Translations under genes and position numbers: made by a program
Assembly (NCBI GenBank): GCA_946965045.2
Contig: OX337241.1
Coordinates: forward strand, 1,612,001 to 1,676,000
Direction: 5' to 3'
From: Epithemia pelagica
Lineage: Eukaryota; Protista; Bacillariophyta
Length of the DNA: 64,000 nt
Shown here: positions 1 to 64,000 of the stretch, piece after piece
How the letters are laid out: every line of letters begins with the position of its first letter
How positions within the stretch are numbered: the stretch's first letter is position 1
The notes under the pieces: generated by a model
Databases searched by the model: none
What the model was told of the DNA's origin: nothing
Seen by the model: the letters and a program-made list of their open reading frames with translations, nothing else

Positions 1-525
1 GTCAAATTTTCTTGTCGTTGTATGATAGTCTTGTTTCGTTGCCTGTGATTTTCGCTTGACATATCGTAACATTGGTACGAATTGCTTCCCCCGATGTGTT
101 GATTGCAGTCTCATGGTAAGCCGTTGAGGGGGCGAACTCATACTCCTGAGTCTTCTATTGCCATTTGTTTGACGACTTGGTCGAACAATCTTACAGGTGT
201 ATATAGCATGTTTTAGAGATCGGACGTGTCGCAAATTTCTTCTTGTAGTTGAGACATTGTTCACACGCTCACTCCTTGAAGTTTGCCTTTCCTGAGAATC
301 CCAAGTGCTGACCTCCGACTCGAGCGCAGTTATATTGTCTCTCCGTCGTAGTTTGACATGTACGATGCTAGGCTCTTGCACTTCATACATACTCAACTGC
401 AGTTCAGTCCAAGAGGTCGGCAGGAACAGATAGGATCGTAACTGGCTTCTTCGCAGGTTTTTTCTTCGATCTCTGAAAAGTTCACGTCGCAGATTAAGAG
501 AATGGCCTCTATGAACCTCTGTCAT
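1..525 (-). CDS. Possible hypothetical protein running off the left edge of the window
   Basis: Manual translation gives a stop-free frame from ATG at 525 to base 1 (175 codons, MTEVHRGHSLNLRRELF...). No recognisable motif. Confidence 0.25.
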   Translation of the reverse strand, partial: MTEVHRGHSLNLRRELFRDRRKNLRRSQLRSYLFLPTSWTELQLSMYEVQEPSIVHVKLRRRDNITALESEVSTWDSQERQTSRSERVNNVSTTRRNLRHVRSLKHAIYTCKIVRPSRQTNGNRRLRSMSSPPQRLTMRLQSTHRGKQFVPMLRYVKRKSQATKQDYHTTTRKFD

Positions 526-1202
526 CTGTGGTGCCGTGAGAGATTCAAATAGACGTAAAGCATGAAAACGCCGAACAATTGCAAAGCCATTGAAGGGAGT
601 TTCAGTTTGAATCAACCGTGGCGATAAGTGGACTGTTTTCACCCATGACATTTGAAACGACAGAACGTTGGAGAGCAGACTAAAATGATTGTTCGTAAGA
701 CCACGTTGCGGCGACGTTATGATAGCAACCCGTTGATCACATCAGTCTCATGGTTTTTTGTAAAAAAGTGGCGCGAAGGCAAAAAGCTTTCCATCTATGT
801 ACGCTATCCCAACCGTACAACTCCTCTATCCTCTAGCTAGCTCCATATACTCCTACCAGTAGAGCTGTGCAAGTGGAGCTTGAAGTGGAGAGACGAAGCA
901 TCAAAAGTTCAGGTAAAGGGCATCGTTTGTACACGCAGAGCGCTATTGAACTTGAGCATTTTGCATTTCTGCTGGTTTGTCATCGTAATCGGAATGAACA
1001 TTGTTGCTTCGTAAGTATGTGGTATTCGAACCTTTCGAATCGACAATGAACTCCTCCATCGTCACAAGTTGGTTTCAACTATCAACCAGTACGAAGCATG
1101 TTTACAATTGGGAGAAAGAAGCAAGTTCCTCACAAGCTTTCCTTTTCTTAGGTAGCCTGCAAAGCAGCGAGAAATCCCGGGAAACTTCATGCATGCGAAC
1201 AG

Positions 1203-3351
1203 CTATGTACGCTTGATCTGACAAAGCTTTGTTTTCATATCTTTCATGGGAACTGGTTTAGTGACCCATTCATTGAACCCGATCTCCTTAAAATCGGTAC
1301 GCCCAACGCTGGCGGTCAAGCCTATTATGGGCAAATCAGTAAAACCCATGGTTCTTAGTCTTCTTGTTGCTTCTATGCCGTCCATTGTTGGCATCTAAGA
1401 AGAAAGTCAAACATGAAAGAAGCTATCCGTCAGATATGCTACAACCCATGGCGTGGCCACATACAGCACAACATAATCGTCAACTCACCTGGATGTCCAT
1501 TAGGCAGCAGTCATAATTTCCGTTCGCGATCATCTCTACAGCTAATTCGCCATTTTCTGCAAAATCACATGTGTGTCCCATACGTTTCAGCATGTGAGCA
1601 ACCAACTTTTGGTTGACCTTGTTGTCTTCAGCAACTAGAATGTTAAGAGTGTCAGGATCACCTCTGCACTTGAGTTGTCCTCTTTCACCACCATGGGCGT
1701 TTCGGCGGGTACTGTAAACCAAAACGAGGAGCCTTTACCCAACTCGCTATCAACGCCGATGGACCCTCCCATACCTTCAACTAACAGTTGGCAGATCGAT
1801 AAACCCAACCCAGTTCCGCCATACTGACGGGCCACAGCGGCATTGGCTTGCTGGTATTTCCGAAATATGACTTGTTTCTCTTCCTCTGCCATCCCAGAGC
1901 CTGTGTCCTTAACTTCAAATCTCACCATGGGTTTTCCTTGTTGCAACGCAAATGCATGAACGCTTATTCCACCAGCGGATGTGAACTTTACAGCATTGGA
2001 AAGAAGATTCAGTATTATTTGACGAAGACGATTTGGATCGCCTTGTATTCTAAACGGTACCATGGGGTCCCATTCCAAATGGAGATACAACTGTCGGTCG
2101 TCGCAACTCTGTCGAACTGCTTCGATAGATCCCTTTACAACGCTCAGTGGCTCATATGGTATGTGCTCTATCTTCATCTTCCCAGCCTCAAGCTTGCTGA
2201 AATCGAGCACGTCACTGATCACAGTCATCAGACCGTTGGCGGAAGTTTTGAGCAAGTTGACAAAAGATTGCTGTTCTTCTGTCATGGCAGTCTGATCCAA
2301 TAGGTCAATGAAACCTGTGACCTGATGCAATGGTGTCCGGATCTGCCAAGGTATACAATGGGTGAAACAGAAATTCATTCCATCGGATAAAGAGATAGAC
2401 ACGTACCTCGTGAGCCATTATGGCAAAAAATTCTGACTTTTGTTCCCGAGCAATTCGTTCTTGTTCTGCGCGATGGGCATCGGAGTTGTCGCGTGCACTG
2501 AATAATATGACATCTTCGGACGTGACAGGATCTTTTGATTTTCGCAGTTGGACCATGCATGATTTTTGGCCGACCCTTGTCTTGAGCTCTGCTTCAAGAT
2601 CGTAAGATTCATTCCGTTGGATTGCTTCCAATACTTTTTGCCCCATGACGGAGTCGACGAACCGATTGAGGAGCCCACCAGCTTCCCGTATCCTTCGGAC
2701 AGTGCCACTGCTAGACGTCGAAGCGGAACTTAAGGTGTTTGCACTGTTCACAGAATTATTGTCCTCTTGGTCGTCATCCGAGCCTTGGTTGCTCTTATCA
2801 GTGGCACGAGCGACCTCATTATCTTCATATCCCTCCAAAGCTAGCATTGCTTCCGGGTTTTGATAAAGTACACTACCATTCATGTCGAACTGACACACAG
2901 CAATTGGCAAATGTCTGAGCATCTCCACTCCCCTTGTTCTCTCGTTGAGTAATTCTTCCTTAACATATGGAATCCCCTCACATAGTAATGATATATGATT
3001 GTCGTCTTCCGATAGTCTTAGTCCACTCACATTCATGTGGACTGTCTTGGCTTTGCCCTTGGGATAGAGAGTCCATTCGTCGGATATATTACGTCCCTTT
3101 TCACATTCAATCATTAGAGCTTCACATCGCTTCACACTGGAGTCGCTCATGTCTTGAAAGCTTCTGCTGAAGAGATCGTCTCGAGTGCTGGCATTCCACA
3201 TTTTCAACCCAGCAGTGTTGGCCCATCTCATGCGACGATCGACCGAGTCGAAAATCCAAACTGGGTGCACGAGGATATCGAGCACTTCCAATTGATCAGA
3301 ACTGAACACTCGTTCAGGATCATAGTCGCAAGGCAATGACTTTGGGGGCAT
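1203..3351 (-). CDS. Hybrid sensor histidine kinase (PAS-like N-terminus, HisKA, HATPase, receiver), with one apparent frameshift
   Basis: H-box AHE|IRTPL is split by a GT-AG intron (2406-2343). N-box QIILNLLSNAVKFT, G1 DTGSG and G2 GGTGLGL are present. Receiver ILVAEDNKVNQ...CLMDIQ|MPTMDG is split by intron 1488-1395. Kinase and receiver are in different frames around 1650-1720. Confidence 0.85.
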
Positions 3352-3642
3352 TGAGGACGACGTGACATTGGGTTGTAAGTTGTAAGGACATCATGGCTGT
3401 AGTATTAATACTTCCCGGTGTCGAGTCCTTTCAAGGAGGGACCGCCCGGCGCGGAGGGTAGAATGACGAGGAGGGCAATGGTCGAGGAGGGCGCACGCCC
3501 GACAAGACAATTGCCCGTCGAGTCATTCTCCCGACAAGCCGGGCGCGCCCGACGCGAGAGGACGGCCAGACACAGGGAAGTAGTAAACTTACTCCCTATC
3601 AAGCTGTGCAGGTAGTGAGAATTTCCTGGAAGCCATATCACA

Positions 3643-3686
3643 AAGTGTCACACAAGTGTCACACAAGTGTCACACAAGTGTCACAC
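3643..3686. repeat. 4 perfect tandem copies of the 11-mer AAGTGTCACAC
   Basis: Read directly from the sequence. Confidence 0.95.
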
Positions 3687-4023
3687 ACGAGAGGGAAACC
3701 GCGCGACTCGCACGAAACTACTTCCCGGTCGTACAAAAAATTCCTACTGTAGTATAAAAATGTGAGACGAACTACCTACACAGTCTGGTATGGAGTTAGT
3801 ATGATGAGGTATCGCCCATTTGCAACGAATTGTCGAACAACGCGAGGACGGAGTTGGGGGAAATCGGTCCTCCCACCCGAAGAGTGCCTAGGCTAGGGGA
3901 GTTGACTATGATTGTGTTCCATTTAGATTGTTACTAGTAGATTATTTTTTGCTATATGTAGTATGTAGTTCAGCTCTCCCACAGATCACTCCAGTTAGAG
4001 CCGACAAGTTCACCAAATCGAAG

Positions 4024-5155
4024 TCATCCATCCATATGCTCTTCGTCCTCATCCAACATGACCACACGATTGGTCGCAACTTGTTCGTTGTCGACGTTCA
4101 CGTAAGTGCTGCGTAGTTCCACATGCACAATTGCGTCAAATTGCTGCGCTTGAACTTGATCGGTGAGCTCCTCCAAATTGATCGGGGTGAGGATCACGTC
4201 CCATTGGACAACTTGCTCCTCACATGGGAATGGAAGAGGGACTTCCATTGGGTCTGACCAAATGATGCGCTTGTCCTCCATTGTCTTCGTGATATCCCCA
4301 ACCTTGGCTTCGAATGCATTCTTGAGGGCCGAAAGCTCATGCAGAATGCCTAAACTTTGTAGAATGGCATTATTCATAGGCTTGCTGTAGAGACGGTCAG
4401 CAACCCGAACTCGGAGCTGCAAGTATCCGCCATCAGGGGTGACCGAGATCTTGTAGTGACTCTTGGGGCGGCACAGTCCATGGAAACGGGTTGTCACATG
4501 GTCTCGGCCACCATTAGCCTTGTAAACAAAAGAGAACCAAGGAAAATAAAACTTTTTCGACTCTGTCATCTTCTTGGACACCGTCATCCGTCCCATCTGA
4601 TTGGTCAAATCATCCAAGGCCGTGGTTGGTTGTAGCTTCGGATTTGGAGTTGACGCTTTCTTGGGCAGAGCTTTCTTGCGGGCTGGGGTTGTTCCGAGAC
4701 GAGCAACAGGCATGGTGTCGGCGATGAGTTCTTCGTTGTCTTCTTCTTCGGTATCTTCGAGGTCTTCTCCGAGTTCAAACTCGTCTTCGCTACCACTATC
4801 GTCCGAGATGTCACCAAGACGAAGTTCCTCTTGAGCGGCTTTCGATCCTGTGAATAGAAAAGTAGATTAGAAGACAGAATGAGTAACCAGTAATAAAGTA
4901 GCAAATCACAAACTTACGAGCACGATGTCCATCTTGTGTGCGGCTCACACAGAAATCTCTCGCCTTCTCTCGGAAGCGGTTCGCGAAGGTTTTCTCTCGC
5001 ATCACAGGCCAGTGCGCGACACGAACGGCCTCAATATCCTCGGGGTCTCGGAGGAGTGGATTGACACCACCACGCTTCTGTCGAAACAGTCGCAGCAGCT
5101 TGATGTCATCCTCTGGACCCCATCGAGGAGCCTTAACAGAAAGCTCGGCACTCAT
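4024..5155 (-). CDS. Harbinger accessory Myb/SANT-like DNA-binding protein (2 exons)
   Basis: Exon 1 carries RWGPEDDIKLLRLF (Myb-like first helix). GT-AG intron 4917-4848 joins HRAR|SKAAQEE in frame to an acidic linker and to the 4024..4713 ORF. Confidence 0.65.
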
Positions 5156-5474
5156 TCTGTTGGAACTACTTACGATTTACGCGAACCATCCAAAATTATG
5201 TGAGAAAGATGGCTTTTCTCTGGAGCAGGTTCCTTCGAAAAGTCATCGAGGTTCGAGTTCCGAGACCGGCATGCTTACCTGTGACACAATTGTGGAGTGA
5301 TTGAATACCGTCAAGACCAACTACTCTTGATTTTAGTATTCGTATCATTTATTGCCGTTATTCTATGGTTGAATTCGTGAATATGATCTCACGAGTGTCA
5401 ACAATACATGTGTTATTTGTTATATTCGTTTCTAATTTGTCACGGGCTATTGTATAGGCTATTATAATGGTCAT

Positions 5475-5681
5475 CCCGATATGATCGGGCTAGCCCGATA
5501 TGATCGGGCTAGCCCGAATTGTGCATGCCCTCCCGAATTGATCGGGCTAGCCCGAATTGTGCAAATTACTATGGGGTTTTACACGGTGTTTGCCCGATAT
5601 GATCGGGCTAGCCCGATATGAGCAGTTCTGCCCGATATGATCGGGATAGCCCGATATGATCGGGCTAGCCCGATATGAGCA
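5475..5681. repeat. Array of 19-bp self-complementary units CCCGATATGATCGGGCTAG and variants
   Basis: CCCGA at 5475, 5494, 5513, 5532, 5551, 5593, 5612, 5631, 5650 and 5669. Six of these are followed by ATCGGG. Confidence 0.95.
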
Positions 5682-6020
5682 TTTTGACTGGCTTGCGTGA
5701 CACATTATACAAGCCCCAATGAAAGGGCTATTGACAGAATGGTACCCAATTTGTACTTTACTACTAAGAAATGGTCCTAGTTTCAAACGATCAATTTATC
5801 AAACTCTCTCTTCAGTTTACATGTGTTCATATTGGCTTGCTTTCTACTACCGAGTCCACCTCCCTACAATATGCTGCTGTGTGTTATGATAAAATTTGGA
5901 TTTGGCAGTCGGGGGAGTAGGAAATCTTAAGCAAGATTCCGAACAGAGCCTGCCACTTTTCCAAACGGTTCCGAATGAACTTTCTCCTCAACTTTGTGAT
6001 CGGACCATCGGAATCACAAT

Positions 6021-6999
6021 ATGTTCACAATCCTACGTGCACTGTGGACTCCGTCGACCATGACGGATGCGCCTCCTCTGAAGCGCTCTCGCCTTCATGA
6101 GCTCTCCATAGAAGATATGATGCATAAGGCACGCATCATCTTCGGACGCGACCCATACAAGGAGCGGGCTCCAGAAACAGAGGAGCGGAAGTTTCGGGCA
6201 CTTTTTGGATGCTCACCCACTGTCATGCTTGCGTTGTGGAACCTTCTGGTAGAGTATTGTTTGTTGCCTGAAGGAGGCAGGCTCATCCATTTGTTTTGGG
6301 CCTTGATGTTCGTCAAAGTGTATCCCACAGAGGATACACTTGCAAAACTTTGCGCGGATCCAAGGGTCCATGATCGAAAAACACTTCGAAAATGGATTCG
6401 GCTGTTCATGACAGCCGTCTCCTACCTAACAGATATAGTGGTAAGTTGATTGCAATGTCGACCTGAATGTTTCCTATTATGGTCTAACCCTTTGGATTGC
6501 TTTTCTTTGGCAGATTGATTTTGATAATCGTCTTAGTGATGACGTTGGCAATGATTGCCTTGTCAATGTGGATGGCACGGATTTTCTTATTCGCCACAAT
6601 GGGCGCAAATTTTTCTCCTACAAGTATCAGCACTCCGGTCTCCGCTACGAGGTTGCAACGTGCATTCGCACGGGAGATCTGGTGTGGATTTCTGGTCCAT
6701 GGGAGCCAGGCATCTACAACGATCTGTCTGTGTTCCGCAACAGCGGAATCATCAATCTACTGGACGAGGGTGAACGCGTGGAAGCCGATGATGGCTACCG
6801 TGGTGAAGCGCCCATGTATGTCCGTTGCCCGTGCGTCTGTGGAACGGCAATCGAAGAATTCGAACGGATGGAAGCAATCTGCCGACGACGCCACGAAACA
6901 ATCAACAAACGATTTAAACAATTTGGCGCCCTCAAACAAGTGTGGCGCCACCAGCTCATAAAAGGAGTAAACCTAGGCGGTTTTAGTAATAGCTTTTAG
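6021..6999 (+). CDS. PIF/Harbinger DDE transposase (DDE_Tnp_4-like), C-terminus apparently truncated
   Basis: GT-AG intron 6441-6513 joins TDIV|IDFDNR. Catalytic motifs VDGTD, EADDGY and RHETINKRFK are present. Similarity is lost after VWRHQLIK. Confidence 0.85.
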
Positions 7000-7683
7000 G
7001 TCGCTTTTATACTTTCACATGAAATCAATGTGAAGGTCATGAAAAGGTATCGCTAGGAAGTATGAATGGAAAGTGCAAACAACGAAGTGTCGCCAATAAT
7101 CCATGGGTATTGTCAATTTCTTGAATCTCTACGGGGGATGTGAGATTGAGCTTTGGGATATTTTTTGAGATGCCTTGAGCTTGCTTCTTATATATTTGTA
7201 TAAAACGTCCACTCTCTACTACGAGTACTCAACGGATTATTGTAAGGTTACTCGTCTTTCGCGATTCGTGACTCTCTACAATACTAAGAGAGGTTAGTTG
7301 CTCCTACTACTCCTAGGAGTAACAGCTACTCCTCTCGAGAGTACAGGAGTAGCTACTCGGGGCCATCAATCTCCAAGCTAGGTCCTCCTAGAGAAGAAAG
7401 AAGCAGCGAGCAGATCAATGAACGAAGTGAAAATACATGAAAAAGTAATGAAGTTTCTCCTTTCCATCAGTAAATAGACCACATGATCACCAAACGTTCA
7501 TTTGAGAATTTCCATCCCCCCGCTAATCATATATATCGGCTCGTAATGACAGAAAATATTGACTTCGTTCGTGTGTACCAGGACAGCAATAGAGCAATGT
7601 ATCTGGTAAATTGCAAACCTGATTTCAGTTGCTTTGAAACTTTGCTTCATGTTTGTATGGTGATATCTTGATTACTTTTGACA

Positions 7684-7995
7684 TTAGTCCAAAAGCTTTT
7701 CGAGTTTGCCGCTATGGTATGCATGGTACAAATCATCATTTCCACCGACATGCTGGTTCATGACAAAAACATTTGGTACAGTTCGTTGACCTGTCAGTTG
7801 GAGAAGGGCACGCTGAATTTCAGCTCCATCGTTTTCCAAGTCTAACTCATGAACCTTGACTTGCACATTTCCCATCGATTGCAACAGTTGCTTCGTCTGT
7901 CGACAGAACGAACAGTATGATTTTGACCAAACAACTACCTGGTTGTTCGCATTTTCCGTTTTGATGTATTTCAGAATGTCGTCACTTTTGGTCAT
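7684..7995 (-). CDS. Glutaredoxin (CSFC active site)
   Basis: VVVWSKSYCSFC, GQRTVPNVF and HVGGNDD glutaredoxin motifs. Confidence 0.9.
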   Translation of the reverse strand: MTKSDDILKYIKTENANNQVVVWSKSYCSFCRQTKQLLQSMGNVQVKVHELDLENDGAEIQRALLQLTGQRTVPNVFVMNQHVGGNDDLYHAYHSGKLEKLLD

Positions 7996-8400
7996 GTTTG
8001 GAATGCTCCTTCGACTGATTGCTCTGTTGAGTCCAAAGTCCAAGGCTGCGTTTGGTTCTCTCAGGTTTTCGGTTCCCGTCTTCTACCATATGTGTTCTCA
8101 GCAATGCGCTTTATGGCCTAGAATCATGGTCGACGTGAGCGTGACTGGGAGATAGGCATCAATACCCGTCGGTCGTGAGCAGGTAAGAGCGAGTGCGAGA
8201 AGGCGCGAGAAACAATGTTCATCTATTTGGGCCTGTTCTGAGCCTGAGAAGTTTCAAATAGAGCCGCTCGAGATTTGGAAGCATCTGGAACAATCCTTCG
8301 AAAAGCATTCCCCGCTCGCGCAGTCACTCGGAAATTTGGGAGACGGCCTTTTATTCGTCTCACAAAAACGAAAATCATAACAAAACAACGCGCAACAACC

Positions 8401-9084
8401 ATGGCAAGAAACAGCAACAACGACCTTCTTCAGTTCATTCAATCTGAAAACAGCAACAACGAAGTTGTTGTTTGATCTAAATCATACTGTCCCTATTGCC
8501 GACAAACAAAACAACTGTTTCGATCACTGGGAAATGTACAAGTGAAGGTCCATGAACTTGACCAGGAAAAGAACGGGGTGGCCATTCAACGAGTTCTATA
8601 TCAGCTGACAGGTCAGAGAACAGTTCCAAATGTCTTTGTCAACAACCAACACGTCGGTGGTAACGACAAGGTACAAGCAGCATACCACAGCGGCGAACTG
8701 TTGAAGCTGCTCAAGGCACAACATTGGTCAGACACCCAACGTGACGAAAACAAGAAGGACGAAGAGAGGACAGACGCTTTGAAATCACTGATCGAAAACG
8801 AAAACAAGACCCACCAAGTCGTTGTGTGGGCCAAATCATGGTGCCCTCATTGTCGTGCTTCAAGAGCATTGTTTGAAAATACTCCCGAGCTCAGAAATGT
8901 CGATGTAGCCGTTCACGATATCGATACCTTACCAAATGAGGACGCGTTGCAGAATGAACTTTATCAAATGACGGGGCAGACGACGGTGCCCAACATTTTT
9001 CTCAATGGAAAATATTTTGGTGGAAATAGCGATCTCCAAAAGGCCTTTCGAACTGGCACACTTAATCGACAGCTACAACAGTAG
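8401..9084 (+). pseudogene. Two-domain glutaredoxin (CPYC + CPHC) interrupted by in-frame TGA at 8473-8475
   Basis: EVVV*SKSYCPYC continues in frame into the 8542..9084 ORF. The neighbouring paralog and the second domain have W at this position. Confidence 0.85.
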
Positions 9085-9354
9085 TAAAAGAAGAACAGCA
9101 ACGAAATGGACAATATACTACCTAGCCTGTCTGAACCTACATTAAAACGATATCAAACATAAACACTCGTCGGACGCGTTTTATAGCCTTTGTCGAAAAC
9201 TCATTACGAATAAGTCGTGATTGCGACAGGACAGAAGTAGGATCAGTCCTTTGGTCCAAAGAAGTCACCATATGGCGAAGTGATGAGAAATGACAAGTTT
9301 TGAAATTCAGCACCTTTACAGTCGAGGACGACATCCTTAATCTCTTCCATTTGT

Positions 9355-11466
9355 TCATTTCCCAATGCAGAAATCGTTGAACAACTGGTCCAGCACATCC
9401 TCGACATCAATCGCCCCTGTCAAACGTCCCAATTCTGATGCGGCCAATCGTAACTCCTCCGCTGCTAGGTCGACTGTCACCAAGCCGTCTTGTTGCAGAA
9501 CAAGGAAACGATCCAGGGCCTCCAAGGCTACTTGAACATGCTGCCGATGCCTACCTCGAGTCATTAGTGGATCTTCCTGACCAGGCATACTTGCCTGTAC
9601 ATCTGTACATTTGTCCGGTGAATCTGACGTGCTACCCATGACCCGGCGCAAGATATGATCTGTCATCCCCTTTAGAAAAGAATCTATACCGTCTTGAGTC
9701 TTGCAGCTGATGTTGAAAGCGGCAGCAATTCTACTGTCATCCTCGCCAGGAAAGGACGCAGACCATTTCAATGTGTTTGGAGTTTCGTCACCGTTTGGCA
9801 TTGACAAATCAGCTTTGTTGAGAATGAGCATGACCTTTTCTCGTGGTATGTCATTAGCTGGGACCAAACGCTCAATTTCTTGCTCCAGAGAAAGGGTCTT
9901 CTTTGCTTTCGCCCCTTCCTTGTCCTCTGAGCCCTGGAAGGAAATGGAACTGGTATCGAGCATCACCAACACGAGATCAGCTTGTACAGCAGCTTTTTGA
10001 GCTCGCTTCATTCCCTCTTGCTCTATTGTATCCAGTGTTTCTTCCCTCAATCCAGCAGTATCCAGGAGGCGACATTTGACTCCACCCAAATTCAAGGACA
10101 CCGATAGGACGTCACGAGTCGTACCTTGAACTGGAGAGACAATAGCTGCCTGTTCGTCCTGGGCTAGAATATTGAACAAAGAGGACTTTCCGGCGTTGGG
10201 CGGTCCTACTATGGCAATGGAAAACCCTTGACGAACCCATTCGCCTCGATGTGCATTGTTCAGCTGCCGTTCCATTGACATTTTTAAGTTCCGAACTTTG
10301 TCCGTAACACCACCCCACAAACTTTGCTGAGCAACTTGTTGCTTCTGATCGTCATCCATTGATTCAGTTTCGTCCTCTTCCATTTCTAACAAGTGTTCGT
10401 CGTCACCAAAATCAATAATGGCTTCTGCGTGTGCCAATGAACTAGTCAATTGTTGCTTCCAATCTATGTACAATCGTGACAAGTCTCCTTGTAGCTGCGA
10501 GAGAGCTTGTTGCTTTTGAAGAACAGTGTCGGAAGCCAACAAATCTGCCAATGCTTCGACCTGTAAGACGTCGAGTTTCCCTGCCGTAAAGGCTCGATTT
10601 GTAAATTCTCCCGCTTCTGCATATCGTAGTCGTTCAACTATCGATTTCTCGTCTGACCAGAACTGGATTTTCTCCAAGGTGCTCAACACATCTTGTACCA
10701 CTGCACGGCTTCCGTGGCAATGTAGTTCCACCACATCCTCACCCGTATACGAGTGGGGCTTGGGAAAACACAGAACCAGGGCTTGATCCAACAGTCGTCC
10801 CTCGTATTTGAGCTGGACCAAAGTTGCAACACGAGGTGGACATGAACGCGTTGTCAGCTGATGCAAGGCTGCCATTGCACGAGGTCCGGATATCCGAATC
10901 ACAGCCACTGCCGTTGCTTGTCCTCCAAATATTCCAGAACCACTTGACAAGGCGAATATGGTGTCTTCCATGTTATTCGCGTTCATTTGGCCGTCAGAAT
11001 CTTGTTGTTGAGGTAGATCATTGTACAAGCGACGAGACGATGAGAACAATCGAATACACCTCGGTGCTGGAGACGTAGCGCCGAATCTTGATTCATCGTT
11101 GCGGATTCTTTGATAAACTCGTCTCGAGGAACAGCATGAAGTAACGAAGGCGAAATGTTTTCTTCTTCTTGATTGCTCCCTTCGTGGGCTGTTGGCATTC
11201 CACCTGAGTGCTGAGAAAATCCACGCACCTCTATCGCTTTGTTCCTTCACAGCATGCCATTGGCCGTCAATGGGATGGTGGATCCGTATTCTTGTTGTTG
11301 CTGTTGTTTGCAAGAATGCAAAAGTTTGGCGTTTGGCGTTGCTCGCGCCCACAAGCACAAGAGACATATCAACAGCAAGAGATCTCCAAATGAGGAAACC
11401 GATGCCACAGAACCACACCCGAACGGCTGATATGATGGGCCGCACGTATCGTCTCGGATCCCCCAT
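9355..11466 (-). CDS. mnmE: tRNA modification GTPase MnmE/TrmE (organellar), long N-terminal extension
   Basis: DTIFALSSG, AVAVIRISGP, YTGEDVVELHCHGS, GPPNAGKSSL, GTTRD, DTAG, NKAD and terminal FCIGK motifs. The start codon is uncertain. Confidence 0.92.
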   Translation of the reverse strand: MGDPRRYVRPIISAVRVWFCGIGFLIWRSLAVDMSLVLVGASNAKRQTFAFLQTTATTRIRIHHPIDGQWHAVKEQSDRGAWIFSALRWNANSPRREQSRRRKHFAFVTSCCSSRRVYQRIRNDESRFGATSPAPRCIRLFSSSRRLYNDLPQQQDSDGQMNANNMEDTIFALSSGSGIFGGQATAVAVIRISGPRAMAALHQLTTRSCPPRVATLVQLKYEGRLLDQALVLCFPKPHSYTGEDVVELHCHGSRAVVQDVLSTLEKIQFWSDEKSIVERLRYAEAGEFTNRAFTAGKLDVLQVEALADLLASDTVLQKQQALSQLQGDLSRLYIDWKQQLTSSLAHAEAIIDFGDDEHLLEMEEDETESMDDDQKQQVAQQSLWGGVTDKVRNLKMSMERQLNNAHRGEWVRQGFSIAIVGPPNAGKSSLFNILAQDEQAAIVSPVQGTTRDVLSVSLNLGGVKCRLLDTAGLREETLDTIEQEGMKRAQKAAVQADLVLVMLDTSSISFQGSEDKEGAKAKKTLSLEQEIERLVPANDIPREKVMLILNKADLSMPNGDETPNTLKWSASFPGEDDSRIAAAFNISCKTQDGIDSFLKGMTDHILRRVMGSTSDSPDKCTDVQASMPGQEDPLMTRGRHRQHVQVALEALDRFLVLQQDGLVTVDLAAEELRLAASELGRLTGAIDVEDVLDQLFNDFCIGK

Positions 11467-11598
11467 GTGCCTTCTTCCAATGGTTGGTGCAGTTGGTCCT
11501 TGGAGATTGTCGACCTCCGCACCCAGGCCACACTGCTCTGAAAACGAAGACTATGCAGAATCCGTGGCCTACAAGATACAAAAGATACCTTTGTCTAC

Positions 11599-11684
11599 GG
11601 TTATGAGGCATGAATTGATGCCTCATAACCAAGCGACGAATCATAAACTCAAACATAACCAATAGGTTATGAGCGGGTTATGAG
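11599..11684. repeat. Cluster of GGTTATGAG/CTCATAACC inverted repeats
   Basis: 13-bp stem GGTTATGAGGCAT (11599-11611) / ATGCCTCATAACC (11618-11630). A second hairpin CATAACC-aata-GGTTATG and a repeated GGTTATGAG follow. Confidence 0.85.
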
Positions 11685-12386
11685 CCTTACAAAAATTTGC
11701 GTTGTGTTTATGTTTTATGTTATGTTTATGATAAAAACATTTCAGTAAAGACCCATTGTCGGTTTTTGTCATGAATCTGAATCTCAATCAGTTTTCGCAA
11801 CAGAAATGACATCTCTTTCGTGTCAGTGGGAAATTTCTTTCACATGTCGGTTGTTGTCTGTTGTTCAGAATCCCCCGAACTGCGCGCGACAATCGACAAT
11901 ACGAACCTGACAAAAAGAAATGAAATGGTGATGGGTCCCCATCATCCTGTGCTTCGAAGCAGCTACGAGAACATGTTTAATGCTACTCCTATGGAAAGTC
12001 ACGTCATAAGCATGATGAAGCATTCTAATCTTCTTAGCCCCATTCGTCTTCTCATTTATAGATTGTGTATTGGATATTTAAAGAAGTGCTTTTGTTGTCA
12101 TCGATATTGAAAATGAATCAGGCAGCTCTCCGCAACCTACCCATCCACCTCAAGTGTAGAACACCACTGATCCACCGAGTTCCCCGTCTCAGGTATCGTT
12201 CCCATGTGGTGAAGAATATCATACTCTGTCATTTTTTCTTGATCTCTCCCAGTTCTCCAACAACACCAATGTATTTCTAGAGTTATCCCCCCGTTGCACC
12301 ATGACTTCATCTCCCACTGAACCGTTCTTGGTTCGCTTCCACTACACTTGTTTTAGTACATGTGATAATACCCCCACTGGATATCG

Positions 12387-12980
12387 CTAATCACATGAAG
12401 ATGCTTTCGTGTTTGTGGCGATGCCACCTTGAACCAGTTGTAGACGATTCTTCATCTTTTTCGACTCTCTCTGTTGTAATTTTCGTCGTTCGTTGGCTTG
12501 GAAGGAGGGCGCCAAGCATTTGATATATCCTTCCATGTAAGCTGTGTTCATATTGGGGTTGGCCTTGTTTTCATCGTTGGCTGGTTTTCGATCTTTGCCA
12601 AACAAATCTACCTCGGACAACTTGCGCACCAGAGATTTTCGAAATTCGTCATCCGCCTCCAACAAGTGGCGTCTGAGATCTCCAATATCTGATGACTCTA
12701 CACTGAAATGACTACTGTCATCAAAATCACATTCTCGATGCAAGGCATGGCCTCCCTGGCCCCTCGTATCCTCTTCCAAGTCGGCCAAGAATTCATCCAA
12801 GGTTGCTGCTGTGCATTCAAACTCCTCCGGTAACGAAGTATCCACCGTAGGCTTCAACTGGACAGATCTACCATCAAACGATGGTGATGTGTTCTTGTCG
12901 CTTGCCATGGAGGACGACATGCCTTGGGGATTGCCCGTGTTGTTGGATGGTCTGTTGTTTCTGCTCCCTGCCATCATCAT
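12387..12980 (-). CDS. Hypothetical protein (197 aa)
   Basis: ATG-started ORF with protein-like acidic composition; no recognised domain. Confidence 0.5.
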   Translation of the reverse strand: MMMAGSRNNRPSNNTGNPQGMSSSMASDKNTSPSFDGRSVQLKPTVDTSLPEEFECTAATLDEFLADLEEDTRGQGGHALHRECDFDDSSHFSVESSDIGDLRRHLLEADDEFRKSLVRKLSEVDLFGKDRKPANDENKANPNMNTAYMEGYIKCLAPSFQANERRKLQQRESKKMKNRLQLVQGGIATNTKASSCD

Positions 12981-13339
12981 CGTCTTCTGACAGCGGACAG
13001 ATCGGTAGAGACCGCAAAAAAGTAAGGTTCTCTACTAATATAAAACAGTAAAGTTCATTTTGCACAACAAGCCCTACCAAAAACAGAAACTATCAAGCTA
13101 CAGGTTGCAACGCGCTAGATTTTTTGGTTCGTGGATGTGACAACTTTAAACTTTACCTTCGCCAAAAAGAATGAGAGTAAATGTCGAATGGTTATCATGA
13201 AGCATGTACGTCTTCTAAAGCGACTTTTTTTCTTGGATGTGTATACAAGAGCTTGAAGCAGATTTCCTCCACACAAGCACATTTTCTAGCTTAGACCAAT
13301 AGAACGAGTGAAAACTCACTCTAATAGTACAAGAAAAAG

Positions 13340-13347
13340 GTGAACAA
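13340..13347. repeat. Left target-site duplication GTGAACAA
   Basis: The identical 8-mer occurs at 20146-20153; each copy directly abuts a TIR. Confidence 0.92.
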
Positions 13348-13886
13348 CAGGGTTGTGAAGCTACTTATTCATATTTCAACTGATCTGACGTAATTTGGTC
13401 ATTAAATTCATATATCATATATTTTTCGAATTAATTCTCCCATTTTTCCTGCCATGAATTATTCTAAGAATTAATTCCTCATATCTCTCGCCATACACAT
13501 ATATTCTATAATGATATTACCCACCATTCTAGTAGGGTAATATCCCCCCACATTCCTCACGACCTCATTGTCTGGCCTCCGTTCTTGACCAAATTAATCC
13601 TCATCCTACGAATATGACATCATTTACTGACATTTGTCAGTTAATAGTGTCATCGCCGCAATCACTGTATTTACCCTTAGTAACTGACGCAAAGATAGAC
13701 ACTGCCCCCCTCTGCGAATCTTATTATTGAAAACAAACAGATGAGAAATGGATCACATGGTCACTGCACCTCCAAAGATTGCGTACCTCTACCTTCAACA
13801 ATCAGCCAAAGTTCCATCGCAGGATCAGACTCACTCTCCCACCGATCCCTGATCACTAGTTGGTGAAGTTATTGACAACAAGAATC

Positions 13887-16800
13887 ATGTCACCTTCGTC
13901 GAAGAAGAAGAAGACTCCTCTTCCAAAGCAATCGGCAGCCGTTTCTGCAAGAAACAAAATCGTTCAGGAGGAGATCGAAGACCAAGTCAATGCCAAACAA
14001 GAATTCATCCTGTCTGAAAAAGAACTTATCCCTGTCCACAAGGGGAAGCCTAACCTCTTATTCTCCAACAGCCCCTCGAAACGTTGGGATTGGGTTCTCC
14101 ATGTTGATTGGCAAGCCCTATTCAAGTGGGTATGGGATGGCACCGTGAAGGATCTTCCAGCCTCTTTTCGAGGCTTTACGAAAATCCATGATATCATGGG
14201 TGAGTTCTTGGGAGAACCACCCGTACAAGACCAAGAATACGATGCCGATGGGAATCCTCTCCCTATTGTTGTTGAAGGAGAACTTTCCAACAAGGAGTAT
14301 AAGGCCAAGTACAAGTTACTCGCTCACCGAATGGTTCTCTGTCCGCTCTGTTTTAAAAACCCCGATGTCCCTTTGTTTAAATGTTGCATTACCTGCAGCG
14401 ATGAGAAGCCATCCAATGTGAAGCAGCACATTGACAAGCATCATGGGGGCGACGAAAAAGTATTTGGAGTGTCAAGTGAAGAGAAGTTGAACCAATCTAC
14501 ACTAAAAGGGTTCACATCCGACCTATCTCCTCGCAAGGAAGCCGTTGGACAATTAAGACAGCTCATATACGAGTTTGTAAATGATTGTTGTCTCCCCGCC
14601 AATACCGTGGAAAAACCCCAGTTCCGGGAACTCCTCCGATATGCTTTTCAAAATGGTGGCCAACTAAAGGACACCCGTGCCGAAGTCATGAGCCGCCGCC
14701 AGGTCACCAAGCTTCGAATGGATTCATACAAGGACTATGTCTCAACTGTTGCCTCTCTAGCAAGGAACGTCCGAGAAGAATACAAGACCCTATGTGGCAA
14801 AGAGATTGCGTTTGCCACGGTCTGCCACGACATTTGGCAGGCGCGACGTCATGATGTCCTTGGGGTCACTCTCATGTTTGCTGACCCACGCAATAGTGTT
14901 GTATATCGAATCCCCATTGGCTTGGCTGAAACTAAGGGCCATGCGGCCGTGGATGTGGCTAACCTAACACACTCCCTACTCATGTCTGTCGGTTTCAATC
15001 AAGACGACCTTGTGGCTTCGGTAAATGACAATACATCAGCTGCTGTCCTTGCCGGTAAATACATTGTCGGAGATCATGCCAAGGTGGGCCGATGCGATAT
15101 GCATCGGGCCGAATTGGTCCTCAAGCACGCCACAGGGCTTGTGCAACGGTTCAGGAAAGGTGTTCTTATCGATTCTTTTCCAGAATTTTGTGAACTGTAT
15201 GGAAAATTCAAGAAACTGGCTGGGTGGGTGACTAGCAAGCACGCATTTCATCGTTGGGAGAAACTCAAGAAGAAGGCCGAAGAACTGGGGTTCACGTTGA
15301 TCTTAATCCCCATGCCAAACGACACCCGTGTTGGTGGATGTGTCATTCTCATCCAAGCTTTACTGCGGAACAAATGGTTTTTTGATCTTTATGTCCTGAC
15401 ATCAAAACTCAGTGACCCTACTTTTGTTTCTCTATATCCTACTCAAGACGAATGGGACCTTCTGGCCCAATATGAAGGTATCCTCAGTCCTCTGAAGGCT
15501 GTTGCTCTACAGCTCCAAACCGACGAACCTGGCGCCAGTTCGGCCACGCTTCTGGAGATTTATCTCTCTCATTTCAAGACTGAACGAATGAGGATGAGCA
15601 AAGTCTCCTGCGTTCCAGTCAACGAGGCGGATCTTGAAGAAGACGAGAAATGGGATGCATCTGCACCCATGAGTGAGTTGAACGCATTGCGAATTGGAGT
15701 GTCTTACAATGAATTGGGTGATGGTCCCAAGAAGCTCATTCGCCGGATTCTGCATGAGTACCGCATCTATCTTTTGGATACAGATGAGGATGCGTTGAAA
15801 GCAGTTTGCTGCAATCCTATGTTGGCGAATATTTATGACGACATGTTCCAGTCTTTGGCCATGTTCGATTCCGAAAAAGTAAGGAAGGCTCGTCGTATTT
15901 TCTTAGACGACATGATGTCCAAGTTCAGCAACGCTAAGGCTTCACCTCTTGGCGCGCTACTTGAAAAACAACGACAGCAATCCCAGGGGGAACCAACTAC
16001 TCCACCCAAAGAGACTACAGCAACTCCCCCTACCAACCCAGGCAACACAGGATCTTCACGAAAGAAGAAGGAACGGTATGAAGAAGAAGATGTTTTTGAG
16101 TCCATACGCAGAACAAGAGAACTCAAAGAACAGGCCCTTCTCCAGATCACTGGAGCGGCCTCTATGGGAGGCACAGAAACAGAGGTTCTGGTGGCATTAA
16201 AAAATGCTTGCACAGAAGCCTTCGATTCCTTTAAACGAATGTGTGGGGTCCATATTGACAAGCAATGGGCCAAGGTCATTGCAGACTATCCAACAGAGAA
16301 ATATTCAAACGAGGCACCAAAATGGAACGAACAGGAGAAGACTGCTTTTCGAAAAGCCTGTTTGAATTCGAATTATTGTCAGATATCAAAGTATTTCGAT
16401 ATCATGGCCTGGTGGAGCGATCACAAGAGAGAATTCCCTCTTATGTATGTGATGGCAATGATATGGCTCACAAAGCCGTCCACCAATGCGTTCCAGGAAC
16501 GCATTTTTTCGTTAGGAACGTGGTTTCAACAGAATAAACTTATGGCGAATATGCTGAAGAAGCATTATGAAATGAGGACAATGGATTTTCTAACCAGGTC
16601 ACTTAAGCGGGAGATTATCGCCAGAGAGTTGGAATTGCAACGAAATACTAAACAACAAATATCACACTACGTTGGAATTGGTAACTCCGAGACGTCTGAT
16701 ACAGTGAACGAGGCAGGCACAACTATGGATTCATCCACAAAGGAGAAAGCGGCCACCAAGGATTTCTCTACAAGACAAACTGCTCTTGTTCAGATGAGTG

Positions 16801-17657
16801 GCATGAGGGATGCAACTCAGAGTTATGTGGAGTACAACAAGAAAGCAGATGCAGAGAAGGGGCTAGTCACAAACGATCAGTCCATTGGTATGACGTACTT
16901 TGAGGAACTTTCTGAGGACGAGGATGAACGCTCTCTCTTGTCTGGTGGATTGGAAACACCTGAAGTTTGTGCTGAAATGAGCAAAGAAAAACGAATTCGT
17001 GAAGCACAACGTCTTTCCCAAATGGTGAGAGATGGAAGAAAGAAACCTATTGAATGGGACACAGTGAAGGTGGTTCGTTTTGAGCGTCACCCAGACGATG
17101 ACTCGGTCCAACATTCATCGGAAGACGAAAGTTTTGGTGACGAAGACAGTGATGCGGCAATGAATGAAGTGTTTGATCTGGAATTGAAAGGATTAGAGGA
17201 AGCTGTAGTACAAGAGGCAATTGACCTGACGGCGTCTCAGACCGAGCAGAGGGATAGTGACAGGGATACATCTGGGAATAAGAGAAAGACAGATGCTCAA
17301 CGTAGAAAGAAAACCAAGCAGCAAAAACTTTTGCCGACTAGACAGTCACCTCCTCGTCAAGCCAAAAACAAAAGCCGTTTGAAGCAGGCATCTATGAAAC
17401 AAACATCTCTGTCCCTGTCAGGTGGACACGAAGAAAGGCAGAAACAATCTCAGTCGAGAAGCCAGGTGAATGCCAAGAAACATGCTAAAGGAAGAAAGGG
17501 ACAACCTAAGGACGACAGGAACTATGAGGATGAACAACAAGATGATACCAAGAACGATCAGAGTATTGAGGATGTCTTACAGGAACTGGAGTCGGACTCG
17601 GAGGATGAAGAACACGGGAATGAAGAACACGATGATGAAGAAGTGTATGACGACTAA
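13887..17657 (+). CDS. hAT transposase (BED-like zinc finger, DDE core, dimerisation domain, long charged tail)
   Basis: CPLC...HIDKHH finger, TVCHDIW (first Asp), CDMH (CxxH), NDTR, and WW...FP...PSTNAFQERIFS (catalytic Glu in the dimerisation domain). The ORF is uninterrupted; first ATG at 13887. Confidence 0.9.
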   Translation: MSPSSKKKKTPLPKQSAAVSARNKIVQEEIEDQVNAKQEFILSEKELIPVHKGKPNLLFSNSPSKRWDWVLHVDWQALFKWVWDGTVKDLPASFRGFTKIHDIMGEFLGEPPVQDQEYDADGNPLPIVVEGELSNKEYKAKYKLLAHRMVLCPLCFKNPDVPLFKCCITCSDEKPSNVKQHIDKHHGGDEKVFGVSSEEKLNQSTLKGFTSDLSPRKEAVGQLRQLIYEFVNDCCLPANTVEKPQFRELLRYAFQNGGQLKDTRAEVMSRRQVTKLRMDSYKDYVSTVASLARNVREEYKTLCGKEIAFATVCHDIWQARRHDVLGVTLMFADPRNSVVYRIPIGLAETKGHAAVDVANLTHSLLMSVGFNQDDLVASVNDNTSAAVLAGKYIVGDHAKVGRCDMHRAELVLKHATGLVQRFRKGVLIDSFPEFCELYGKFKKLAGWVTSKHAFHRWEKLKKKAEELGFTLILIPMPNDTRVGGCVILIQALLRNKWFFDLYVLTSKLSDPTFVSLYPTQDEWDLLAQYEGILSPLKAVALQLQTDEPGASSATLLEIYLSHFKTERMRMSKVSCVPVNEADLEEDEKWDASAPMSELNALRIGVSYNELGDGPKKLIRRILHEYRIYLLDTDEDALKAVCCNPMLANIYDDMFQSLAMFDSEKVRKARRIFLDDMMSKFSNAKASPLGALLEKQRQQSQGEPTTPPKETTATPPTNPGNTGSSRKKKERYEEEDVFESIRRTRELKEQALLQITGAASMGGTETEVLVALKNACTEAFDSFKRMCGVHIDKQWAKVIADYPTEKYSNEAPKWNEQEKTAFRKACLNSNYCQISKYFDIMAWWSDHKREFPLMYVMAMIWLTKPSTNAFQERIFSLGTWFQQNKLMANMLKKHYEMRTMDFLTRSLKREIIARELELQRNTKQQISHYVGIGNSETSDTVNEAGTTMDSSTKEKAATKDFSTRQTALVQMSGMRDATQSYVEYNKKADAEKGLVTNDQSIGMTYFEELSEDEDERSLLSGGLETPEVCAEMSKEKRIREAQRLSQMVRDGRKKPIEWDTVKVVRFERHPDDDSVQHSSEDESFGDEDSDAAMNEVFDLELKGLEEAVVQEAIDLTASQTEQRDSDRDTSGNKRKTDAQRRKKTKQQKLLPTRQSPPRQAKNKSRLKQASMKQTSLSLSGGHEERQKQSQSRSQVNAKKHAKGRKGQPKDDRNYEDEQQDDTKNDQSIEDVLQELESDSEDEEHGNEEHDDEEVYDD

Positions 17658-17810
17658 CATGAAGAGAGGTATAAACGAGAATGAAAACAAAAACGAGCAA
17701 TAGCAGTTGAGCCAAGTGAAGCAAATTGATGATGAGAGATATTGACAGTGAAAACAATTTAATATTAGGAACGTAATACATGTACTGCAGTAAGAATCAA
17801 CTTTCAACAA

Positions 17811-19685
17811 CTAGTACGACTTTCTTTTGTCCATGTACTTGTCAAACATAGAAATGACCTTCTTTTTGAAAAAGGGACAGAAATTTTTGCTCTTTGCAAG
17901 GCGCTCCCGCACCTTGGATCCTTCACCAGATACAGCGATCTGACTCAACGATCCCAATAAAGGGTTGATGTCTCTCCAGAACTTTTGGGGAACCCATGAT
18001 TCCAAATGTTTTGAACACTCATAAGCTTCACATTTCGTGGGTACCCATCCAAGATTTTGGGACCATCGCATCACGTGGATGTCGGAGGGAATTCCTTCGG
18101 ACCGATCAAAGGAAGCTTCGATTACAATGGCAGCAGTCTTGTACCCTATACCGAGCAGAGTGGTAAGCTCCTGGATAGAAATATTCGTCGGAATAACTCC
18201 ATTGTGTTCTTGGATAAAGTAATCCGCGGCATTCACAATGTGTTCAGCATTTTTGTAAAAACGTCCCGGTTCGGAAAGAATGGAGCACAAGGCGTCCATG
18301 CCGTATCTTTGTGAAATGTCAATCACCGCCGTTGCGGATGTCAATCCAAACGAGAAAATACGAGGCATCACAGTGCTAAGTTGTGCATCGGAGGTACTTG
18401 CACTCATGCATATTGTCATGAGGAACATGAAGGCTTTGTCTGCCTGTGGGTCGTCTGCAGTGATAGAAGAGTCGACCCAGTCCTCCCAAGAATCCCGAGG
18501 GACGTTGATGCCATCCTTTTTCAAACTTGTCCAGAAGTTCAGAAGAGAGTAGAACTGAAAAGTTCGTTCAAGCAATATTTCTGGAAATTTGTCACAATCA
18601 GGAATTGATACATGACTGTCACATGGTGGTTTGACGATAGCTTTTTCCCCAGGCATGTGTCTCTTTGTTCCACTTTGCACGTATTTAATGGCTGACTTTG
18701 AGCGTGAAATCGACCCAAGGAATGCCGCTATTTTTTCATTTCGAGATCTCGTTGAGTACGAGTGCAATGCAAATTGATTGTGGAAGAGCTTTTGTTGCTT
18801 TCTGGTAGGAGGAGAGGCAATATCTGTCGTGTCTGATGGAAGATTGGTTGTTGTACTTGTGTCAGTAGAACGTTGTGGAGTTTTGTAGGGGGATGGTAGA
18901 CGGTGGATTGTTTCTTGTGGAGGAGTATATTGTGATGCGGCAGGCAAAATGGTATCAATTTGGGCATGAGCAGAAGACATGTTCAACAATACATGATGTT
19001 CAATCAATGATAGGAAAGGAGATACCGTTGGAGGATTGTATAAATCGGTAGGAAAAGAATCATAGTCCACTGGAATATTTGGAACGTCGATGATATTGAA
19101 GCCCTCCACTCGTTGGGCGCTTGCATGGACACCAATGAGTGGCTTCTTTCGGATCATCCAAGATGTAACAAGAGTGCTGGTTGAAGTTGTCGGTGATATG
19201 GCTAGCTGGTTGTCGATGTAATGAACACAGTCATCCAGTACCTTGTTCCGAATGATTGAAAATTGTGTTTTACAATTTAGAGACAGAATGACCGTCGTAC
19301 AGGTGATGGTCTGATCCACCATGAGAAGTTGTTCTGTGTTGCTTGAAGAAAACCTGTAAGTGTCCTTGTCAGTTTCTTGGAAAATGGCTTGGTATACGAT
19401 ACTCGAAAGCAAATCGAGTTGTTGTTGGAAAGAAAGAGTGGGAATACAACATTTGTGTGTAGGGGGGTCATGAGGAGGACATGAAATCTGACCACCAACG
19501 CGAATGAGCCAGTGAATGGTTTTTTGTTGGATTGCCTGAAAAATCTCGGAAACAGGACGATTCAGGATTCCATCTGTTTCTTTCAAATCAATCAATAGTG
19601 CATAAAGAGAAGGGTTGCAATGCATGACATATTTGGGACAGCATTTTGATTCGAAAATGACATTTGGGTGGGAAGCATCATCCAT
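17811..19685 (-). CDS. Endonuclease III/Nth-like HhH-GPD DNA glycosylase with a ~400-aa N-terminal region of unknown function
   Basis: ICMSASTSDAQL, GRFYKNAEHI, HhH motif ELTTLLGIGYKTA (Lys codon at 18138-18140), GIPSDIHV (Asp codon at 18081-18083) and WRDINPLLG. No C-terminal Fe-S Cys motif. Confidence 0.85.
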   Translation of the reverse strand: MDDASHPNVIFESKCCPKYVMHCNPSLYALLIDLKETDGILNRPVSEIFQAIQQKTIHWLIRVGGQISCPPHDPPTHKCCIPTLSFQQQLDLLSSIVYQAIFQETDKDTYRFSSSNTEQLLMVDQTITCTTVILSLNCKTQFSIIRNKVLDDCVHYIDNQLAISPTTSTSTLVTSWMIRKKPLIGVHASAQRVEGFNIIDVPNIPVDYDSFPTDLYNPPTVSPFLSLIEHHVLLNMSSAHAQIDTILPAASQYTPPQETIHRLPSPYKTPQRSTDTSTTTNLPSDTTDIASPPTRKQQKLFHNQFALHSYSTRSRNEKIAAFLGSISRSKSAIKYVQSGTKRHMPGEKAIVKPPCDSHVSIPDCDKFPEILLERTFQFYSLLNFWTSLKKDGINVPRDSWEDWVDSSITADDPQADKAFMFLMTICMSASTSDAQLSTVMPRIFSFGLTSATAVIDISQRYGMDALCSILSEPGRFYKNAEHIVNAADYFIQEHNGVIPTNISIQELTTLLGIGYKTAAIVIEASFDRSEGIPSDIHVMRWSQNLGWVPTKCEAYECSKHLESWVPQKFWRDINPLLGSLSQIAVSGEGSKVRERLAKSKNFCPFFKKKVISMFDKYMDKRKSY

Positions 19686-20145
19686 GGTGCTCTCTTAAAA
19701 CACAAGGCGATGAGGCACAAGCAGCAACGTGAGTTGTGTGAGTACTATTTTCATCTATTGTGGTGTCAGTCGCGAAACATGTAATGGGTGAAATATTCAG
19801 CGTAGGTAATAATATTACGTAATTTATGGTAATTAATTTATTAAATTAAATTACTGCAAATGAATGAAGGGGTAATTCCGTTGGGTGAATAAATGAGTCA
19901 AATTCATTCTTGAAAGGATTCGCCTCTAATTTATTAAAAAAATTAATTCTCTTTAAAATTTGACAAAGAATATATTACGTAAATGATATTACATGAACTT
20001 GGGAAGGAACAATTTTTGGAAAACGGAATTCATAACGTTTGGTTATTTTGAATATAATGATAAAACTTAATTCTTCATTATTATGTAATGGAATAAATTA
20101 CGTTAATTCTATTCATATAAGAGGTTATGGTAATTCACAACTCTG

Positions 20146-20153
20146 GTGAACAA
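20146..20153. repeat. Right target-site duplication GTGAACAA
   Basis: Immediately follows the right TIR. Confidence 0.92.
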
Positions 20154-20723
20154 AGAGGGAGCAAAAATGTCATGCTTCTGCGATCTGCGACCGAATTCTT
20201 CTTCTTGATCTCTCTACATTCAACATCACAATGACTCATAGAGATAGGTCTAATGAGTAGAATTTTATCGACTATGAGTTGAAGAGTAGGTTCTGTGCAA
20301 GACCGCAGTTTTCGTCGCGGTTTGCGGTCATCGAAGGACACCACACCGTTACCATTGTCATTACGACGTCGGCAGCAGGTGACAGTGAAGCAGGTAAGAA
20401 GTTCTCTGTCCATCGGAAAGCATGCAACCATGTTGTGCTTTCTTTGAAAGCTCTTTTGAGCAAAATGGTGGAAGTGAAAGAGATTTCATGTTTTCTTAGA
20501 GGATGAACGGCGAACGGCGACGTAGACTGCTCCGACTTCGATCTTGTATATCTTCAGCAGCACGGTTGGCACTCGATACAACAGTGTGGGGTGCCGACAT
20601 GGGTTCACGTTATAGTGCTGAGCTGATAACGGGGCTCGGAAAAGAGAGAGTAAAGCTCATTGATGTGTTTCTTTGGTTATTTTTTGAAGCAGAAATTTTC
20701 CTTTTCGTAACACAACCATCACC

Positions 20724-23551
20724 ATGGCACCACTCGGCAGCGGAAAAGAAGGCGACTCGCGCTTCTTCACAACCCAGAAGAAGGGTGAAATGCACGAGCT
20801 GCGCATGGAGTTGCACTCAACGGATCGCGCTGTCAAAGTAGATGCAGTGAAGAAGGTGATTGCCAGTATGACGGTCGGAAAGGACGTGTCCATGTTGTTT
20901 ACCGATGTCTTGAATTGTGTGCAAACGGGAAATATTGAATTGAAAAAGTTGGTTTACCTTTACTTGATCAACTACGCCAAAACACAACCTGAATTGACCT
21001 TGTTGGCGGTCAATACCTTCGTCAAAGATGCCAGTGATGCCAATCCTTTGATCCGTGCGTTGGCCGTTCGGACCATGGGTTGCATTCGTGTCGATCGTAT
21101 CACCGAATATTGTTGCGAACCGCTCAGTCGAGCCATTCGAGATGACGATCCTTATGTCCGTAAGACTGCCGCTGTTTGTGTTGCGAAATTGTATGACATT
21201 GCGCCGGATCTCGTCGTTGAACGTGGATTCTTGGAGATTTTGCACGATTTGATCTCGGACTCCAATCCCAGTGTTGTGGCCAATGGGGTAGCGGCTTTGA
21301 GTGAAATTGCCGAAACGTCAGGAAAGGATGTGATGCGTATCTCTGCTTCTGTGTTGCAGAAACTTTTGGCTGCCCTGAACGAATGTACCGAGTAAGTTTC
21401 TGATGGAAGAAAGGGCAATGACGGGTGTGGTAAAAATCTCATATCTTTCTCGTGTGTTGTTTGTACTCTCCTTTGAAGATGGGGCCAAGTATTTATCTTG
21501 GATTCGTTGGCCAAGTACACACCTGCGGATGGTCGAGAAGCTGAGACTATCATTGAACGTGTAACACCTCGATTGCAGCATGCCAACTCGGCCGTCGTCA
21601 TGTCGGCGGTGAAAGTGATTTTAAGTTACATGGAGCTCATGGGATCGGCCAATAGCGACTCCATTCGTCACTTGACACGAAAGCTAGCACCACCCTTGGT
21701 CACCTTGCTCAACTCGGAGCCAGAAATTCAGTACGTGGCTTTGCGAAACATCAACTTGATTGTACAGAAACGTCCGCATATCTTGGAAAATGAAATCAAA
21801 GTGTTCTTTTGTAAATACAATGATCCCATCTATGTCAAGATGGAGAAGTTGGAGATTATTATTAAATTGGTGTCAGAAAAGAACATTGATCAGGTGCTGT
21901 TGGAATTGAAGGAGTACGCAACCGAAGTTGATGTCGATTTTGTGCGCAAGGCGGTGTCGGCCATTGGTCGTTGTGCTGTTAAACTGGAACGTGCTGCTGA
22001 ACGTTGTATCGGTGTATTGCTTGAACTCATTCAAACAAAGGTCAATTACGTCGTGCAAGAATCTGTCATTGTCATTAAGGACATTTTCCGTCGATATCCC
22101 AATCGTTACGAGTCCATTATTGCTACTCTTTGTGATAACTTGGACACGCTTGATGAACCGCTTGCCAAAGCCAGTATGATTTGGATCATTGGAGAATACG
22201 CCGAACGAATCGATAATGCAGATGAGTTGCTTGATACTTTCTTGGAAACGTTTGAGGAAGAGGACCCTGCTGTACAGTTGCAGCTGTTGACGGCAACTGT
22301 CAAATGTTTTCTGAAAGATCCAGAGGATACACAGGATATGGTAGGTTGAAACAATTGGATAGCCTTTCATGGTGGCACAGATCTGACATCATTTTTCATT
22401 TACAGGTTCAACGTGTCCTAGACATGGCCACAGAAGAATCAGATAATCCGGACTTGCGTGATCGTGGTTTTATCTATTGGCGTCTTTTGTCGACGGATCC
22501 TGAAGCGGCCAAAATGGTGGTTTTGGGTGACAAACCAGTTATTGAAGACGATACGTTCCGTCTCGATCCAGCCCTTCTCAACACTCTCATTTCGCAAATT
22601 GCGACCCTCTCGTCTGTTTACCACAAACCACCGGAAGCATTCGTCGTTCGACGCGGAACCGGCGAAGATAAAGAAGAGGAAGAAGATGACGACGAGGAAG
22701 AGGAATATGATGTGGGCGACTCAGCTGGTGCTGGTGGCGGCGGAGGAGGCGTTGACCTTCTTGATATGGGCGGTATGAGTTTGAATAACAAGGGTGGAGG
22801 GAAAAACGAACCCAAAGCTCCTATGGCTCGTGTTTGTGGACCAGAAAAATCTGGTGGGTTGGAGATCATGGCTGGTTTCCGTCAACTTAAGAAAAAGATT
22901 AGAATGGAGATGCAAGTGACAAATGTTTCGGCGTCACAGGAGATCGCAAGTCTGGCCATTCAGCTCAATAAGAACTCGTTTGGTCTCAATCCAGCAACTC
23001 AGCAATTAATTCTGAACCCTCCTCTCGGACAGGGACATACCGGCACAACACATGTGGAACTGACCACCACACCCAACATGCTGGCACCTATCCCTGCTGG
23101 ACAGCCGGCCTCTCCTCAAGTTCAAGTTGCAATCAAGAATATGCAGTCGGGTAATGTTTTCTATTTTGCTGCCAATTTTAACTTCGAAGCTCTCTTCTCG
23201 CCAGAGGGTACGATGGAACGATCGGCCTTTATTGAATCTTGGAAATCTATTGACGACCGAAACGAATTGTACAGCACAGTCTCTGACTTGCCTCGGGACT
23301 CTGTGGATATTGATGCTGTGACTCAAAAGTTTAAAATGTACCACGTTTTCTTCATCGCGAGGCGTCCAGTACCCAATGCTGAAGGACAAGAAGTTGTCTA
23401 CTTCTCAATGAGAACTTTCACTGGAATGGAGTTCTTGGCCGAGCTCACTTTCAAACAAGGAGTGAATGCATGCAAGGTTTGTCTCAAAACAGAAAACTCT
23501 GCCTATGGCCTCTTGGCCAAGACGGCTCTCGAGAATCTTCTCCGTAACTAA
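20724..23551 (+). CDS. AP-1/AP-2 adaptor complex beta subunit (3 exons)
   Basis: [13 protein letters not shown] and [16 protein letters not shown] motifs. Introns 21392-21478 (ECTE|WGQVFILD) and 22341-22405 (QDM|VQRVL). [16 protein letters not shown] and appendage domains are present. Confidence 0.96.
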
Positions 23552-23782
23552 CAAAGGGATGGTACCAAGTGATTAAGTATGTCTTCTTAAAAATAACATC
23601 GCTGGTTATTGTCTTTCTCTTTCTCGGACAATGGCTTAAAATCCCATATGATCCAGAGAATTCACTTTTTTTTAGGATTGGATTCGGAACCTGGTCACGG
23701 TTTCAGTCGTGTTAACAGAACCCGGTGTTCACGTGAATCAAATCCCCGAACAGGACGAGGATACCATAAGAATGCCTTCACC

Positions 23783-24640
23783 ATGAGCGTCCTTGATTTC
23801 CCTCTTCGACTCATTGCGTCACTGCTTATGGTTGCAATGCCACTGGTTGCAGCCTCTCATGCGTAGAAGTCACATACTCTCAGCGGCGGTGGGGCGTCGT
23901 GGAAAATCTTTGGAATGGGAGCCTTGTGTTTTATTTTCTCCCAGGTGATCCACGTTCCCCTCGTAATGCTCATACTCAATCCATTGTGCACAAGCGTTCT
24001 TGGTGTAACAGACCTGCAAGATCCGGCTATGCATGGTGCGCCCTTGGTTGTGTTTTCTACTATGGCCGGGCTGTTGGCTGGAATCAGCGAAGAAGGATCT
24101 CGATGGCTATTTTATCGTTTCTGGATCCAGCCAGTTGGAAGTGAAAACGTTTTTCCCAAAGTTCTCTTGTTTGGTCTCGGTCACGGTGGTTGCGAAGCAT
24201 TGATTGTCGGCGTTTTCTCCGTGTGCAGTGTGATTGTCATGACGATTGCAAGCGGTGAGGACTTTGCCCAAGCCTATTGGGCACTACCGACTGGACAATT
24301 CCTCCTGGCACCCATAGAGCGTCTTTATGCCATGGCAGCCCACGTCGCGATGTCCTTGTTTGTATGGCGTGGGTTTGTCACAAACCAACAAGCTCCTTGG
24401 TTGGGACTTGCTATTGTCTATCATACCGCTCTCGATGCGGTGGCGGTTTTTGCGCTCCGCACGTGGGGGGTATATTTGGTGGAAATTATCCTTGAAGTGA
24501 CTTTCTTTCCAATTTCCCTTTACGTGTTGGTGCACTATGTTAAAGTTTATCGTTCGGTGAGAGGTGGGTTCGAAGAAATCCCACAAGAAGATGGCGACCA
24601 ACAGGAGGAGACGGTGACCCCGTCACCCCTTCAGGAGTAG
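23783..24640 (+). CDS. YhfC/PrsW-like intramembrane glutamic metalloprotease, with in-frame TAG at 23864-23866
   Basis: AGISEEGSRW, GLGHGGCEAL, IERLYAMAAH and AIVYH motifs in a multi-TM protein. The upstream hydrophobic helix (MSVLDFPLRLIASLLMVAMPLVAA) is in frame but separated by TAG. Confidence 0.75.
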
Positions 24641-24867
24641 GTACGCAATCAAAGAACGGACACCGACAAGTAAGCGATATAGCATTGCATGGTTGCAATA
24701 CCTTGTCGACAATGTCGTGCTTACGTGCGGCAGGCCTAAAAGCTGATCAATATGGTAGAACCGGGGATTCATGGTCCAGTTATTGTTGATTCGTAGCACT
24801 AGCTCTTTGGCATGTTGTTTCATCGGATGCGATGCAACGAAACTCCCTCGCGTCACAACGACAACAG

Positions 24868-26886
24868 CTACTGCCAGTTGGCCATGACTGTAGGTGTGGC
24901 TTCCTTGTACAACAAGATGAGTCGACGCGATGCCGACGGAGACGACGAATCGATATTGCCCAGAATAACATCCGAATCCACTTGCCACGATGCAACCGTC
25001 CTGGGACCAAGTCTTTTGTCAGACATTTTGTTCGTTAACCGAGTCTTTATTTGATCCAGTGCCTTGGTCGAATAATAATCCGTTGATCCATCCAAGACAA
25101 TGGTTGTAACATTTGTAAAGACCTTGACCAACAGCCCCTCCAACATTCGAGAATCTGACACACGCTTGTCACAGTCAATGCAAACAAAGGCATCCATGTA
25201 CTTGAGAAAGAGCAATGATTGGTACAATCGTTTCATGTCCTTGAGACCCGTGGCATTGGTTGTGGTGCCATCAGGGTCTGTTTTGGTCTTTTTGTCGCGA
25301 ATGATATCTTGGAGTTGGCATGGAAGCAGGCGTGTTTGATGTGTCGTGACTACATCATCCAGCCACATGGGTCGATCTACCAAGGGATCCACCAGGACAA
25401 ACAATTGGTATTGTAGTGCGGTCGAGTGTAGAAGCGATTGACGATCAGGACCAATCAAACCCCATTCCAAAAGGCGTTCTGTGTGTCGTTCTTTGAGCCA
25501 CGCCACTACAAGTCGCCTCCAAGCTGGAAGTAGAGGCGTTTCGTCAGGAGACCCCGCTGAAGCTTTATTGGGCGTGCGCCATTCCTCGTCATGGACTCGA
25601 GCAACTTGATTGGACAACTGCGAGCGAATCCCTTCGTACTGAAAGGACGAACAATTCGCACCAGTCATCCCTGGAATACAAAGGTTACAATGGGCTTGTC
25701 CCCGATGTTGTGGAAAGGTTCCAAAAGGACAGGGCTCTTTCCTCTTTTTACTGTTGTTTTCTTGATGCAGGTGACTGCAGTTGACAAAGTCTCCCAAAGT
25801 GGAGAGGGAGCCCAAGCCATCATGGGTAAAACCAGCGGAGCCACTCAGTTGCAATCTGTTGGCATTGTTGCGACAAAAGTGCTCCTTCCAATGACGGGGC
25901 ATACGTATGGAAGGCGCCGCATGTCGAATGGCAAAGGCAATGCCATTGTAGAGGTAATGGGCGTCGACCAGTTGCAAGTTGTAGTCCTTGCTTCGATGTT
26001 GAAGTCGTTCAAGTGTTCCGTGGACGCCGGTTCGACAATTGTCTGACGAATAGCAGGTATCGTGAAAGCTAACAACGCCCTGGTCCGATAAGAGTGTGAC
26101 AAAGTTAGTAAAGTCCTTCCAGCTCTGTTCCAAAGAATGATCGGCATGAATGTGCAGGTAGTCGATGGACACATTACGGCTTTGGAGTATAGCAAAGGCA
26201 TCGTCCGTCAATTCAAACATGTACTCGATATCGGCAAATTCTCGATGCATGAGTGAAAGTGGGTTGTTGGCGTAGAATGTACTTCCCCATCCAGCTTGTG
26301 GCAAGTGGGCGTCAATGAGGTACAACTTGGAGGGTACCTGTTTCTTGTAGAAATTGTTTTGGTCGCTCCAGGAGGGAAACGCACGCTCCAAATCTCGTTG
26401 TGCTTGCCGCAGTATGCGAGGGACAAAGCCACCTCCACTGCCCAGCACAACAATGGTTCGAGCTTGAAAGGCATAGGCCCAGCTATAATATAACATGCCA
26501 GCACCCAAAAACACATTGTGATCGGCTCCATGACTTTCGGCCCAGGGAGCTTCGGCCAATAGGGTGGATCGAATCAAGTCCACATTCAAAAGAGACGCCG
26601 ATGACAGTAATGACGGAATCTGAGGACGATCTGGTGCTGAAAGGTTCTTAATTGGGAGCGCCATGGATGGTATCTTTGCCGTAGTAACTGTGGATGTCGC
26701 ATTCCAAAGGCGAAGGGCATTGTGAAGGAACAAGAAGCAAAGTCCGACCATGATATAGCTACTTAACAGTAAAGCATCCTTCGTCTTCATGCTATAGTTG
26801 CGAGAAACTCCTCGCTGTCGACCGTTGCTCCCCATACCAGAAGGAAGGTTGTTTTGCATGCTGGAGATCTTCATGTGCATCATCAT
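24868..26886 (-). CDS. Type II membrane class I SAM-dependent methyltransferase (Methyltransf_24-like)
   Basis: N-terminal TM helix; IVVLGSGGGF, LYLIDA, IDYLHIHADH and VSFHDT motifs; Cys-rich linker. Confidence 0.7.
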   Translation of the reverse strand: MMMHMKISSMQNNLPSGMGSNGRQRGVSRNYSMKTKDALLLSSYIMVGLCFLFLHNALRLWNATSTVTTAKIPSMALPIKNLSAPDRPQIPSLLSSASLLNVDLIRSTLLAEAPWAESHGADHNVFLGAGMLYYSWAYAFQARTIVVLGSGGGFVPRILRQAQRDLERAFPSWSDQNNFYKKQVPSKLYLIDAHLPQAGWGSTFYANNPLSLMHREFADIEYMFELTDDAFAILQSRNVSIDYLHIHADHSLEQSWKDFTNFVTLLSDQGVVSFHDTCYSSDNCRTGVHGTLERLQHRSKDYNLQLVDAHYLYNGIAFAIRHAAPSIRMPRHWKEHFCRNNANRLQLSGSAGFTHDGLGSLSTLGDFVNCSHLHQENNSKKRKEPCPFGTFPQHRGQAHCNLCIPGMTGANCSSFQYEGIRSQLSNQVARVHDEEWRTPNKASAGSPDETPLLPAWRRLVVAWLKERHTERLLEWGLIGPDRQSLLHSTALQYQLFVLVDPLVDRPMWLDDVVTTHQTRLLPCQLQDIIRDKKTKTDPDGTTTNATGLKDMKRLYQSLLFLKYMDAFVCIDCDKRVSDSRMLEGLLVKVFTNVTTIVLDGSTDYYSTKALDQIKTRLTNKMSDKRLGPRTVASWQVDSDVILGNIDSSSPSASRRLILLYKEATPTVMANWQ

Positions 26887-27675
26887 TGTGCAGACTGCTT
26901 GTTCTGGGCCCTGTGGAAAAAAGTGGGACGGTTGCGCTACCGGTCATTACACAGTCCTGGCACCATTGGAATGGTGCAAAAAACGGACGATTTACCCGTA
27001 AAACGAGCATGCCCCCAACGAGTTTCATCCATCCATAAAACGAGAAATATAAGTCGGATTTTGATGAGCCCAGGTGGGATCGAATATCGAATCCTCTTTT
27101 GAAGTAGATTCAAATGATAATCATAAGACTGGTTAACTCAAACTACTTCTAAAGTTACAGTTTCAAACATGTGGCATTTCGGCTTTAAGACTTAACGGTA
27201 GATGCGTTGAGCACTACACATTGATCCTATACAAATTTGAGCGGAAAGATTCAACGCATGGTGCTAGGACTGTGTAATTACCGGTACTTTCGCGCCCGAC
27301 GTGCGCCAAAGAAGCGCGGGTCTCACGCCGGCCACATCTGTTTCGGTCGCTCATAGATCAGGAAATCTCATCGGTTGGATTCGTACATCGCTTAAGATAT
27401 CTTTGATCAATAACGCTGGGGAAGGCAGGCGGTCGAGATCCCTTTTCGTTAACCCCCAGCAGTGTGTCTTTGGGCGTGTAATTTCGTTTTGCTCAGAGAC
27501 ATCACCGCTGGGGGCTACCGTTTTCGTCTGTGGTCTTTTCGTGCCGCTGTCTGCTGCCAAGTTTCGTTGATGGGAAGGCCATTCACCGCTATAGAACGAC
27601 ACATCCTTTGTTTCAGTATCCCTCGTCGCTGTGAACTTGTTACGTACAATTGTAAATCGAAGCGAAGCAGTAAAG

Positions 27676-29046
27676 ATGGGCCAGAAACATTCAGATAGTA
27701 TTTGTTCGGTAGGTACCGAAGGAACTGCATCAGGGACTGCATCCACCACCCAAGTAGATACGATTCCGGGAAACCAAGGCCTAGATGGGAATCAAGAATC
27801 AGAAACAAGATTGGACGACCAGAAGAAGAAGCCGATTGAGAGATGGATTTTACCGGTGGGAGCGGAGCAAATCATTTTGCTGTTGGTGGCCGAAGAGATT
27901 TTACATCAGATGCTGAACCACAAACTCGGTCAACCGGGAACGTTGGATCACAAAGTTCTGGGCGACTTGGTCACACGCTTTCCCGCTACGTGTTTGCGTA
28001 CCTACGAGTTCTCGTGGGAAGATGGACAAACCCGAGAACTTTATCCATTCGCCATGCTTTGTTGTTTGAGACCTCCACTGTGGCTCGCACAACTGTTTTA
28101 CAAGGCCAACCCACGTGCCATTTCCACGCAGGAATCCAAACGAGGCAGCTTGCCGCTCCATTATTCATGTGCCTTTGAAGCCAGTTTGGATGTGGTCCAG
28201 TTCTTGTATGACAAATATCCGGAAGGAGTGTGCACCCCACGCAAAGATCATGTCTACCCGCTTCACTTGGCATGTGGCTACTACAGTGGCAAGCCTACTG
28301 TCATTAACTTTTTGCTGGACAAATTTCCGGACGGTGCTAGTCAACGCTGCACCGATTTGTACTGGTTCCCCTTGCACTCCGCCGCCCAAGGTGGTGTACC
28401 ACTGTGTGTGGTGCAACGACTGTATAGTCTCTTTCCTGAAGGTGTTACTGGTTTAGACAAGTATGGGAAAACGCCATTGCATACCGCTTGTCGCAATAAG
28501 GGCAACCTCGAGAATGTGGAATTTTTCATACGCGTTGGTCCTCAAGCACTGCAGATGGAAGATTACGGCCACTTCAGACCCATTTTCTTAGCGGCCATGT
28601 ACCAAACACCAGAGGTGATCCAACTGTTGTTGAATCACACTCAAGAACGCGTGGACAATTTGGGTGCCACCCTCTTGCATTGGGCGGCCGTACGCAACTC
28701 CGCCAATGTTGTGGACTTTTTGGCCGGACAATTTCCTCAAATGTTGACTGCCCGAACCCGCGATCGTGATCAATACACGCCATTGCTGGGTGCCTGCTTG
28801 AACGAAGGATCGGTGGAAAGCATCAAAGTGTTGATCCGACACAATCGGCACACCTTGTTCATGGCCGATGGCGATGGACGATTGCCACTCCAAGCGGCAA
28901 TTCATGCAAATGCCAGTGCGTCTATTGTAGATTTGTTAACCCAAGAACACGAACAACAGGAACGGCAGCGAGGCGATAACCAGCAAAGAAACAAAGAACA
29001 AGGGCAGCAAGACACGACGGAGGAAGATACAATGATTGTGGATTAG
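27676..29046 (+). CDS. Ankyrin-repeat protein
   Basis: Repeated G-x-(L/T)PLH-x-A(C/A) motifs (GSLPLHYSC, YPLHLAC, FPLHSAA, GKTPLHTAC, GRLPLQAA). Confidence 0.9.
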   Translation: MGQKHSDSICSVGTEGTASGTASTTQVDTIPGNQGLDGNQESETRLDDQKKKPIERWILPVGAEQIILLLVAEEILHQMLNHKLGQPGTLDHKVLGDLVTRFPATCLRTYEFSWEDGQTRELYPFAMLCCLRPPLWLAQLFYKANPRAISTQESKRGSLPLHYSCAFEASLDVVQFLYDKYPEGVCTPRKDHVYPLHLACGYYSGKPTVINFLLDKFPDGASQRCTDLYWFPLHSAAQGGVPLCVVQRLYSLFPEGVTGLDKYGKTPLHTACRNKGNLENVEFFIRVGPQALQMEDYGHFRPIFLAAMYQTPEVIQLLLNHTQERVDNLGATLLHWAAVRNSANVVDFLAGQFPQMLTARTRDRDQYTPLLGACLNEGSVESIKVLIRHNRHTLFMADGDGRLPLQAAIHANASASIVDLLTQEHEQQERQRGDNQQRNKEQGQQDTTEEDTMIVD

Positions 29047-29939
29047 GTCGTGGTTTCTTTTATAGCTATTTCGCCTGGTATCAGAAGCCCCAAAAGTGTG
29101 TATTATTGCTTTGTTAATGCCACCTCTGTGCGAAAGACGGGCTTCGAGAACGCAGAAAGTTATCTCACAGTATAGACTTCCTCTTTTTTAATTTCAGAGT
29201 ACGCATTCATCTGTGGTTTAGGTCTAGTTTTATGTGCTGGTGGTGGAGTCCATTTTGCATAGTCTCTCTTGGACACAAACAAATATACCAGCTTCTTTTG
29301 TCTCAGTCCAAATTGTTGCCATGAAACCAAGATGCTTCCGATATGGCTCTCTTCCTTCATTCATCTTGATTGGCTGATGGACAGAGCCAAATCGAATCCT
29401 ACCCACATAGGATGAGAACCTACCTAGTTGGAGATTGAGGATTGAGGCGCTTCCCAAAAGGGGGACATGTTGGGGGAGGACTTGAAATTTGATATGCACT
29501 TGACATCATGAGTGATGACTGCGTGCGGAATTTTCTCCTTCAGAAGCTTTTTCATTCCAGTGTACTCGTGGTCATGGAAAAGTACAGTATTTATGGATAC
29601 CCCGCGCACTCCGTTCTCGATTGCGCGTGTAACTTGGGAAGATACATACATTGCTTGGCAGCAATTTATGTGACTCTGCACGCCTGCTCGCTTTCGCGTG
29701 ACGGCCTGTCACGGATCTCTCCCTCACATTTTTCTTTTTCTGGACATCGAACCCATTCACAAGATACGACTTGGTAGTTGGTACTACAAGGTGAACAAAG
29801 AAGAAACTTGTGATCACAAAGAAGAAACTTGTGATCCGTTCAACCAGACTAAAGTGGTAGAAGAATTCGTCGTCGCCTCTGAAGAAGATACAGAAATATT
29901 GGGAAGGAGGACTAGAATCGTGAAGGAAAATCATTCATC

Positions 29940-32900
29940 ATGTTGATCCAATGTGGCTTCAATCGTCTTCCCTTCTTTTTCGGGGTGTTGCAACTCGCTT
30001 CAGTTCTCGTCAACGTTCACGCTGATTCCAGCTTGTCCTGTGGCGTCCAATTCTCCTATACAAGTAGTGACTTCGAGTACGTCTGTGTTCCAACGACTAA
30101 GAATCCCACGTTGGCACCTCTTCCAACTCAGGCCCCGATAGCCATCCCAACAACGCCGGCACCGTTTGGTCAACAAAGCAATGGTTCAAATCAGCCCACG
30201 ACGACTAATCAATCGCCCTCACCAACATGGTCTCCTACGGTCACCACACCTCGTCCGTCTGTATTGAATCCACCTAGCCCTGCGACCGCACAACCGACGG
30301 AAATTCCATTCGGTGAGAACGATTTGACATCAAGCCCAACTATTCTTCCCTCCACAGTCCTGCCGAGTCGAAATCCCTCAATTTCTCCGTTGTCTCAGCC
30401 GCCTTCAGAGCAACCAACGTATGTGTCTCCGACGCCAGCGTCTTCGGTCCCAAATGGCACTCCTTTTGGCGAGAACGAGATGACTCTTTCCCCATCCTCT
30501 GTTCCCACCACTGATCCGACAACACGTTCGCCCCATCAACTCACGTCCAATCCATCCATTGAAGAAATTAAGCAGCCTTCTCAGGTCCCAACCGGCAGTC
30601 CTACTGTTGATTCATTTAGTCAATCTGAAATAACGTTACAACCCTCGCAAACTCCTACGCAACAGCTGCCATCTATGCTGACACCGGAGCCTACAAAGTT
30701 TCTCGGCAGCCCTACCGCAGAACCCAATGGTGATCCAACCATACCAGAAATAACATCAAGTCCATCATCACTTCCAACAAAGAACCCAAGCGTTGTCATG
30801 GAAACTTTCGCGCCAGCGGAAACCAGTCAACCAACGCTAAGTTCAACATCGACTCCAACACAAGCACCGACAGCAATGACAGCCCAACCAACGGTCCAGG
30901 CCCAAGTCGAATCCTCCACAAGCCCAAACCAGAGTTCATCAGTCGATATACCCACCCCATCACCGTCTGAACAAGCTCTTTCTTCGTATATGCCAACAAC
31001 ACAACAAACAGGTCAACAGGCCACCAACACGCCGACGGACGCACCCTTTGGACAGAGTGGAGTTACACCCAGTCCAGCAACAGCTACGGCCGACTCACCA
31101 ACAAGTCCTCCGTCGTCTTTTGGAACACCATCACCATCGGCAAACATAGAAGCTGCGACGGAATCACCGTCTTCTCTACAGCAAGGTACCTCGACACCTT
31201 CCACCGATGTACCCACATTTGCTCCAACCACAGTAGCCAATGTAGAAACAGACCAACCAACAATACCAGGCCAGACGGACTCCCCAAGTTCTGGTACGAC
31301 GCCAACTTCTGCGACACCAGGAAGTCCTACGCCTACGGTCACTCCTAGTATTCAAGATGAACCGACATTCCGGCCATCGTCACTAGCAACAAATCATGAA
31401 GCTTCTGATGAGCCGACGGACGCACCCTTTGGACAGAGTGGCGTTACGTCCGGTCCAGCAACAGATACGGCCGACTCACCAACAAGTCCTCCGTCGTCTT
31501 TTGGAACACCATCACCATCGGCAAACATAGAAGCTGCGACGGAATCACCGTCTTCTCTACAGCAAGGTACCTCGACACCTTCCACCGATGTACCCACATT
31601 TGCTCCAACCACAGTAGCCAATGTAGAAACAGACCAACCAACAATACCAGGCCAGACGGACTCCCCAAGTTCTGGTACGACGCCAACTTCTGCGACACCA
31701 GGAAGTCCTACGCCTACGGTCACTCCTAGTATTCAAGATGAACCGACATTCCGGCCATCGTCACTAGCAACAAATCAAGAAGCTTCTGATGAGCCGACGG
31801 ACGCACCCTTTGGACAGAGTGGCGTTACGTCGGGTCCAACAACAGATACGGCCGACTCACCAACAAGTCCTCCGTCGTCTTTTGGAACACCATCACCATC
31901 GGCAAACATAGAAGCTGCGACGGAATCACCGTCTTCTCTACAACAAGGTACCTCGACACCTTCCACCGATGTACCCACATTTGCTCCAACAACAGTAGCC
32001 AATGTAGAAACAGACCAACCAACAATACCAGGCCAGACGGACTCCCCAAGTTCTGGTACGACGCCAACTTCTGCGACACCAGGAAGTCCTACGCCTACGG
32101 TCACTCCTAGTATTCAAGATGAACCGACATTCCGGCCATCGTCACTAGCAACAAATCAAGAAGCTTCTGATGAGCCGACGGACGCACCCTTTGGACAGAG
32201 TGGCGTTACGTCGGGTCCAACAACAGATACGGCCGACTCACCAACAAGTCCTCCGTCGTCTTTTGGAACACCATCACCATCGGCAATCGTAGAACCTGCG
32301 ACGGAATCACCGTCTTCTCTACAACAAGGTACCTCGACACCTTCTATCGATGTACCCACATTTGCACCAACGCCGGAGGCGAATCGTGAGACAAATCAAC
32401 CGTCAATTATTGGGGGGACGGAAGCCCCAATTGCTGCCACAACGCCAACGTCTAAAACATCTGACAGTCCTACAGTCGCCACCAGCAGTCAGGATGATCG
32501 AACTGCCTTGCCGACATCACTAGGAACAAATCAAGAAGCTACCGGCCAACCAACGACTCCTCCAATTGGTCAAAGCCAAATTTCCCCGGCCCCAACAACA
32601 GATGCTACGAATCCTCCGTCATCGATTGGAACCACTATACCGACTAGCGCGCCGCCTTCTGATTTCCCAACATTTCAAGGAACAAATCAAGGGGCTACTG
32701 GCCAACCAACGAATCCTCCATTTGGTCAAAGCGAAACGTCCTCTGTGCCAACAACAGATACTTCTTCTGACTCACCAACAAGTCCTCCATCATCGAACGG
32801 AACTACTACACCCACAAGCGTGTCAACCACCACCTTCCCAACGTCACCGGCAACAAATAATCAGCAAGCTACGGTTCAACCAACGGACACCTCTTTTGGA

Positions 32901-35900
32901 GAAAACGAAATAACAGCAGTACCAACTGCAGATGTTGCTGCTTTACCAACAAGTCCTCCAAGTTCGGTTGGAACAACAACACCCACAAGCGTGTTAACCA
33001 CCTTCCCAACATCACCAGCAACAAGGGTGACGCCCACTGGCGTCCCGACATCACAAGGAACCAATAAGGAAACTTCCCTTCAACCAGCGCAAGCTCCTTT
33101 TGCACAAAACGGAATGACGCAAGAACCAACAACAGACACACCTGGATCCGGAACTAGTGCTCCATCGGCTGTGCCGTCATCTGCATCAACCAAGGTCCGA
33201 ACCGAGTCACCTTCTTCGTTAGTAGAAGGTACAAACAGACCATCGTCCAAAGCGACAACAATTGCACCAACAACTGGAATAAATGGTGGAACAAGTCAAC
33301 CCTCTATTCCTGGACAGACAACATCACCTAGCGACGATACAACACCAACATCCACATCTGATGGCTCTCCTACAATCGCTCCGAACGCCCAGAGTCAATT
33401 AAGCGCCGGGCCAACTATACAAGACACAACAGAGGAAAATACCCCAGTTCCATCGACAAATACGATCGGCCCACCCACAAGTGGTCCATGGGTTGCTGAA
33501 ACAAATTCACCTGCAATAACCACAACATCCTCGCCATCTTCAATCGAACAAGGTACAAACGCACCATCGAGAGAAATTACAACATCATCCCCCACCATTG
33601 ATGGGACTGTCGTAACAAGTCCACCCTCGACTTTTCGTCAGACTGGATCTCCAGGTGACACATCAAACACTGATAGTCCAACATTCGCTCCAAACAAGCA
33701 AGATGCGCCAAGCGCTTTACCAACAATACCGAGGACAGGTCAGGAGGCAACCGGCCAACCCACCGAAGCACCATTTGGACAAAGCGGAAATACTCCAGTT
33801 CCAACTACAGATACACCTGGCTCACCCACAAGTGCTCCATCCTTCGCTGGAACATCATCGCCTTCTTCAATCGAACCCGGTACAAACACACCATCGCGAG
33901 AAATTACAACATCGTCCCCCAGCATTGAAGCAACAGTGGTACCTACTCAGCCCTCAACTTTTCGTCAGACTGGATCCCCAAGTGGCACAGCAAACACTGA
34001 TAGTCCAACAATCGCCCCAAACAAGCAAGATGCTCCGAGTGCTTTACCAACAACTCCGAGGACAGGTCAGGAGGCAACCAGCCAACCCACCGAAGCGCCA
34101 TTTGGACAAAGCGGAAATACCCCAGTTCCAACAACAGATCCAGTTGTCTCACCCACAAGTGCTCCATCCTTCGCTGGAACATCATCGCCTTCTTCAATCG
34201 AACCCGGTACAAACACACCATCGAGAGAAATTACAACATCGTCCCCCAGCATTGAAGCAACAGTGGTAACTACTCAGCCCTCAACTTTTCGTCAGACTGG
34301 ATCCCCAAGTGGCACAGCAAACACTGATAGTCCAACAATCGCCCCAAACAAGCAAGATGCTCCCAGCGCTTTACCAACAAAAACGGGGACAGGTCAGGAG
34401 GCAACCGGCCAACCCACCGAAGCACCATTTGGACAAAGCGGAAATACTCCAGTTCCAACTACAGATACACCTGGCTCACCCACAAGTGCTCCATCGTTCG
34501 CTGGAACATCATCGCCTTCTTCAATCGAACCCGGTACAAACACACCATCGAGAGAAATTACAACATCGTCCCCCAGCATTGAAGCAACAGTGGTACCTAC
34601 TCAGCCCTCAACTTTTCGTCAGACTGGATCCCCAAGTGGCACAGCAAACACTGATAGTCCAACAATCGCCCCAAACAAGCAAGATGCTCCGAGTGCTTTA
34701 CCAACAACTCCGAGGACAGGTCAGGAGGCAACCGGCCAACCCACCGAAGCGCCATTTGGACAAAGCGGAAATACCCCAGTTTCAACAACACATCCAGTTG
34801 TCTCACCCACAAGTGCTCCATCCTTCGCTGGAACATCATCGCCTTCTTCAATCGAACCCGGTACAAACACACCATCGAGAGAAATTACAACATCGTCCCC
34901 CAGCATTGAAGCAACAGTGGTAACTACTCAGCCCTCAACTTTTCGTCAGACTGGATCCCCAAGTGGCACAGCAAACACTGATAGTCCAACAATCGCCCCA
35001 AACAAGCAAGATGCTCCCAGCGCTTTACCAACAAAAACGGGGACAGGTCAGGAGGCAACCGGCCAACCCACCGAAGCGCCATTTGGACAAAGCGGAAATA
35101 CCCCAGTTCCAACTACAGATCCAGTTGTCTCACCCACAAGTGCTCCATCCTTCGCTGGAACATCATCGCCTTCTTCAATCGAACCCAGTACAAACACACC
35201 ATCGAGAGAAATTACAACATCGTCCCCCAGCATTGAAGCAACAGTGGTAACTATTCAGCCCTCAACTTTTCGTCAGACTGGATCCCCAAGTGGCACAGCA
35301 AACACTGATAGTCCAACAATCGCCCCAAACAAGCAAGATGCTCCCAGCGCTTTACCAACAAAAACGGGGACAGGTCAGGAGGCAACCGGCCAACCCACCG
35401 AAGCACCATTTGGACAAAGCGGAAATACTCCAGTTCCAACTACAGATACACCTGGCTCACCCACAAGTGCTCCATCGTTCGCTGGAACATCATCGCCTTC
35501 TTCAATCGAACCTGGCACAAACACACCATCGAGAGAAATTACAACATCGTCCCCCAGCATTGAAGCAACAGTGGTACCTACTCAGCCCTCAACTTTTCGT
35601 CAGACTGGATCCCCAAGTGGCACAGCAAACACTGATAGTCCAACAATCGCCCCAAACAAGCAAGATGCTCCGAGTGCTTTACCAACAACTCCGAGGACAG
35701 GTCAGGAGGCAACCGGCCAACCCACCGAAGCGCCATTTGGACAAAGCGGAAATACCCCAGTTCCAACAACAGATCCAGTTGTCTCACCCACAAGTGCTCC
35801 ATCCTTCGCTGGAACATCATCGCCTTCTTCAATCGAACCCGGTACAAACACACCATCGAGAGAAATTACAACATCGTCCCCCAGCATTGAAGCAACAGTG

Positions 35901-38900
35901 GTAACTACTCAGCCCTCAACTTTTCGTCAGACTGGATCCCCAAGTAGCACAGCAAACACTGATAGTCCAACAATCGCCCCAAACAAGCAAGATGCTCCCA
36001 GCGCTTTACCAACAAAAACGGGGACAGGTCAGGAGGCAACCGGCCAAGCCACCGAAGCGCCATTTGGACAAAGCGGAAATACCCCAGTTCCAACTACAGA
36101 TCCAGTTGTCTCACCCACAAGTGCTCCATCCTTCGCTGGAACATCATCGCCTTCTTCAATCGAACCCGGTACAAACACACCATCGAGAGAAATTACAACA
36201 TCGTCCCCCAGCATTGAAGCAACAGTGGTAACTTCTCAGGCCTCAACTTTTCGTCAGACTGGATCCCCAAGTAGCACATCAAACACTGATAGTCCAACAT
36301 TCGATCCAAACAAGCAAGAAGCTCCGAGTGCTTTACCAACAATACCGAGGACAGGTCAGGAGGCAACCGGCCAACCCACTGAAGCACCATTCGGACAAAG
36401 TGGAAATACTCCAGTTCCAACAAAAGAGACACCTGGATTACCTACAAGTCTTCCGTCGTCTGTTGGAACTGAATCACCATCAAGAGGTACAGATTCACCG
36501 TCAACAGAGCTACCAACAGTGACACTTAGCACATCATCGAATATCGATACGACACAGCCGACTTTAGCTCTTCAAACTGGATCGCCCAGTAATATAGAAA
36601 TTCCTACGTCAGAAAGTACTGGGTCGCCCACAGCGGCGTCAAGCTCTTCGCCAACAACTACAGGGTCAAATCTCGGGACTACAGTTCAAACAACGGAAGC
36701 ACCGTTTGGACAAAGCAATGGGCAAAGTGACATCACTGCGACACCAACCAACGAGCCATCTGCCTCTAGAGCAACTCAACCACCCTCAAGCATGGCACCA
36801 ACGCCACCTCCAGCGAATGACCAAAGAACAAACACTCCCACAGTGGCATCAACAACTGACATGAACGGCGCTACCATTCAGCCTTCTTCACTTCTTCAGA
36901 CTTTATCTCCCAGTGATAAGGTTACTCCAACATCTCCTACCAGTTCACCTTCAATCACTCCGAGCAAAAAAGATGAGCCCAGCTCCTCGCCGACAACGCA
37001 ACTAACAGACAAAAACACTTCTAGTCCGCCAACACAAACACCACTAGACGAGAACGAAGTAACTCCAGCGCCATCTTCATTGCAGGAGAATACTGCTACG
37101 AGCAATCCTTCATCAAATTCCGCGGCGACAAACACAAAAATTCCCAGTGGGTCACCTTCCAGACAATCACCTACGATCATGCCAACACCTCCAACGGCAG
37201 TTGACGAAGAAAGCTTCGTTCCTACGATATTTGCAGGCACAGAGACACCATCGGGCGCAACCGTGGAAAGTACTCCACCTTCATTGAATGCTCCCATCAG
37301 TCCGTCTTCCACTTCTGCTACCGAGCAGCCTAGCAGTTTGGCAGCAACACCATCAGTTTCCCCTGTTGACAACTCTGGTACCTTCTCTCCATCCAGCACA
37401 ACGACCGAAGTTCCAATTTCAACAACCGTTGCGCCGTCTGAGGCTCCCGCAGGCAATACTGGTGGTACCAACAGCCCTTCGTTGGGTCCAGTGGATTTAT
37501 TGACGACCATTCCAACAACTCAAGCCACCGGTTCTCCTACGGCAATATCGTCATTACCTCCTGCTGTGTCGAATGGTAATACAATAGCTCCTACGGTATT
37601 TGCAGGCACAGAGGCACCATCGGGAGCAACCGTGGAAAGTACTCCACCTTCATTGAATGCTCCCATCAGTCCGTCTTCCACTTCTGCTACCGAGCAGCCT
37701 AGCAGTTTGGCAGCAACACCATCAGTTTCCCCTGTTGACAACTCTGGTACCTCCTCTCCATCCAGCACAACGACCGAAGTTCCAATTTCAACAACCGTTG
37801 CGCCGTCTGAGGCTCCCGCAGGCAATACTGGTGGTACCAACAGCCCTTCGTTGGGTCCAGTGGATATATTGACGATCATTCCAACAACTCAAGCCACCGG
37901 TTCTCCTACGGCAATATCGTCATTACCTCCTGCTGTGTCGAATGGTAATACAATAGCTCCTACGGTATTTGCAGGCACAGAGACACCATCGGGAGCAACC
38001 GTGGAAAGTACTCCACCTTCATTGAATGCTCCCATCAGTCCGTCTTCCACTTCTGCTACCGAGCAGCCTAGCAGTTTGGCAGCAACACCATCAGTTTCCC
38101 CTGTTGACAACTCTGGTACCTCCTCTCCGTCGATCACAAGGACAGAGGTTCCAGTTTCAACAACCGTTGCGCCGTCTGAGGCTCCCGCAGGCAATACTGG
38201 TGGTACCAACAGCCCGTCGTTGGGTCCAGTGGATTTATTGACGACCATTCCAACAACTCAAGCCACCGGTTCTCCTACGGTCACCACAATATTGCCCTCG
38301 ACAGATGCTCCCTCCGCAGAAAATCAAATATCGGGCTCTTCATCTACAAGGGTTCCGACTTCGCCACCATCATTGTCCCCGACATCATCACGGTGTGGGT
38401 TGTCGGCAGCGCAGCGGGAAACGGCTATTAATGACACCATATCTAGTCTTTATGGACCAGCAGCAAGCCTTTGGAATTCTTCTACACCCCAATATGATGC
38501 ATTCGTGTGGCTTGTGGACAACGACCCAGGATTCGTGTGCCCAGGATCGGCTAATCTGGTTCAACGCTATGTGCTGGCAGTTCTGTACATGGGAACAAGC
38601 GGGAATTCCTGGATATCGTGCTCAACAGGGGACGAAATCGGGTGTGACGGCGAACCTTTTTTAAGCGCAAGTGACGAATGCGACTGGGGAGGCATATATT
38701 GTAACGATGACGGAAATCTCACTGGTATTCATCTTGACAAAAACAACCTTGTTGGAACAATACCATCGGAGCTGGGGCTGTTGAAAAATCTAGAAGAAAT
38801 TGTCATGGATGATAATCAACTCTCCGGTTCGATTCCATCATACCTGGGAAATATTTCAGCATTGCAAATTGTCGATCTTGATAACAACACATTGACTGGG

Positions 38901-39224
38901 ATCATTCCCTCTGAGCTTTTTGATGCGACTGATTTAAGAGTTTTGGATTTGGACACAAATTCGTTGGACGGAACCATATCTACACTTTTTGGACAGCTTA
39001 CGAATCTCTACTTCCTTCAACTTGACCGAAACAACCTGACTGGTGTTTTACCGTCCACGGAACTTGGGAGCCTGACCAACTTGCGTTACCTTTCCGTGTT
39101 TGCAAACGCTTTCTCGGGGACAATATCGGGATCACTTTGCACAAACAATGAAATAACGCTGTATGGCGATTGTGACATTTGCGATTCGGATTCGGACTGT
39201 TGCACGGCATGTCTTGATGGATAG
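29940..39224 (+). CDS. Giant (3094 aa) secreted Pro/Thr/Ser-rich mucin-like protein with C-terminal Cys-rich cap and LRR domain
   Basis: Signal peptide ending ...VHA, ~2750 aa of P/T/S stalk, QRYVLAVLY and ECDWGGIYC cap, LRRs (LxxLxLxxNxLxGxIP). No TM helix seen. Confidence 0.9.
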   Translation: MLIQCGFNRLPFFFGVLQLASVLVNVHADSSLSCGVQFSYTSSDFEYVCVPTTKNPTLAPLPTQAPIAIPTTPAPFGQQSNGSNQPTTTNQSPSPTWSPTVTTPRPSVLNPPSPATAQPTEIPFGENDLTSSPTILPSTVLPSRNPSISPLSQPPSEQPTYVSPTPASSVPNGTPFGENEMTLSPSSVPTTDPTTRSPHQLTSNPSIEEIKQPSQVPTGSPTVDSFSQSEITLQPSQTPTQQLPSMLTPEPTKFLGSPTAEPNGDPTIPEITSSPSSLPTKNPSVVMETFAPAETSQPTLSSTSTPTQAPTAMTAQPTVQAQVESSTSPNQSSSVDIPTPSPSEQALSSYMPTTQQTGQQATNTPTDAPFGQSGVTPSPATATADSPTSPPSSFGTPSPSANIEAATESPSSLQQGTSTPSTDVPTFAPTTVANVETDQPTIPGQTDSPSSGTTPTSATPGSPTPTVTPSIQDEPTFRPSSLATNHEASDEPTDAPFGQSGVTSGPATDTADSPTSPPSSFGTPSPSANIEAATESPSSLQQGTSTPSTDVPTFAPTTVANVETDQPTIPGQTDSPSSGTTPTSATPGSPTPTVTPSIQDEPTFRPSSLATNQEASDEPTDAPFGQSGVTSGPTTDTADSPTSPPSSFGTPSPSANIEAATESPSSLQQGTSTPSTDVPTFAPTTVANVETDQPTIPGQTDSPSSGTTPTSATPGSPTPTVTPSIQDEPTFRPSSLATNQEASDEPTDAPFGQSGVTSGPTTDTADSPTSPPSSFGTPSPSAIVEPATESPSSLQQGTSTPSIDVPTFAPTPEANRETNQPSIIGGTEAPIAATTPTSKTSDSPTVATSSQDDRTALPTSLGTNQEATGQPTTPPIGQSQISPAPTTDATNPPSSIGTTIPTSAPPSDFPTFQGTNQGATGQPTNPPFGQSETSSVPTTDTSSDSPTSPPSSNGTTTPTSVSTTTFPTSPATNNQQATVQPTDTSFGENEITAVPTADVAALPTSPPSSVGTTTPTSVLTTFPTSPATRVTPTGVPTSQGTNKETSLQPAQAPFAQNGMTQEPTTDTPGSGTSAPSAVPSSASTKVRTESPSSLVEGTNRPSSKATTIAPTTGINGGTSQPSIPGQTTSPSDDTTPTSTSDGSPTIAPNAQSQLSAGPTIQDTTEENTPVPSTNTIGPPTSGPWVAETNSPAITTTSSPSSIEQGTNAPSREITTSSPTIDGTVVTSPPSTFRQTGSPGDTSNTDSPTFAPNKQDAPSALPTIPRTGQEATGQPTEAPFGQSGNTPVPTTDTPGSPTSAPSFAGTSSPSSIEPGTNTPSREITTSSPSIEATVVPTQPSTFRQTGSPSGTANTDSPTIAPNKQDAPSALPTTPRTGQEATSQPTEAPFGQSGNTPVPTTDPVVSPTSAPSFAGTSSPSSIEPGTNTPSREITTSSPSIEATVVTTQPSTFRQTGSPSGTANTDSPTIAPNKQDAPSALPTKTGTGQEATGQPTEAPFGQSGNTPVPTTDTPGSPTSAPSFAGTSSPSSIEPGTNTPSREITTSSPSIEATVVPTQPSTFRQTGSPSGTANTDSPTIAPNKQDAPSALPTTPRTGQEATGQPTEAPFGQSGNTPVSTTHPVVSPTSAPSFAGTSSPSSIEPGTNTPSREITTSSPSIEATVVTTQPSTFRQTGSPSGTANTDSPTIAPNKQDAPSALPTKTGTGQEATGQPTEAPFGQSGNTPVPTTDPVVSPTSAPSFAGTSSPSSIEPSTNTPSREITTSSPSIEATVVTIQPSTFRQTGSPSGTANTDSPTIAPNKQDAPSALPTKTGTGQEATGQPTEAPFGQSGNTPVPTTDTPGSPTSAPSFAGTSSPSSIEPGTNTPSREITTSSPSIEATVVPTQPSTFRQTGSPSGTANTDSPTIAPNKQDAPSALPTTPRTGQEATGQPTEAPFGQSGNTPVPTTDPVVSPTSAPSFAGTSSPSSIEPGTNTPSREITTSSPSIEATVVTTQPSTFRQTGSPSSTANTDSPTIAPNKQDAPSALPTKTGTGQEATGQATEAPFGQSGNTPVPTTDPVVSPTSAPSFAGTSSPSSIEPGTNTPSREITTSSPSIEATVVTSQASTFRQTGSPSSTSNTDSPTFDPNKQEAPSALPTIPRTGQEATGQPTEAPFGQSGNTPVPTKETPGLPTSLPSSVGTESPSRGTDSPSTELPTVTLSTSSNIDTTQPTLALQTGSPSNIEIPTSESTGSPTAASSSSPTTTGSNLGTTVQTTEAPFGQSNGQSDITATPTNEPSASRATQPPSSMAPTPPPANDQRTNTPTVASTTDMNGATIQPSSLLQTLSPSDKVTPTSPTSSPSITPSKKDEPSSSPTTQLTDKNTSSPPTQTPLDENEVTPAPSSLQENTATSNPSSNSAATNTKIPSGSPSRQSPTIMPTPPTAVDEESFVPTIFAGTETPSGATVESTPPSLNAPISPSSTSATEQPSSLAATPSVSPVDNSGTFSPSSTTTEVPISTTVAPSEAPAGNTGGTNSPSLGPVDLLTTIPTTQATGSPTAISSLPPAVSNGNTIAPTVFAGTEAPSGATVESTPPSLNAPISPSSTSATEQPSSLAATPSVSPVDNSGTSSPSSTTTEVPISTTVAPSEAPAGNTGGTNSPSLGPVDILTIIPTTQATGSPTAISSLPPAVSNGNTIAPTVFAGTETPSGATVESTPPSLNAPISPSSTSATEQPSSLAATPSVSPVDNSGTSSPSITRTEVPVSTTVAPSEAPAGNTGGTNSPSLGPVDLLTTIPTTQATGSPTVTTILPSTDAPSAENQISGSSSTRVPTSPPSLSPTSSRCGLSAAQRETAINDTISSLYGPAASLWNSSTPQYDAFVWLVDNDPGFVCPGSANLVQRYVLAVLYMGTSGNSWISCSTGDEIGCDGEPFLSASDECDWGGIYCNDDGNLTGIHLDKNNLVGTIPSELGLLKNLEEIVMDDNQLSGSIPSYLGNISALQIVDLDNNTLTGIIPSELFDATDLRVLDLDTNSLDGTISTLFGQLTNLYFLQLDRNNLTGVLPSTELGSLTNLRYLSVFANAFSGTISGSLCTNNEITLYGDCDICDSDSDCCTACLDG
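31031..32370 (+). repeat. 381-bp (127-aa) coding tandem repeat, about 3.5 copies
   Basis: Unit starts at 31031, 31412, 31793 and 32174; the copies are near-identical. Confidence 0.92.
33520..36430 (+). repeat. 327-bp (109-aa) coding tandem repeat, about 9 copies
   Basis: The 327-bp period is visible in the sequence and in shadow ORFs at 33740, 34067, 34394 ... 36029. Confidence 0.92.
37215..38285 (+). repeat. 369-bp (123-aa) coding tandem repeat, about 3 copies
   Basis: The period is seen at 37288/37657/38026. Confidence 0.9.
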
Positions 39225-39252
39225 AAAAGCTTCTCCGCCTTAAGTCTAACGC

Positions 39253-39636
39253 AGTGTCTTTGTATTTTGTATGTTATTCCACAACAAGGACATTTTCAAC
39301 GGAGCTTGTTGAAATTGCAATAGTGTTGCAAATTGATAGGATATTTAGGACCAACCAGTGTGGTCTTTGGAATCAAAGCTGAACTTCTACCTGCTTTATC
39401 CACACGAATACGAGATACGCGTGCATCACAGTTCTCGCTGCTTGTGTGCTTGTGTTTTTGTGCTTGTGTAACAGCAGTTTCGAGGAGAAGAAGGAGAAGT
39501 AGCGTTCGTGTGGATGAATGAGATACAAAATGATTCCCTCTTTATTATGGGTTGGGCGCTTCTGTGGTACATGTCGCCCTGCGTGTGGATAAAGGCAGAC
39601 GCGGGAAGGATACATCCGAGAGTTGTTCTTTTAGGT
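39253..39636 (+). repeat. 3' flank of LRR gene 1, duplicated at 42914-43307
   Basis: Collinear similarity from GTG(T/A)CTTTGTATTTTGTAT through GAGAGTTGTTCTTTTAGGT. Confidence 0.9.
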
Positions 39637-39660
39637 CATTTCTAGTTTTTTTAAACAGTT

Positions 39661-39810
39661 AAGTTACGGCCTCGCTGGAATGTGTGGATGGCGCGGCATT
39701 TGAAAGAGGAGAAAACCGTTGGAATTAGGTCCCCAACTCCCCAATCCTGAATCCTTATACAGCCGAAAGCCACAATTCGAGCACACAACGAACACAAACA
39801 CAACACTTCA
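39661..39810 (+). promoter_or_regulatory. Orphan copy of the sequence immediately upstream of LRR gene 2 (44199-44338)
   Basis: Shared AAGTTACG..CGCTGGAATGTG..GCGCGGCATTTGAA..AAAACCGTTGGAATT..GAGCACACAACGAACACAAACACA..CACTTCA. Promoter function is inferred from position only. Confidence 0.7.
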
Positions 39811-40324
39811 CTACTAGAGAGTAGTCCCATGACATGACTATCATTGGCAATTGGAGTAATAACAGCTTGCTGATGAGTCGAGAAGCCAATGGAGCGTTCT
39901 CCTGCACCTTGACGAGACGATGCTGGTCGGCGGCATAAAAGGAGGAAAGGACGGTTTCTGGCTAAAGGCCAAGGCCAGTTCCACGTCCGACGTGGGATAT
40001 TGATCACAGGCCGGCGGACACATGTTGGTGGTGGTTGTATGGGATATATGGTACAGTTTTCTTGATGATCGAACGGCGTTATGTTTTATTGACTCCGCCT
40101 CTCGTCTTCTGTGAGAGATGATGATTGATGCGTTCGGATATACACTACTATCCTATCACCATTGAAGGCGAGTTCTCAACAACGCTGTACTATATATGAT
40201 CAAACTAGGTAGTCCTTGAGCTGCGGTTTTGGCAGTAGTACATCGCAGCGCCTCATGCACAAACACGCAATCGTTATTCAAACAGATATCATCATTCATC
40301 ATCCATGTTACTACAAGGCCATGA

Positions 40325-41815
40325 CTAGAAGAGCAAGGCCGACGACAAGAACAACAATGTGGTGGTCACGCCAAGAACTGTCACTCGGGAGGCACTCGAG
40401 TCAGGAGATGGCGCTGGTGTCGTCGGAGCCGCGGTAGGCTCCAACAACTTTCCTTCTTGTTCCATGTCGGTATCAATACCAGTATACGTTGACGACGGTT
40501 GGTAGACCGTCAAGAAGTTCGCCGCGGCAGGATTGTTGGTGAAAAAACCACTATCCAGAAGTGCCTTGGTTTCATCCAGACCTTCCAGGACGACAAGAAT
40601 GACCTCGGCCGGGTCAATGGTACCAGCCAACAACCATACCTTGAGGACACCGTTTTGAGATTCCAGGGCTGTGATGAAAGCATCACGCAAGGGCTGGTAC
40701 TCAATGTACTGAAAGTCGGCATAGTCGGTGAAGGTAAAGGCGGTGTAACTGATGGCTTGCATGGGCTCGTTCAAGTCTTCGACACTTAGTTGGCCCGTGA
40801 CTTCATTGGTACTGTACGACGCAACGACATCGACACTCGTAAAGGCAGTGACAAAGTCCGCATTCGTTGCAACAAGGTCGGCAATGATTTTGTCCTCCAC
40901 TTGCGAATTCTCATACTCGACGACAGCAATAATGGTGGTCACATTAAATGTGGTAAGCTGCGAATCGAGGGTAAAGTCTTGGTACCCCGTAAAGCCATCG
41001 TCACTCTTTTCACGCATGGCTCGAATGGAGGCGTCACGCAAAGGTCGGAACTCATCGATGGTTCGATCGTCCTTGACGGTCCAGACTGAAAGAGACACTT
41101 GACGATTCAGCGAGCCTTCTACACCGACATCGGTATCAACACCCACACGGGCATACGTCGGTGGAAACTCGGCAAAGAAGGGCGTGGCAGCGGTCGAAAT
41201 GGCTCCAGAATTGGCATCAAACGCATCAAGATTGGTAAACACAATCATCACGATGGCATCGTCCGTCCCTGTCGCGTACAAGATGTTTCGAACACCCTGT
41301 AGTCCTACCACGGTGGTAGCAAAGGTGTCAGCGGCGGCAGCAAAGTTGGCGATGTTGATGTTGGGCATGTAGACGACGCCAACAGCTTGAAAGGGCAAAC
41401 TCAAATCTTCCACGTTACCAAAGCCGTTGCCCGTGTAATCAAATCCACCATTGGCCGAGGGAACGACCGCAGCCTAGGCCGCTGCAAAGGACGGATCCGA
41501 TCCGACCAACTGCGCAGGAACGACATCACCCGCTTCCGCTGTCGTCCATTGTGTCATGGAGAGGATGGTAGGCACCGTGACTACGGTAGCGTCCACCATG
41601 TTCCGAACGACCGTGTAATCTTGATACCCTGTAAAGCCATCGGCGGCGGCACCGCGGAGCGCGCGGATCGATGCATCACGGTCAACGTTGAAGCCTTCAA
41701 TGGAAGCATTCGGGTCGGCCAATTCCCATTCGGCAATACTCAAGTACTGTGCATTGGCAAGGTTAGTGCTACCAGCAGAAAGTACGACGAGGGCAAATGA
41801 CGCGAATATGTTCAT
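40325..41815 (-). CDS. Secreted, probably GPI-anchored protein with internal ~200-aa duplication, with in-frame TAG at 41474-41476
   Basis: Signal peptide MNIFASFALVVLSAG. RDASIRA..DGFTGYQD occurs twice. P/T linker and hydrophobic C-terminus. ORFs 41474..41902 and 40325..41413 are in the same frame (FAAA*AAVVPSANGG). Confidence 0.75.
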
Positions 41816-42692
41816 GGTTGGCTTGAGTCTTGAGTCGATCGGCAAGAAAAAAAGTGTTTGCTTTGTCGATTTTGTGTGGAAGCATGGGAGAGAGCGACGC
41901 AAAGATGAGGTTCGCCGGTGCCGACCAGTAGGATCTTTTCCCCCGTCGCACTATCATCCAATAAGTATCCGGAATCAAATGAATCTTCTCCTGGTATTCC
42001 CATGATTCTCAGTTCTCAGTACAATAAGACGGTGTAGGATGTCGTCGTCGTCTCCGCGTGTTTTCTCTTCTCTCTACCTAGAAACTATCAACGATGTAAA
42101 ATACGTAGGAGTAAAAAAACTTTGCGGAGTGATGACAGATCACGTTGTCTTTTGTCTTGTCGATGAAGTCCAAGATCATCGCCCATCCCCATTATTATTT
42201 TTGGTTTTTGAACGGTCTACAATTAAAAATGAAACGTGAGCGCTTTTCAACGGGGTGGGGCGACTGGTCCCAGTTAATCACATTCATTCGCATTCATTCA
42301 CACATCGAAGCTCAGTCAATTACAACTGTGACTGGCAGCTGGCAGAAATCATCTCAACTCTCAACCCACGCGACGACCGACGAGGTAACCTTACGAGGTA
42401 GATTCTCGACTGTGTCCTCTAGTAGAGGAGTATATAGAGGAAAACTATGCTACTACCCTAGCTATCACCTATCACACTCTTTGCGTTAGTATGGAGGCAT
42501 AATTGAAACCAAAAACGAATCTGCCACTTCTCACAAAGATTCTCTGGGTATCACTCCTACTCGTACAACATGTTCACGTGGTTTCTCTTGAGACGTGAGA
42601 ACGAGGGTTCGGCAGAAGCCGCGAATAGCAATGTCCGCTTGCAACTTGCAACGTATCGCCATTATTTGAATCCAAGGTCTTGCCGAACCTTG

Positions 42693-42911
42693 GAGCAGCT
42701 TAGCAGTTTGTGGAAGCAACACCATCAGTTTCCCCTGTTGACATCTTTGGTACCTCCTCTCCGTCCAGCAAAACGACAAAGGTTCCAGTTTCAACAACCG
42801 GTGCGCCGTCTCCCACAGGAAATACTGGTGGTACCAACATCCCTTCGTTGGGTCCAGTGGATTTATTGACGATCATTCCAACAGCACAAGCCACCGATTT
42901 TCCTACTGTCA
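42693..42911 (+). pseudogene. Degenerate fragment of the LRR gene 1 stalk (matches ~38061-38285)
   Basis: GAGCAGC(C/T)TAGCAGTTTG...CATCAGTTTCCCCTGTTGACA...GGGTCCAGTGGATTTATTGACGA. It joins directly to the 3'-flank copy, with the LRR domain missing. Confidence 0.85.
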
Positions 42912-42913
42912 TT

Positions 42914-43307
42914 AGTGACTTTGTATTTTGTATCTTATTCCACCGCAAGGGAATTTTCAACGGAGCATGTTGAAAGTGCAATAGGATTGCGAATTGATAG
43001 GATATTTAGGACCAACCAGTGTGGTGTTTGGAATCAAAGCTGAACTTCTACCTGCTTTATCCACACGAATACGAGATACGTGTGCATCACAGTTCTCGCT
43101 ACTTGTGCGTTTGTGTTGGTGCTTGTGCTAGAGTGCACAGCAGTTCCGAGGAGAAGAAGGAGAAGAAGCGTTCGAGGTTCGAGTGGATGAATGAGATGAA
43201 AAATGGTTCCCTCTTTATTATGATGGCCGTTTCTGTGGTAGATGTCGCCCTGCGTGTGGATAAAGGCAGACGCGGGAAGGATACATCCGAGAGTTGTTCT
43301 TTTAGGT
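42914..43307 (+). repeat. Second copy of the LRR gene 1 3' flank
   Basis: See 39253-39636. Confidence 0.9.
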
Positions 43308-43316
43308 ATTTCGCTC

Positions 43317-44179
43317 CGATTGCGGGGGTACCTCCCGTCTGCTGTTCATACGGTTATTCCCAAATTTTCCTAAAAAATGTAAAAATTATTTCTTTCAAAT
43401 TTCTTTTGATTTAGCACATTATTATAACGTCCAAGCCAACTGTAATAACTGGCTTCGCCCTATTGTGTAGCTGCTTGCGCTCATGAATGGGAAACAGGAA
43501 CCGTGAGCCGTGAGACTTGACAAGACATATGCACAGAGAAATCTACAAGCCCATTTTTGGCTTGCTCGTCGAATTCGTCGTCGGTTGCGTCGAGAGGTTC
43601 CGGCGATCCATCGTCCTGGTGATGGTGGCGGCGGCGATGGTAATCGAGAACATCGACGAGTTGTCAATCGTGCCGAGCTTTGCGATTCTATGGTACAACA
43701 TTGGTGGAGACGAATGCGAATGGAATCGGGAGGAACCGTCTTGAATGTCGGATCCTGCGCTGGATCCAGCTTGCCCGGACGGAACCCCTTCTGTCAAACC
43801 TTCGCTTCATCATTGCAGTGGTTGATGGTTCATTGCAGTGGTTGATTGTCATGTTTCATGTTGTCATCCTTCCTTTGCTGCATTCCGCCTTCACTTGTGA
43901 TCTAGGTGGATGGTTTTGGCCAAAAAGTTGTCACTGTGGTCGTTCGTACGGCTGGATGGTTTTCTTTTGGTTTTTGGTGTGCTCATGCTCGTCTTTTGTG
44001 GTGTTCGAAAAGTGAGACGATTCCTGGCCCTTGTGCCAGCAATACAAGGCGTGACCGGCGCGTCTATTCCGAACGATCGAAGTGAGGCTGGCGATATCAC
44101 CCGGCTGGCGCTTAGTGAAAAAATACGAGACAATTTTTTCCTTTCGGATGACGGACGAACAAAGGTACCCCCCCAATCG
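43317..44179. mobile_element. Candidate non-autonomous DNA transposon (MITE-like, ~0.87 kb)
   Basis: CGATTGCGGGGGTACCT (43317-43333) versus AGGTACCCCCCCAATCG (44163-44179): inverted, 16/17 match. The segment is absent from the paralogous site at 39636-39661. No clear TSD. Confidence 0.55.
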
Positions 44180-44389
44180 CACCCTTTTCTAAGCCGTCAA
44201 GTTACGTGATCGCTGGAATGTGCGATTCGCGCGGCATTTGAATGGAGAAAACCGAAAACCGTTGGAATTCGTTCCAACGTTGGTCCCCAACCCGGCTCCA
44301 CAATTTGAGCACACAACGAACACAAACACAGCACTTCAAGAAAAATATAATTGTCAACCAAGCCATGTCAAGATAGAGAAGAAAGCATC

Positions 44390-47300
44390 ATGATTCGATC
44401 AAGCATTGACTATTACGGTTCCTTTAGTTTACTTCTACTATTTATCTCTTCAAGAACAGATGCCTCCGGAGTGCCGTCTTGTGGTTATGAGTTTATCAAT
44501 GGTGATTTTCAATACACCTGTGGTGGTGGTGGTAATACTGGCGGAGGGACAACCCCATCCATTGGCCCGACACTATCTCCCTTGTCGATAACGTCGTCCC
44601 CTACTGCTGTGCCATCCCCGTCTCCCTCAAGGAACCCCACTTGGGTGCCTTTGAACCAAGACGAAATTACAGGACTTCCAACACTGGCCCCCAACAATGC
44701 TTTCGAACCAACCAGAATACCAACACCCACTCCATCCAGCAACAACAGTCCGTCTCCAACGAACGGTCCAGTTCAAGGCGTTACACCAACGACTGGACCA
44801 TCCACGCAAACAACCTTGGAGCCTACCGTGACACCGTCTCGCATACCGACGAATCTTTCTCCGTCACATGCTCCCACTCTCTCTCCAATCCTGACCAACG
44901 TCACGACAATCTCACCGACGTTGGTCCCGGTGGAGTCTCCGACGAAGGAACCCTCCCAGTTGCAAACGACCGTGCCCCCCGTGTCGTCCAGTTCCCCAAC
45001 TGGACCCTTCACCGAACCCCAAGGACTCACTTCGTCTCCCTCTTCCAGTCCCTTGGTGACACCCACAATAGGTTTGACCCTCCCGCCAACAACCTTGCCA
45101 TCAGCTCGTCCTACTGTGAGACCAACGACTCTAACCGACAGTCCTTCGACGGGAAGTAATGGTTTCACATCTTCGCCGACAACGGTGGAATCCACGACGG
45201 AACCCAGTGCAGCACCCACCCGAGGACCATCCCAGATTAGTGGACAAACCGAGACACCGTCTACCCTACAACCGACCCTTGGAGGCATCAGTCCCACAGC
45301 ACCTTCTTCTTCATTGAACCCAACGAACCGTCCAGTGACGACAGGTCCCTCTCCTGTGTCTGTCTCTCAACTGACCGCGGCTCCGACGGATTTAGCACAA
45401 GTCACAGGGACGCCATCGTCCCCCACTAGCCAGTCGTTGCCTCCCACGTCTCTTTTGACAACCACGCCACCCACCATTGCTCCAACACCCTCTCCCTCCG
45501 TATTACCTTCGATGGTACCGTCGGCTTCGCCATCCATTTCACCTTCTTCAACACCGTCAGGAACGCCATCAGCATTACCGACAGCATCTCCTTCCAGTGC
45601 TCCCTCAGCGACACCAGAAAGTCCTCCATCAATATTACCGACAGCATCACCATCGAATTCTCCTGGAAACTCTTCATCAGCACCAACACCTACCAACCCA
45701 TTGACGACAAGCTCTCCGTCTCGAGCAAATCCAACCCTGGTACCCGTCAACGAAGACGAGGTTACATTGCAACCCTCAACATCTGGTTCGGTCACAGGTA
45801 TGCCTACCGCTCAACCGGCAGTAGGTATAACAGAAAGTCCATCGATAAGTCCAACTACGGCACCATCTACCGAGCTTACAACAGGACAGCCCTCAACATC
45901 TGGCCCAGCGACAGGTGCACCTTCTAGTATACCGGTGGTTGGGCCCACCACAAGTCCATCGGCGAATCCATCGTCCGCACCCTTTGATCAAGACAGTGTC
46001 ACTGTTCCACCCACACCATCCGTTTCAGCGACAGGTGCACCTTCTCGTCCACCGGTGGATGGGCCCACCACAAGTCCATCTGCGAATCCATCGTCCGCAC
46101 CCTTTGATCAAGATAGTGTCACTGTTGCACCCACACCATCCGTTTCAGCGACAGGTGCACCTTCTCGTCCACCAGTGGTTGGGCCTACCACAAGTCCATC
46201 GGCGAATCCATCATCAGCACCCTTCGATCAAGACAGTGTCACTGTTCCACCCACACCATCCGTTTTTACAACCGGTGCGCCTACGGTGCTCGGTCAAACA
46301 ACGGCAATCCCTTCCGTCCTATCTCCTTCGACCACGACTCAGTTCCCATCCGTATCTCCATCTAGCGGTGTTCCTTTCGCGGCAATTCCTACAGCAACAC
46401 CATTCAATCAAGGGTCAATCACAACGGGTCCGACAATTAGTCCTTCCAGCTCTTCTCCTGCAGTTTCAGTTTCTATACCGCCATCTTCACTGCCTTCCAT
46501 CGAACCGTCTTTGGCTCCCGCTTCAAACGAAACGAGAATTCCATCATTTACGCCTACAAGCTCTTCTCCTGCGGTTTTGGTTTCCATCTTGCCATCGTCA
46601 CTGCCCTCCACCGAACCGTCCTTGGCTCCTGCTTCGAACGTAACAGGAATTCCATCAATGACAACCACTAGCCAACCATCTCTGTCTCCCTCGTTGACAG
46701 TGTCAATCGTACCAGCATCTGTTCTGCCAACCGCTCCTTCAGATGAACCGTCGTCTTTGCCCTCCTGGTCTCCTCCTGTATCTCTTGCACCAGGGACGAC
46801 AAATGTACCAACTGCTATCCCATCTTCGCCATTTCCGTCCGAAACTGCATCACCAACCATTGGACCGTCTCCTGTGACCTTATCGAAACAACCAACAACA
46901 AGTCCATCAGCTAAAAGGGGCTCTGTTGAACCTACGGCTCTGTTGCCATCTTTTCGGCCTTCCACTGTCACAACGGATGTAACGCCGATACCCACTTCAA
47001 GTCCAAGTTCATTGGACATTGAAACGTCCGAGTGGCCATGCGGAATAACACCACAGGAACGAGAAATTTCGATTGTGACTAGGATATCGATTGAATACGA
47101 AAGTGCAACTGTCTTTGGTATCTCGTCCAGTCCTCAGTATCGGGCACTGGATTGGCTCGTTGAGACCGATCCAGCGTACATTTGTCCCGGAGTGAACAAC
47201 ACCGTGAATCTTATTCAGCGCTACGTTCTGGGAGTTTTGTACTTTGAAACGGGGGGAGATTCATGGACTTCTTGTTCGGCGGGGAGCCAAACTGGGTGTG

Positions 47301-47881
47301 ACGACGACCCATTTTTCAGTGCTAGCAATGAATGCTTATGGGAAGGCATTCTCTGCGACTTTGATGGCCATATTAGAGGGATTCATCTGGCCAAGAACAA
47401 CCTTGAAGGAACTATTCCATGGGAACTCAGTTTGCTGGTTGACCTTGAAGAGATTGTCATGGATGACAACAAACTCTCTGGTTCGATTCCATCAGAACTG
47501 GGAAGTCTTTCAGCTTTAAAAGTTGTGGATCTTGACAATAACCAATTGACAGGCAATCTCCCATCAGAACTTTTTGACGCGACTGAGTTACGAGTTTTGG
47601 ATTTGGACACAAATTCCTTGGATGGAACCATATCTACGCTTTTTGGACAGCTTACGAATCTTTACTTTCTTCAACTGGACCGAAATGGTTTTACGGGCGT
47701 TTTACCAACCACGCAACTTGGCAACTTGCCCAATTTAAGATATCTTACGTTGTTTTCTAACGATTTATCGGGGACAATATCGGGAGAACTCTGCACGAAA
47801 GAAATCACGCTGTATGCCGATTGTGACGTTTGTGCTGTGCAATCCAATTCGGACTGCTGTACTACATGTCTCAACAGTTAA
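44390..47881 (+). CDS. Secreted mucin-stalk LRR protein, paralog of 29940..39224
   Basis: Signal peptide, SCGYEF..DFQYTC N-terminal motif shared with gene 1, P/T/S stalk, QRYVLGVLY cap and LRRs with stretches identical to gene 1 (LRVLDLDTNSLDGTISTLFGQLTNLYFLQLDRN). Confidence 0.9.
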   Translation: MIRSSIDYYGSFSLLLLFISSRTDASGVPSCGYEFINGDFQYTCGGGGNTGGGTTPSIGPTLSPLSITSSPTAVPSPSPSRNPTWVPLNQDEITGLPTLAPNNAFEPTRIPTPTPSSNNSPSPTNGPVQGVTPTTGPSTQTTLEPTVTPSRIPTNLSPSHAPTLSPILTNVTTISPTLVPVESPTKEPSQLQTTVPPVSSSSPTGPFTEPQGLTSSPSSSPLVTPTIGLTLPPTTLPSARPTVRPTTLTDSPSTGSNGFTSSPTTVESTTEPSAAPTRGPSQISGQTETPSTLQPTLGGISPTAPSSSLNPTNRPVTTGPSPVSVSQLTAAPTDLAQVTGTPSSPTSQSLPPTSLLTTTPPTIAPTPSPSVLPSMVPSASPSISPSSTPSGTPSALPTASPSSAPSATPESPPSILPTASPSNSPGNSSSAPTPTNPLTTSSPSRANPTLVPVNEDEVTLQPSTSGSVTGMPTAQPAVGITESPSISPTTAPSTELTTGQPSTSGPATGAPSSIPVVGPTTSPSANPSSAPFDQDSVTVPPTPSVSATGAPSRPPVDGPTTSPSANPSSAPFDQDSVTVAPTPSVSATGAPSRPPVVGPTTSPSANPSSAPFDQDSVTVPPTPSVFTTGAPTVLGQTTAIPSVLSPSTTTQFPSVSPSSGVPFAAIPTATPFNQGSITTGPTISPSSSSPAVSVSIPPSSLPSIEPSLAPASNETRIPSFTPTSSSPAVLVSILPSSLPSTEPSLAPASNVTGIPSMTTTSQPSLSPSLTVSIVPASVLPTAPSDEPSSLPSWSPPVSLAPGTTNVPTAIPSSPFPSETASPTIGPSPVTLSKQPTTSPSAKRGSVEPTALLPSFRPSTVTTDVTPIPTSSPSSLDIETSEWPCGITPQEREISIVTRISIEYESATVFGISSSPQYRALDWLVETDPAYICPGVNNTVNLIQRYVLGVLYFETGGDSWTSCSAGSQTGCDDDPFFSASNECLWEGILCDFDGHIRGIHLAKNNLEGTIPWELSLLVDLEEIVMDDNKLSGSIPSELGSLSALKVVDLDNNQLTGNLPSELFDATELRVLDLDTNSLDGTISTLFGQLTNLYFLQLDRNGFTGVLPTTQLGNLPNLRYLTLFSNDLSGTISGELCTKEITLYADCDVCAVQSNSDCCTTCLNS
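45900..46280 (+). repeat. 120-bp (40-aa) coding tandem repeat, about 3 copies
   Basis: GCGACAGGTGCACCT at 45908, 46028 and 46148. Confidence 0.9.
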
Positions 47882-48036
47882 GCACGAAGTTCTTGGCACT
47901 AGAGTTAATAAAATCACGTAATAGATCTTATTCTACATCGCTGAAAGGCATCCTATTGGATCTGAATCCAACCATTACTTGTCCATCATTACCGTTTACA
48001 AGCGTGGATTCGTAAAACGAGAGACACTACCAAGTA

Positions 48037-48534
48037 TCATGTTTCCGTTATTGCTGACATTTCGTCATTCAGTTCTTGTAATACAACTTCATTTCCGGTG
48101 AGATGAAGTCGTACGGGATTCTGTGGTATATTCATAACCTCTGCATACATTTCTCGCATTTGATTTTCCGTAACAGTCACACCAAGTTTTTCCGAAAGCA
48201 TGATTGCGGCTCTCTTGAAATCTGGGCCTGTTGTGTTGCTGACATCTTCTTTATTTGCCGACTTTTGGCCTGATTCTTCCTCCGGTCTGTTTGGTGGCTC
48301 TTCTCCCATTTGGCGTTTGCGTTGAAAGCAGTCATGTGCATCTGAATGGACCATGGACCGTAGCTGAGAGGGACGAGTCACGTCGTTGTGATAAGGACCT
48401 CCATGGGATGGCTCTGTATAGGAAGGATTCGAATCGGATTGCGTCGTACTGAGTTCCACCGTGTCATTGTTGCCATACTCCCTCAACCAACTAGAAACCC
48501 CACTTACTGTGGAATCGTTCCAGGTATTCGACAT
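48037..48534 (-). CDS. Hypothetical protein (165 aa)
   Basis: ATG-started ORF with no recognised domain. Confidence 0.4.
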   Translation of the reverse strand: MSNTWNDSTVSGVSSWLREYGNNDTVELSTTQSDSNPSYTEPSHGGPYHNDVTRPSQLRSMVHSDAHDCFQRKRQMGEEPPNRPEEESGQKSANKEDVSNTTGPDFKRAAIMLSEKLGVTVTENQMREMYAEVMNIPQNPVRLHLTGNEVVLQELNDEMSAITET

Positions 48535-48930
48535 GTCCCAATGAATCCGGATGAAAACCCAGCAAATTCACAAAGATGTTTGCTCCCTTTGTCTTGATGT
48601 GTACCTCGGTCAACGACGTGTCGTTGCACCTCTATTATCAGCAGATATATCGACAACGAAGCGAGTGTGCGCGGCTTATTCAGTTATTCAGTAGTTCTCA
48701 TCGTCTGTTTGTGGTAGATATCTTTCTTTGTGGGCCATGTCCCCAGCTCTAGCTATAGTTCGGAACTATCGCCGACAGATTCTAAAAGGCACATGTGGAC
48801 TCCACGTGTCGTACACGATGGTTTCACTATATATGTAACAGACTAAATGGAAGCTTGGATTCCTTCCTCCTTGCAAGAGGAGGCCTTTTTTGAAGGTGAA
48901 GAGAAGGCACAAGCAACACGAAGAAAACTC

Positions 48931-50151
48931 TCAAGCTGTGACAGCTTCCTCATTGGGTACGAATCCGCTGTCGTCTTGTTCCGGGTCGCTTTGCCCATTG
49001 TTGGCTCCGCTGTTGTCCACCTGATCGTCGCTGCTGTTGTTGTTGTTGAAACGGGAACTTTTGGTGCGAACTCGTAGGATGACGAGCACCAGGAGGACTC
49101 CTACAATCAATCCCACCACACCGGAAATACCTGCGGCAGCGGCCTTTTCGAGGCCTCCTCCATCGGAAGAAGATGAAGACGCCGAAAAAGATCCCGAAGG
49201 TCCCAAAGGCTGGGGTACCGACGACTCATCGCTCGACCCGTTGGAAGGTGGGCGATAGTTGGTTTTACTGGGTAGGTTCAAGTTGCCGTCCTCGCGACAG
49301 AGGCGACAATCCAAGCCAGGCCCATAGGGGGAATGCAAGACATGGTATGGGACAAACACCTCGTCGGCCGCACACGCATCTTGGGTAACGGCACAAAAGT
49401 ACTGCTGCCCGGTCATGCAAGCGCCTGTCTGTACTTGATCGCACGTGCACGTGCTAAACATGCTGACGGGATAACCCACCATGGTGACTTCTTGGCCTTG
49501 CGGTGTTTCCCATGGGTTGCAATCGAGAATGTCCCAAACGCAGTATTCCTTGCCGTACAGGTAACCTTCGGTATCGCGTTTGCACTTGGGGTACAAGGTC
49601 TTGAGGGGACTACCGAGGGCATCGACGCGGGTGGTATCAATTTCGAGATTGCACGTGTTGTCGTGCAGCGAGAATCGATCAGCCACGGTACATCCGGTGG
49701 CGTGACTGGTGCACTGACGTTGATCAATGTCGGCCAAGCATCGTCCACCAGCCGACAATTCCGCCATGGGTAAGGCCAAGCAAATCACGCCTGGATTGGA
49801 AGTGTCCGACGCCGCATGCAACTGAGCGCTGCTAAAAAAGGTAAAGGGAGTGCCGTTTCTGCTCGTACTGGGGCAAGCACTGGCTTCCAAGGCACAAACA
49901 ACCTCTTGGCTGGATACACACGCACCCGGACTCACGTAGCGACGGCCTGATTGTTGTTGTTGGCTCATGTTGTTGTTGTTCCTGACAAGATACAGATTCT
50001 TGGTGGCTGTTGGGCGGATTTGTAAAAGAATGTAAGCCTCTTCATTTTGCACAGATGAATCCACAAACTGAAAAGAGATCCGGTGCAGATGGCACCACAA
50101 AATCAATAATAAGGCAACAACAATGAGGCAAAGAGAAAAAGATCGGCGCAT
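48931..50151 (-). CDS. Cys-rich type I membrane protein
   Basis: Signal-like N-terminus, repeated GxC...C(A/T)...C modules, Ser-rich linker, TM helix AGISGVVGLIVGVLLVLVIL and short acidic tail. Confidence 0.75.
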   Translation of the reverse strand: MRRSFSLCLIVVALLLILWCHLHRISFQFVDSSVQNEEAYILLQIRPTATKNLYLVRNNNNMSQQQQSGRRYVSPGACVSSQEVVCALEASACPSTSRNGTPFTFFSSAQLHAASDTSNPGVICLALPMAELSAGGRCLADIDQRQCTSHATGCTVADRFSLHDNTCNLEIDTTRVDALGSPLKTLYPKCKRDTEGYLYGKEYCVWDILDCNPWETPQGQEVTMVGYPVSMFSTCTCDQVQTGACMTGQQYFCAVTQDACAADEVFVPYHVLHSPYGPGLDCRLCREDGNLNLPSKTNYRPPSNGSSDESSVPQPLGPSGSFSASSSSSDGGGLEKAAAAGISGVVGLIVGVLLVLVILRVRTKSSRFNNNNSSDDQVDNSGANNGQSDPEQDDSGFVPNEEAVTA

Positions 50152-50522
50152 CCCACCACGTGACGGCGCCTGTCTGCCACGGGACTCAGTCCTCCCGTCT
50201 GGCCAGATCGAATTCCCTCATAAAACAAAACATGCACACCAAGAGTCTGATGAAACAAATAATTGTCCAAATACACTCTATTCCTCACAGCCTTTTCTAG
50301 AAGATTCAGAGAACTATTGAACCCATACCCATGTTTCATCGATTGCTGCAAGCACGAGCCTGCAGCGTGCTTGTTGACAGCTGGTGAAATCTTCGAAAGA
50401 TGCTTTAAATTCTTCAAAAGATGCGGCGAGTGAGGTGGCCACTAAACAAGGCTTTGTGAAAAGGATACATAAAAAGATACGGCATTCTTTTGGGAAGACA
50501 GCACCACCATACTTATCGGATC

Positions 50523-51935
50523 ATGACCATGTCTTCTTCCTCCCCGGCCGATGCTGCAACGGCGGCAATTTGGCTCTTGGTTCTTCAGAGCCTTGTCCGT
50601 GGTGTTTGCGCGGGTACATTTACCGACGATCTTGGAGAGACCTTTGATCTTGCCCCCAATTCCAAGCTCATTGTCCGAGCCAACTACGCCCTGTCCTTGT
50701 TCCACATGGGTCTACCGGCTGAAAACTTGGTGGCTACCTACGGCAATTGGATCATTCGCGGTGGTGATGGGTCCACCACAGCGTCCAATGCCAATACCTT
50801 GTACTCGGCGGTTGAACCTACCGGAGAGGATTTGGACTTTCTGAGAAGCAGCACCAACCTCCGTCCGACCTGCTTTGACGACAACACCAGCTGCAACGAG
50901 ATTGGCTATGGAATTCTGGAACAAACCAATACCGAGGCAGACTTTTTTGTCCTCATTGCCAATGGCTTTTACCAAAAGGAGATTTACGCCGAAATGGCCT
51001 CTCGAAACATTCCCGTCATTTTTATTGATACGGCCGCCGAAGCAAACTGTCGCACCGACCAAAGCGGCTCTCCGCCCGACGACGCGACGGAAGTCTTTAA
51101 TGAACATGTTCGTACGGAACAGTGCCGAGGACGCTCTTCCATTGACGTCATTAATCGCAAGTACGACCTTCTGCAAGCCATGGGTTTGCCCATCACCCAA
51201 CAAGCTCAACAAGACCATCAAGCCTTGTGCAACGCGGCGCAGACCTTTTCCAACGCGGCGCAGGCGGCCCGCAACAAGGGGATTCGGGCCATGGCCGGTA
51301 CATTCTTTGTAGCGCAAGAGCCGTCCATTCTTCTTCGACCCATTCTTGAAATTCAAGTCTTGAGGACCCTTGAAGAATTGGGATTGCCCATGATCCATTT
51401 TGGATTATGTGATCATCAATTCTGCGACCTGGCTGGTGGTGGAACAGAGGCCTACCCTCGAAGCTTTTGGTTTTCCGACTGTATTGGGCAAGACTTGGCG
51501 GTTTGCACCTCTCGGAACACGGCGTACCCCGTTGACTTTTGGCTCATTGATACTCCCACATACCCGACGTCCCAAGATCAAGATGTCATTCGTCTCTTTC
51601 CCGACAAGGCGATGGAAGCTGATCAGGTGGCGTACTTTCCTCTAAACTTTGGATCCCTGTCGCCTCGAGCACTGGCCAGTTACCTCAACTATGTAACTGG
51701 CGAGTTGAATCAAGCGACGCGTGTCCACGCTGAAACTGCCTGTACGCCCAACGTGGATGTCACTTCCGATTCCCATACCAACTGGGCGTCGGGAGGTCTT
51801 GAGGGAGGACAGTTTGCCTGCTATGACGCGGATTTCCTCCAGTCGCTGTACTTGGACGAATGCGATGCTCCCCAGGTGAATGGAGCAGCCAATGTTCCTA
51901 GTCCTACTCCAGCCCCTACCCCACCCAGCAAATGA
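50523..51935 (+). CDS. Secreted periplasmic-binding-protein-fold protein (iron-siderophore/FBP1-like)
   Basis: Signal peptide, then TFTDDLGETF...LSLFHMGL, resembling the TxTDxxG start of class III substrate-binding proteins; IPVIFID motif; Pro/Thr linker at the end. The family call is from recalled motifs only. Confidence 0.5.
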   Translation: MTMSSSSPADAATAAIWLLVLQSLVRGVCAGTFTDDLGETFDLAPNSKLIVRANYALSLFHMGLPAENLVATYGNWIIRGGDGSTTASNANTLYSAVEPTGEDLDFLRSSTNLRPTCFDDNTSCNEIGYGILEQTNTEADFFVLIANGFYQKEIYAEMASRNIPVIFIDTAAEANCRTDQSGSPPDDATEVFNEHVRTEQCRGRSSIDVINRKYDLLQAMGLPITQQAQQDHQALCNAAQTFSNAAQAARNKGIRAMAGTFFVAQEPSILLRPILEIQVLRTLEELGLPMIHFGLCDHQFCDLAGGGTEAYPRSFWFSDCIGQDLAVCTSRNTAYPVDFWLIDTPTYPTSQDQDVIRLFPDKAMEADQVAYFPLNFGSLSPRALASYLNYVTGELNQATRVHAETACTPNVDVTSDSHTNWASGGLEGGQFACYDADFLQSLYLDECDAPQVNGAANVPSPTPAPTPPSK

Positions 51936-52685
51936 TCACAACGGCTAACATGGCCATTGCCATGACAATAGCACTGATGGCCAAATGGACCTTGTCTATG
52001 ATGTCATCCAATGTTAGTTCTCTCCCTCTCTTGACTCTCGTTGGGCTCGTATGGTAAATTGTGACGTCGTTGCTTACTGTAAGACGTGTTTATGAATGTT
52101 TGGGCTCCGCATCTGCTCCAGGGTTGGACGCCTGGCGAAAAACTGCACACTTTGTATCTTTGAAATAACCCATGGAGAATCATAATATTGTAGGGCAAGT
52201 ACGTAGGTAGAATGGAAGCATCTCGGTTTCGGTTGCCAGGAGGATACATAAATGGAGATGGATTCGTTTGGATTCTCTTCACTCTTGTGCGGTTGAGGGG
52301 AGGGACAATAGAGCACTCTGCTTCCAAAGAGCTCGTACGTAACTTGGTCGTCAGCTTTTGTCTATTGCCGTCCACAGCAGTGATTTGGATTGTCTCGTTT
52401 AGTTTCGATCGATACGGATCAAACACAAGGAACTCCTACCCCCAAGCGGAGGGGGAGTCATGAGTTTTCGTGACTCGCCTAGTTTTGTGCGTTCGTCGAA
52501 TGCTCTTTTTCTCTCATTCACGAAATCGTACGACTCACCCTCCGCTGGGGAATAGAGGACCCGAGAAAATAGTAGCCACGTAAGAACGATAATCGCGGAA
52601 GGGCGAGTCCTGGTTGATCGTGATTTGTGGTTTCCTCCAACGCACGCAGAAGAATTTTGCTGGATCCTGTTGTCGACAATTGACA

Positions 52686-53570
52686 ATGCCGAAGAAAGTC
52701 CATCGCTTCATGTCGTCCATGCGTTTTCATTTTTGGAGAGCTACATTACTGCTGGGTTTGTTGGTTGTTCGGTCGTCGTTGCTTCCACTCTCCCATTTCT
52801 CGTGTCAAGCATTGGTTGGCAGCAGTGTGACAAGCTACTCCTCGCTTAGAACAGTGTCATTGGTTGGGAGTCACAGTTCGTACAACCAGTCTCGAAGCCG
52901 GACCAAGAGTGTTGTTTCGAAAGCCACCAAGAAAATCATGGACTCTGTTGCTTCTCGACGTTTGATCACAAACAAAATGTGTCCCTTTGCCCAAAAAGCA
53001 TGGATCGCATTGGAGAAGACAAGCAACGAAGTGCCATACCAGCTGGAACAAATATCCTTGTATGGTCCAAACGGGAAGCCCAACTGGTTTTGGGAGCTCA
53101 ATCCTCAAGGAACCGTTCCGGTTCTGGTTTATAGGGGAGGTGATGACAAGGAGAATGTGGTGACCGATTCGGATTTGATCCTGACGGATATGGAGCAAGG
53201 AAAGGTTCCAGGTTGCCAATCATTGGTCCTTTCTTCACTGGACAGCAGGAGAGCGGATCGCGTTTCCAAATGGCGAAAGATCATGAACCAAAAAGTGTTG
53301 CCCCTGGGGAAAAAGGCAGTCTTTTCTGGATCCTTGTCGCCCCAGTTGCAAACAGTGCTGTCGGAACTGGATGCAGATGTGGTCGGTCCCTTTTTGACGG
53401 GAAATGTGTTTACCACGGCCGATTGTCATGCCTTTCCATTTCTATGGCGCATGCAACAAGAATTTGATTTGTCAGACTACCCCAATTTGGTCCAATGGAT
53501 ACATTACTGCGCCGACCAGGAACCCGCCGTTCGCAAAACAGTTCAATCGGCTTGGTGGTGGTGGTGGTAA
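52686..53570 (+). CDS. Glutathione S-transferase, omega/lambda/DHAR-like, with N-terminal targeting sequence
   Basis: MCPFAQKAWIAL, NPQGTVPVL, VTDSDLIL, GPFLTG..FTTADCHAFPFLWR and YPNLVQW motifs; ends WWWWW. Confidence 0.85.
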   Translation: MPKKVHRFMSSMRFHFWRATLLLGLLVVRSSLLPLSHFSCQALVGSSVTSYSSLRTVSLVGSHSSYNQSRSRTKSVVSKATKKIMDSVASRRLITNKMCPFAQKAWIALEKTSNEVPYQLEQISLYGPNGKPNWFWELNPQGTVPVLVYRGGDDKENVVTDSDLILTDMEQGKVPGCQSLVLSSLDSRRADRVSKWRKIMNQKVLPLGKKAVFSGSLSPQLQTVLSELDADVVGPFLTGNVFTTADCHAFPFLWRMQQEFDLSDYPNLVQWIHYCADQEPAVRKTVQSAWWWWW

Positions 53571-54554
53571 CAACAAGCACCAATGTTGAGACGGAACATG
53601 GTCCTTCCTTCAAAGGCACCATGGTGTGTGCAGTGCCTCCCGTTAACAACATCGGTCAATCATATTTTGTTTGTTGGTGTGAAGTGCTTCCGAATTATCC
53701 GAAACATCTTCTTCTTCTTCTTTCAGTCTTGCCCAGCACTACTAGGGCTAGCTCCGTCGACGCATCTTCCGAGCTTGCGTGCACTAGGTAGCACCAACAA
53801 CAGAAAGCTACTGGATGCTTTTGTCCATTGAAAACTGGAATTAAACAGCGACCATTTAGATCATGGATGAGAGGGCGTAAGAGCTCAGCCAATACAAATA
53901 GAAATGGGACTGCTCACATACAGCTCACCGTACGGCGAAGCCTGAACAGTGAAATACTCTCTTTATACACCACTATAGAAATGGTTTGTTGTTGGTAGGG
54001 GAACACAAGACTCTCACTGTTGTAGAGAATGTACTCAGTCGCGCTTGGGAAGTAGAGAAATGCCCTCTCAAATTGGGAGTTTCGTTGGGGAGGAGTGATT
54101 GTTTGACTCTTGTCTCTCCCGTTGTACTTTTTGGAGCACAGCGAAGGCCGATGACCAAGACACCATGATCTTGTCCCAAGAAGCGTTCAAGACTTTTCGT
54201 AATAACGTTGCAACAACGTCGGCAACTCTTTTCGATCGTTGGGTTCCACTTTGTCGGTCGCCACGAAACTTTCTTGCTTAGCCCTCCTGTTTGATTTTTG
54301 CCAAAGACCAACCACCACAAACTCACGCCCTCGCCCAAACTCGAAAGGAAAAGTGGCATTCAGTCTCTCTCCACTTTTTGGTGAATGTCCCTTGGACCGG
54401 GATCAAGACAGAGTCGCAGCGCCGTGTCGACATTGACCCACTCTTTCTGAATTTCCCACCTTGATTCAACACAAAACAGGACGGCCTTTTCGATCTACAT
54501 TTTTTCCCATTCCCATTGGTTGTCGGCACTCGCCTAGAAGCATAGATTGTATAA

Positions 54555-55850
54555 ATGAACATGCAATGCCCTTCATCCCCTCGAAATGTGCAACGATCGA
54601 GGAGTGGAATAAGAGCATCGCCAATAACAGGAGGTCGCCTTCCTGCCACACAATGGAGCATTCATAAGAATAACGATGCCGTGGCGGACTATGAGGTCAA
54701 CAAACCACTCTCCTCTGGTGGTGCTAAACAATCACAGGTTCGTTCCAAGTCGCGTGGCCGAACCAAGCCCCTCACATCGGCCACCAACAAAACGGCTACA
54801 ACCACCACCACCACACGAGCAGGAGCCGCAACAAGAACAGCAACGACGAAATCGAGATTTCCCAGTCGGGCCAAACAAAGAAAAACACCCTCGGCGAGGG
54901 ATTATCAAAGTTGGGACTTTGGAAAACCAAAGACCTTCAAAAAGCCAGCCGTGACACTCAAGAATAAAAAAGCTGCCACGACCTTGCAAAGATTCTTTCG
55001 AGGTTGGTGGACCAGGATCAACTTTAAGCTGGCGCTCATGGAATACAAATTTTCGCACAAACATGAACTGACACTCAAGGCCATGGAACAAATGGAGAAG
55101 GGTGTGGAGAAAAAGAAGCAGTATGAACGAAATAAGCTAGAGGCAGCCTTCCGGGCCAAGGCTCAGGAAGAAGAAAGCAAAAACGGAGGAACCGAGCAGG
55201 TGGTATCCGAGGGCAAGGACATTATTGCGTACTTGCGAAAAGAAAACAAGAAACTGCGCGATAAAAACACCCGTATTCACAAGGCTGCCAAAGGCCTCAA
55301 GGCACAAAATGACCGATTGGAAGGTGTCAATACGCAAACCGATGGAAACATGGATATTTTAGAAACCCATGCCAAGCAAATTGAAGAAACGCACACAAAA
55401 CTCAACCACGTTGTGCCAAAGTATAAGATAAGTGTGGCACAACTGTCCAATGCTGCCGAACAACATCGACAGTACTGTGTTGTGGAACATTCCATCAAGC
55501 TCATGTATGTCAAGTTGATTGGAACGATTGTCGACATGTTGGAGGAACGGAGCAAACAACCGGAACTTACCGACGAAATTGTAGGTCTTGTTCTGGCCAT
55601 GGAAGGCAAGGACAATGACAAACCCTTGCCCGAAAAGTTACCGACGGGCGAGGAAGCCACAGAATTGTTGCCCCATCCTCAATACCACCACAATCCTCAA
55701 CAAGCCAGTCTCGCCAAGAACGGTGGTGGCATCAAATCATCCAAACCAGCAGCATCACAACAACAGTCCAATGGATATGGCAATCACGATGAAGAGGAAG
55801 ATTCCGACTCGGAAGATTACGACGAATATTCCGTGGCTACTTTTGATTAA
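54555..55850 (+). CDS. IQ-motif coiled-coil protein
   Basis: AATTLQRFFRGWWTR (IQ-like), followed by long heptad-rich helix and acidic tail. Confidence 0.75.
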   Translation: MNMQCPSSPRNVQRSRSGIRASPITGGRLPATQWSIHKNNDAVADYEVNKPLSSGGAKQSQVRSKSRGRTKPLTSATNKTATTTTTTRAGAATRTATTKSRFPSRAKQRKTPSARDYQSWDFGKPKTFKKPAVTLKNKKAATTLQRFFRGWWTRINFKLALMEYKFSHKHELTLKAMEQMEKGVEKKKQYERNKLEAAFRAKAQEEESKNGGTEQVVSEGKDIIAYLRKENKKLRDKNTRIHKAAKGLKAQNDRLEGVNTQTDGNMDILETHAKQIEETHTKLNHVVPKYKISVAQLSNAAEQHRQYCVVEHSIKLMYVKLIGTIVDMLEERSKQPELTDEIVGLVLAMEGKDNDKPLPEKLPTGEEATELLPHPQYHHNPQQASLAKNGGGIKSSKPAASQQQSNGYGNHDEEEDSDSEDYDEYSVATFD

Positions 55851-56410
55851 TCACTCTATAAATTCAGCGTTATAGTTAGAAGAATAAGAAGAAAGCAGTG
55901 TAGAATTGCGCCGACTTCGGACCTCCTTTCCATAACGCATTTGATTACTTTAATCCATCGCATGAGTTCGTCAATAAGTTTCGTCGAAAGAACCATGGTT
56001 AGTTTTTGGCATCCCTCCTTTGTCAACCTCCAATATTCTAGCAAGATGCAAAGCTTTTGGTATATCGGTAATCGGAAACATACAATTGTTTCTATGTTAG
56101 GCTATGAACTTTCCGTGGAAATGCTCCCAAAGTGTGAAGGTCATTGTACCCCCACACCCAATTTGTTTCCTGAATGATTCCCCCTCCCCAAGTCAAATCG
56201 TCCTATCTAAATTCTACACTATTTAAAGGTGACACAACTGTGTTTCTCTCTCACTTAACAATTCTATCAGGCCCAATGGAATCCAGACAAATATCGTTGA
56301 TTGGCCATAAATCTACGGTCTCGCGTCTCGCGCCCGATTTTCATGTACGCGTATTCGTATTAACTGGACTCCAACTCTACGAACAGAAATCAAGCCATCG
56401 TTGATTGGCA

Positions 56411-57040
56411 ATGGCAGAGAAAAGTCCAGAAGGCAGAAAATTAGACCGAACAGAGCCCAAAAGTATGAGCGATACGGTTTTCGACTCTCCCACTTCTTCT
56501 ACAGCCGATCTGGCCTTTCACGATGAAGATGCTCCCCGTCGCCGCATGCCTCCCAAAGGTCTATCTCGCAGAGGAAGCAGGAGGTTTGTCCGGGGTGACA
56601 GTGAACGATCACTGGTGAGTGATCAAGGACTGGATGAACTTGGTGATGGCAGCTGTGTTCCTCGTCGTCGTCGTTTACCACCCAAAACGCTTTCTCGTGG
56701 AGGAAGTCGAAGATTATTGCGAAGCGACAGTGACGGTAGACCCAAGAGTCATTTCAACACAAGTGACGGTGGAGGAAACGAGAGTCAAGATTTGTTGTTG
56801 GGGACGCAGTCGTGCAGCGATCTAAGTATGGGAATGGCCTCGGCGGGTGCTAGAACAGTGACGCCTTCCAACTTTCTGGAAGGTTTGCTGGAAGAGGAAG
56901 AAGAGGACGAAAATGCTGAGTCGACTGGCAAGGATGAGGGCGTTGACGATATCCTCTCGGATTCATTACGAGGAACGAAACGAGCTCGTCGCCGCAGGAA
57001 AGGTGAATCAAACACTGAAGACAGCGGCGAAGCTTCATAA
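56411..57040 (+). CDS. Low-complexity hypothetical protein
   Basis: 210-aa ORF with a duplicated RRRxPPKxLSRxGSRR motif. Confidence 0.55.
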   Translation: MAEKSPEGRKLDRTEPKSMSDTVFDSPTSSTADLAFHDEDAPRRRMPPKGLSRRGSRRFVRGDSERSLVSDQGLDELGDGSCVPRRRRLPPKTLSRGGSRRLLRSDSDGRPKSHFNTSDGGGNESQDLLLGTQSCSDLSMGMASAGARTVTPSNFLEGLLEEEEEDENAESTGKDEGVDDILSDSLRGTKRARRRRKGESNTEDSGEAS

Positions 57041-57286
57041 TGAGTGCGCATCTCAAGAAGATTCAATCGAGTGCATGTGTCAATAGAAATTTTGTAAGTC
57101 AACCAAAATAGTCATGATCATAGCGGAGATTAAGATAACTGTACGTAGCTTTGTACTCGACTCCATGATGATCATTGCTAAACGTTAAAGCCAGTGTCTC
57201 TGAAATATTCCGCTGGAACAAAAAGCTAGGCTATTTTTAAGAGGAAGCTAACAGCTGCAAGGTGATTCCTAGTATATTCCTTTGCA

Positions 57287-59842
57287 TTAGTGGAATTCGC
57301 TTTCACTGTCTGTATCACTATCGCCACTGCTCCATCCAGGAGAGTCTTCGTCTGGATCGGCTTCCTTGGGAGGTGGGTTTGGGGCAGGACGGCCTCCTCC
57401 CAATTTGGTAGCAGCTCTTGCAATCGAAGCCTGGTAGCTGCGATCAAATTCTCTCTGACTATCATCGCTCTCCTCTTCGTCGGAACTACTCGTACTTCTA
57501 CTGCTGTCCGTGCTCCCGTCGTCTCCCATACCATCGGTCGTCTTCTTTGACGATGACCTGCGGTTCTCTCGTGGTTTGTAAGTGGGGGAGGGCTTCCGGG
57601 CGGTTGGGCGGAGCTGTGGCAACTTTGGCTTTCGTCGCCCCTGGGGGTTGGTAGTTTCTTGCTTACCGACTTTGGACATCACTCCTTTCGAGGAGACAGG
57701 TGATTGGGCTACCTTTGTTCTTCGTCTATTTCCAATAATTCGACTTTCATTCTCTTCGTCAGTTGTACTAGGATTGTCATCAGAGACACCACCATCCTTT
57801 GCTTGAGATCGTGTCCTTGAGGATGCCCTTCTTCTTGACTTGGGCGAAGGTGAGGATTGCCTTTTAGCAGACTCTGTACTAGTTCTTCTTTGGACATTGT
57901 TACTGCTGGTTTTGTTGCCGTTGGCGGCGCTTGTGCTGGTTATTGCTCTCTTGAGTGCCACCGGTGTGTTGGTGGATCCACTCTTGGCGCTGCTGTCGTC
58001 AAATACATAGGACTCATCGTCACTGCTTCCCGACACAGGAAGTGCTGCCACATCAGTAAGAGCCGATGCCGCTTTCTCGGTGTCTTGCTTGGGTCGACTT
58101 AATCGGGGTGGAGAATGCAGCCAGCTTGAAGTAGAATCATCTGCGTCTAGTTGCCCACCTGCCCCTACGGGTTCTTCGTAGGGGCAGGGTTTATTTGGTG
58201 TTTTGTCACGGCTTTTCACCTGTTGCACCATATGGTGGAGACTTTCCAACAAATTGATGTTGTTGCTGTGTCTGCAGCTTTCCACCATTTTGACATAGTC
58301 CGCAATGGCCTTGCGGAAACTTATTTTTATCCTGTTTTCGGACACCGCATAAGCCGTTCGAGTGTCGAGGCTTTGTTGCAACTGGTCAAGCTTTTTTCGG
58401 TAGCTTGCCTGCACCTCCAATAGCCGTTCATTGTCTTCTTTGCAATGGTCATGATGATTTTTTATCTGTGTGGTGTACTCCTCTTGATTGGCCATTGACT
58501 TTTCCAGTCTCAAATTTTTCAGTTGGAGTTTACGACAGTTCTCCTTCAAGACGTCGTTGCGTGATCGAAATTGGGCGTTTTCCTTGCGAAGCTGTTCCAT
58601 TTCATGCTTGTTACGTTCATAGAATTCAACCTTGTCTTGATGCTTCGCTCTCCTTTGCTCCAGCTTTGTACGCAGCTTGCTTTTGTACGTTTCAACGCTT
58701 TCCTCCAAGCGACCGAGTTCGTCTTTTGTTTCCATCTTGATTTCTTCCAGTCTCCGCAGTAATTCCTTTTCCTTGCGATTGTGTTGAAGCAGCAAAGCAA
58801 ATAAACTACGTTGGCGAAGCCCTCGAAAGAGAGCCTGCATCCGGATGATTCCCTTGACTACTTTTTCCATGTTCTTGCCAGCTGTCTTTTCCAGAAATGT
58901 CTTTTCCAAGAATGTCTTTTCCACAGTTGGCTTTTGCAGAGCTGGCTTTTCCACAGTTGGCTTTTCCAGAGTGGACTTTTCCAGAGTTCGTACTTTTCTC
59001 TCGGGACTGTGCCGTTTCGGTTGCGACCTTGTCCGTGAGGGAGCCCGACGTGAGGGGGACCGACTTCTCCCATCCGCCGATCTTCCATCGCGTGATTTGT
59101 GCTTGACGGGGCTGGCCGGTGATGGTGAAGAGCCTCTCCTCCGATCGACCGATCTCGCGTTCCGTTGCTTCTGTTTGACGGGGCTGGCCGGTGATGATGG
59201 TGAGGAGCCTCTCCGGTCAACCGATCTGGCGTCACGTTGTTTCTGTTTGACTGGACTGGCCGGTGATGATGGTGAGGAACCTCTCCGATCGACGGATCTC
59301 GCATTGCGTGGTTTATGCTTGACTGGGCTTGCTGTTCGCTTTCGTTGTGGGTCCCTCCTGTTGCCCCGATCACTGGTTTTGGGAATCGGTTCATTGGTTC
59401 GTTTGTCTTCGGTATGATCCGATTTTAGCTTGAGAGTCCGAGGTGAAGCGCCATGTCGAGCGCTGATAGCAATATTGGTGGACTTTAATGGTGGGAGTTC
59501 ACTGGTGGCACCACCGAGAATCGGTGCCTTTGGTAACGAGCTCTTGGTGGTGGTGGAGGCGGTAGAGGAAGAAGAGGGCACTCCCACAGTATCGACACCA
59601 TCTTGCTTTCTGCCATTCGACGACCGTCGTCTGGAGGATGGAGATTGCATTGTGAGGGAGGATCGTTTGATTTGTGGTTGTTCCGCTGCGGGTTCGGTGG
59701 TGCTAGAGGAGGATGGTGGTTTTGGCTCGGTGGAGGAGGATGTAGACGCCCTGCGGAAGGGTGACGCTGGAACCCTATTGGTTGCGTTGCGTTCAAACAC
59801 GGACCGAGCATTTCCAAAGGACTTGTTTCCTACGGTCGTCAT
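57287..59842 (-). CDS. IQ-motif coiled-coil protein with Ser/Pro/Arg-rich repeats
   Basis: IIRMQALFRGLRQR (IQ-like), coiled coil and disordered flanks. Confidence 0.8.
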   Translation of the reverse strand: MTTVGNKSFGNARSVFERNATNRVPASPFRRASTSSSTEPKPPSSSSTTEPAAEQPQIKRSSLTMQSPSSRRRSSNGRKQDGVDTVGVPSSSSTASTTTKSSLPKAPILGGATSELPPLKSTNIAISARHGASPRTLKLKSDHTEDKRTNEPIPKTSDRGNRRDPQRKRTASPVKHKPRNARSVDRRGSSPSSPASPVKQKQRDARSVDRRGSSPSSPASPVKQKQRNARSVDRRRGSSPSPASPVKHKSRDGRSADGRSRSPSRRAPSRTRSQPKRHSPERKVRTLEKSTLEKPTVEKPALQKPTVEKTFLEKTFLEKTAGKNMEKVVKGIIRMQALFRGLRQRSLFALLLQHNRKEKELLRRLEEIKMETKDELGRLEESVETYKSKLRTKLEQRRAKHQDKVEFYERNKHEMEQLRKENAQFRSRNDVLKENCRKLQLKNLRLEKSMANQEEYTTQIKNHHDHCKEDNERLLEVQASYRKKLDQLQQSLDTRTAYAVSENRIKISFRKAIADYVKMVESCRHSNNINLLESLHHMVQQVKSRDKTPNKPCPYEEPVGAGGQLDADDSTSSWLHSPPRLSRPKQDTEKAASALTDVAALPVSGSSDDESYVFDDSSAKSGSTNTPVALKRAITSTSAANGNKTSSNNVQRRTSTESAKRQSSPSPKSRRRASSRTRSQAKDGGVSDDNPSTTDEENESRIIGNRRRTKVAQSPVSSKGVMSKVGKQETTNPQGRRKPKLPQLRPTARKPSPTYKPRENRRSSSKKTTDGMGDDGSTDSSRSTSSSDEEESDDSQREFDRSYQASIARAATKLGGGRPAPNPPPKEADPDEDSPGWSSGDSDTDSESEFH
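59100..59330 (-). repeat. 72-bp (24-aa) coding tandem repeat, 3+ copies
   Basis: TTGAC(G/T)GG at 59103, 59175, 59247 and 59319; encodes ARSVDRRGSSPSSPASPVKQ. Confidence 0.9.
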
Positions 59843-60877
59843 GGTTCCTTTGTTGTTGTTGTGGTTGGGAGTTGTTCTGATTAGTTCGTCCTCATTTCGG
59901 TTCGTGTTCGATGCCCTCTTGGTGGAAAAAAATTTTTGTTACTCCGAAAGTGTCGTTTGCCCAAGAGAATGTCTTTCAGTCGTCAAAAATTGGTACGGAA
60001 AGTCTCTTTGGTCATAGTGTTCCGTTGCGGCAACGTACGACGTACGACCCACAAAGGGGAAGACAGTCGCTGAACGGAGGGAGTCATTCTACCGACGGCA
60101 TTTTTGTCGGTGAACTCATGCGATTGATATGTCCGTTGTACCGACAGATGACCGGCCGATGGACAGACGGAATTGAAATGAAAACGGAAGCACGCTATTA
60201 TCTTAAAAACAATTGCCTTGTACTTATTACTTTACGCATAAGGCTGTTCATAATAGCCCTTGGAATCCGAACTATCGTGGGGGTTAAGTATTTGATTCTT
60301 GATTGTTGCTAGGGAAACTTGAGACATTGCATGCAAGAAGCGCGACCGATATTGAGCGAATTTTTTAAGCGAGTAGCTAACCCCATGAGGGGATGACGGT
60401 CTACGTCTCACTTGTAGAATTTTCCTCTTTGAACGATGGCGTAATTTGGTTTATCAGACCCATACCGACTTTTTTATGAGCTTTACCTTAACCATGGCCT
60501 GGGAAGGTCGCAAAATATCTGGATCATTCGCTCCGAGAATGACCGCCCAAGGTTGGATACCTGTTCTCACTTCCTCTACTACATATCTCACCTGCAACGG
60601 GGTTAGAGATAGAGGATGTGATATGCGGTCAGCTTTTGCGCGCATATTGGGCAATGACGGACGCGTCACACATCTTGCCGTTGAAAGATGACAGCCATAC
60701 GGACACTTTCGTTGCTTAAATGCTTAATGAAGTGCGCCGTCCTGGCACCATGCGAGCTCTCGACTCCAATTCTACTTTTCCTCGCTCGCAAATGAAAGCG
60801 AGATTATCAGGTGAAGTATCCGCATAACAGCAAACACTTTCACCGGAAAGCCCAACTTCATCCGACTAAGAACTACC

Positions 60878-62322
60878 ATGGCAGCGATTCCTCCAGCAAG
60901 CCCTCTTGACATCTTGAATGCCTACATGGATGTAGTGCTCCAAATCACCGATCAGGCAGCTCGTGATGCCTTAAATGCTCAGGGACTACAAGCAATTGGT
61001 GACTTCGAAGCTCTGAGCGAAGATGATATCGCTGAAATTTGCTCAAATGCCAGGAAACCTGGTGGCATGATTCCCAATCCTAATCCTCTTGGACCACCGT
61101 TGATTGCTAATCCTGGTATCATGATTGGCCATCTGGCTGAGAAACGCCTCAAGATGTTTCGTTACTTTTTTATCCATTTGAACAAGGTGAATCGGACCTT
61201 TGTCGGTACCGTTCCCAATTTGGCCAATCTACAAACACTCTATCAATTCAAAGAGAGTGAGACGGAACATGACAACGAAGTTCCCATGCCGGAGAAACTC
61301 ACATCGATTGAGAATATCCGTGTTGTTTTGGAGGACCTTGATCATTATCTTGAGTCCAAGCAAGGTGTCACTGGCATTCCTTTGGCTGCGTACACTCGTA
61401 TCGATCCCAACGTTGCACCTGAAAATGAAGATCCAAATTTCGGTGCTCCAACTATCCTGGCGGAGATGATCAGGCGGGCACCACATACAGGTCCTACCTA
61501 TGCTGCCGACAACCTTGCCGTGTGGGATGTTGTCAACACATCACACATGATGGACCAGGATGGGGCTGGGTGCAACCATTTGCACGTGCACGCAATGGAC
61601 GTGCTGCCTATCAAGCCTTACGTACCCATTATCTTGGAGACGCTTTCCAATCTCGACTCCGTGCCAAAGCAGATCAAACACTTGAAAGTGTGTACTACGA
61701 CGGAGCAAAGCGTAATTTCACCTATGAACGATTCATAGAATCCCTGCAACGGGCATTTACTGACCTTGAGTCAACAGGCAAAACTGTGAGTGAAGAGAGA
61801 AAAGTGCGCATTCTCCTCACAGGCATTGCAGATGCACGGCTAGAGAGTGCAAAGAATCAAATTCTTGCAACCCCTACTCTCAAGGCAACATTCGAAACCG
61901 CATCGAACTTCCTTGCAGAAGTGTTAGACAGCAAGGTCTCCTATAGCGCCTCCAATAGGAAGTAAGCCAGAATCTCCTCGATCCAATCCCAAAACAAAGG
62001 AAAGGGAAGGAACAATAATGGCCGTAATAATAAGAAGAATGAAGACAAGGAAAAGGAGGAGTTAACGGACCGCTACTATACGCCAAAGGAATGGTCGAAG
62101 TTGAGTGGGCCAGAGCGCCAACGCGTTCGTGATGTGCGTGAAGAACGCGATAAAAGGAGAGGAGTAGCATCCGTTACGAGTCAATCCCGAAAGAAGGCAA
62201 AGAAAGATGCACAGAATAATGACACTCCCGATGTCTCCGAAGAGTCCTCTGACGAATCTAGCAGAGGCATTGGCGCAATCATGAGCCAGCGCAAGAAGAA
62301 ACGAAACTCTGAAAATTTGTGA
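60878..62322 (+). pseudogene. Copia gag, with a 1-nt deletion near 61534 and an in-frame TAA at 61963-61965
   Basis: WDVV|QHITHDGPGWGWVQ...NGRAAYQALRTHYLG needs a frame change. NRK*ARISS continues in frame to DRYYTPKEWSKLS and ends at TGA 62320-62322. Confidence 0.85.
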
Positions 62323-64000
62323 CTATCGCTCCAGTCGATGTCAACGACCAAGCCCAACGAAATTATAGTACCAACCTTCATGTGCGAGCTAGACTCACAT
62401 GCCGACACATGTTGTCTTGGCCGAGGCTGTCACGTTCTGTATCAGACTGACACTGCCGATGTCAGTGGTTTCACGGAAACACTGGGAAAATTGAATGAGA
62501 CCCCAGTCATCACAGGTGTCCTTGCCTATGATGACCCTGAGAGCGGGGCAACCTTCTTGCTCTATTTCCACCAAGCGCTGTACCTCCCTCAGATGGATCG
62601 TTGTCTTTTAAATCCCAATCAGATGAGAGAGGCCGGTGTTCAAGTAAATGACGTCCCTTTGATGTTCCTCGCAACAGCGGAACGAAACGATAGGGCTCAT
62701 GCGATTGTTGCTAAAGACTCAGAAGAAAATGAACTCGTGATCCCAATGGACTTGCGTGGCATCATCAGTCAGTTCAAAGTGAGAAAGCCGACTGCACATG
62801 AGATAGAAAATACGGACTCGTGCTATCGGATCGACATGACCAACGCAACACCCGAATGGCGACCGAATGACTCAGCAACAGAATACGATGCTGATGAAAG
62901 AAAGCTTCGGGATGCGATTGTGCATGACACGATAAGGAAGAGACCTTCAAGGGATCTTCAAGTTGATTCTCTGCGTTCAATAAGAAGGATCAATGGCCGC
63001 ACCATCACCATCGCCAAGACCATGCATAGTCGAAAGGGGACCGTACAGCCACAAGATTTAGCCACACGATGGAATATTGGGCTAAAGACTGCGGAGCGCA
63101 CGTTTGAGGAAACGACACAGCTGGGTGTGCGTGACTTCAACGAGCATGGTGGTTTCAAGCGTCTGAAACATACTGCCTACCAACTCAGGCACCGTCGTCT
63201 GCGTGCAGACGTGTATACCAATACCTTATTTGCTGAAACAAAATCCTTGGATCAACATACATGCGGCCAAATCTTCGCGACTGACTTTGGATGGGTGCAT
63301 TTCGTCCCAATGCGCAAGCGAAGTGAGGCACCCTCAACTCTTCCTCCTCTTTTTGACGAATATGGGATATTTAATCATATTGTCCCCGACAACGCTCCGG
63401 AGTTAACCTCCTTGGAGTTCAAACGTGTTGCGTCCAAGTATGGGTGTCGTCTCAAGCCAGTGGAGGCTTGGACCCCCAATCAAAACCTCGCCGAAGCTAA
63501 TATACGCGAGTTGAAGCGAATCTATCGGCGAGAGATGCGTCAAAGCAATGCGCCAGCAGTTTTGTGGGATCACTGCCTTATGCTAGTGGCGGAAAGAAGG
63601 TCACATACATCGCAAGCAAATGGGAATCCGCCTCTAATTCAAATCCTTACTGGAGATACTCCCGATATATCGCACTTAATCGAACACAAGTGGTACGATT
63701 TTGTATGGTACAGCAACCCCGGGTTTGAAGGGCGCAAGCTTGGGAGATGGCTTGGCCCCAGCCATTCTGTCGGTCAGGCCATGTGTGCCAAAATACTGAC
63801 GGAGAAGGGCAAGATCGTCCATCGAACGTCCGTCTGGCCCATTGCCAGGGCAATGCAAAATGACGAAGCCTTTCGAGAACAACGTGAGCAATTTACATCG
63901 AATCTTGGAGAAGCACTCGGTGCGAGAATGGCAGGCATCCCCGCTGAAGACGACGATGAGCCCAAGGAGGCTGATACCCCTCTATATGAGCCATACGAGG
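62323..64000 (+). CDS. Copia pol (protease + integrase), open to the window edge
   Basis: Manual translation is stop-free: CELDSHADTCCLG, HQALYLP, LLNPNQMR, LATRWNIGLKTA, VYTNTLF, PDNAPE, AEANIRELKR, GDTPDIS and KLGRWLGPSHSVG. Confidence 0.9.

What the first reader, a model, noticed from the sequence alone, without database searches (positions are those of the whole stretch)
13348..20145. Intact hAT transposon carrying its own Endonuclease III-like DNA glycosylase
Seen: TIRs and a perfect 8-bp TSD enclose exactly two intact, intronless, convergent ORFs (stops about 150 bp apart): a transposase and a 624-aa HhH-GPD glycosylase retaining the catalytic Lys and Asp. Established: hAT elements normally encode only a transposase; HhH-GPD enzymes excise modified bases, and the plant DME/ROS1 members erase 5mC; diatom transposons are cytosine-methylated; some other transposons carry anti-silencing or base-modifying genes (VANC in VANDAL, TET/JBP in fungal KDZ elements). 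I know of no described hAT-glycosylase pairing, but could not search. Inference: the cargo may (a) remove 5mC or its deamination products to keep the element active, (b) process the hairpin or abasic intermediates left by hAT excision, or (c) be a captured passenger.
Basis: partly seen in the sequence, partly recalled or inferred. Interest (0 to 1): 0.92.

Follow-up and report, generated by a model that had tools for sequence, protein, structure and literature searches.

The report
Diatom hAT transposon with own glycosylase
A recently active cut-and-paste (hAT) transposon in a pennate diatom carries, besides its transposase, a long-conserved gene for an endonuclease III-type DNA base-excision enzyme. 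I found no paper describing this pairing, and the enzyme may let the element edit bases in its own DNA, for instance to escape methylation silencing.

Summary
Window 13348-20145 is a complete 6,798-bp hAT element. It has 12-nt terminal inverted repeats (11/12 matching) and a perfect 8-bp target duplication, GTGAACAA. It holds a 1,256-aa transposase and, convergent with it, a 624-aa endonuclease III/NTH1-like glycosylase that keeps the catalytic Lys516 and Asp535.

An empty-site allele in the sequencing runs shows that both genes lie inside the mobile unit. It also shows that the insertion is heterozygous. About six near-identical haploid copies exist.

The cargo is not a one-off capture. All 11 family copies for which I had DNA pair the glycosylase with a convergent hAT transposase. 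Two of them come from a sediment metagenome. Seven elements have perfect target duplications. The two gene trees agree, the glycosylase is under purifying selection, and the family forms one clan apart from cellular NTH proteins.

The protein lacks the Fe-S cluster and carries an internally duplicated N-terminal domain with no fold match. RNA contigs cover the glycosylase gene weakly and do not cover the transposase.

Function is untested. I favour counter-silencing or base editing of the element's own DNA. I found no published description. The scan had already found this family on other DNA of this genome.

The parts
13340..13347 (.). Left copy of the 8-bp target-site duplication, GTGAACAA
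   Evidence: The empty allele carries a single copy.
13348..13359 (+). Left terminal inverted repeat, CAGGGTTGTGAA
   Evidence: The same CAGGGTnnnGAA ends occur in L002, L003 and L005-L010.
13360..13886 (+). Left subterminal region: AT-rich, with GAATTAAT-type short repeats. Presumed transposase-binding sites and transposase promoter.
   Evidence: AATTAAT and GAATTAA occur 7-9 times in the terminal 400 bp of both ends and 0 times in the interior. The binding and promoter roles are inferred.
13887..17657 (+). hAT transposase gene: 1,256 aa from the ATG (the mechanical ORF starts at TTG 13860). It has a BED-like C152/C155/H181/H186 motif, candidate DDE residues D315 (14829-14831), D381 (15027-15029) and E871 (16497-16499), an hATC dimerisation region at about aa 830-880, and a long charged, non-conserved tail.
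17658..17810 (.). 153-bp spacer between the two convergent stop codons
17811..19685 (-). Glycosylase gene, 624 aa plus stop
18951..19685 (-). Glycosylase N-terminal domain (aa 1-245): an internally duplicated alpha/beta module (W59-LIR and W176-MIR) with no fold match found
18765..18950 (-). Predicted disordered Ser/Thr/Pro-rich linker (aa 246-307)
   Evidence: pLDDT below 50.
17814..18758 (-). Endonuclease III/NTH1-type HhH-GPD catalytic region (aa 310-624), with Lys516 at 18138-18140 and Asp535 at 18081-18083. A helical tail takes the place of the Fe-S cluster loop.
19686..20133 (-). Right subterminal region: AT-rich (GC 0.34-0.38), with TTAATTC-type repeats. Presumed glycosylase promoter and transposase-binding sites.
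   Evidence: The roles are inferred.
20134..20145 (-). Right terminal inverted repeat. It reads CAGAGTTGTGAA on the - strand, one mismatch to the left repeat.
   Evidence: Contigs of other copies diverge exactly after 20145.
20146..20153 (.). Right copy of the target-site duplication, GTGAACAA

Best explanation
Window 13348-20145 is one recently inserted, heterozygous copy of an autonomous hAT-superfamily transposon family of a raphid pennate diatom. Every member of this family carries two genes transcribed towards each other from the two ends.

The first gene is a BED/DDE/hATC transposase. The second is a glycosylase made of an internally duplicated N-terminal domain with no fold match, a disordered linker, and an endonuclease III/NTH1-type HhH-GPD catalytic domain. 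That domain keeps the Schiff-base lysine and the catalytic aspartate but has lost the [4Fe-4S] cluster.

Shown here: the element is a single mobile unit, and the glycosylase was acquired once and has co-diverged with the transposase under purifying selection.

Inferred: the enzyme is an active bifunctional glycosylase/AP-lyase that works for the element. Most probably it excises a modified base from the element's own DNA and so counteracts methylation-based silencing. Candidate substrates are 5-methylcytosine or an oxidised or deaminated derivative. The fast-evolving N-terminal domain would supply lineage-specific targeting, either to the subterminal repeats or to the transposase. Host base-excision repair would then restore an unmodified base.

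My confidence in the structural and evolutionary part is about 0.95. My confidence in the counter-silencing function is about 0.35-0.4. The confidence figure given is for the whole statement, function included.
For: Mobile unit:
- TIR plus TSD.
- An empty-site contig with one SNP, at haploid depth 68 against flank depth 155.
- Element depth of about 466, roughly six haploid copies, and other junction sequences that start exactly at 20145.

Family:
- 11 of 11 loci pair the glycosylase with a convergent hAT transposase.
- Seven elements have perfect 8-bp TSDs and 11-12/12 TIRs of the form CAGGGTnnnGAA.
- TSDs fit nTnnnnAn at T2 in 6/7 and at A7 in 6/7.
- Subterminal repeats are lineage-specific.

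Co-inheritance:
- The starred clades of the glycosylase and transposase trees agree.
- Mantel r is 0.89, p 1e-4.
- The family forms one clan against 48 NTH-like representatives, with support 99/91 and 100% of bootstrap trees.

Selection:
- dN/dS is 0.19 for window against L001.
- pS is saturated and pN is 0.24-0.46 in the other diverged pairs (the near-identical L005/L006 excepted).
- K516 and D535 are kept in all members that cover them.

Fold:
- The family profile matches NTHL1 at E 1.4e-19.
- The AF2 model has pLDDT 85.5, and Foldseek matches NTHL1 at 1.3e-7.

Expression:
- Run X4 is RNA: it alone shows a GT..AG intron joint in the neighbouring gene.
- It holds contigs only inside the glycosylase ORF.

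Analogy for function:
- Fungal DNA transposons, including hAT7, carry TET/JBP dioxygenases (PMC12730594).
- VANDAL elements encode VANC (PMC5735166).
- Spm TnpA anti-silencing needs the host ROS1-family glycosylases (bioRxiv 10.64898/2026.08.24.746577).
- DML-type 5mC glycosylases are reported only from plants and green algae (PMC9861306), so a diatom element could not borrow one from its host.
Against: - No biochemical or methylation data exist for this protein or this species.
- NTH-type enzymes are known for oxidised pyrimidines, not 5mC.
- The protein is nearer to NTH1 than to anything else solved, and no DME/ROS1 chain appeared in the PDB sequence search.
- It lacks the Fe-S cluster that ROS1 needs.
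- CpG observed/expected in the elements (0.64-0.90) is somewhat lower than in their flanks (0.85-1.06). This fits a history of methylation and deamination and does not fit full protection.
- The RNA evidence is low-depth contigs without strand information.
- Among the near-identical copies, 4 of 5 glycosylase SNPs are non-synonymous. The sample is too small to interpret, but it gives no sign of strong constraint on very recent copies.
Confidence: 0.42

Rival explanations
1. Transposition-coupled repair. The glycosylase/AP-lyase helps the element's own cut-and-paste cycle. It could clean or nick DNA at the excision site or at the 8-bp staggered integration gaps. It could also create single-strand breaks that channel donor-site repair towards copying from the sister chromatid or homologue, which would raise copy number.
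For: The gene is strictly linked and co-diverges with the transposase. It keeps lyase chemistry through K516. The divergent N-terminal domain could be a lineage-specific partner of the transposase.
Against: From established knowledge of Hermes and Ac, hAT chemistry makes flank hairpins and 3'-OH transposon ends. No step needs base excision, and thousands of hAT families manage without such a gene. RNA contigs show the glycosylase without detectable transposase, which does not suggest obligate co-expression.
Confidence: 0.17
2. Mutational shield. The enzyme repairs deaminated or oxidised bases preferentially in element DNA (T:G or U:G from 5mC or C deamination, 5hmU, thymine glycol). This would slow the decay that methylated or heavily transcribed transposons suffer. 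It would not remove the silencing mark itself.
For: The catalytic domain is closest to NTH1, whose known substrates are damaged pyrimidines. The family has long-lived lineages with intact ORFs.
Against: The elements still show mild CpG depletion relative to their flanks. The host presumably already has NTH1, UDG and similar enzymes, so an element-specific benefit needs targeting that has not been shown.
Confidence: 0.15
3. Another element-serving role that uses DNA binding more than catalysis, or that acts on the host. Examples are a regulator of transposition, a factor that marks or damages target DNA to bias integration, or an enzyme for a different modified base such as a 6mA-related or hypermodified base.
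For: The large conserved N-terminal domain has no fold match. Its weak partial resemblances are to winged-helix/HTH DNA-binding domains.
Against: The strict invariance of the catalytic Lys and Asp and of the HhH-GPD core across 30-35% identical lineages argues that catalysis is selected.
Confidence: 0.18
4. Neutral passenger. A host NTH gene fragment was captured by one hAT copy and is carried along without function.
For: DNA transposons do capture host sequence (general knowledge).
Against: The gene is present and intact in 11 of 11 copies spanning lineages with saturated synonymous divergence. dN/dS is about 0.2 and the catalytic residues are invariant. It has a single origin far from any cellular NTH. 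It is also present in a different sample's metagenome with the same architecture.
Confidence: 0.02

Closest known systems
hAT-superfamily DNA transposons (Ac, hobo, Tam3, Hermes)
   Same: 8-bp TSD, short CAG...CTG TIRs, subterminal short repeats, a transposase with an hATC dimerisation domain (Pfam PF05699) and a Hermes-like SERxFS-type motif (QERIFS here), nTnnnnAn-like targets, and cut-and-paste polymorphism with a clean empty site.
   Different: It carries a second, conserved gene for a DNA glycosylase. The transposase is unusually long (about 1,250 aa), with a charged, non-conserved C-terminal tail.
TET/JBP-dioxygenase-carrying DNA transposons of fungi (KDZ, hAT7, IS3EU, Harbinger and others; PMC12730594)
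   Same: Cut-and-paste transposons, including a hAT lineage, that carry a base-modifying enzyme acting on cytosine methylation. That cargo is proposed to counter silencing.
   Different: The enzyme class differs: a base-excision glycosylase/lyase instead of a dioxygenase. The host is a diatom instead of a fungus. Here the cargo co-diverges with one transposase lineage, whereas the fungal TET genes moved repeatedly between superfamilies.
Endonuclease III / NTH1 (E. coli Nth, human NTHL1)
   Same: HhH-GPD fold with the catalytic Lys and Asp. These are the best sequence and fold matches (E 1.4e-19 and 1.3e-7).
   Different: There is no [4Fe-4S] cluster (0 of 32 family members have the Cys motif). 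From my own knowledge, yeast Ntg1 is an NTH homologue without the cluster; the clusterless MutYX structure 8uuc appeared. The protein also has about 300 extra N-terminal residues forming an internally duplicated domain, and it is encoded inside a transposon.
Plant DME/ROS1 5-methylcytosine glycosylases
   Same: Bifunctional enzymes of the HhH-GPD superfamily with catalytic Lys and Asp, large non-catalytic extensions, and a role in opposing transposon methylation. This is the functional model I favour.
   Different: Those are host genes that need an Fe-S cluster and have a split glycosylase domain plus a conserved C-terminal domain. The diatom protein showed no specific similarity to them, and its 5mC activity is untested.
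VANC of VANDAL (Mutator-like) elements, and Spm TnpA
   Same: Transposon-encoded accessory proteins that cause sequence-specific loss of methylation on their own family. TnpA does so by way of the host ROS1-family glycosylases (bioRxiv 10.64898/2026.08.24.746577; PMC5735166).
   Different: Those proteins are non-enzymatic recruiters. Here the element would encode the excision enzyme itself.

Membership tests
hAT superfamily transposon | 8-bp target-site duplication | tested here: met
   GTGAACAA lies on both sides. The empty allele has one copy. Six further elements have perfect 8-bp TSDs.
hAT superfamily transposon | Short terminal inverted repeats starting CAG/TAG | tested here: met
   CAGGGTTGTGAA against CAGAGTTGTGAA, 11/12. 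The motif CAGGGTnnnGAA is shared by nine elements.
hAT superfamily transposon | Transposase with the C-terminal hAT dimerisation domain | tested here: met
   Pfam PF05699 at 30 bits against a cut-off of 21.4. The transposase profile matches Hermes at E 1e-5 over the same region, including the QERxFS motif.
hAT superfamily transposon | DDE catalytic triad in an RNase H-like core | tested here: inconclusive
   D315 (CHDIW), D381 (NDNT) and E871 are invariant in 17 transposases. E871 aligns with the Hermes SERTFS glutamate. D315 aligns with the Hermes DLW only in a non-significant stretch. D381 is assigned by position only, and no structure was predicted.
hAT superfamily transposon | Target preference nTnnnnAn (my own knowledge of hAT elements) | tested here: met
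   Of 7 TSDs, T is at position 2 in 6 and A at position 7 in 6. Five fit both positions.
hAT superfamily transposon | Mobility | tested here: met
   The insertion is heterozygous with an intact empty site. There are about six near-identical haploid copies, and other junctions start at the TIR end.
Endonuclease III / NTH1 (HhH-GPD superfamily) | HhH-GPD fold | tested here: met
   The family profile matches NTHL1 at E 1.4e-19. The AF2 model matches 7rdt by Foldseek at E 1.3e-7, TM 0.70 by target. The single sequence is just under Pfam's cut-off, at 21.6-24.2 against 26.2 bits.
Endonuclease III / NTH1 (HhH-GPD superfamily) | Catalytic Lys (lyase) and Asp after the hairpin | tested here: met
   K516 and D535 align with the NTHL1 residues. 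They are kept in all 28-29 family members that cover the columns.
Endonuclease III / NTH1 (HhH-GPD superfamily) | C-terminal [4Fe-4S] cluster (C-x6-C-x2-C-x5-C) | tested here: not met
   The motif is present in 0 of 32 family members against 28 of 48 NTH-like representatives. The tail is helical in the model.
Endonuclease III / NTH1 (HhH-GPD superfamily) | Excision of oxidised pyrimidines with AP-lyase activity | not testable with these tools
   This needs an enzyme assay.
DME/ROS1 5mC DNA glycosylases | Fe-S cluster, split glycosylase domain and conserved C-terminal domain | tested here: not met
   There is no Fe-S motif. The catalytic domain is continuous and closest to NTH1. No DME/ROS1 chain appeared among the PDB sequence hits at E up to 1. 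The C-terminal domain was not compared directly because I held no ROS1 sequence.
DME/ROS1 5mC DNA glycosylases | 5-methylcytosine excision | not testable with these tools
   This needs an enzyme assay or a methylome.
Transposons with base-modifying or anti-silencing cargo (TET/JBP+ elements, VANDAL) | The accessory gene lies inside the TIRs and is conserved with the element | tested here: met
   Empty site, 11 of 11 loci, congruent trees, dN/dS 0.19.
Transposons with base-modifying or anti-silencing cargo (TET/JBP+ elements, VANDAL) | The cargo reduces silencing of its own family | not testable with these tools
   No methylation or functional data are available. Only weak RNA presence of the cargo gene was seen.

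The most novel reading that the evidence does not exclude
The cargo is a transposon-encoded active DNA demethylase. It would be a clusterless NTH-derived glycosylase that excises 5-methylcytosine, or another epigenetic base, specifically from its own element family, guided by a new tandem-repeat N-terminal targeting domain. That would be the first 5mC-type glycosylase outside the plant lineage, evolved independently of DME/ROS1 inside a selfish element.
Probability: 0.3. Interest if true: 0.92.

Novelty: new variant of a known kind. Interest (0 to 1): 0.78.

Why it matters
Cut-and-paste transposons are usually thought to encode one protein. The few known exceptions (VANC, TET/JBP cargo) have been informative about the arms race between transposons and epigenetic silencing.

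This case is a hAT family that has kept a base-excision enzyme through deep diversification and is still jumping. It would be the first transposon found to bring its own DNA glycosylase.

If the enzyme removes methylcytosine or a related mark, three things follow. It would show convergent invention of glycosylase-based demethylation outside plants. It would give diatoms, where no active demethylase is known, a candidate one. And it would offer a compact, Fe-S-free glycosylase with a separable targeting domain for study.

The family is directly testable, because intact, near-identical, polymorphic copies and a cultured organism exist.

Tried and rejected
- The N-terminal domain gave no acceptable match in Foldseek against the PDB (best E 0.9), AFDB clusters (best E 0.14), VIA-align wide (best Z 5.7, below the noise level the tool states) or ESM Atlas shapes (TM at most 0.32). 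Only weak partial resemblances to winged-helix/HTH domains appeared, and I do not rely on them.
- Pfam found nothing in glycosylase residues 1-380 or in the transposase tail.
- The search for related loci on metagenome contigs with the family alignment returned no confirmed locus.
- The Atlas search with a neighbouring adaptin fragment did not identify the host taxon. The MnmE search did.
- TSDs could not be confirmed for the two sediment-metagenome contigs. Their flanks do not match each other or form duplications, probably because the assembler joined different copies. The right end of L001 and the right end of the second element in L008 were not found.
- CpG depletion was computed as a proxy for methylation history and is too weak to decide anything.
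- The syn/nonsyn ratio among near-identical copies rests on 13 sites and is not interpretable.
- Six literature searches found no paper describing a glycosylase inside a hAT or any eukaryotic DNA transposon. Repbase Reports and subscription journals are not covered.
- Passenger capture and 'not mobile' were considered and rejected (see the rival explanations).
Full report
**1. The observation**

The mechanical ORF list shows two long open frames between 13.3 and 20.2 kb. One is 13860-17657 on the + strand: 1,265 aa from a TTG, or 1,256 aa from the first ATG at 13887, which is the form held in the public protein collection (P0005). The other is 17811-19685 on the - strand, 624 aa. The two converge, and their stop codons are 153 bp apart.

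The sequence at the ends reads ...AAAAAG GTGAACAA | CAGGGTTGTGAAGC... on the left and ...TTCACAACTCTG | GTGAACAA AGAGG... on the right. This gives a 12-nt inverted repeat with one mismatch and a perfect 8-bp direct duplication.

I scanned every start in 13000-13860 against every end in 19685-20700 and required a perfect 8-bp duplication. This pair scored 11/12 and the next best 8/12. By my own estimate, about 13 pairs would have a chance duplication. The chance that any one of them also has at least 11/12 complementary ends is about 2e-6.

Pfam places ORF1 in Dimer_Tnp_hAT at 30 bits, above the cut-off. It places ORF2 weakly in HhH-GPD at 21.6-24.2 bits, against a cut-off of 26.2.

**2. Direct proof of the mobile unit**

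Three DNA-like runs of the same organism (X1-X3) hold the element. Word depth is about 466 inside it and about 155 in the right flank.

At position 20145 the contigs fork. One 76-nt contig (depth 68 in X1, 50 in X2) carries 46 letters that are not element sequence, followed by 20145 onward. Those letters match window 13309-13338 with a single substitution. This contig is therefore the empty allele: left flank, one GTGAACAA, right flank.

Other contigs leave the element at exactly 20145/20146 into unrelated sequence, at depths of 62-71. These are other insertion sites of near-identical copies.

The flank depth is about twice that of each junction. The insertion is therefore heterozygous in a diploid, and roughly six haploid copies exist. 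They differ at 13 listed sites in the 5.7 kb of the element that was laid. No internal deletion joints were reported, and one 6,040-nt contig spans both genes. The family has been transposing very recently, and both genes lie inside what moves.

**3. The cargo is a fixed part of a diversified family**

A word-indexed search with the glycosylase found three relatives at 58, 41 and 32% identity. A full HMMER scan with their profile found 41 representatives at E below 1e-30. Ordinary NTH proteins begin only at about 100 bits, against 1,096 bits for the protein itself.

I fetched DNA for ten further copies:
- Eight are from the same assembly (L001-L003, L007-L010, and a second element in L008).
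- Two are from a sediment metagenome of another study (L005, L006).

In all of them the glycosylase is followed by a convergent hAT transposase. One further short contig without DNA shows the same gene order.

Six of these elements have perfect 8-bp duplications, each different from the others, and 11-12/12 inverted repeats of the form CAGGGTnnnGAA. The two metagenome copies share the ends CAGGGTTATGAA and CAGGGTTACGAA and diverge from each other exactly outside them.

Of the seven duplications, six have T at position 2 and six have A at position 7. From my own knowledge, this is the classical hAT target pattern.

Each lineage has its own short subterminal repeat, concentrated in the terminal 400 bp of both ends and nearly absent inside:
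- GAATTAA / AATTAAT, 7-9 times, in the window copy.
- AAAGTCA, 21 times, in L009.
- AACTTAA, 14 times, in L005.

This is what co-evolving transposase-binding sites look like.

**4. Co-divergence, selection and origin**

Maximum-likelihood trees of the 11 glycosylases and the 11 transposases share all strongly supported clades: ((window, L001), L002), (L003, L007) with L008 and L009, and (L005, L006). Only the long-branched L010 moves, and without strong support. Pairwise distances correlate with r = 0.89 (Mantel p 1e-4).

Between the window copy and L001, the glycosylase has dN/dS of about 0.19, with dS already at about 1.5. In the more distant pairs examined (window-L002, L003-L007, L008-L009), synonymous sites are saturated while pN is 0.36-0.46, similar to the transposase.

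The catalytic domain is the most conserved part. K516, D535 and the surrounding HhH-GPD motifs are invariant.

On a tree of the catalytic domain, the 29 family representatives form one clan against 48 NTH-like representatives, with support 99/91 and in 100% of bootstrap trees. This is consistent with a single acquisition.

The nearest outsiders that carry names are 'endonuclease III homolog' proteins of unrelated eukaryotes: Pneumocystis, Vitrella and a labyrinthulid. The gene is therefore not a recent copy of the host's NTH1.

**5. What the proteins are**

The glycosylase family profile matches human NTHL1 at E 1.4e-19 and bacterial endonuclease III at about 1e-12. The alignment puts K516 and D535 on the catalytic Lys and Asp.

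An AlphaFold model built on 80 aligned sequences has mean pLDDT 85.5. It shows a folded N-terminal domain (aa 1-245), a disordered linker (246-307) and the HhH-GPD domain. Foldseek's best solved matches are NTHL1 and endonuclease III.

The Fe-S cysteine motif is absent in all 32 family members and present in 28 of 48 NTH-like sequences. Helices replace it.

The N-terminal domain, modelled alone at pLDDT 88, has no acceptable match in any library. It consists of two homologous halves (hhalign probability 96.8%, E 2e-10), each with a C-x-P-x-[YF] strand and a W-[LM]-I-R helix. It diverges much faster than the catalytic domain.

The transposase has invariant C152/C155/H181/H186 (BED-like), D315, D381 and E871. 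Its profile matches the Hermes dimerisation/catalytic-Glu region at E 1e-5.

**6. Host and expression**

A neighbouring single-exon MnmE gene is 63% identical to that of Epithemia clementina. It is about 50% identical to those of Fistulifera, Nitzschia, Phaeodactylum, Seminavis and Cylindrotheca. The host is therefore a raphid pennate diatom.

Run X4 is RNA. It alone shows an 87-nt GT..AG joint (21391 to 21479) in the adjacent beta-adaptin gene. It also shows gene-to-gene depth swings and adapter tails.

In X4 the only element sequence is a set of five contigs at depth 2-5, all at 99% identity or more, covering 18264-18908 and 19179-19645. All of it lies inside the glycosylase ORF. Nothing covers the transposase, the spacer or the subterminal regions (word shares 0.53 for the gene against 0.14 for the whole element).

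The glycosylase is thus transcribed at a low level. Contigs carry no strand, and absence of the transposase from contigs is not proof of silence.

**7. Mechanism**

Shown: this is a mobile two-gene hAT unit with a single-origin glycosylase that is co-inherited, under selection and catalytically equipped.

Inferred: the enzyme is active and serves the element. I favour counter-silencing by excision of 5mC or a derivative from the element's own DNA, at about 0.35-0.4. My reasons are:
- hAT chemistry needs no base excision.
- A generic repair enzyme gives no element-specific benefit.
- Other DNA transposons carry enzymes or factors aimed at cytosine methylation (PMC12730594, PMC5735166).
- Spm's anti-silencing works through the host ROS1-type glycosylases (bioRxiv 10.64898/2026.08.24.746577).
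- DML glycosylases are reported only from the plant lineage (PMC9861306), so a diatom element would have to bring its own.

The fast-evolving N-terminal domain is a natural candidate for lineage-specific targeting.

Against this reading:
- NTH enzymes are not known to excise 5mC.
- The protein lacks ROS1's hallmarks.
- The elements show mild CpG depletion.
- No methylation data exist.

The rivals are help with transposition-linked repair, a shield against deamination or oxidation, and other roles. They are listed with their tests in the rival explanations.

**8. Novelty**

Six full-text searches found no description of a glycosylase carried by a hAT or any other eukaryotic DNA transposon. The nearest published parallel is the fungal TET/JBP cargo.

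Within this scan the family had already been reported from other copies in the same genome (s1-242205, s1-242207, s1-242203, s1-226339, s1-232827). The atypical architecture of this very gene had also been noted (s1-257156). My tests were run independently and agree with those notes.

I file it as a new variant of a known kind: a hAT transposon with accessory cargo, where the cargo class and its N-terminal domain are new.

Noticed in passing
window 21392-21478: An 87-nt GT..AG intron of the beta-adaptin gene just right of the element is confirmed by RNA contigs. The adaptin transcript contig starts at about 20364, so the element sits about 220 bp upstream of an actively transcribed host gene.
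   Followed up: partly
L003:9935-13687: In this copy, which has a perfect TIR and TSD, the transposase is split into three called ORFs (gap 12014-12147, overlap at 13013-13035). The glycosylase ORF is intact. I did not resolve whether these are frame breaks or introns.
   Followed up: no
L008:301-7466 and L008:7467-14392: Two family elements of different lineages lie side by side. The left one starts with CAGGGTTGTGAAGT at 301, and its right end was not found. It may have been cut by, or abut, the insertion of the second element.
   Followed up: partly
L001:13488-14400: This copy is the closest relative of the window element. It has a transposase truncated at the N-terminus and no recognisable TIR on that side. 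A short telomere-like AACCCTAACCCTA lies about 800 bp beyond.
   Followed up: no
window 29940-39224: A 3,094-aa ORF contains a repeat with a 369-bp period. The same 12-mer recurs at 37366, 37735 and 38104. This looks like a giant repetitive protein gene.
   Followed up: no
window 13348-20145 and elements in L002-L010: CpG observed/expected is 0.64-0.80 in the seven elements of this genome, against 0.85-1.06 in their flanks and 1.19 in a neighbouring copia fragment (L009:15231-17782). This is a mild, unexplained depletion.
   Followed up: partly
window 20094-20174 (run X2): At least three different right-hand junctions of near-identical copies appear at roughly haploid depth. This suggests that several insertions of this subfamily are heterozygous in the sequenced culture.
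   Followed up: partly
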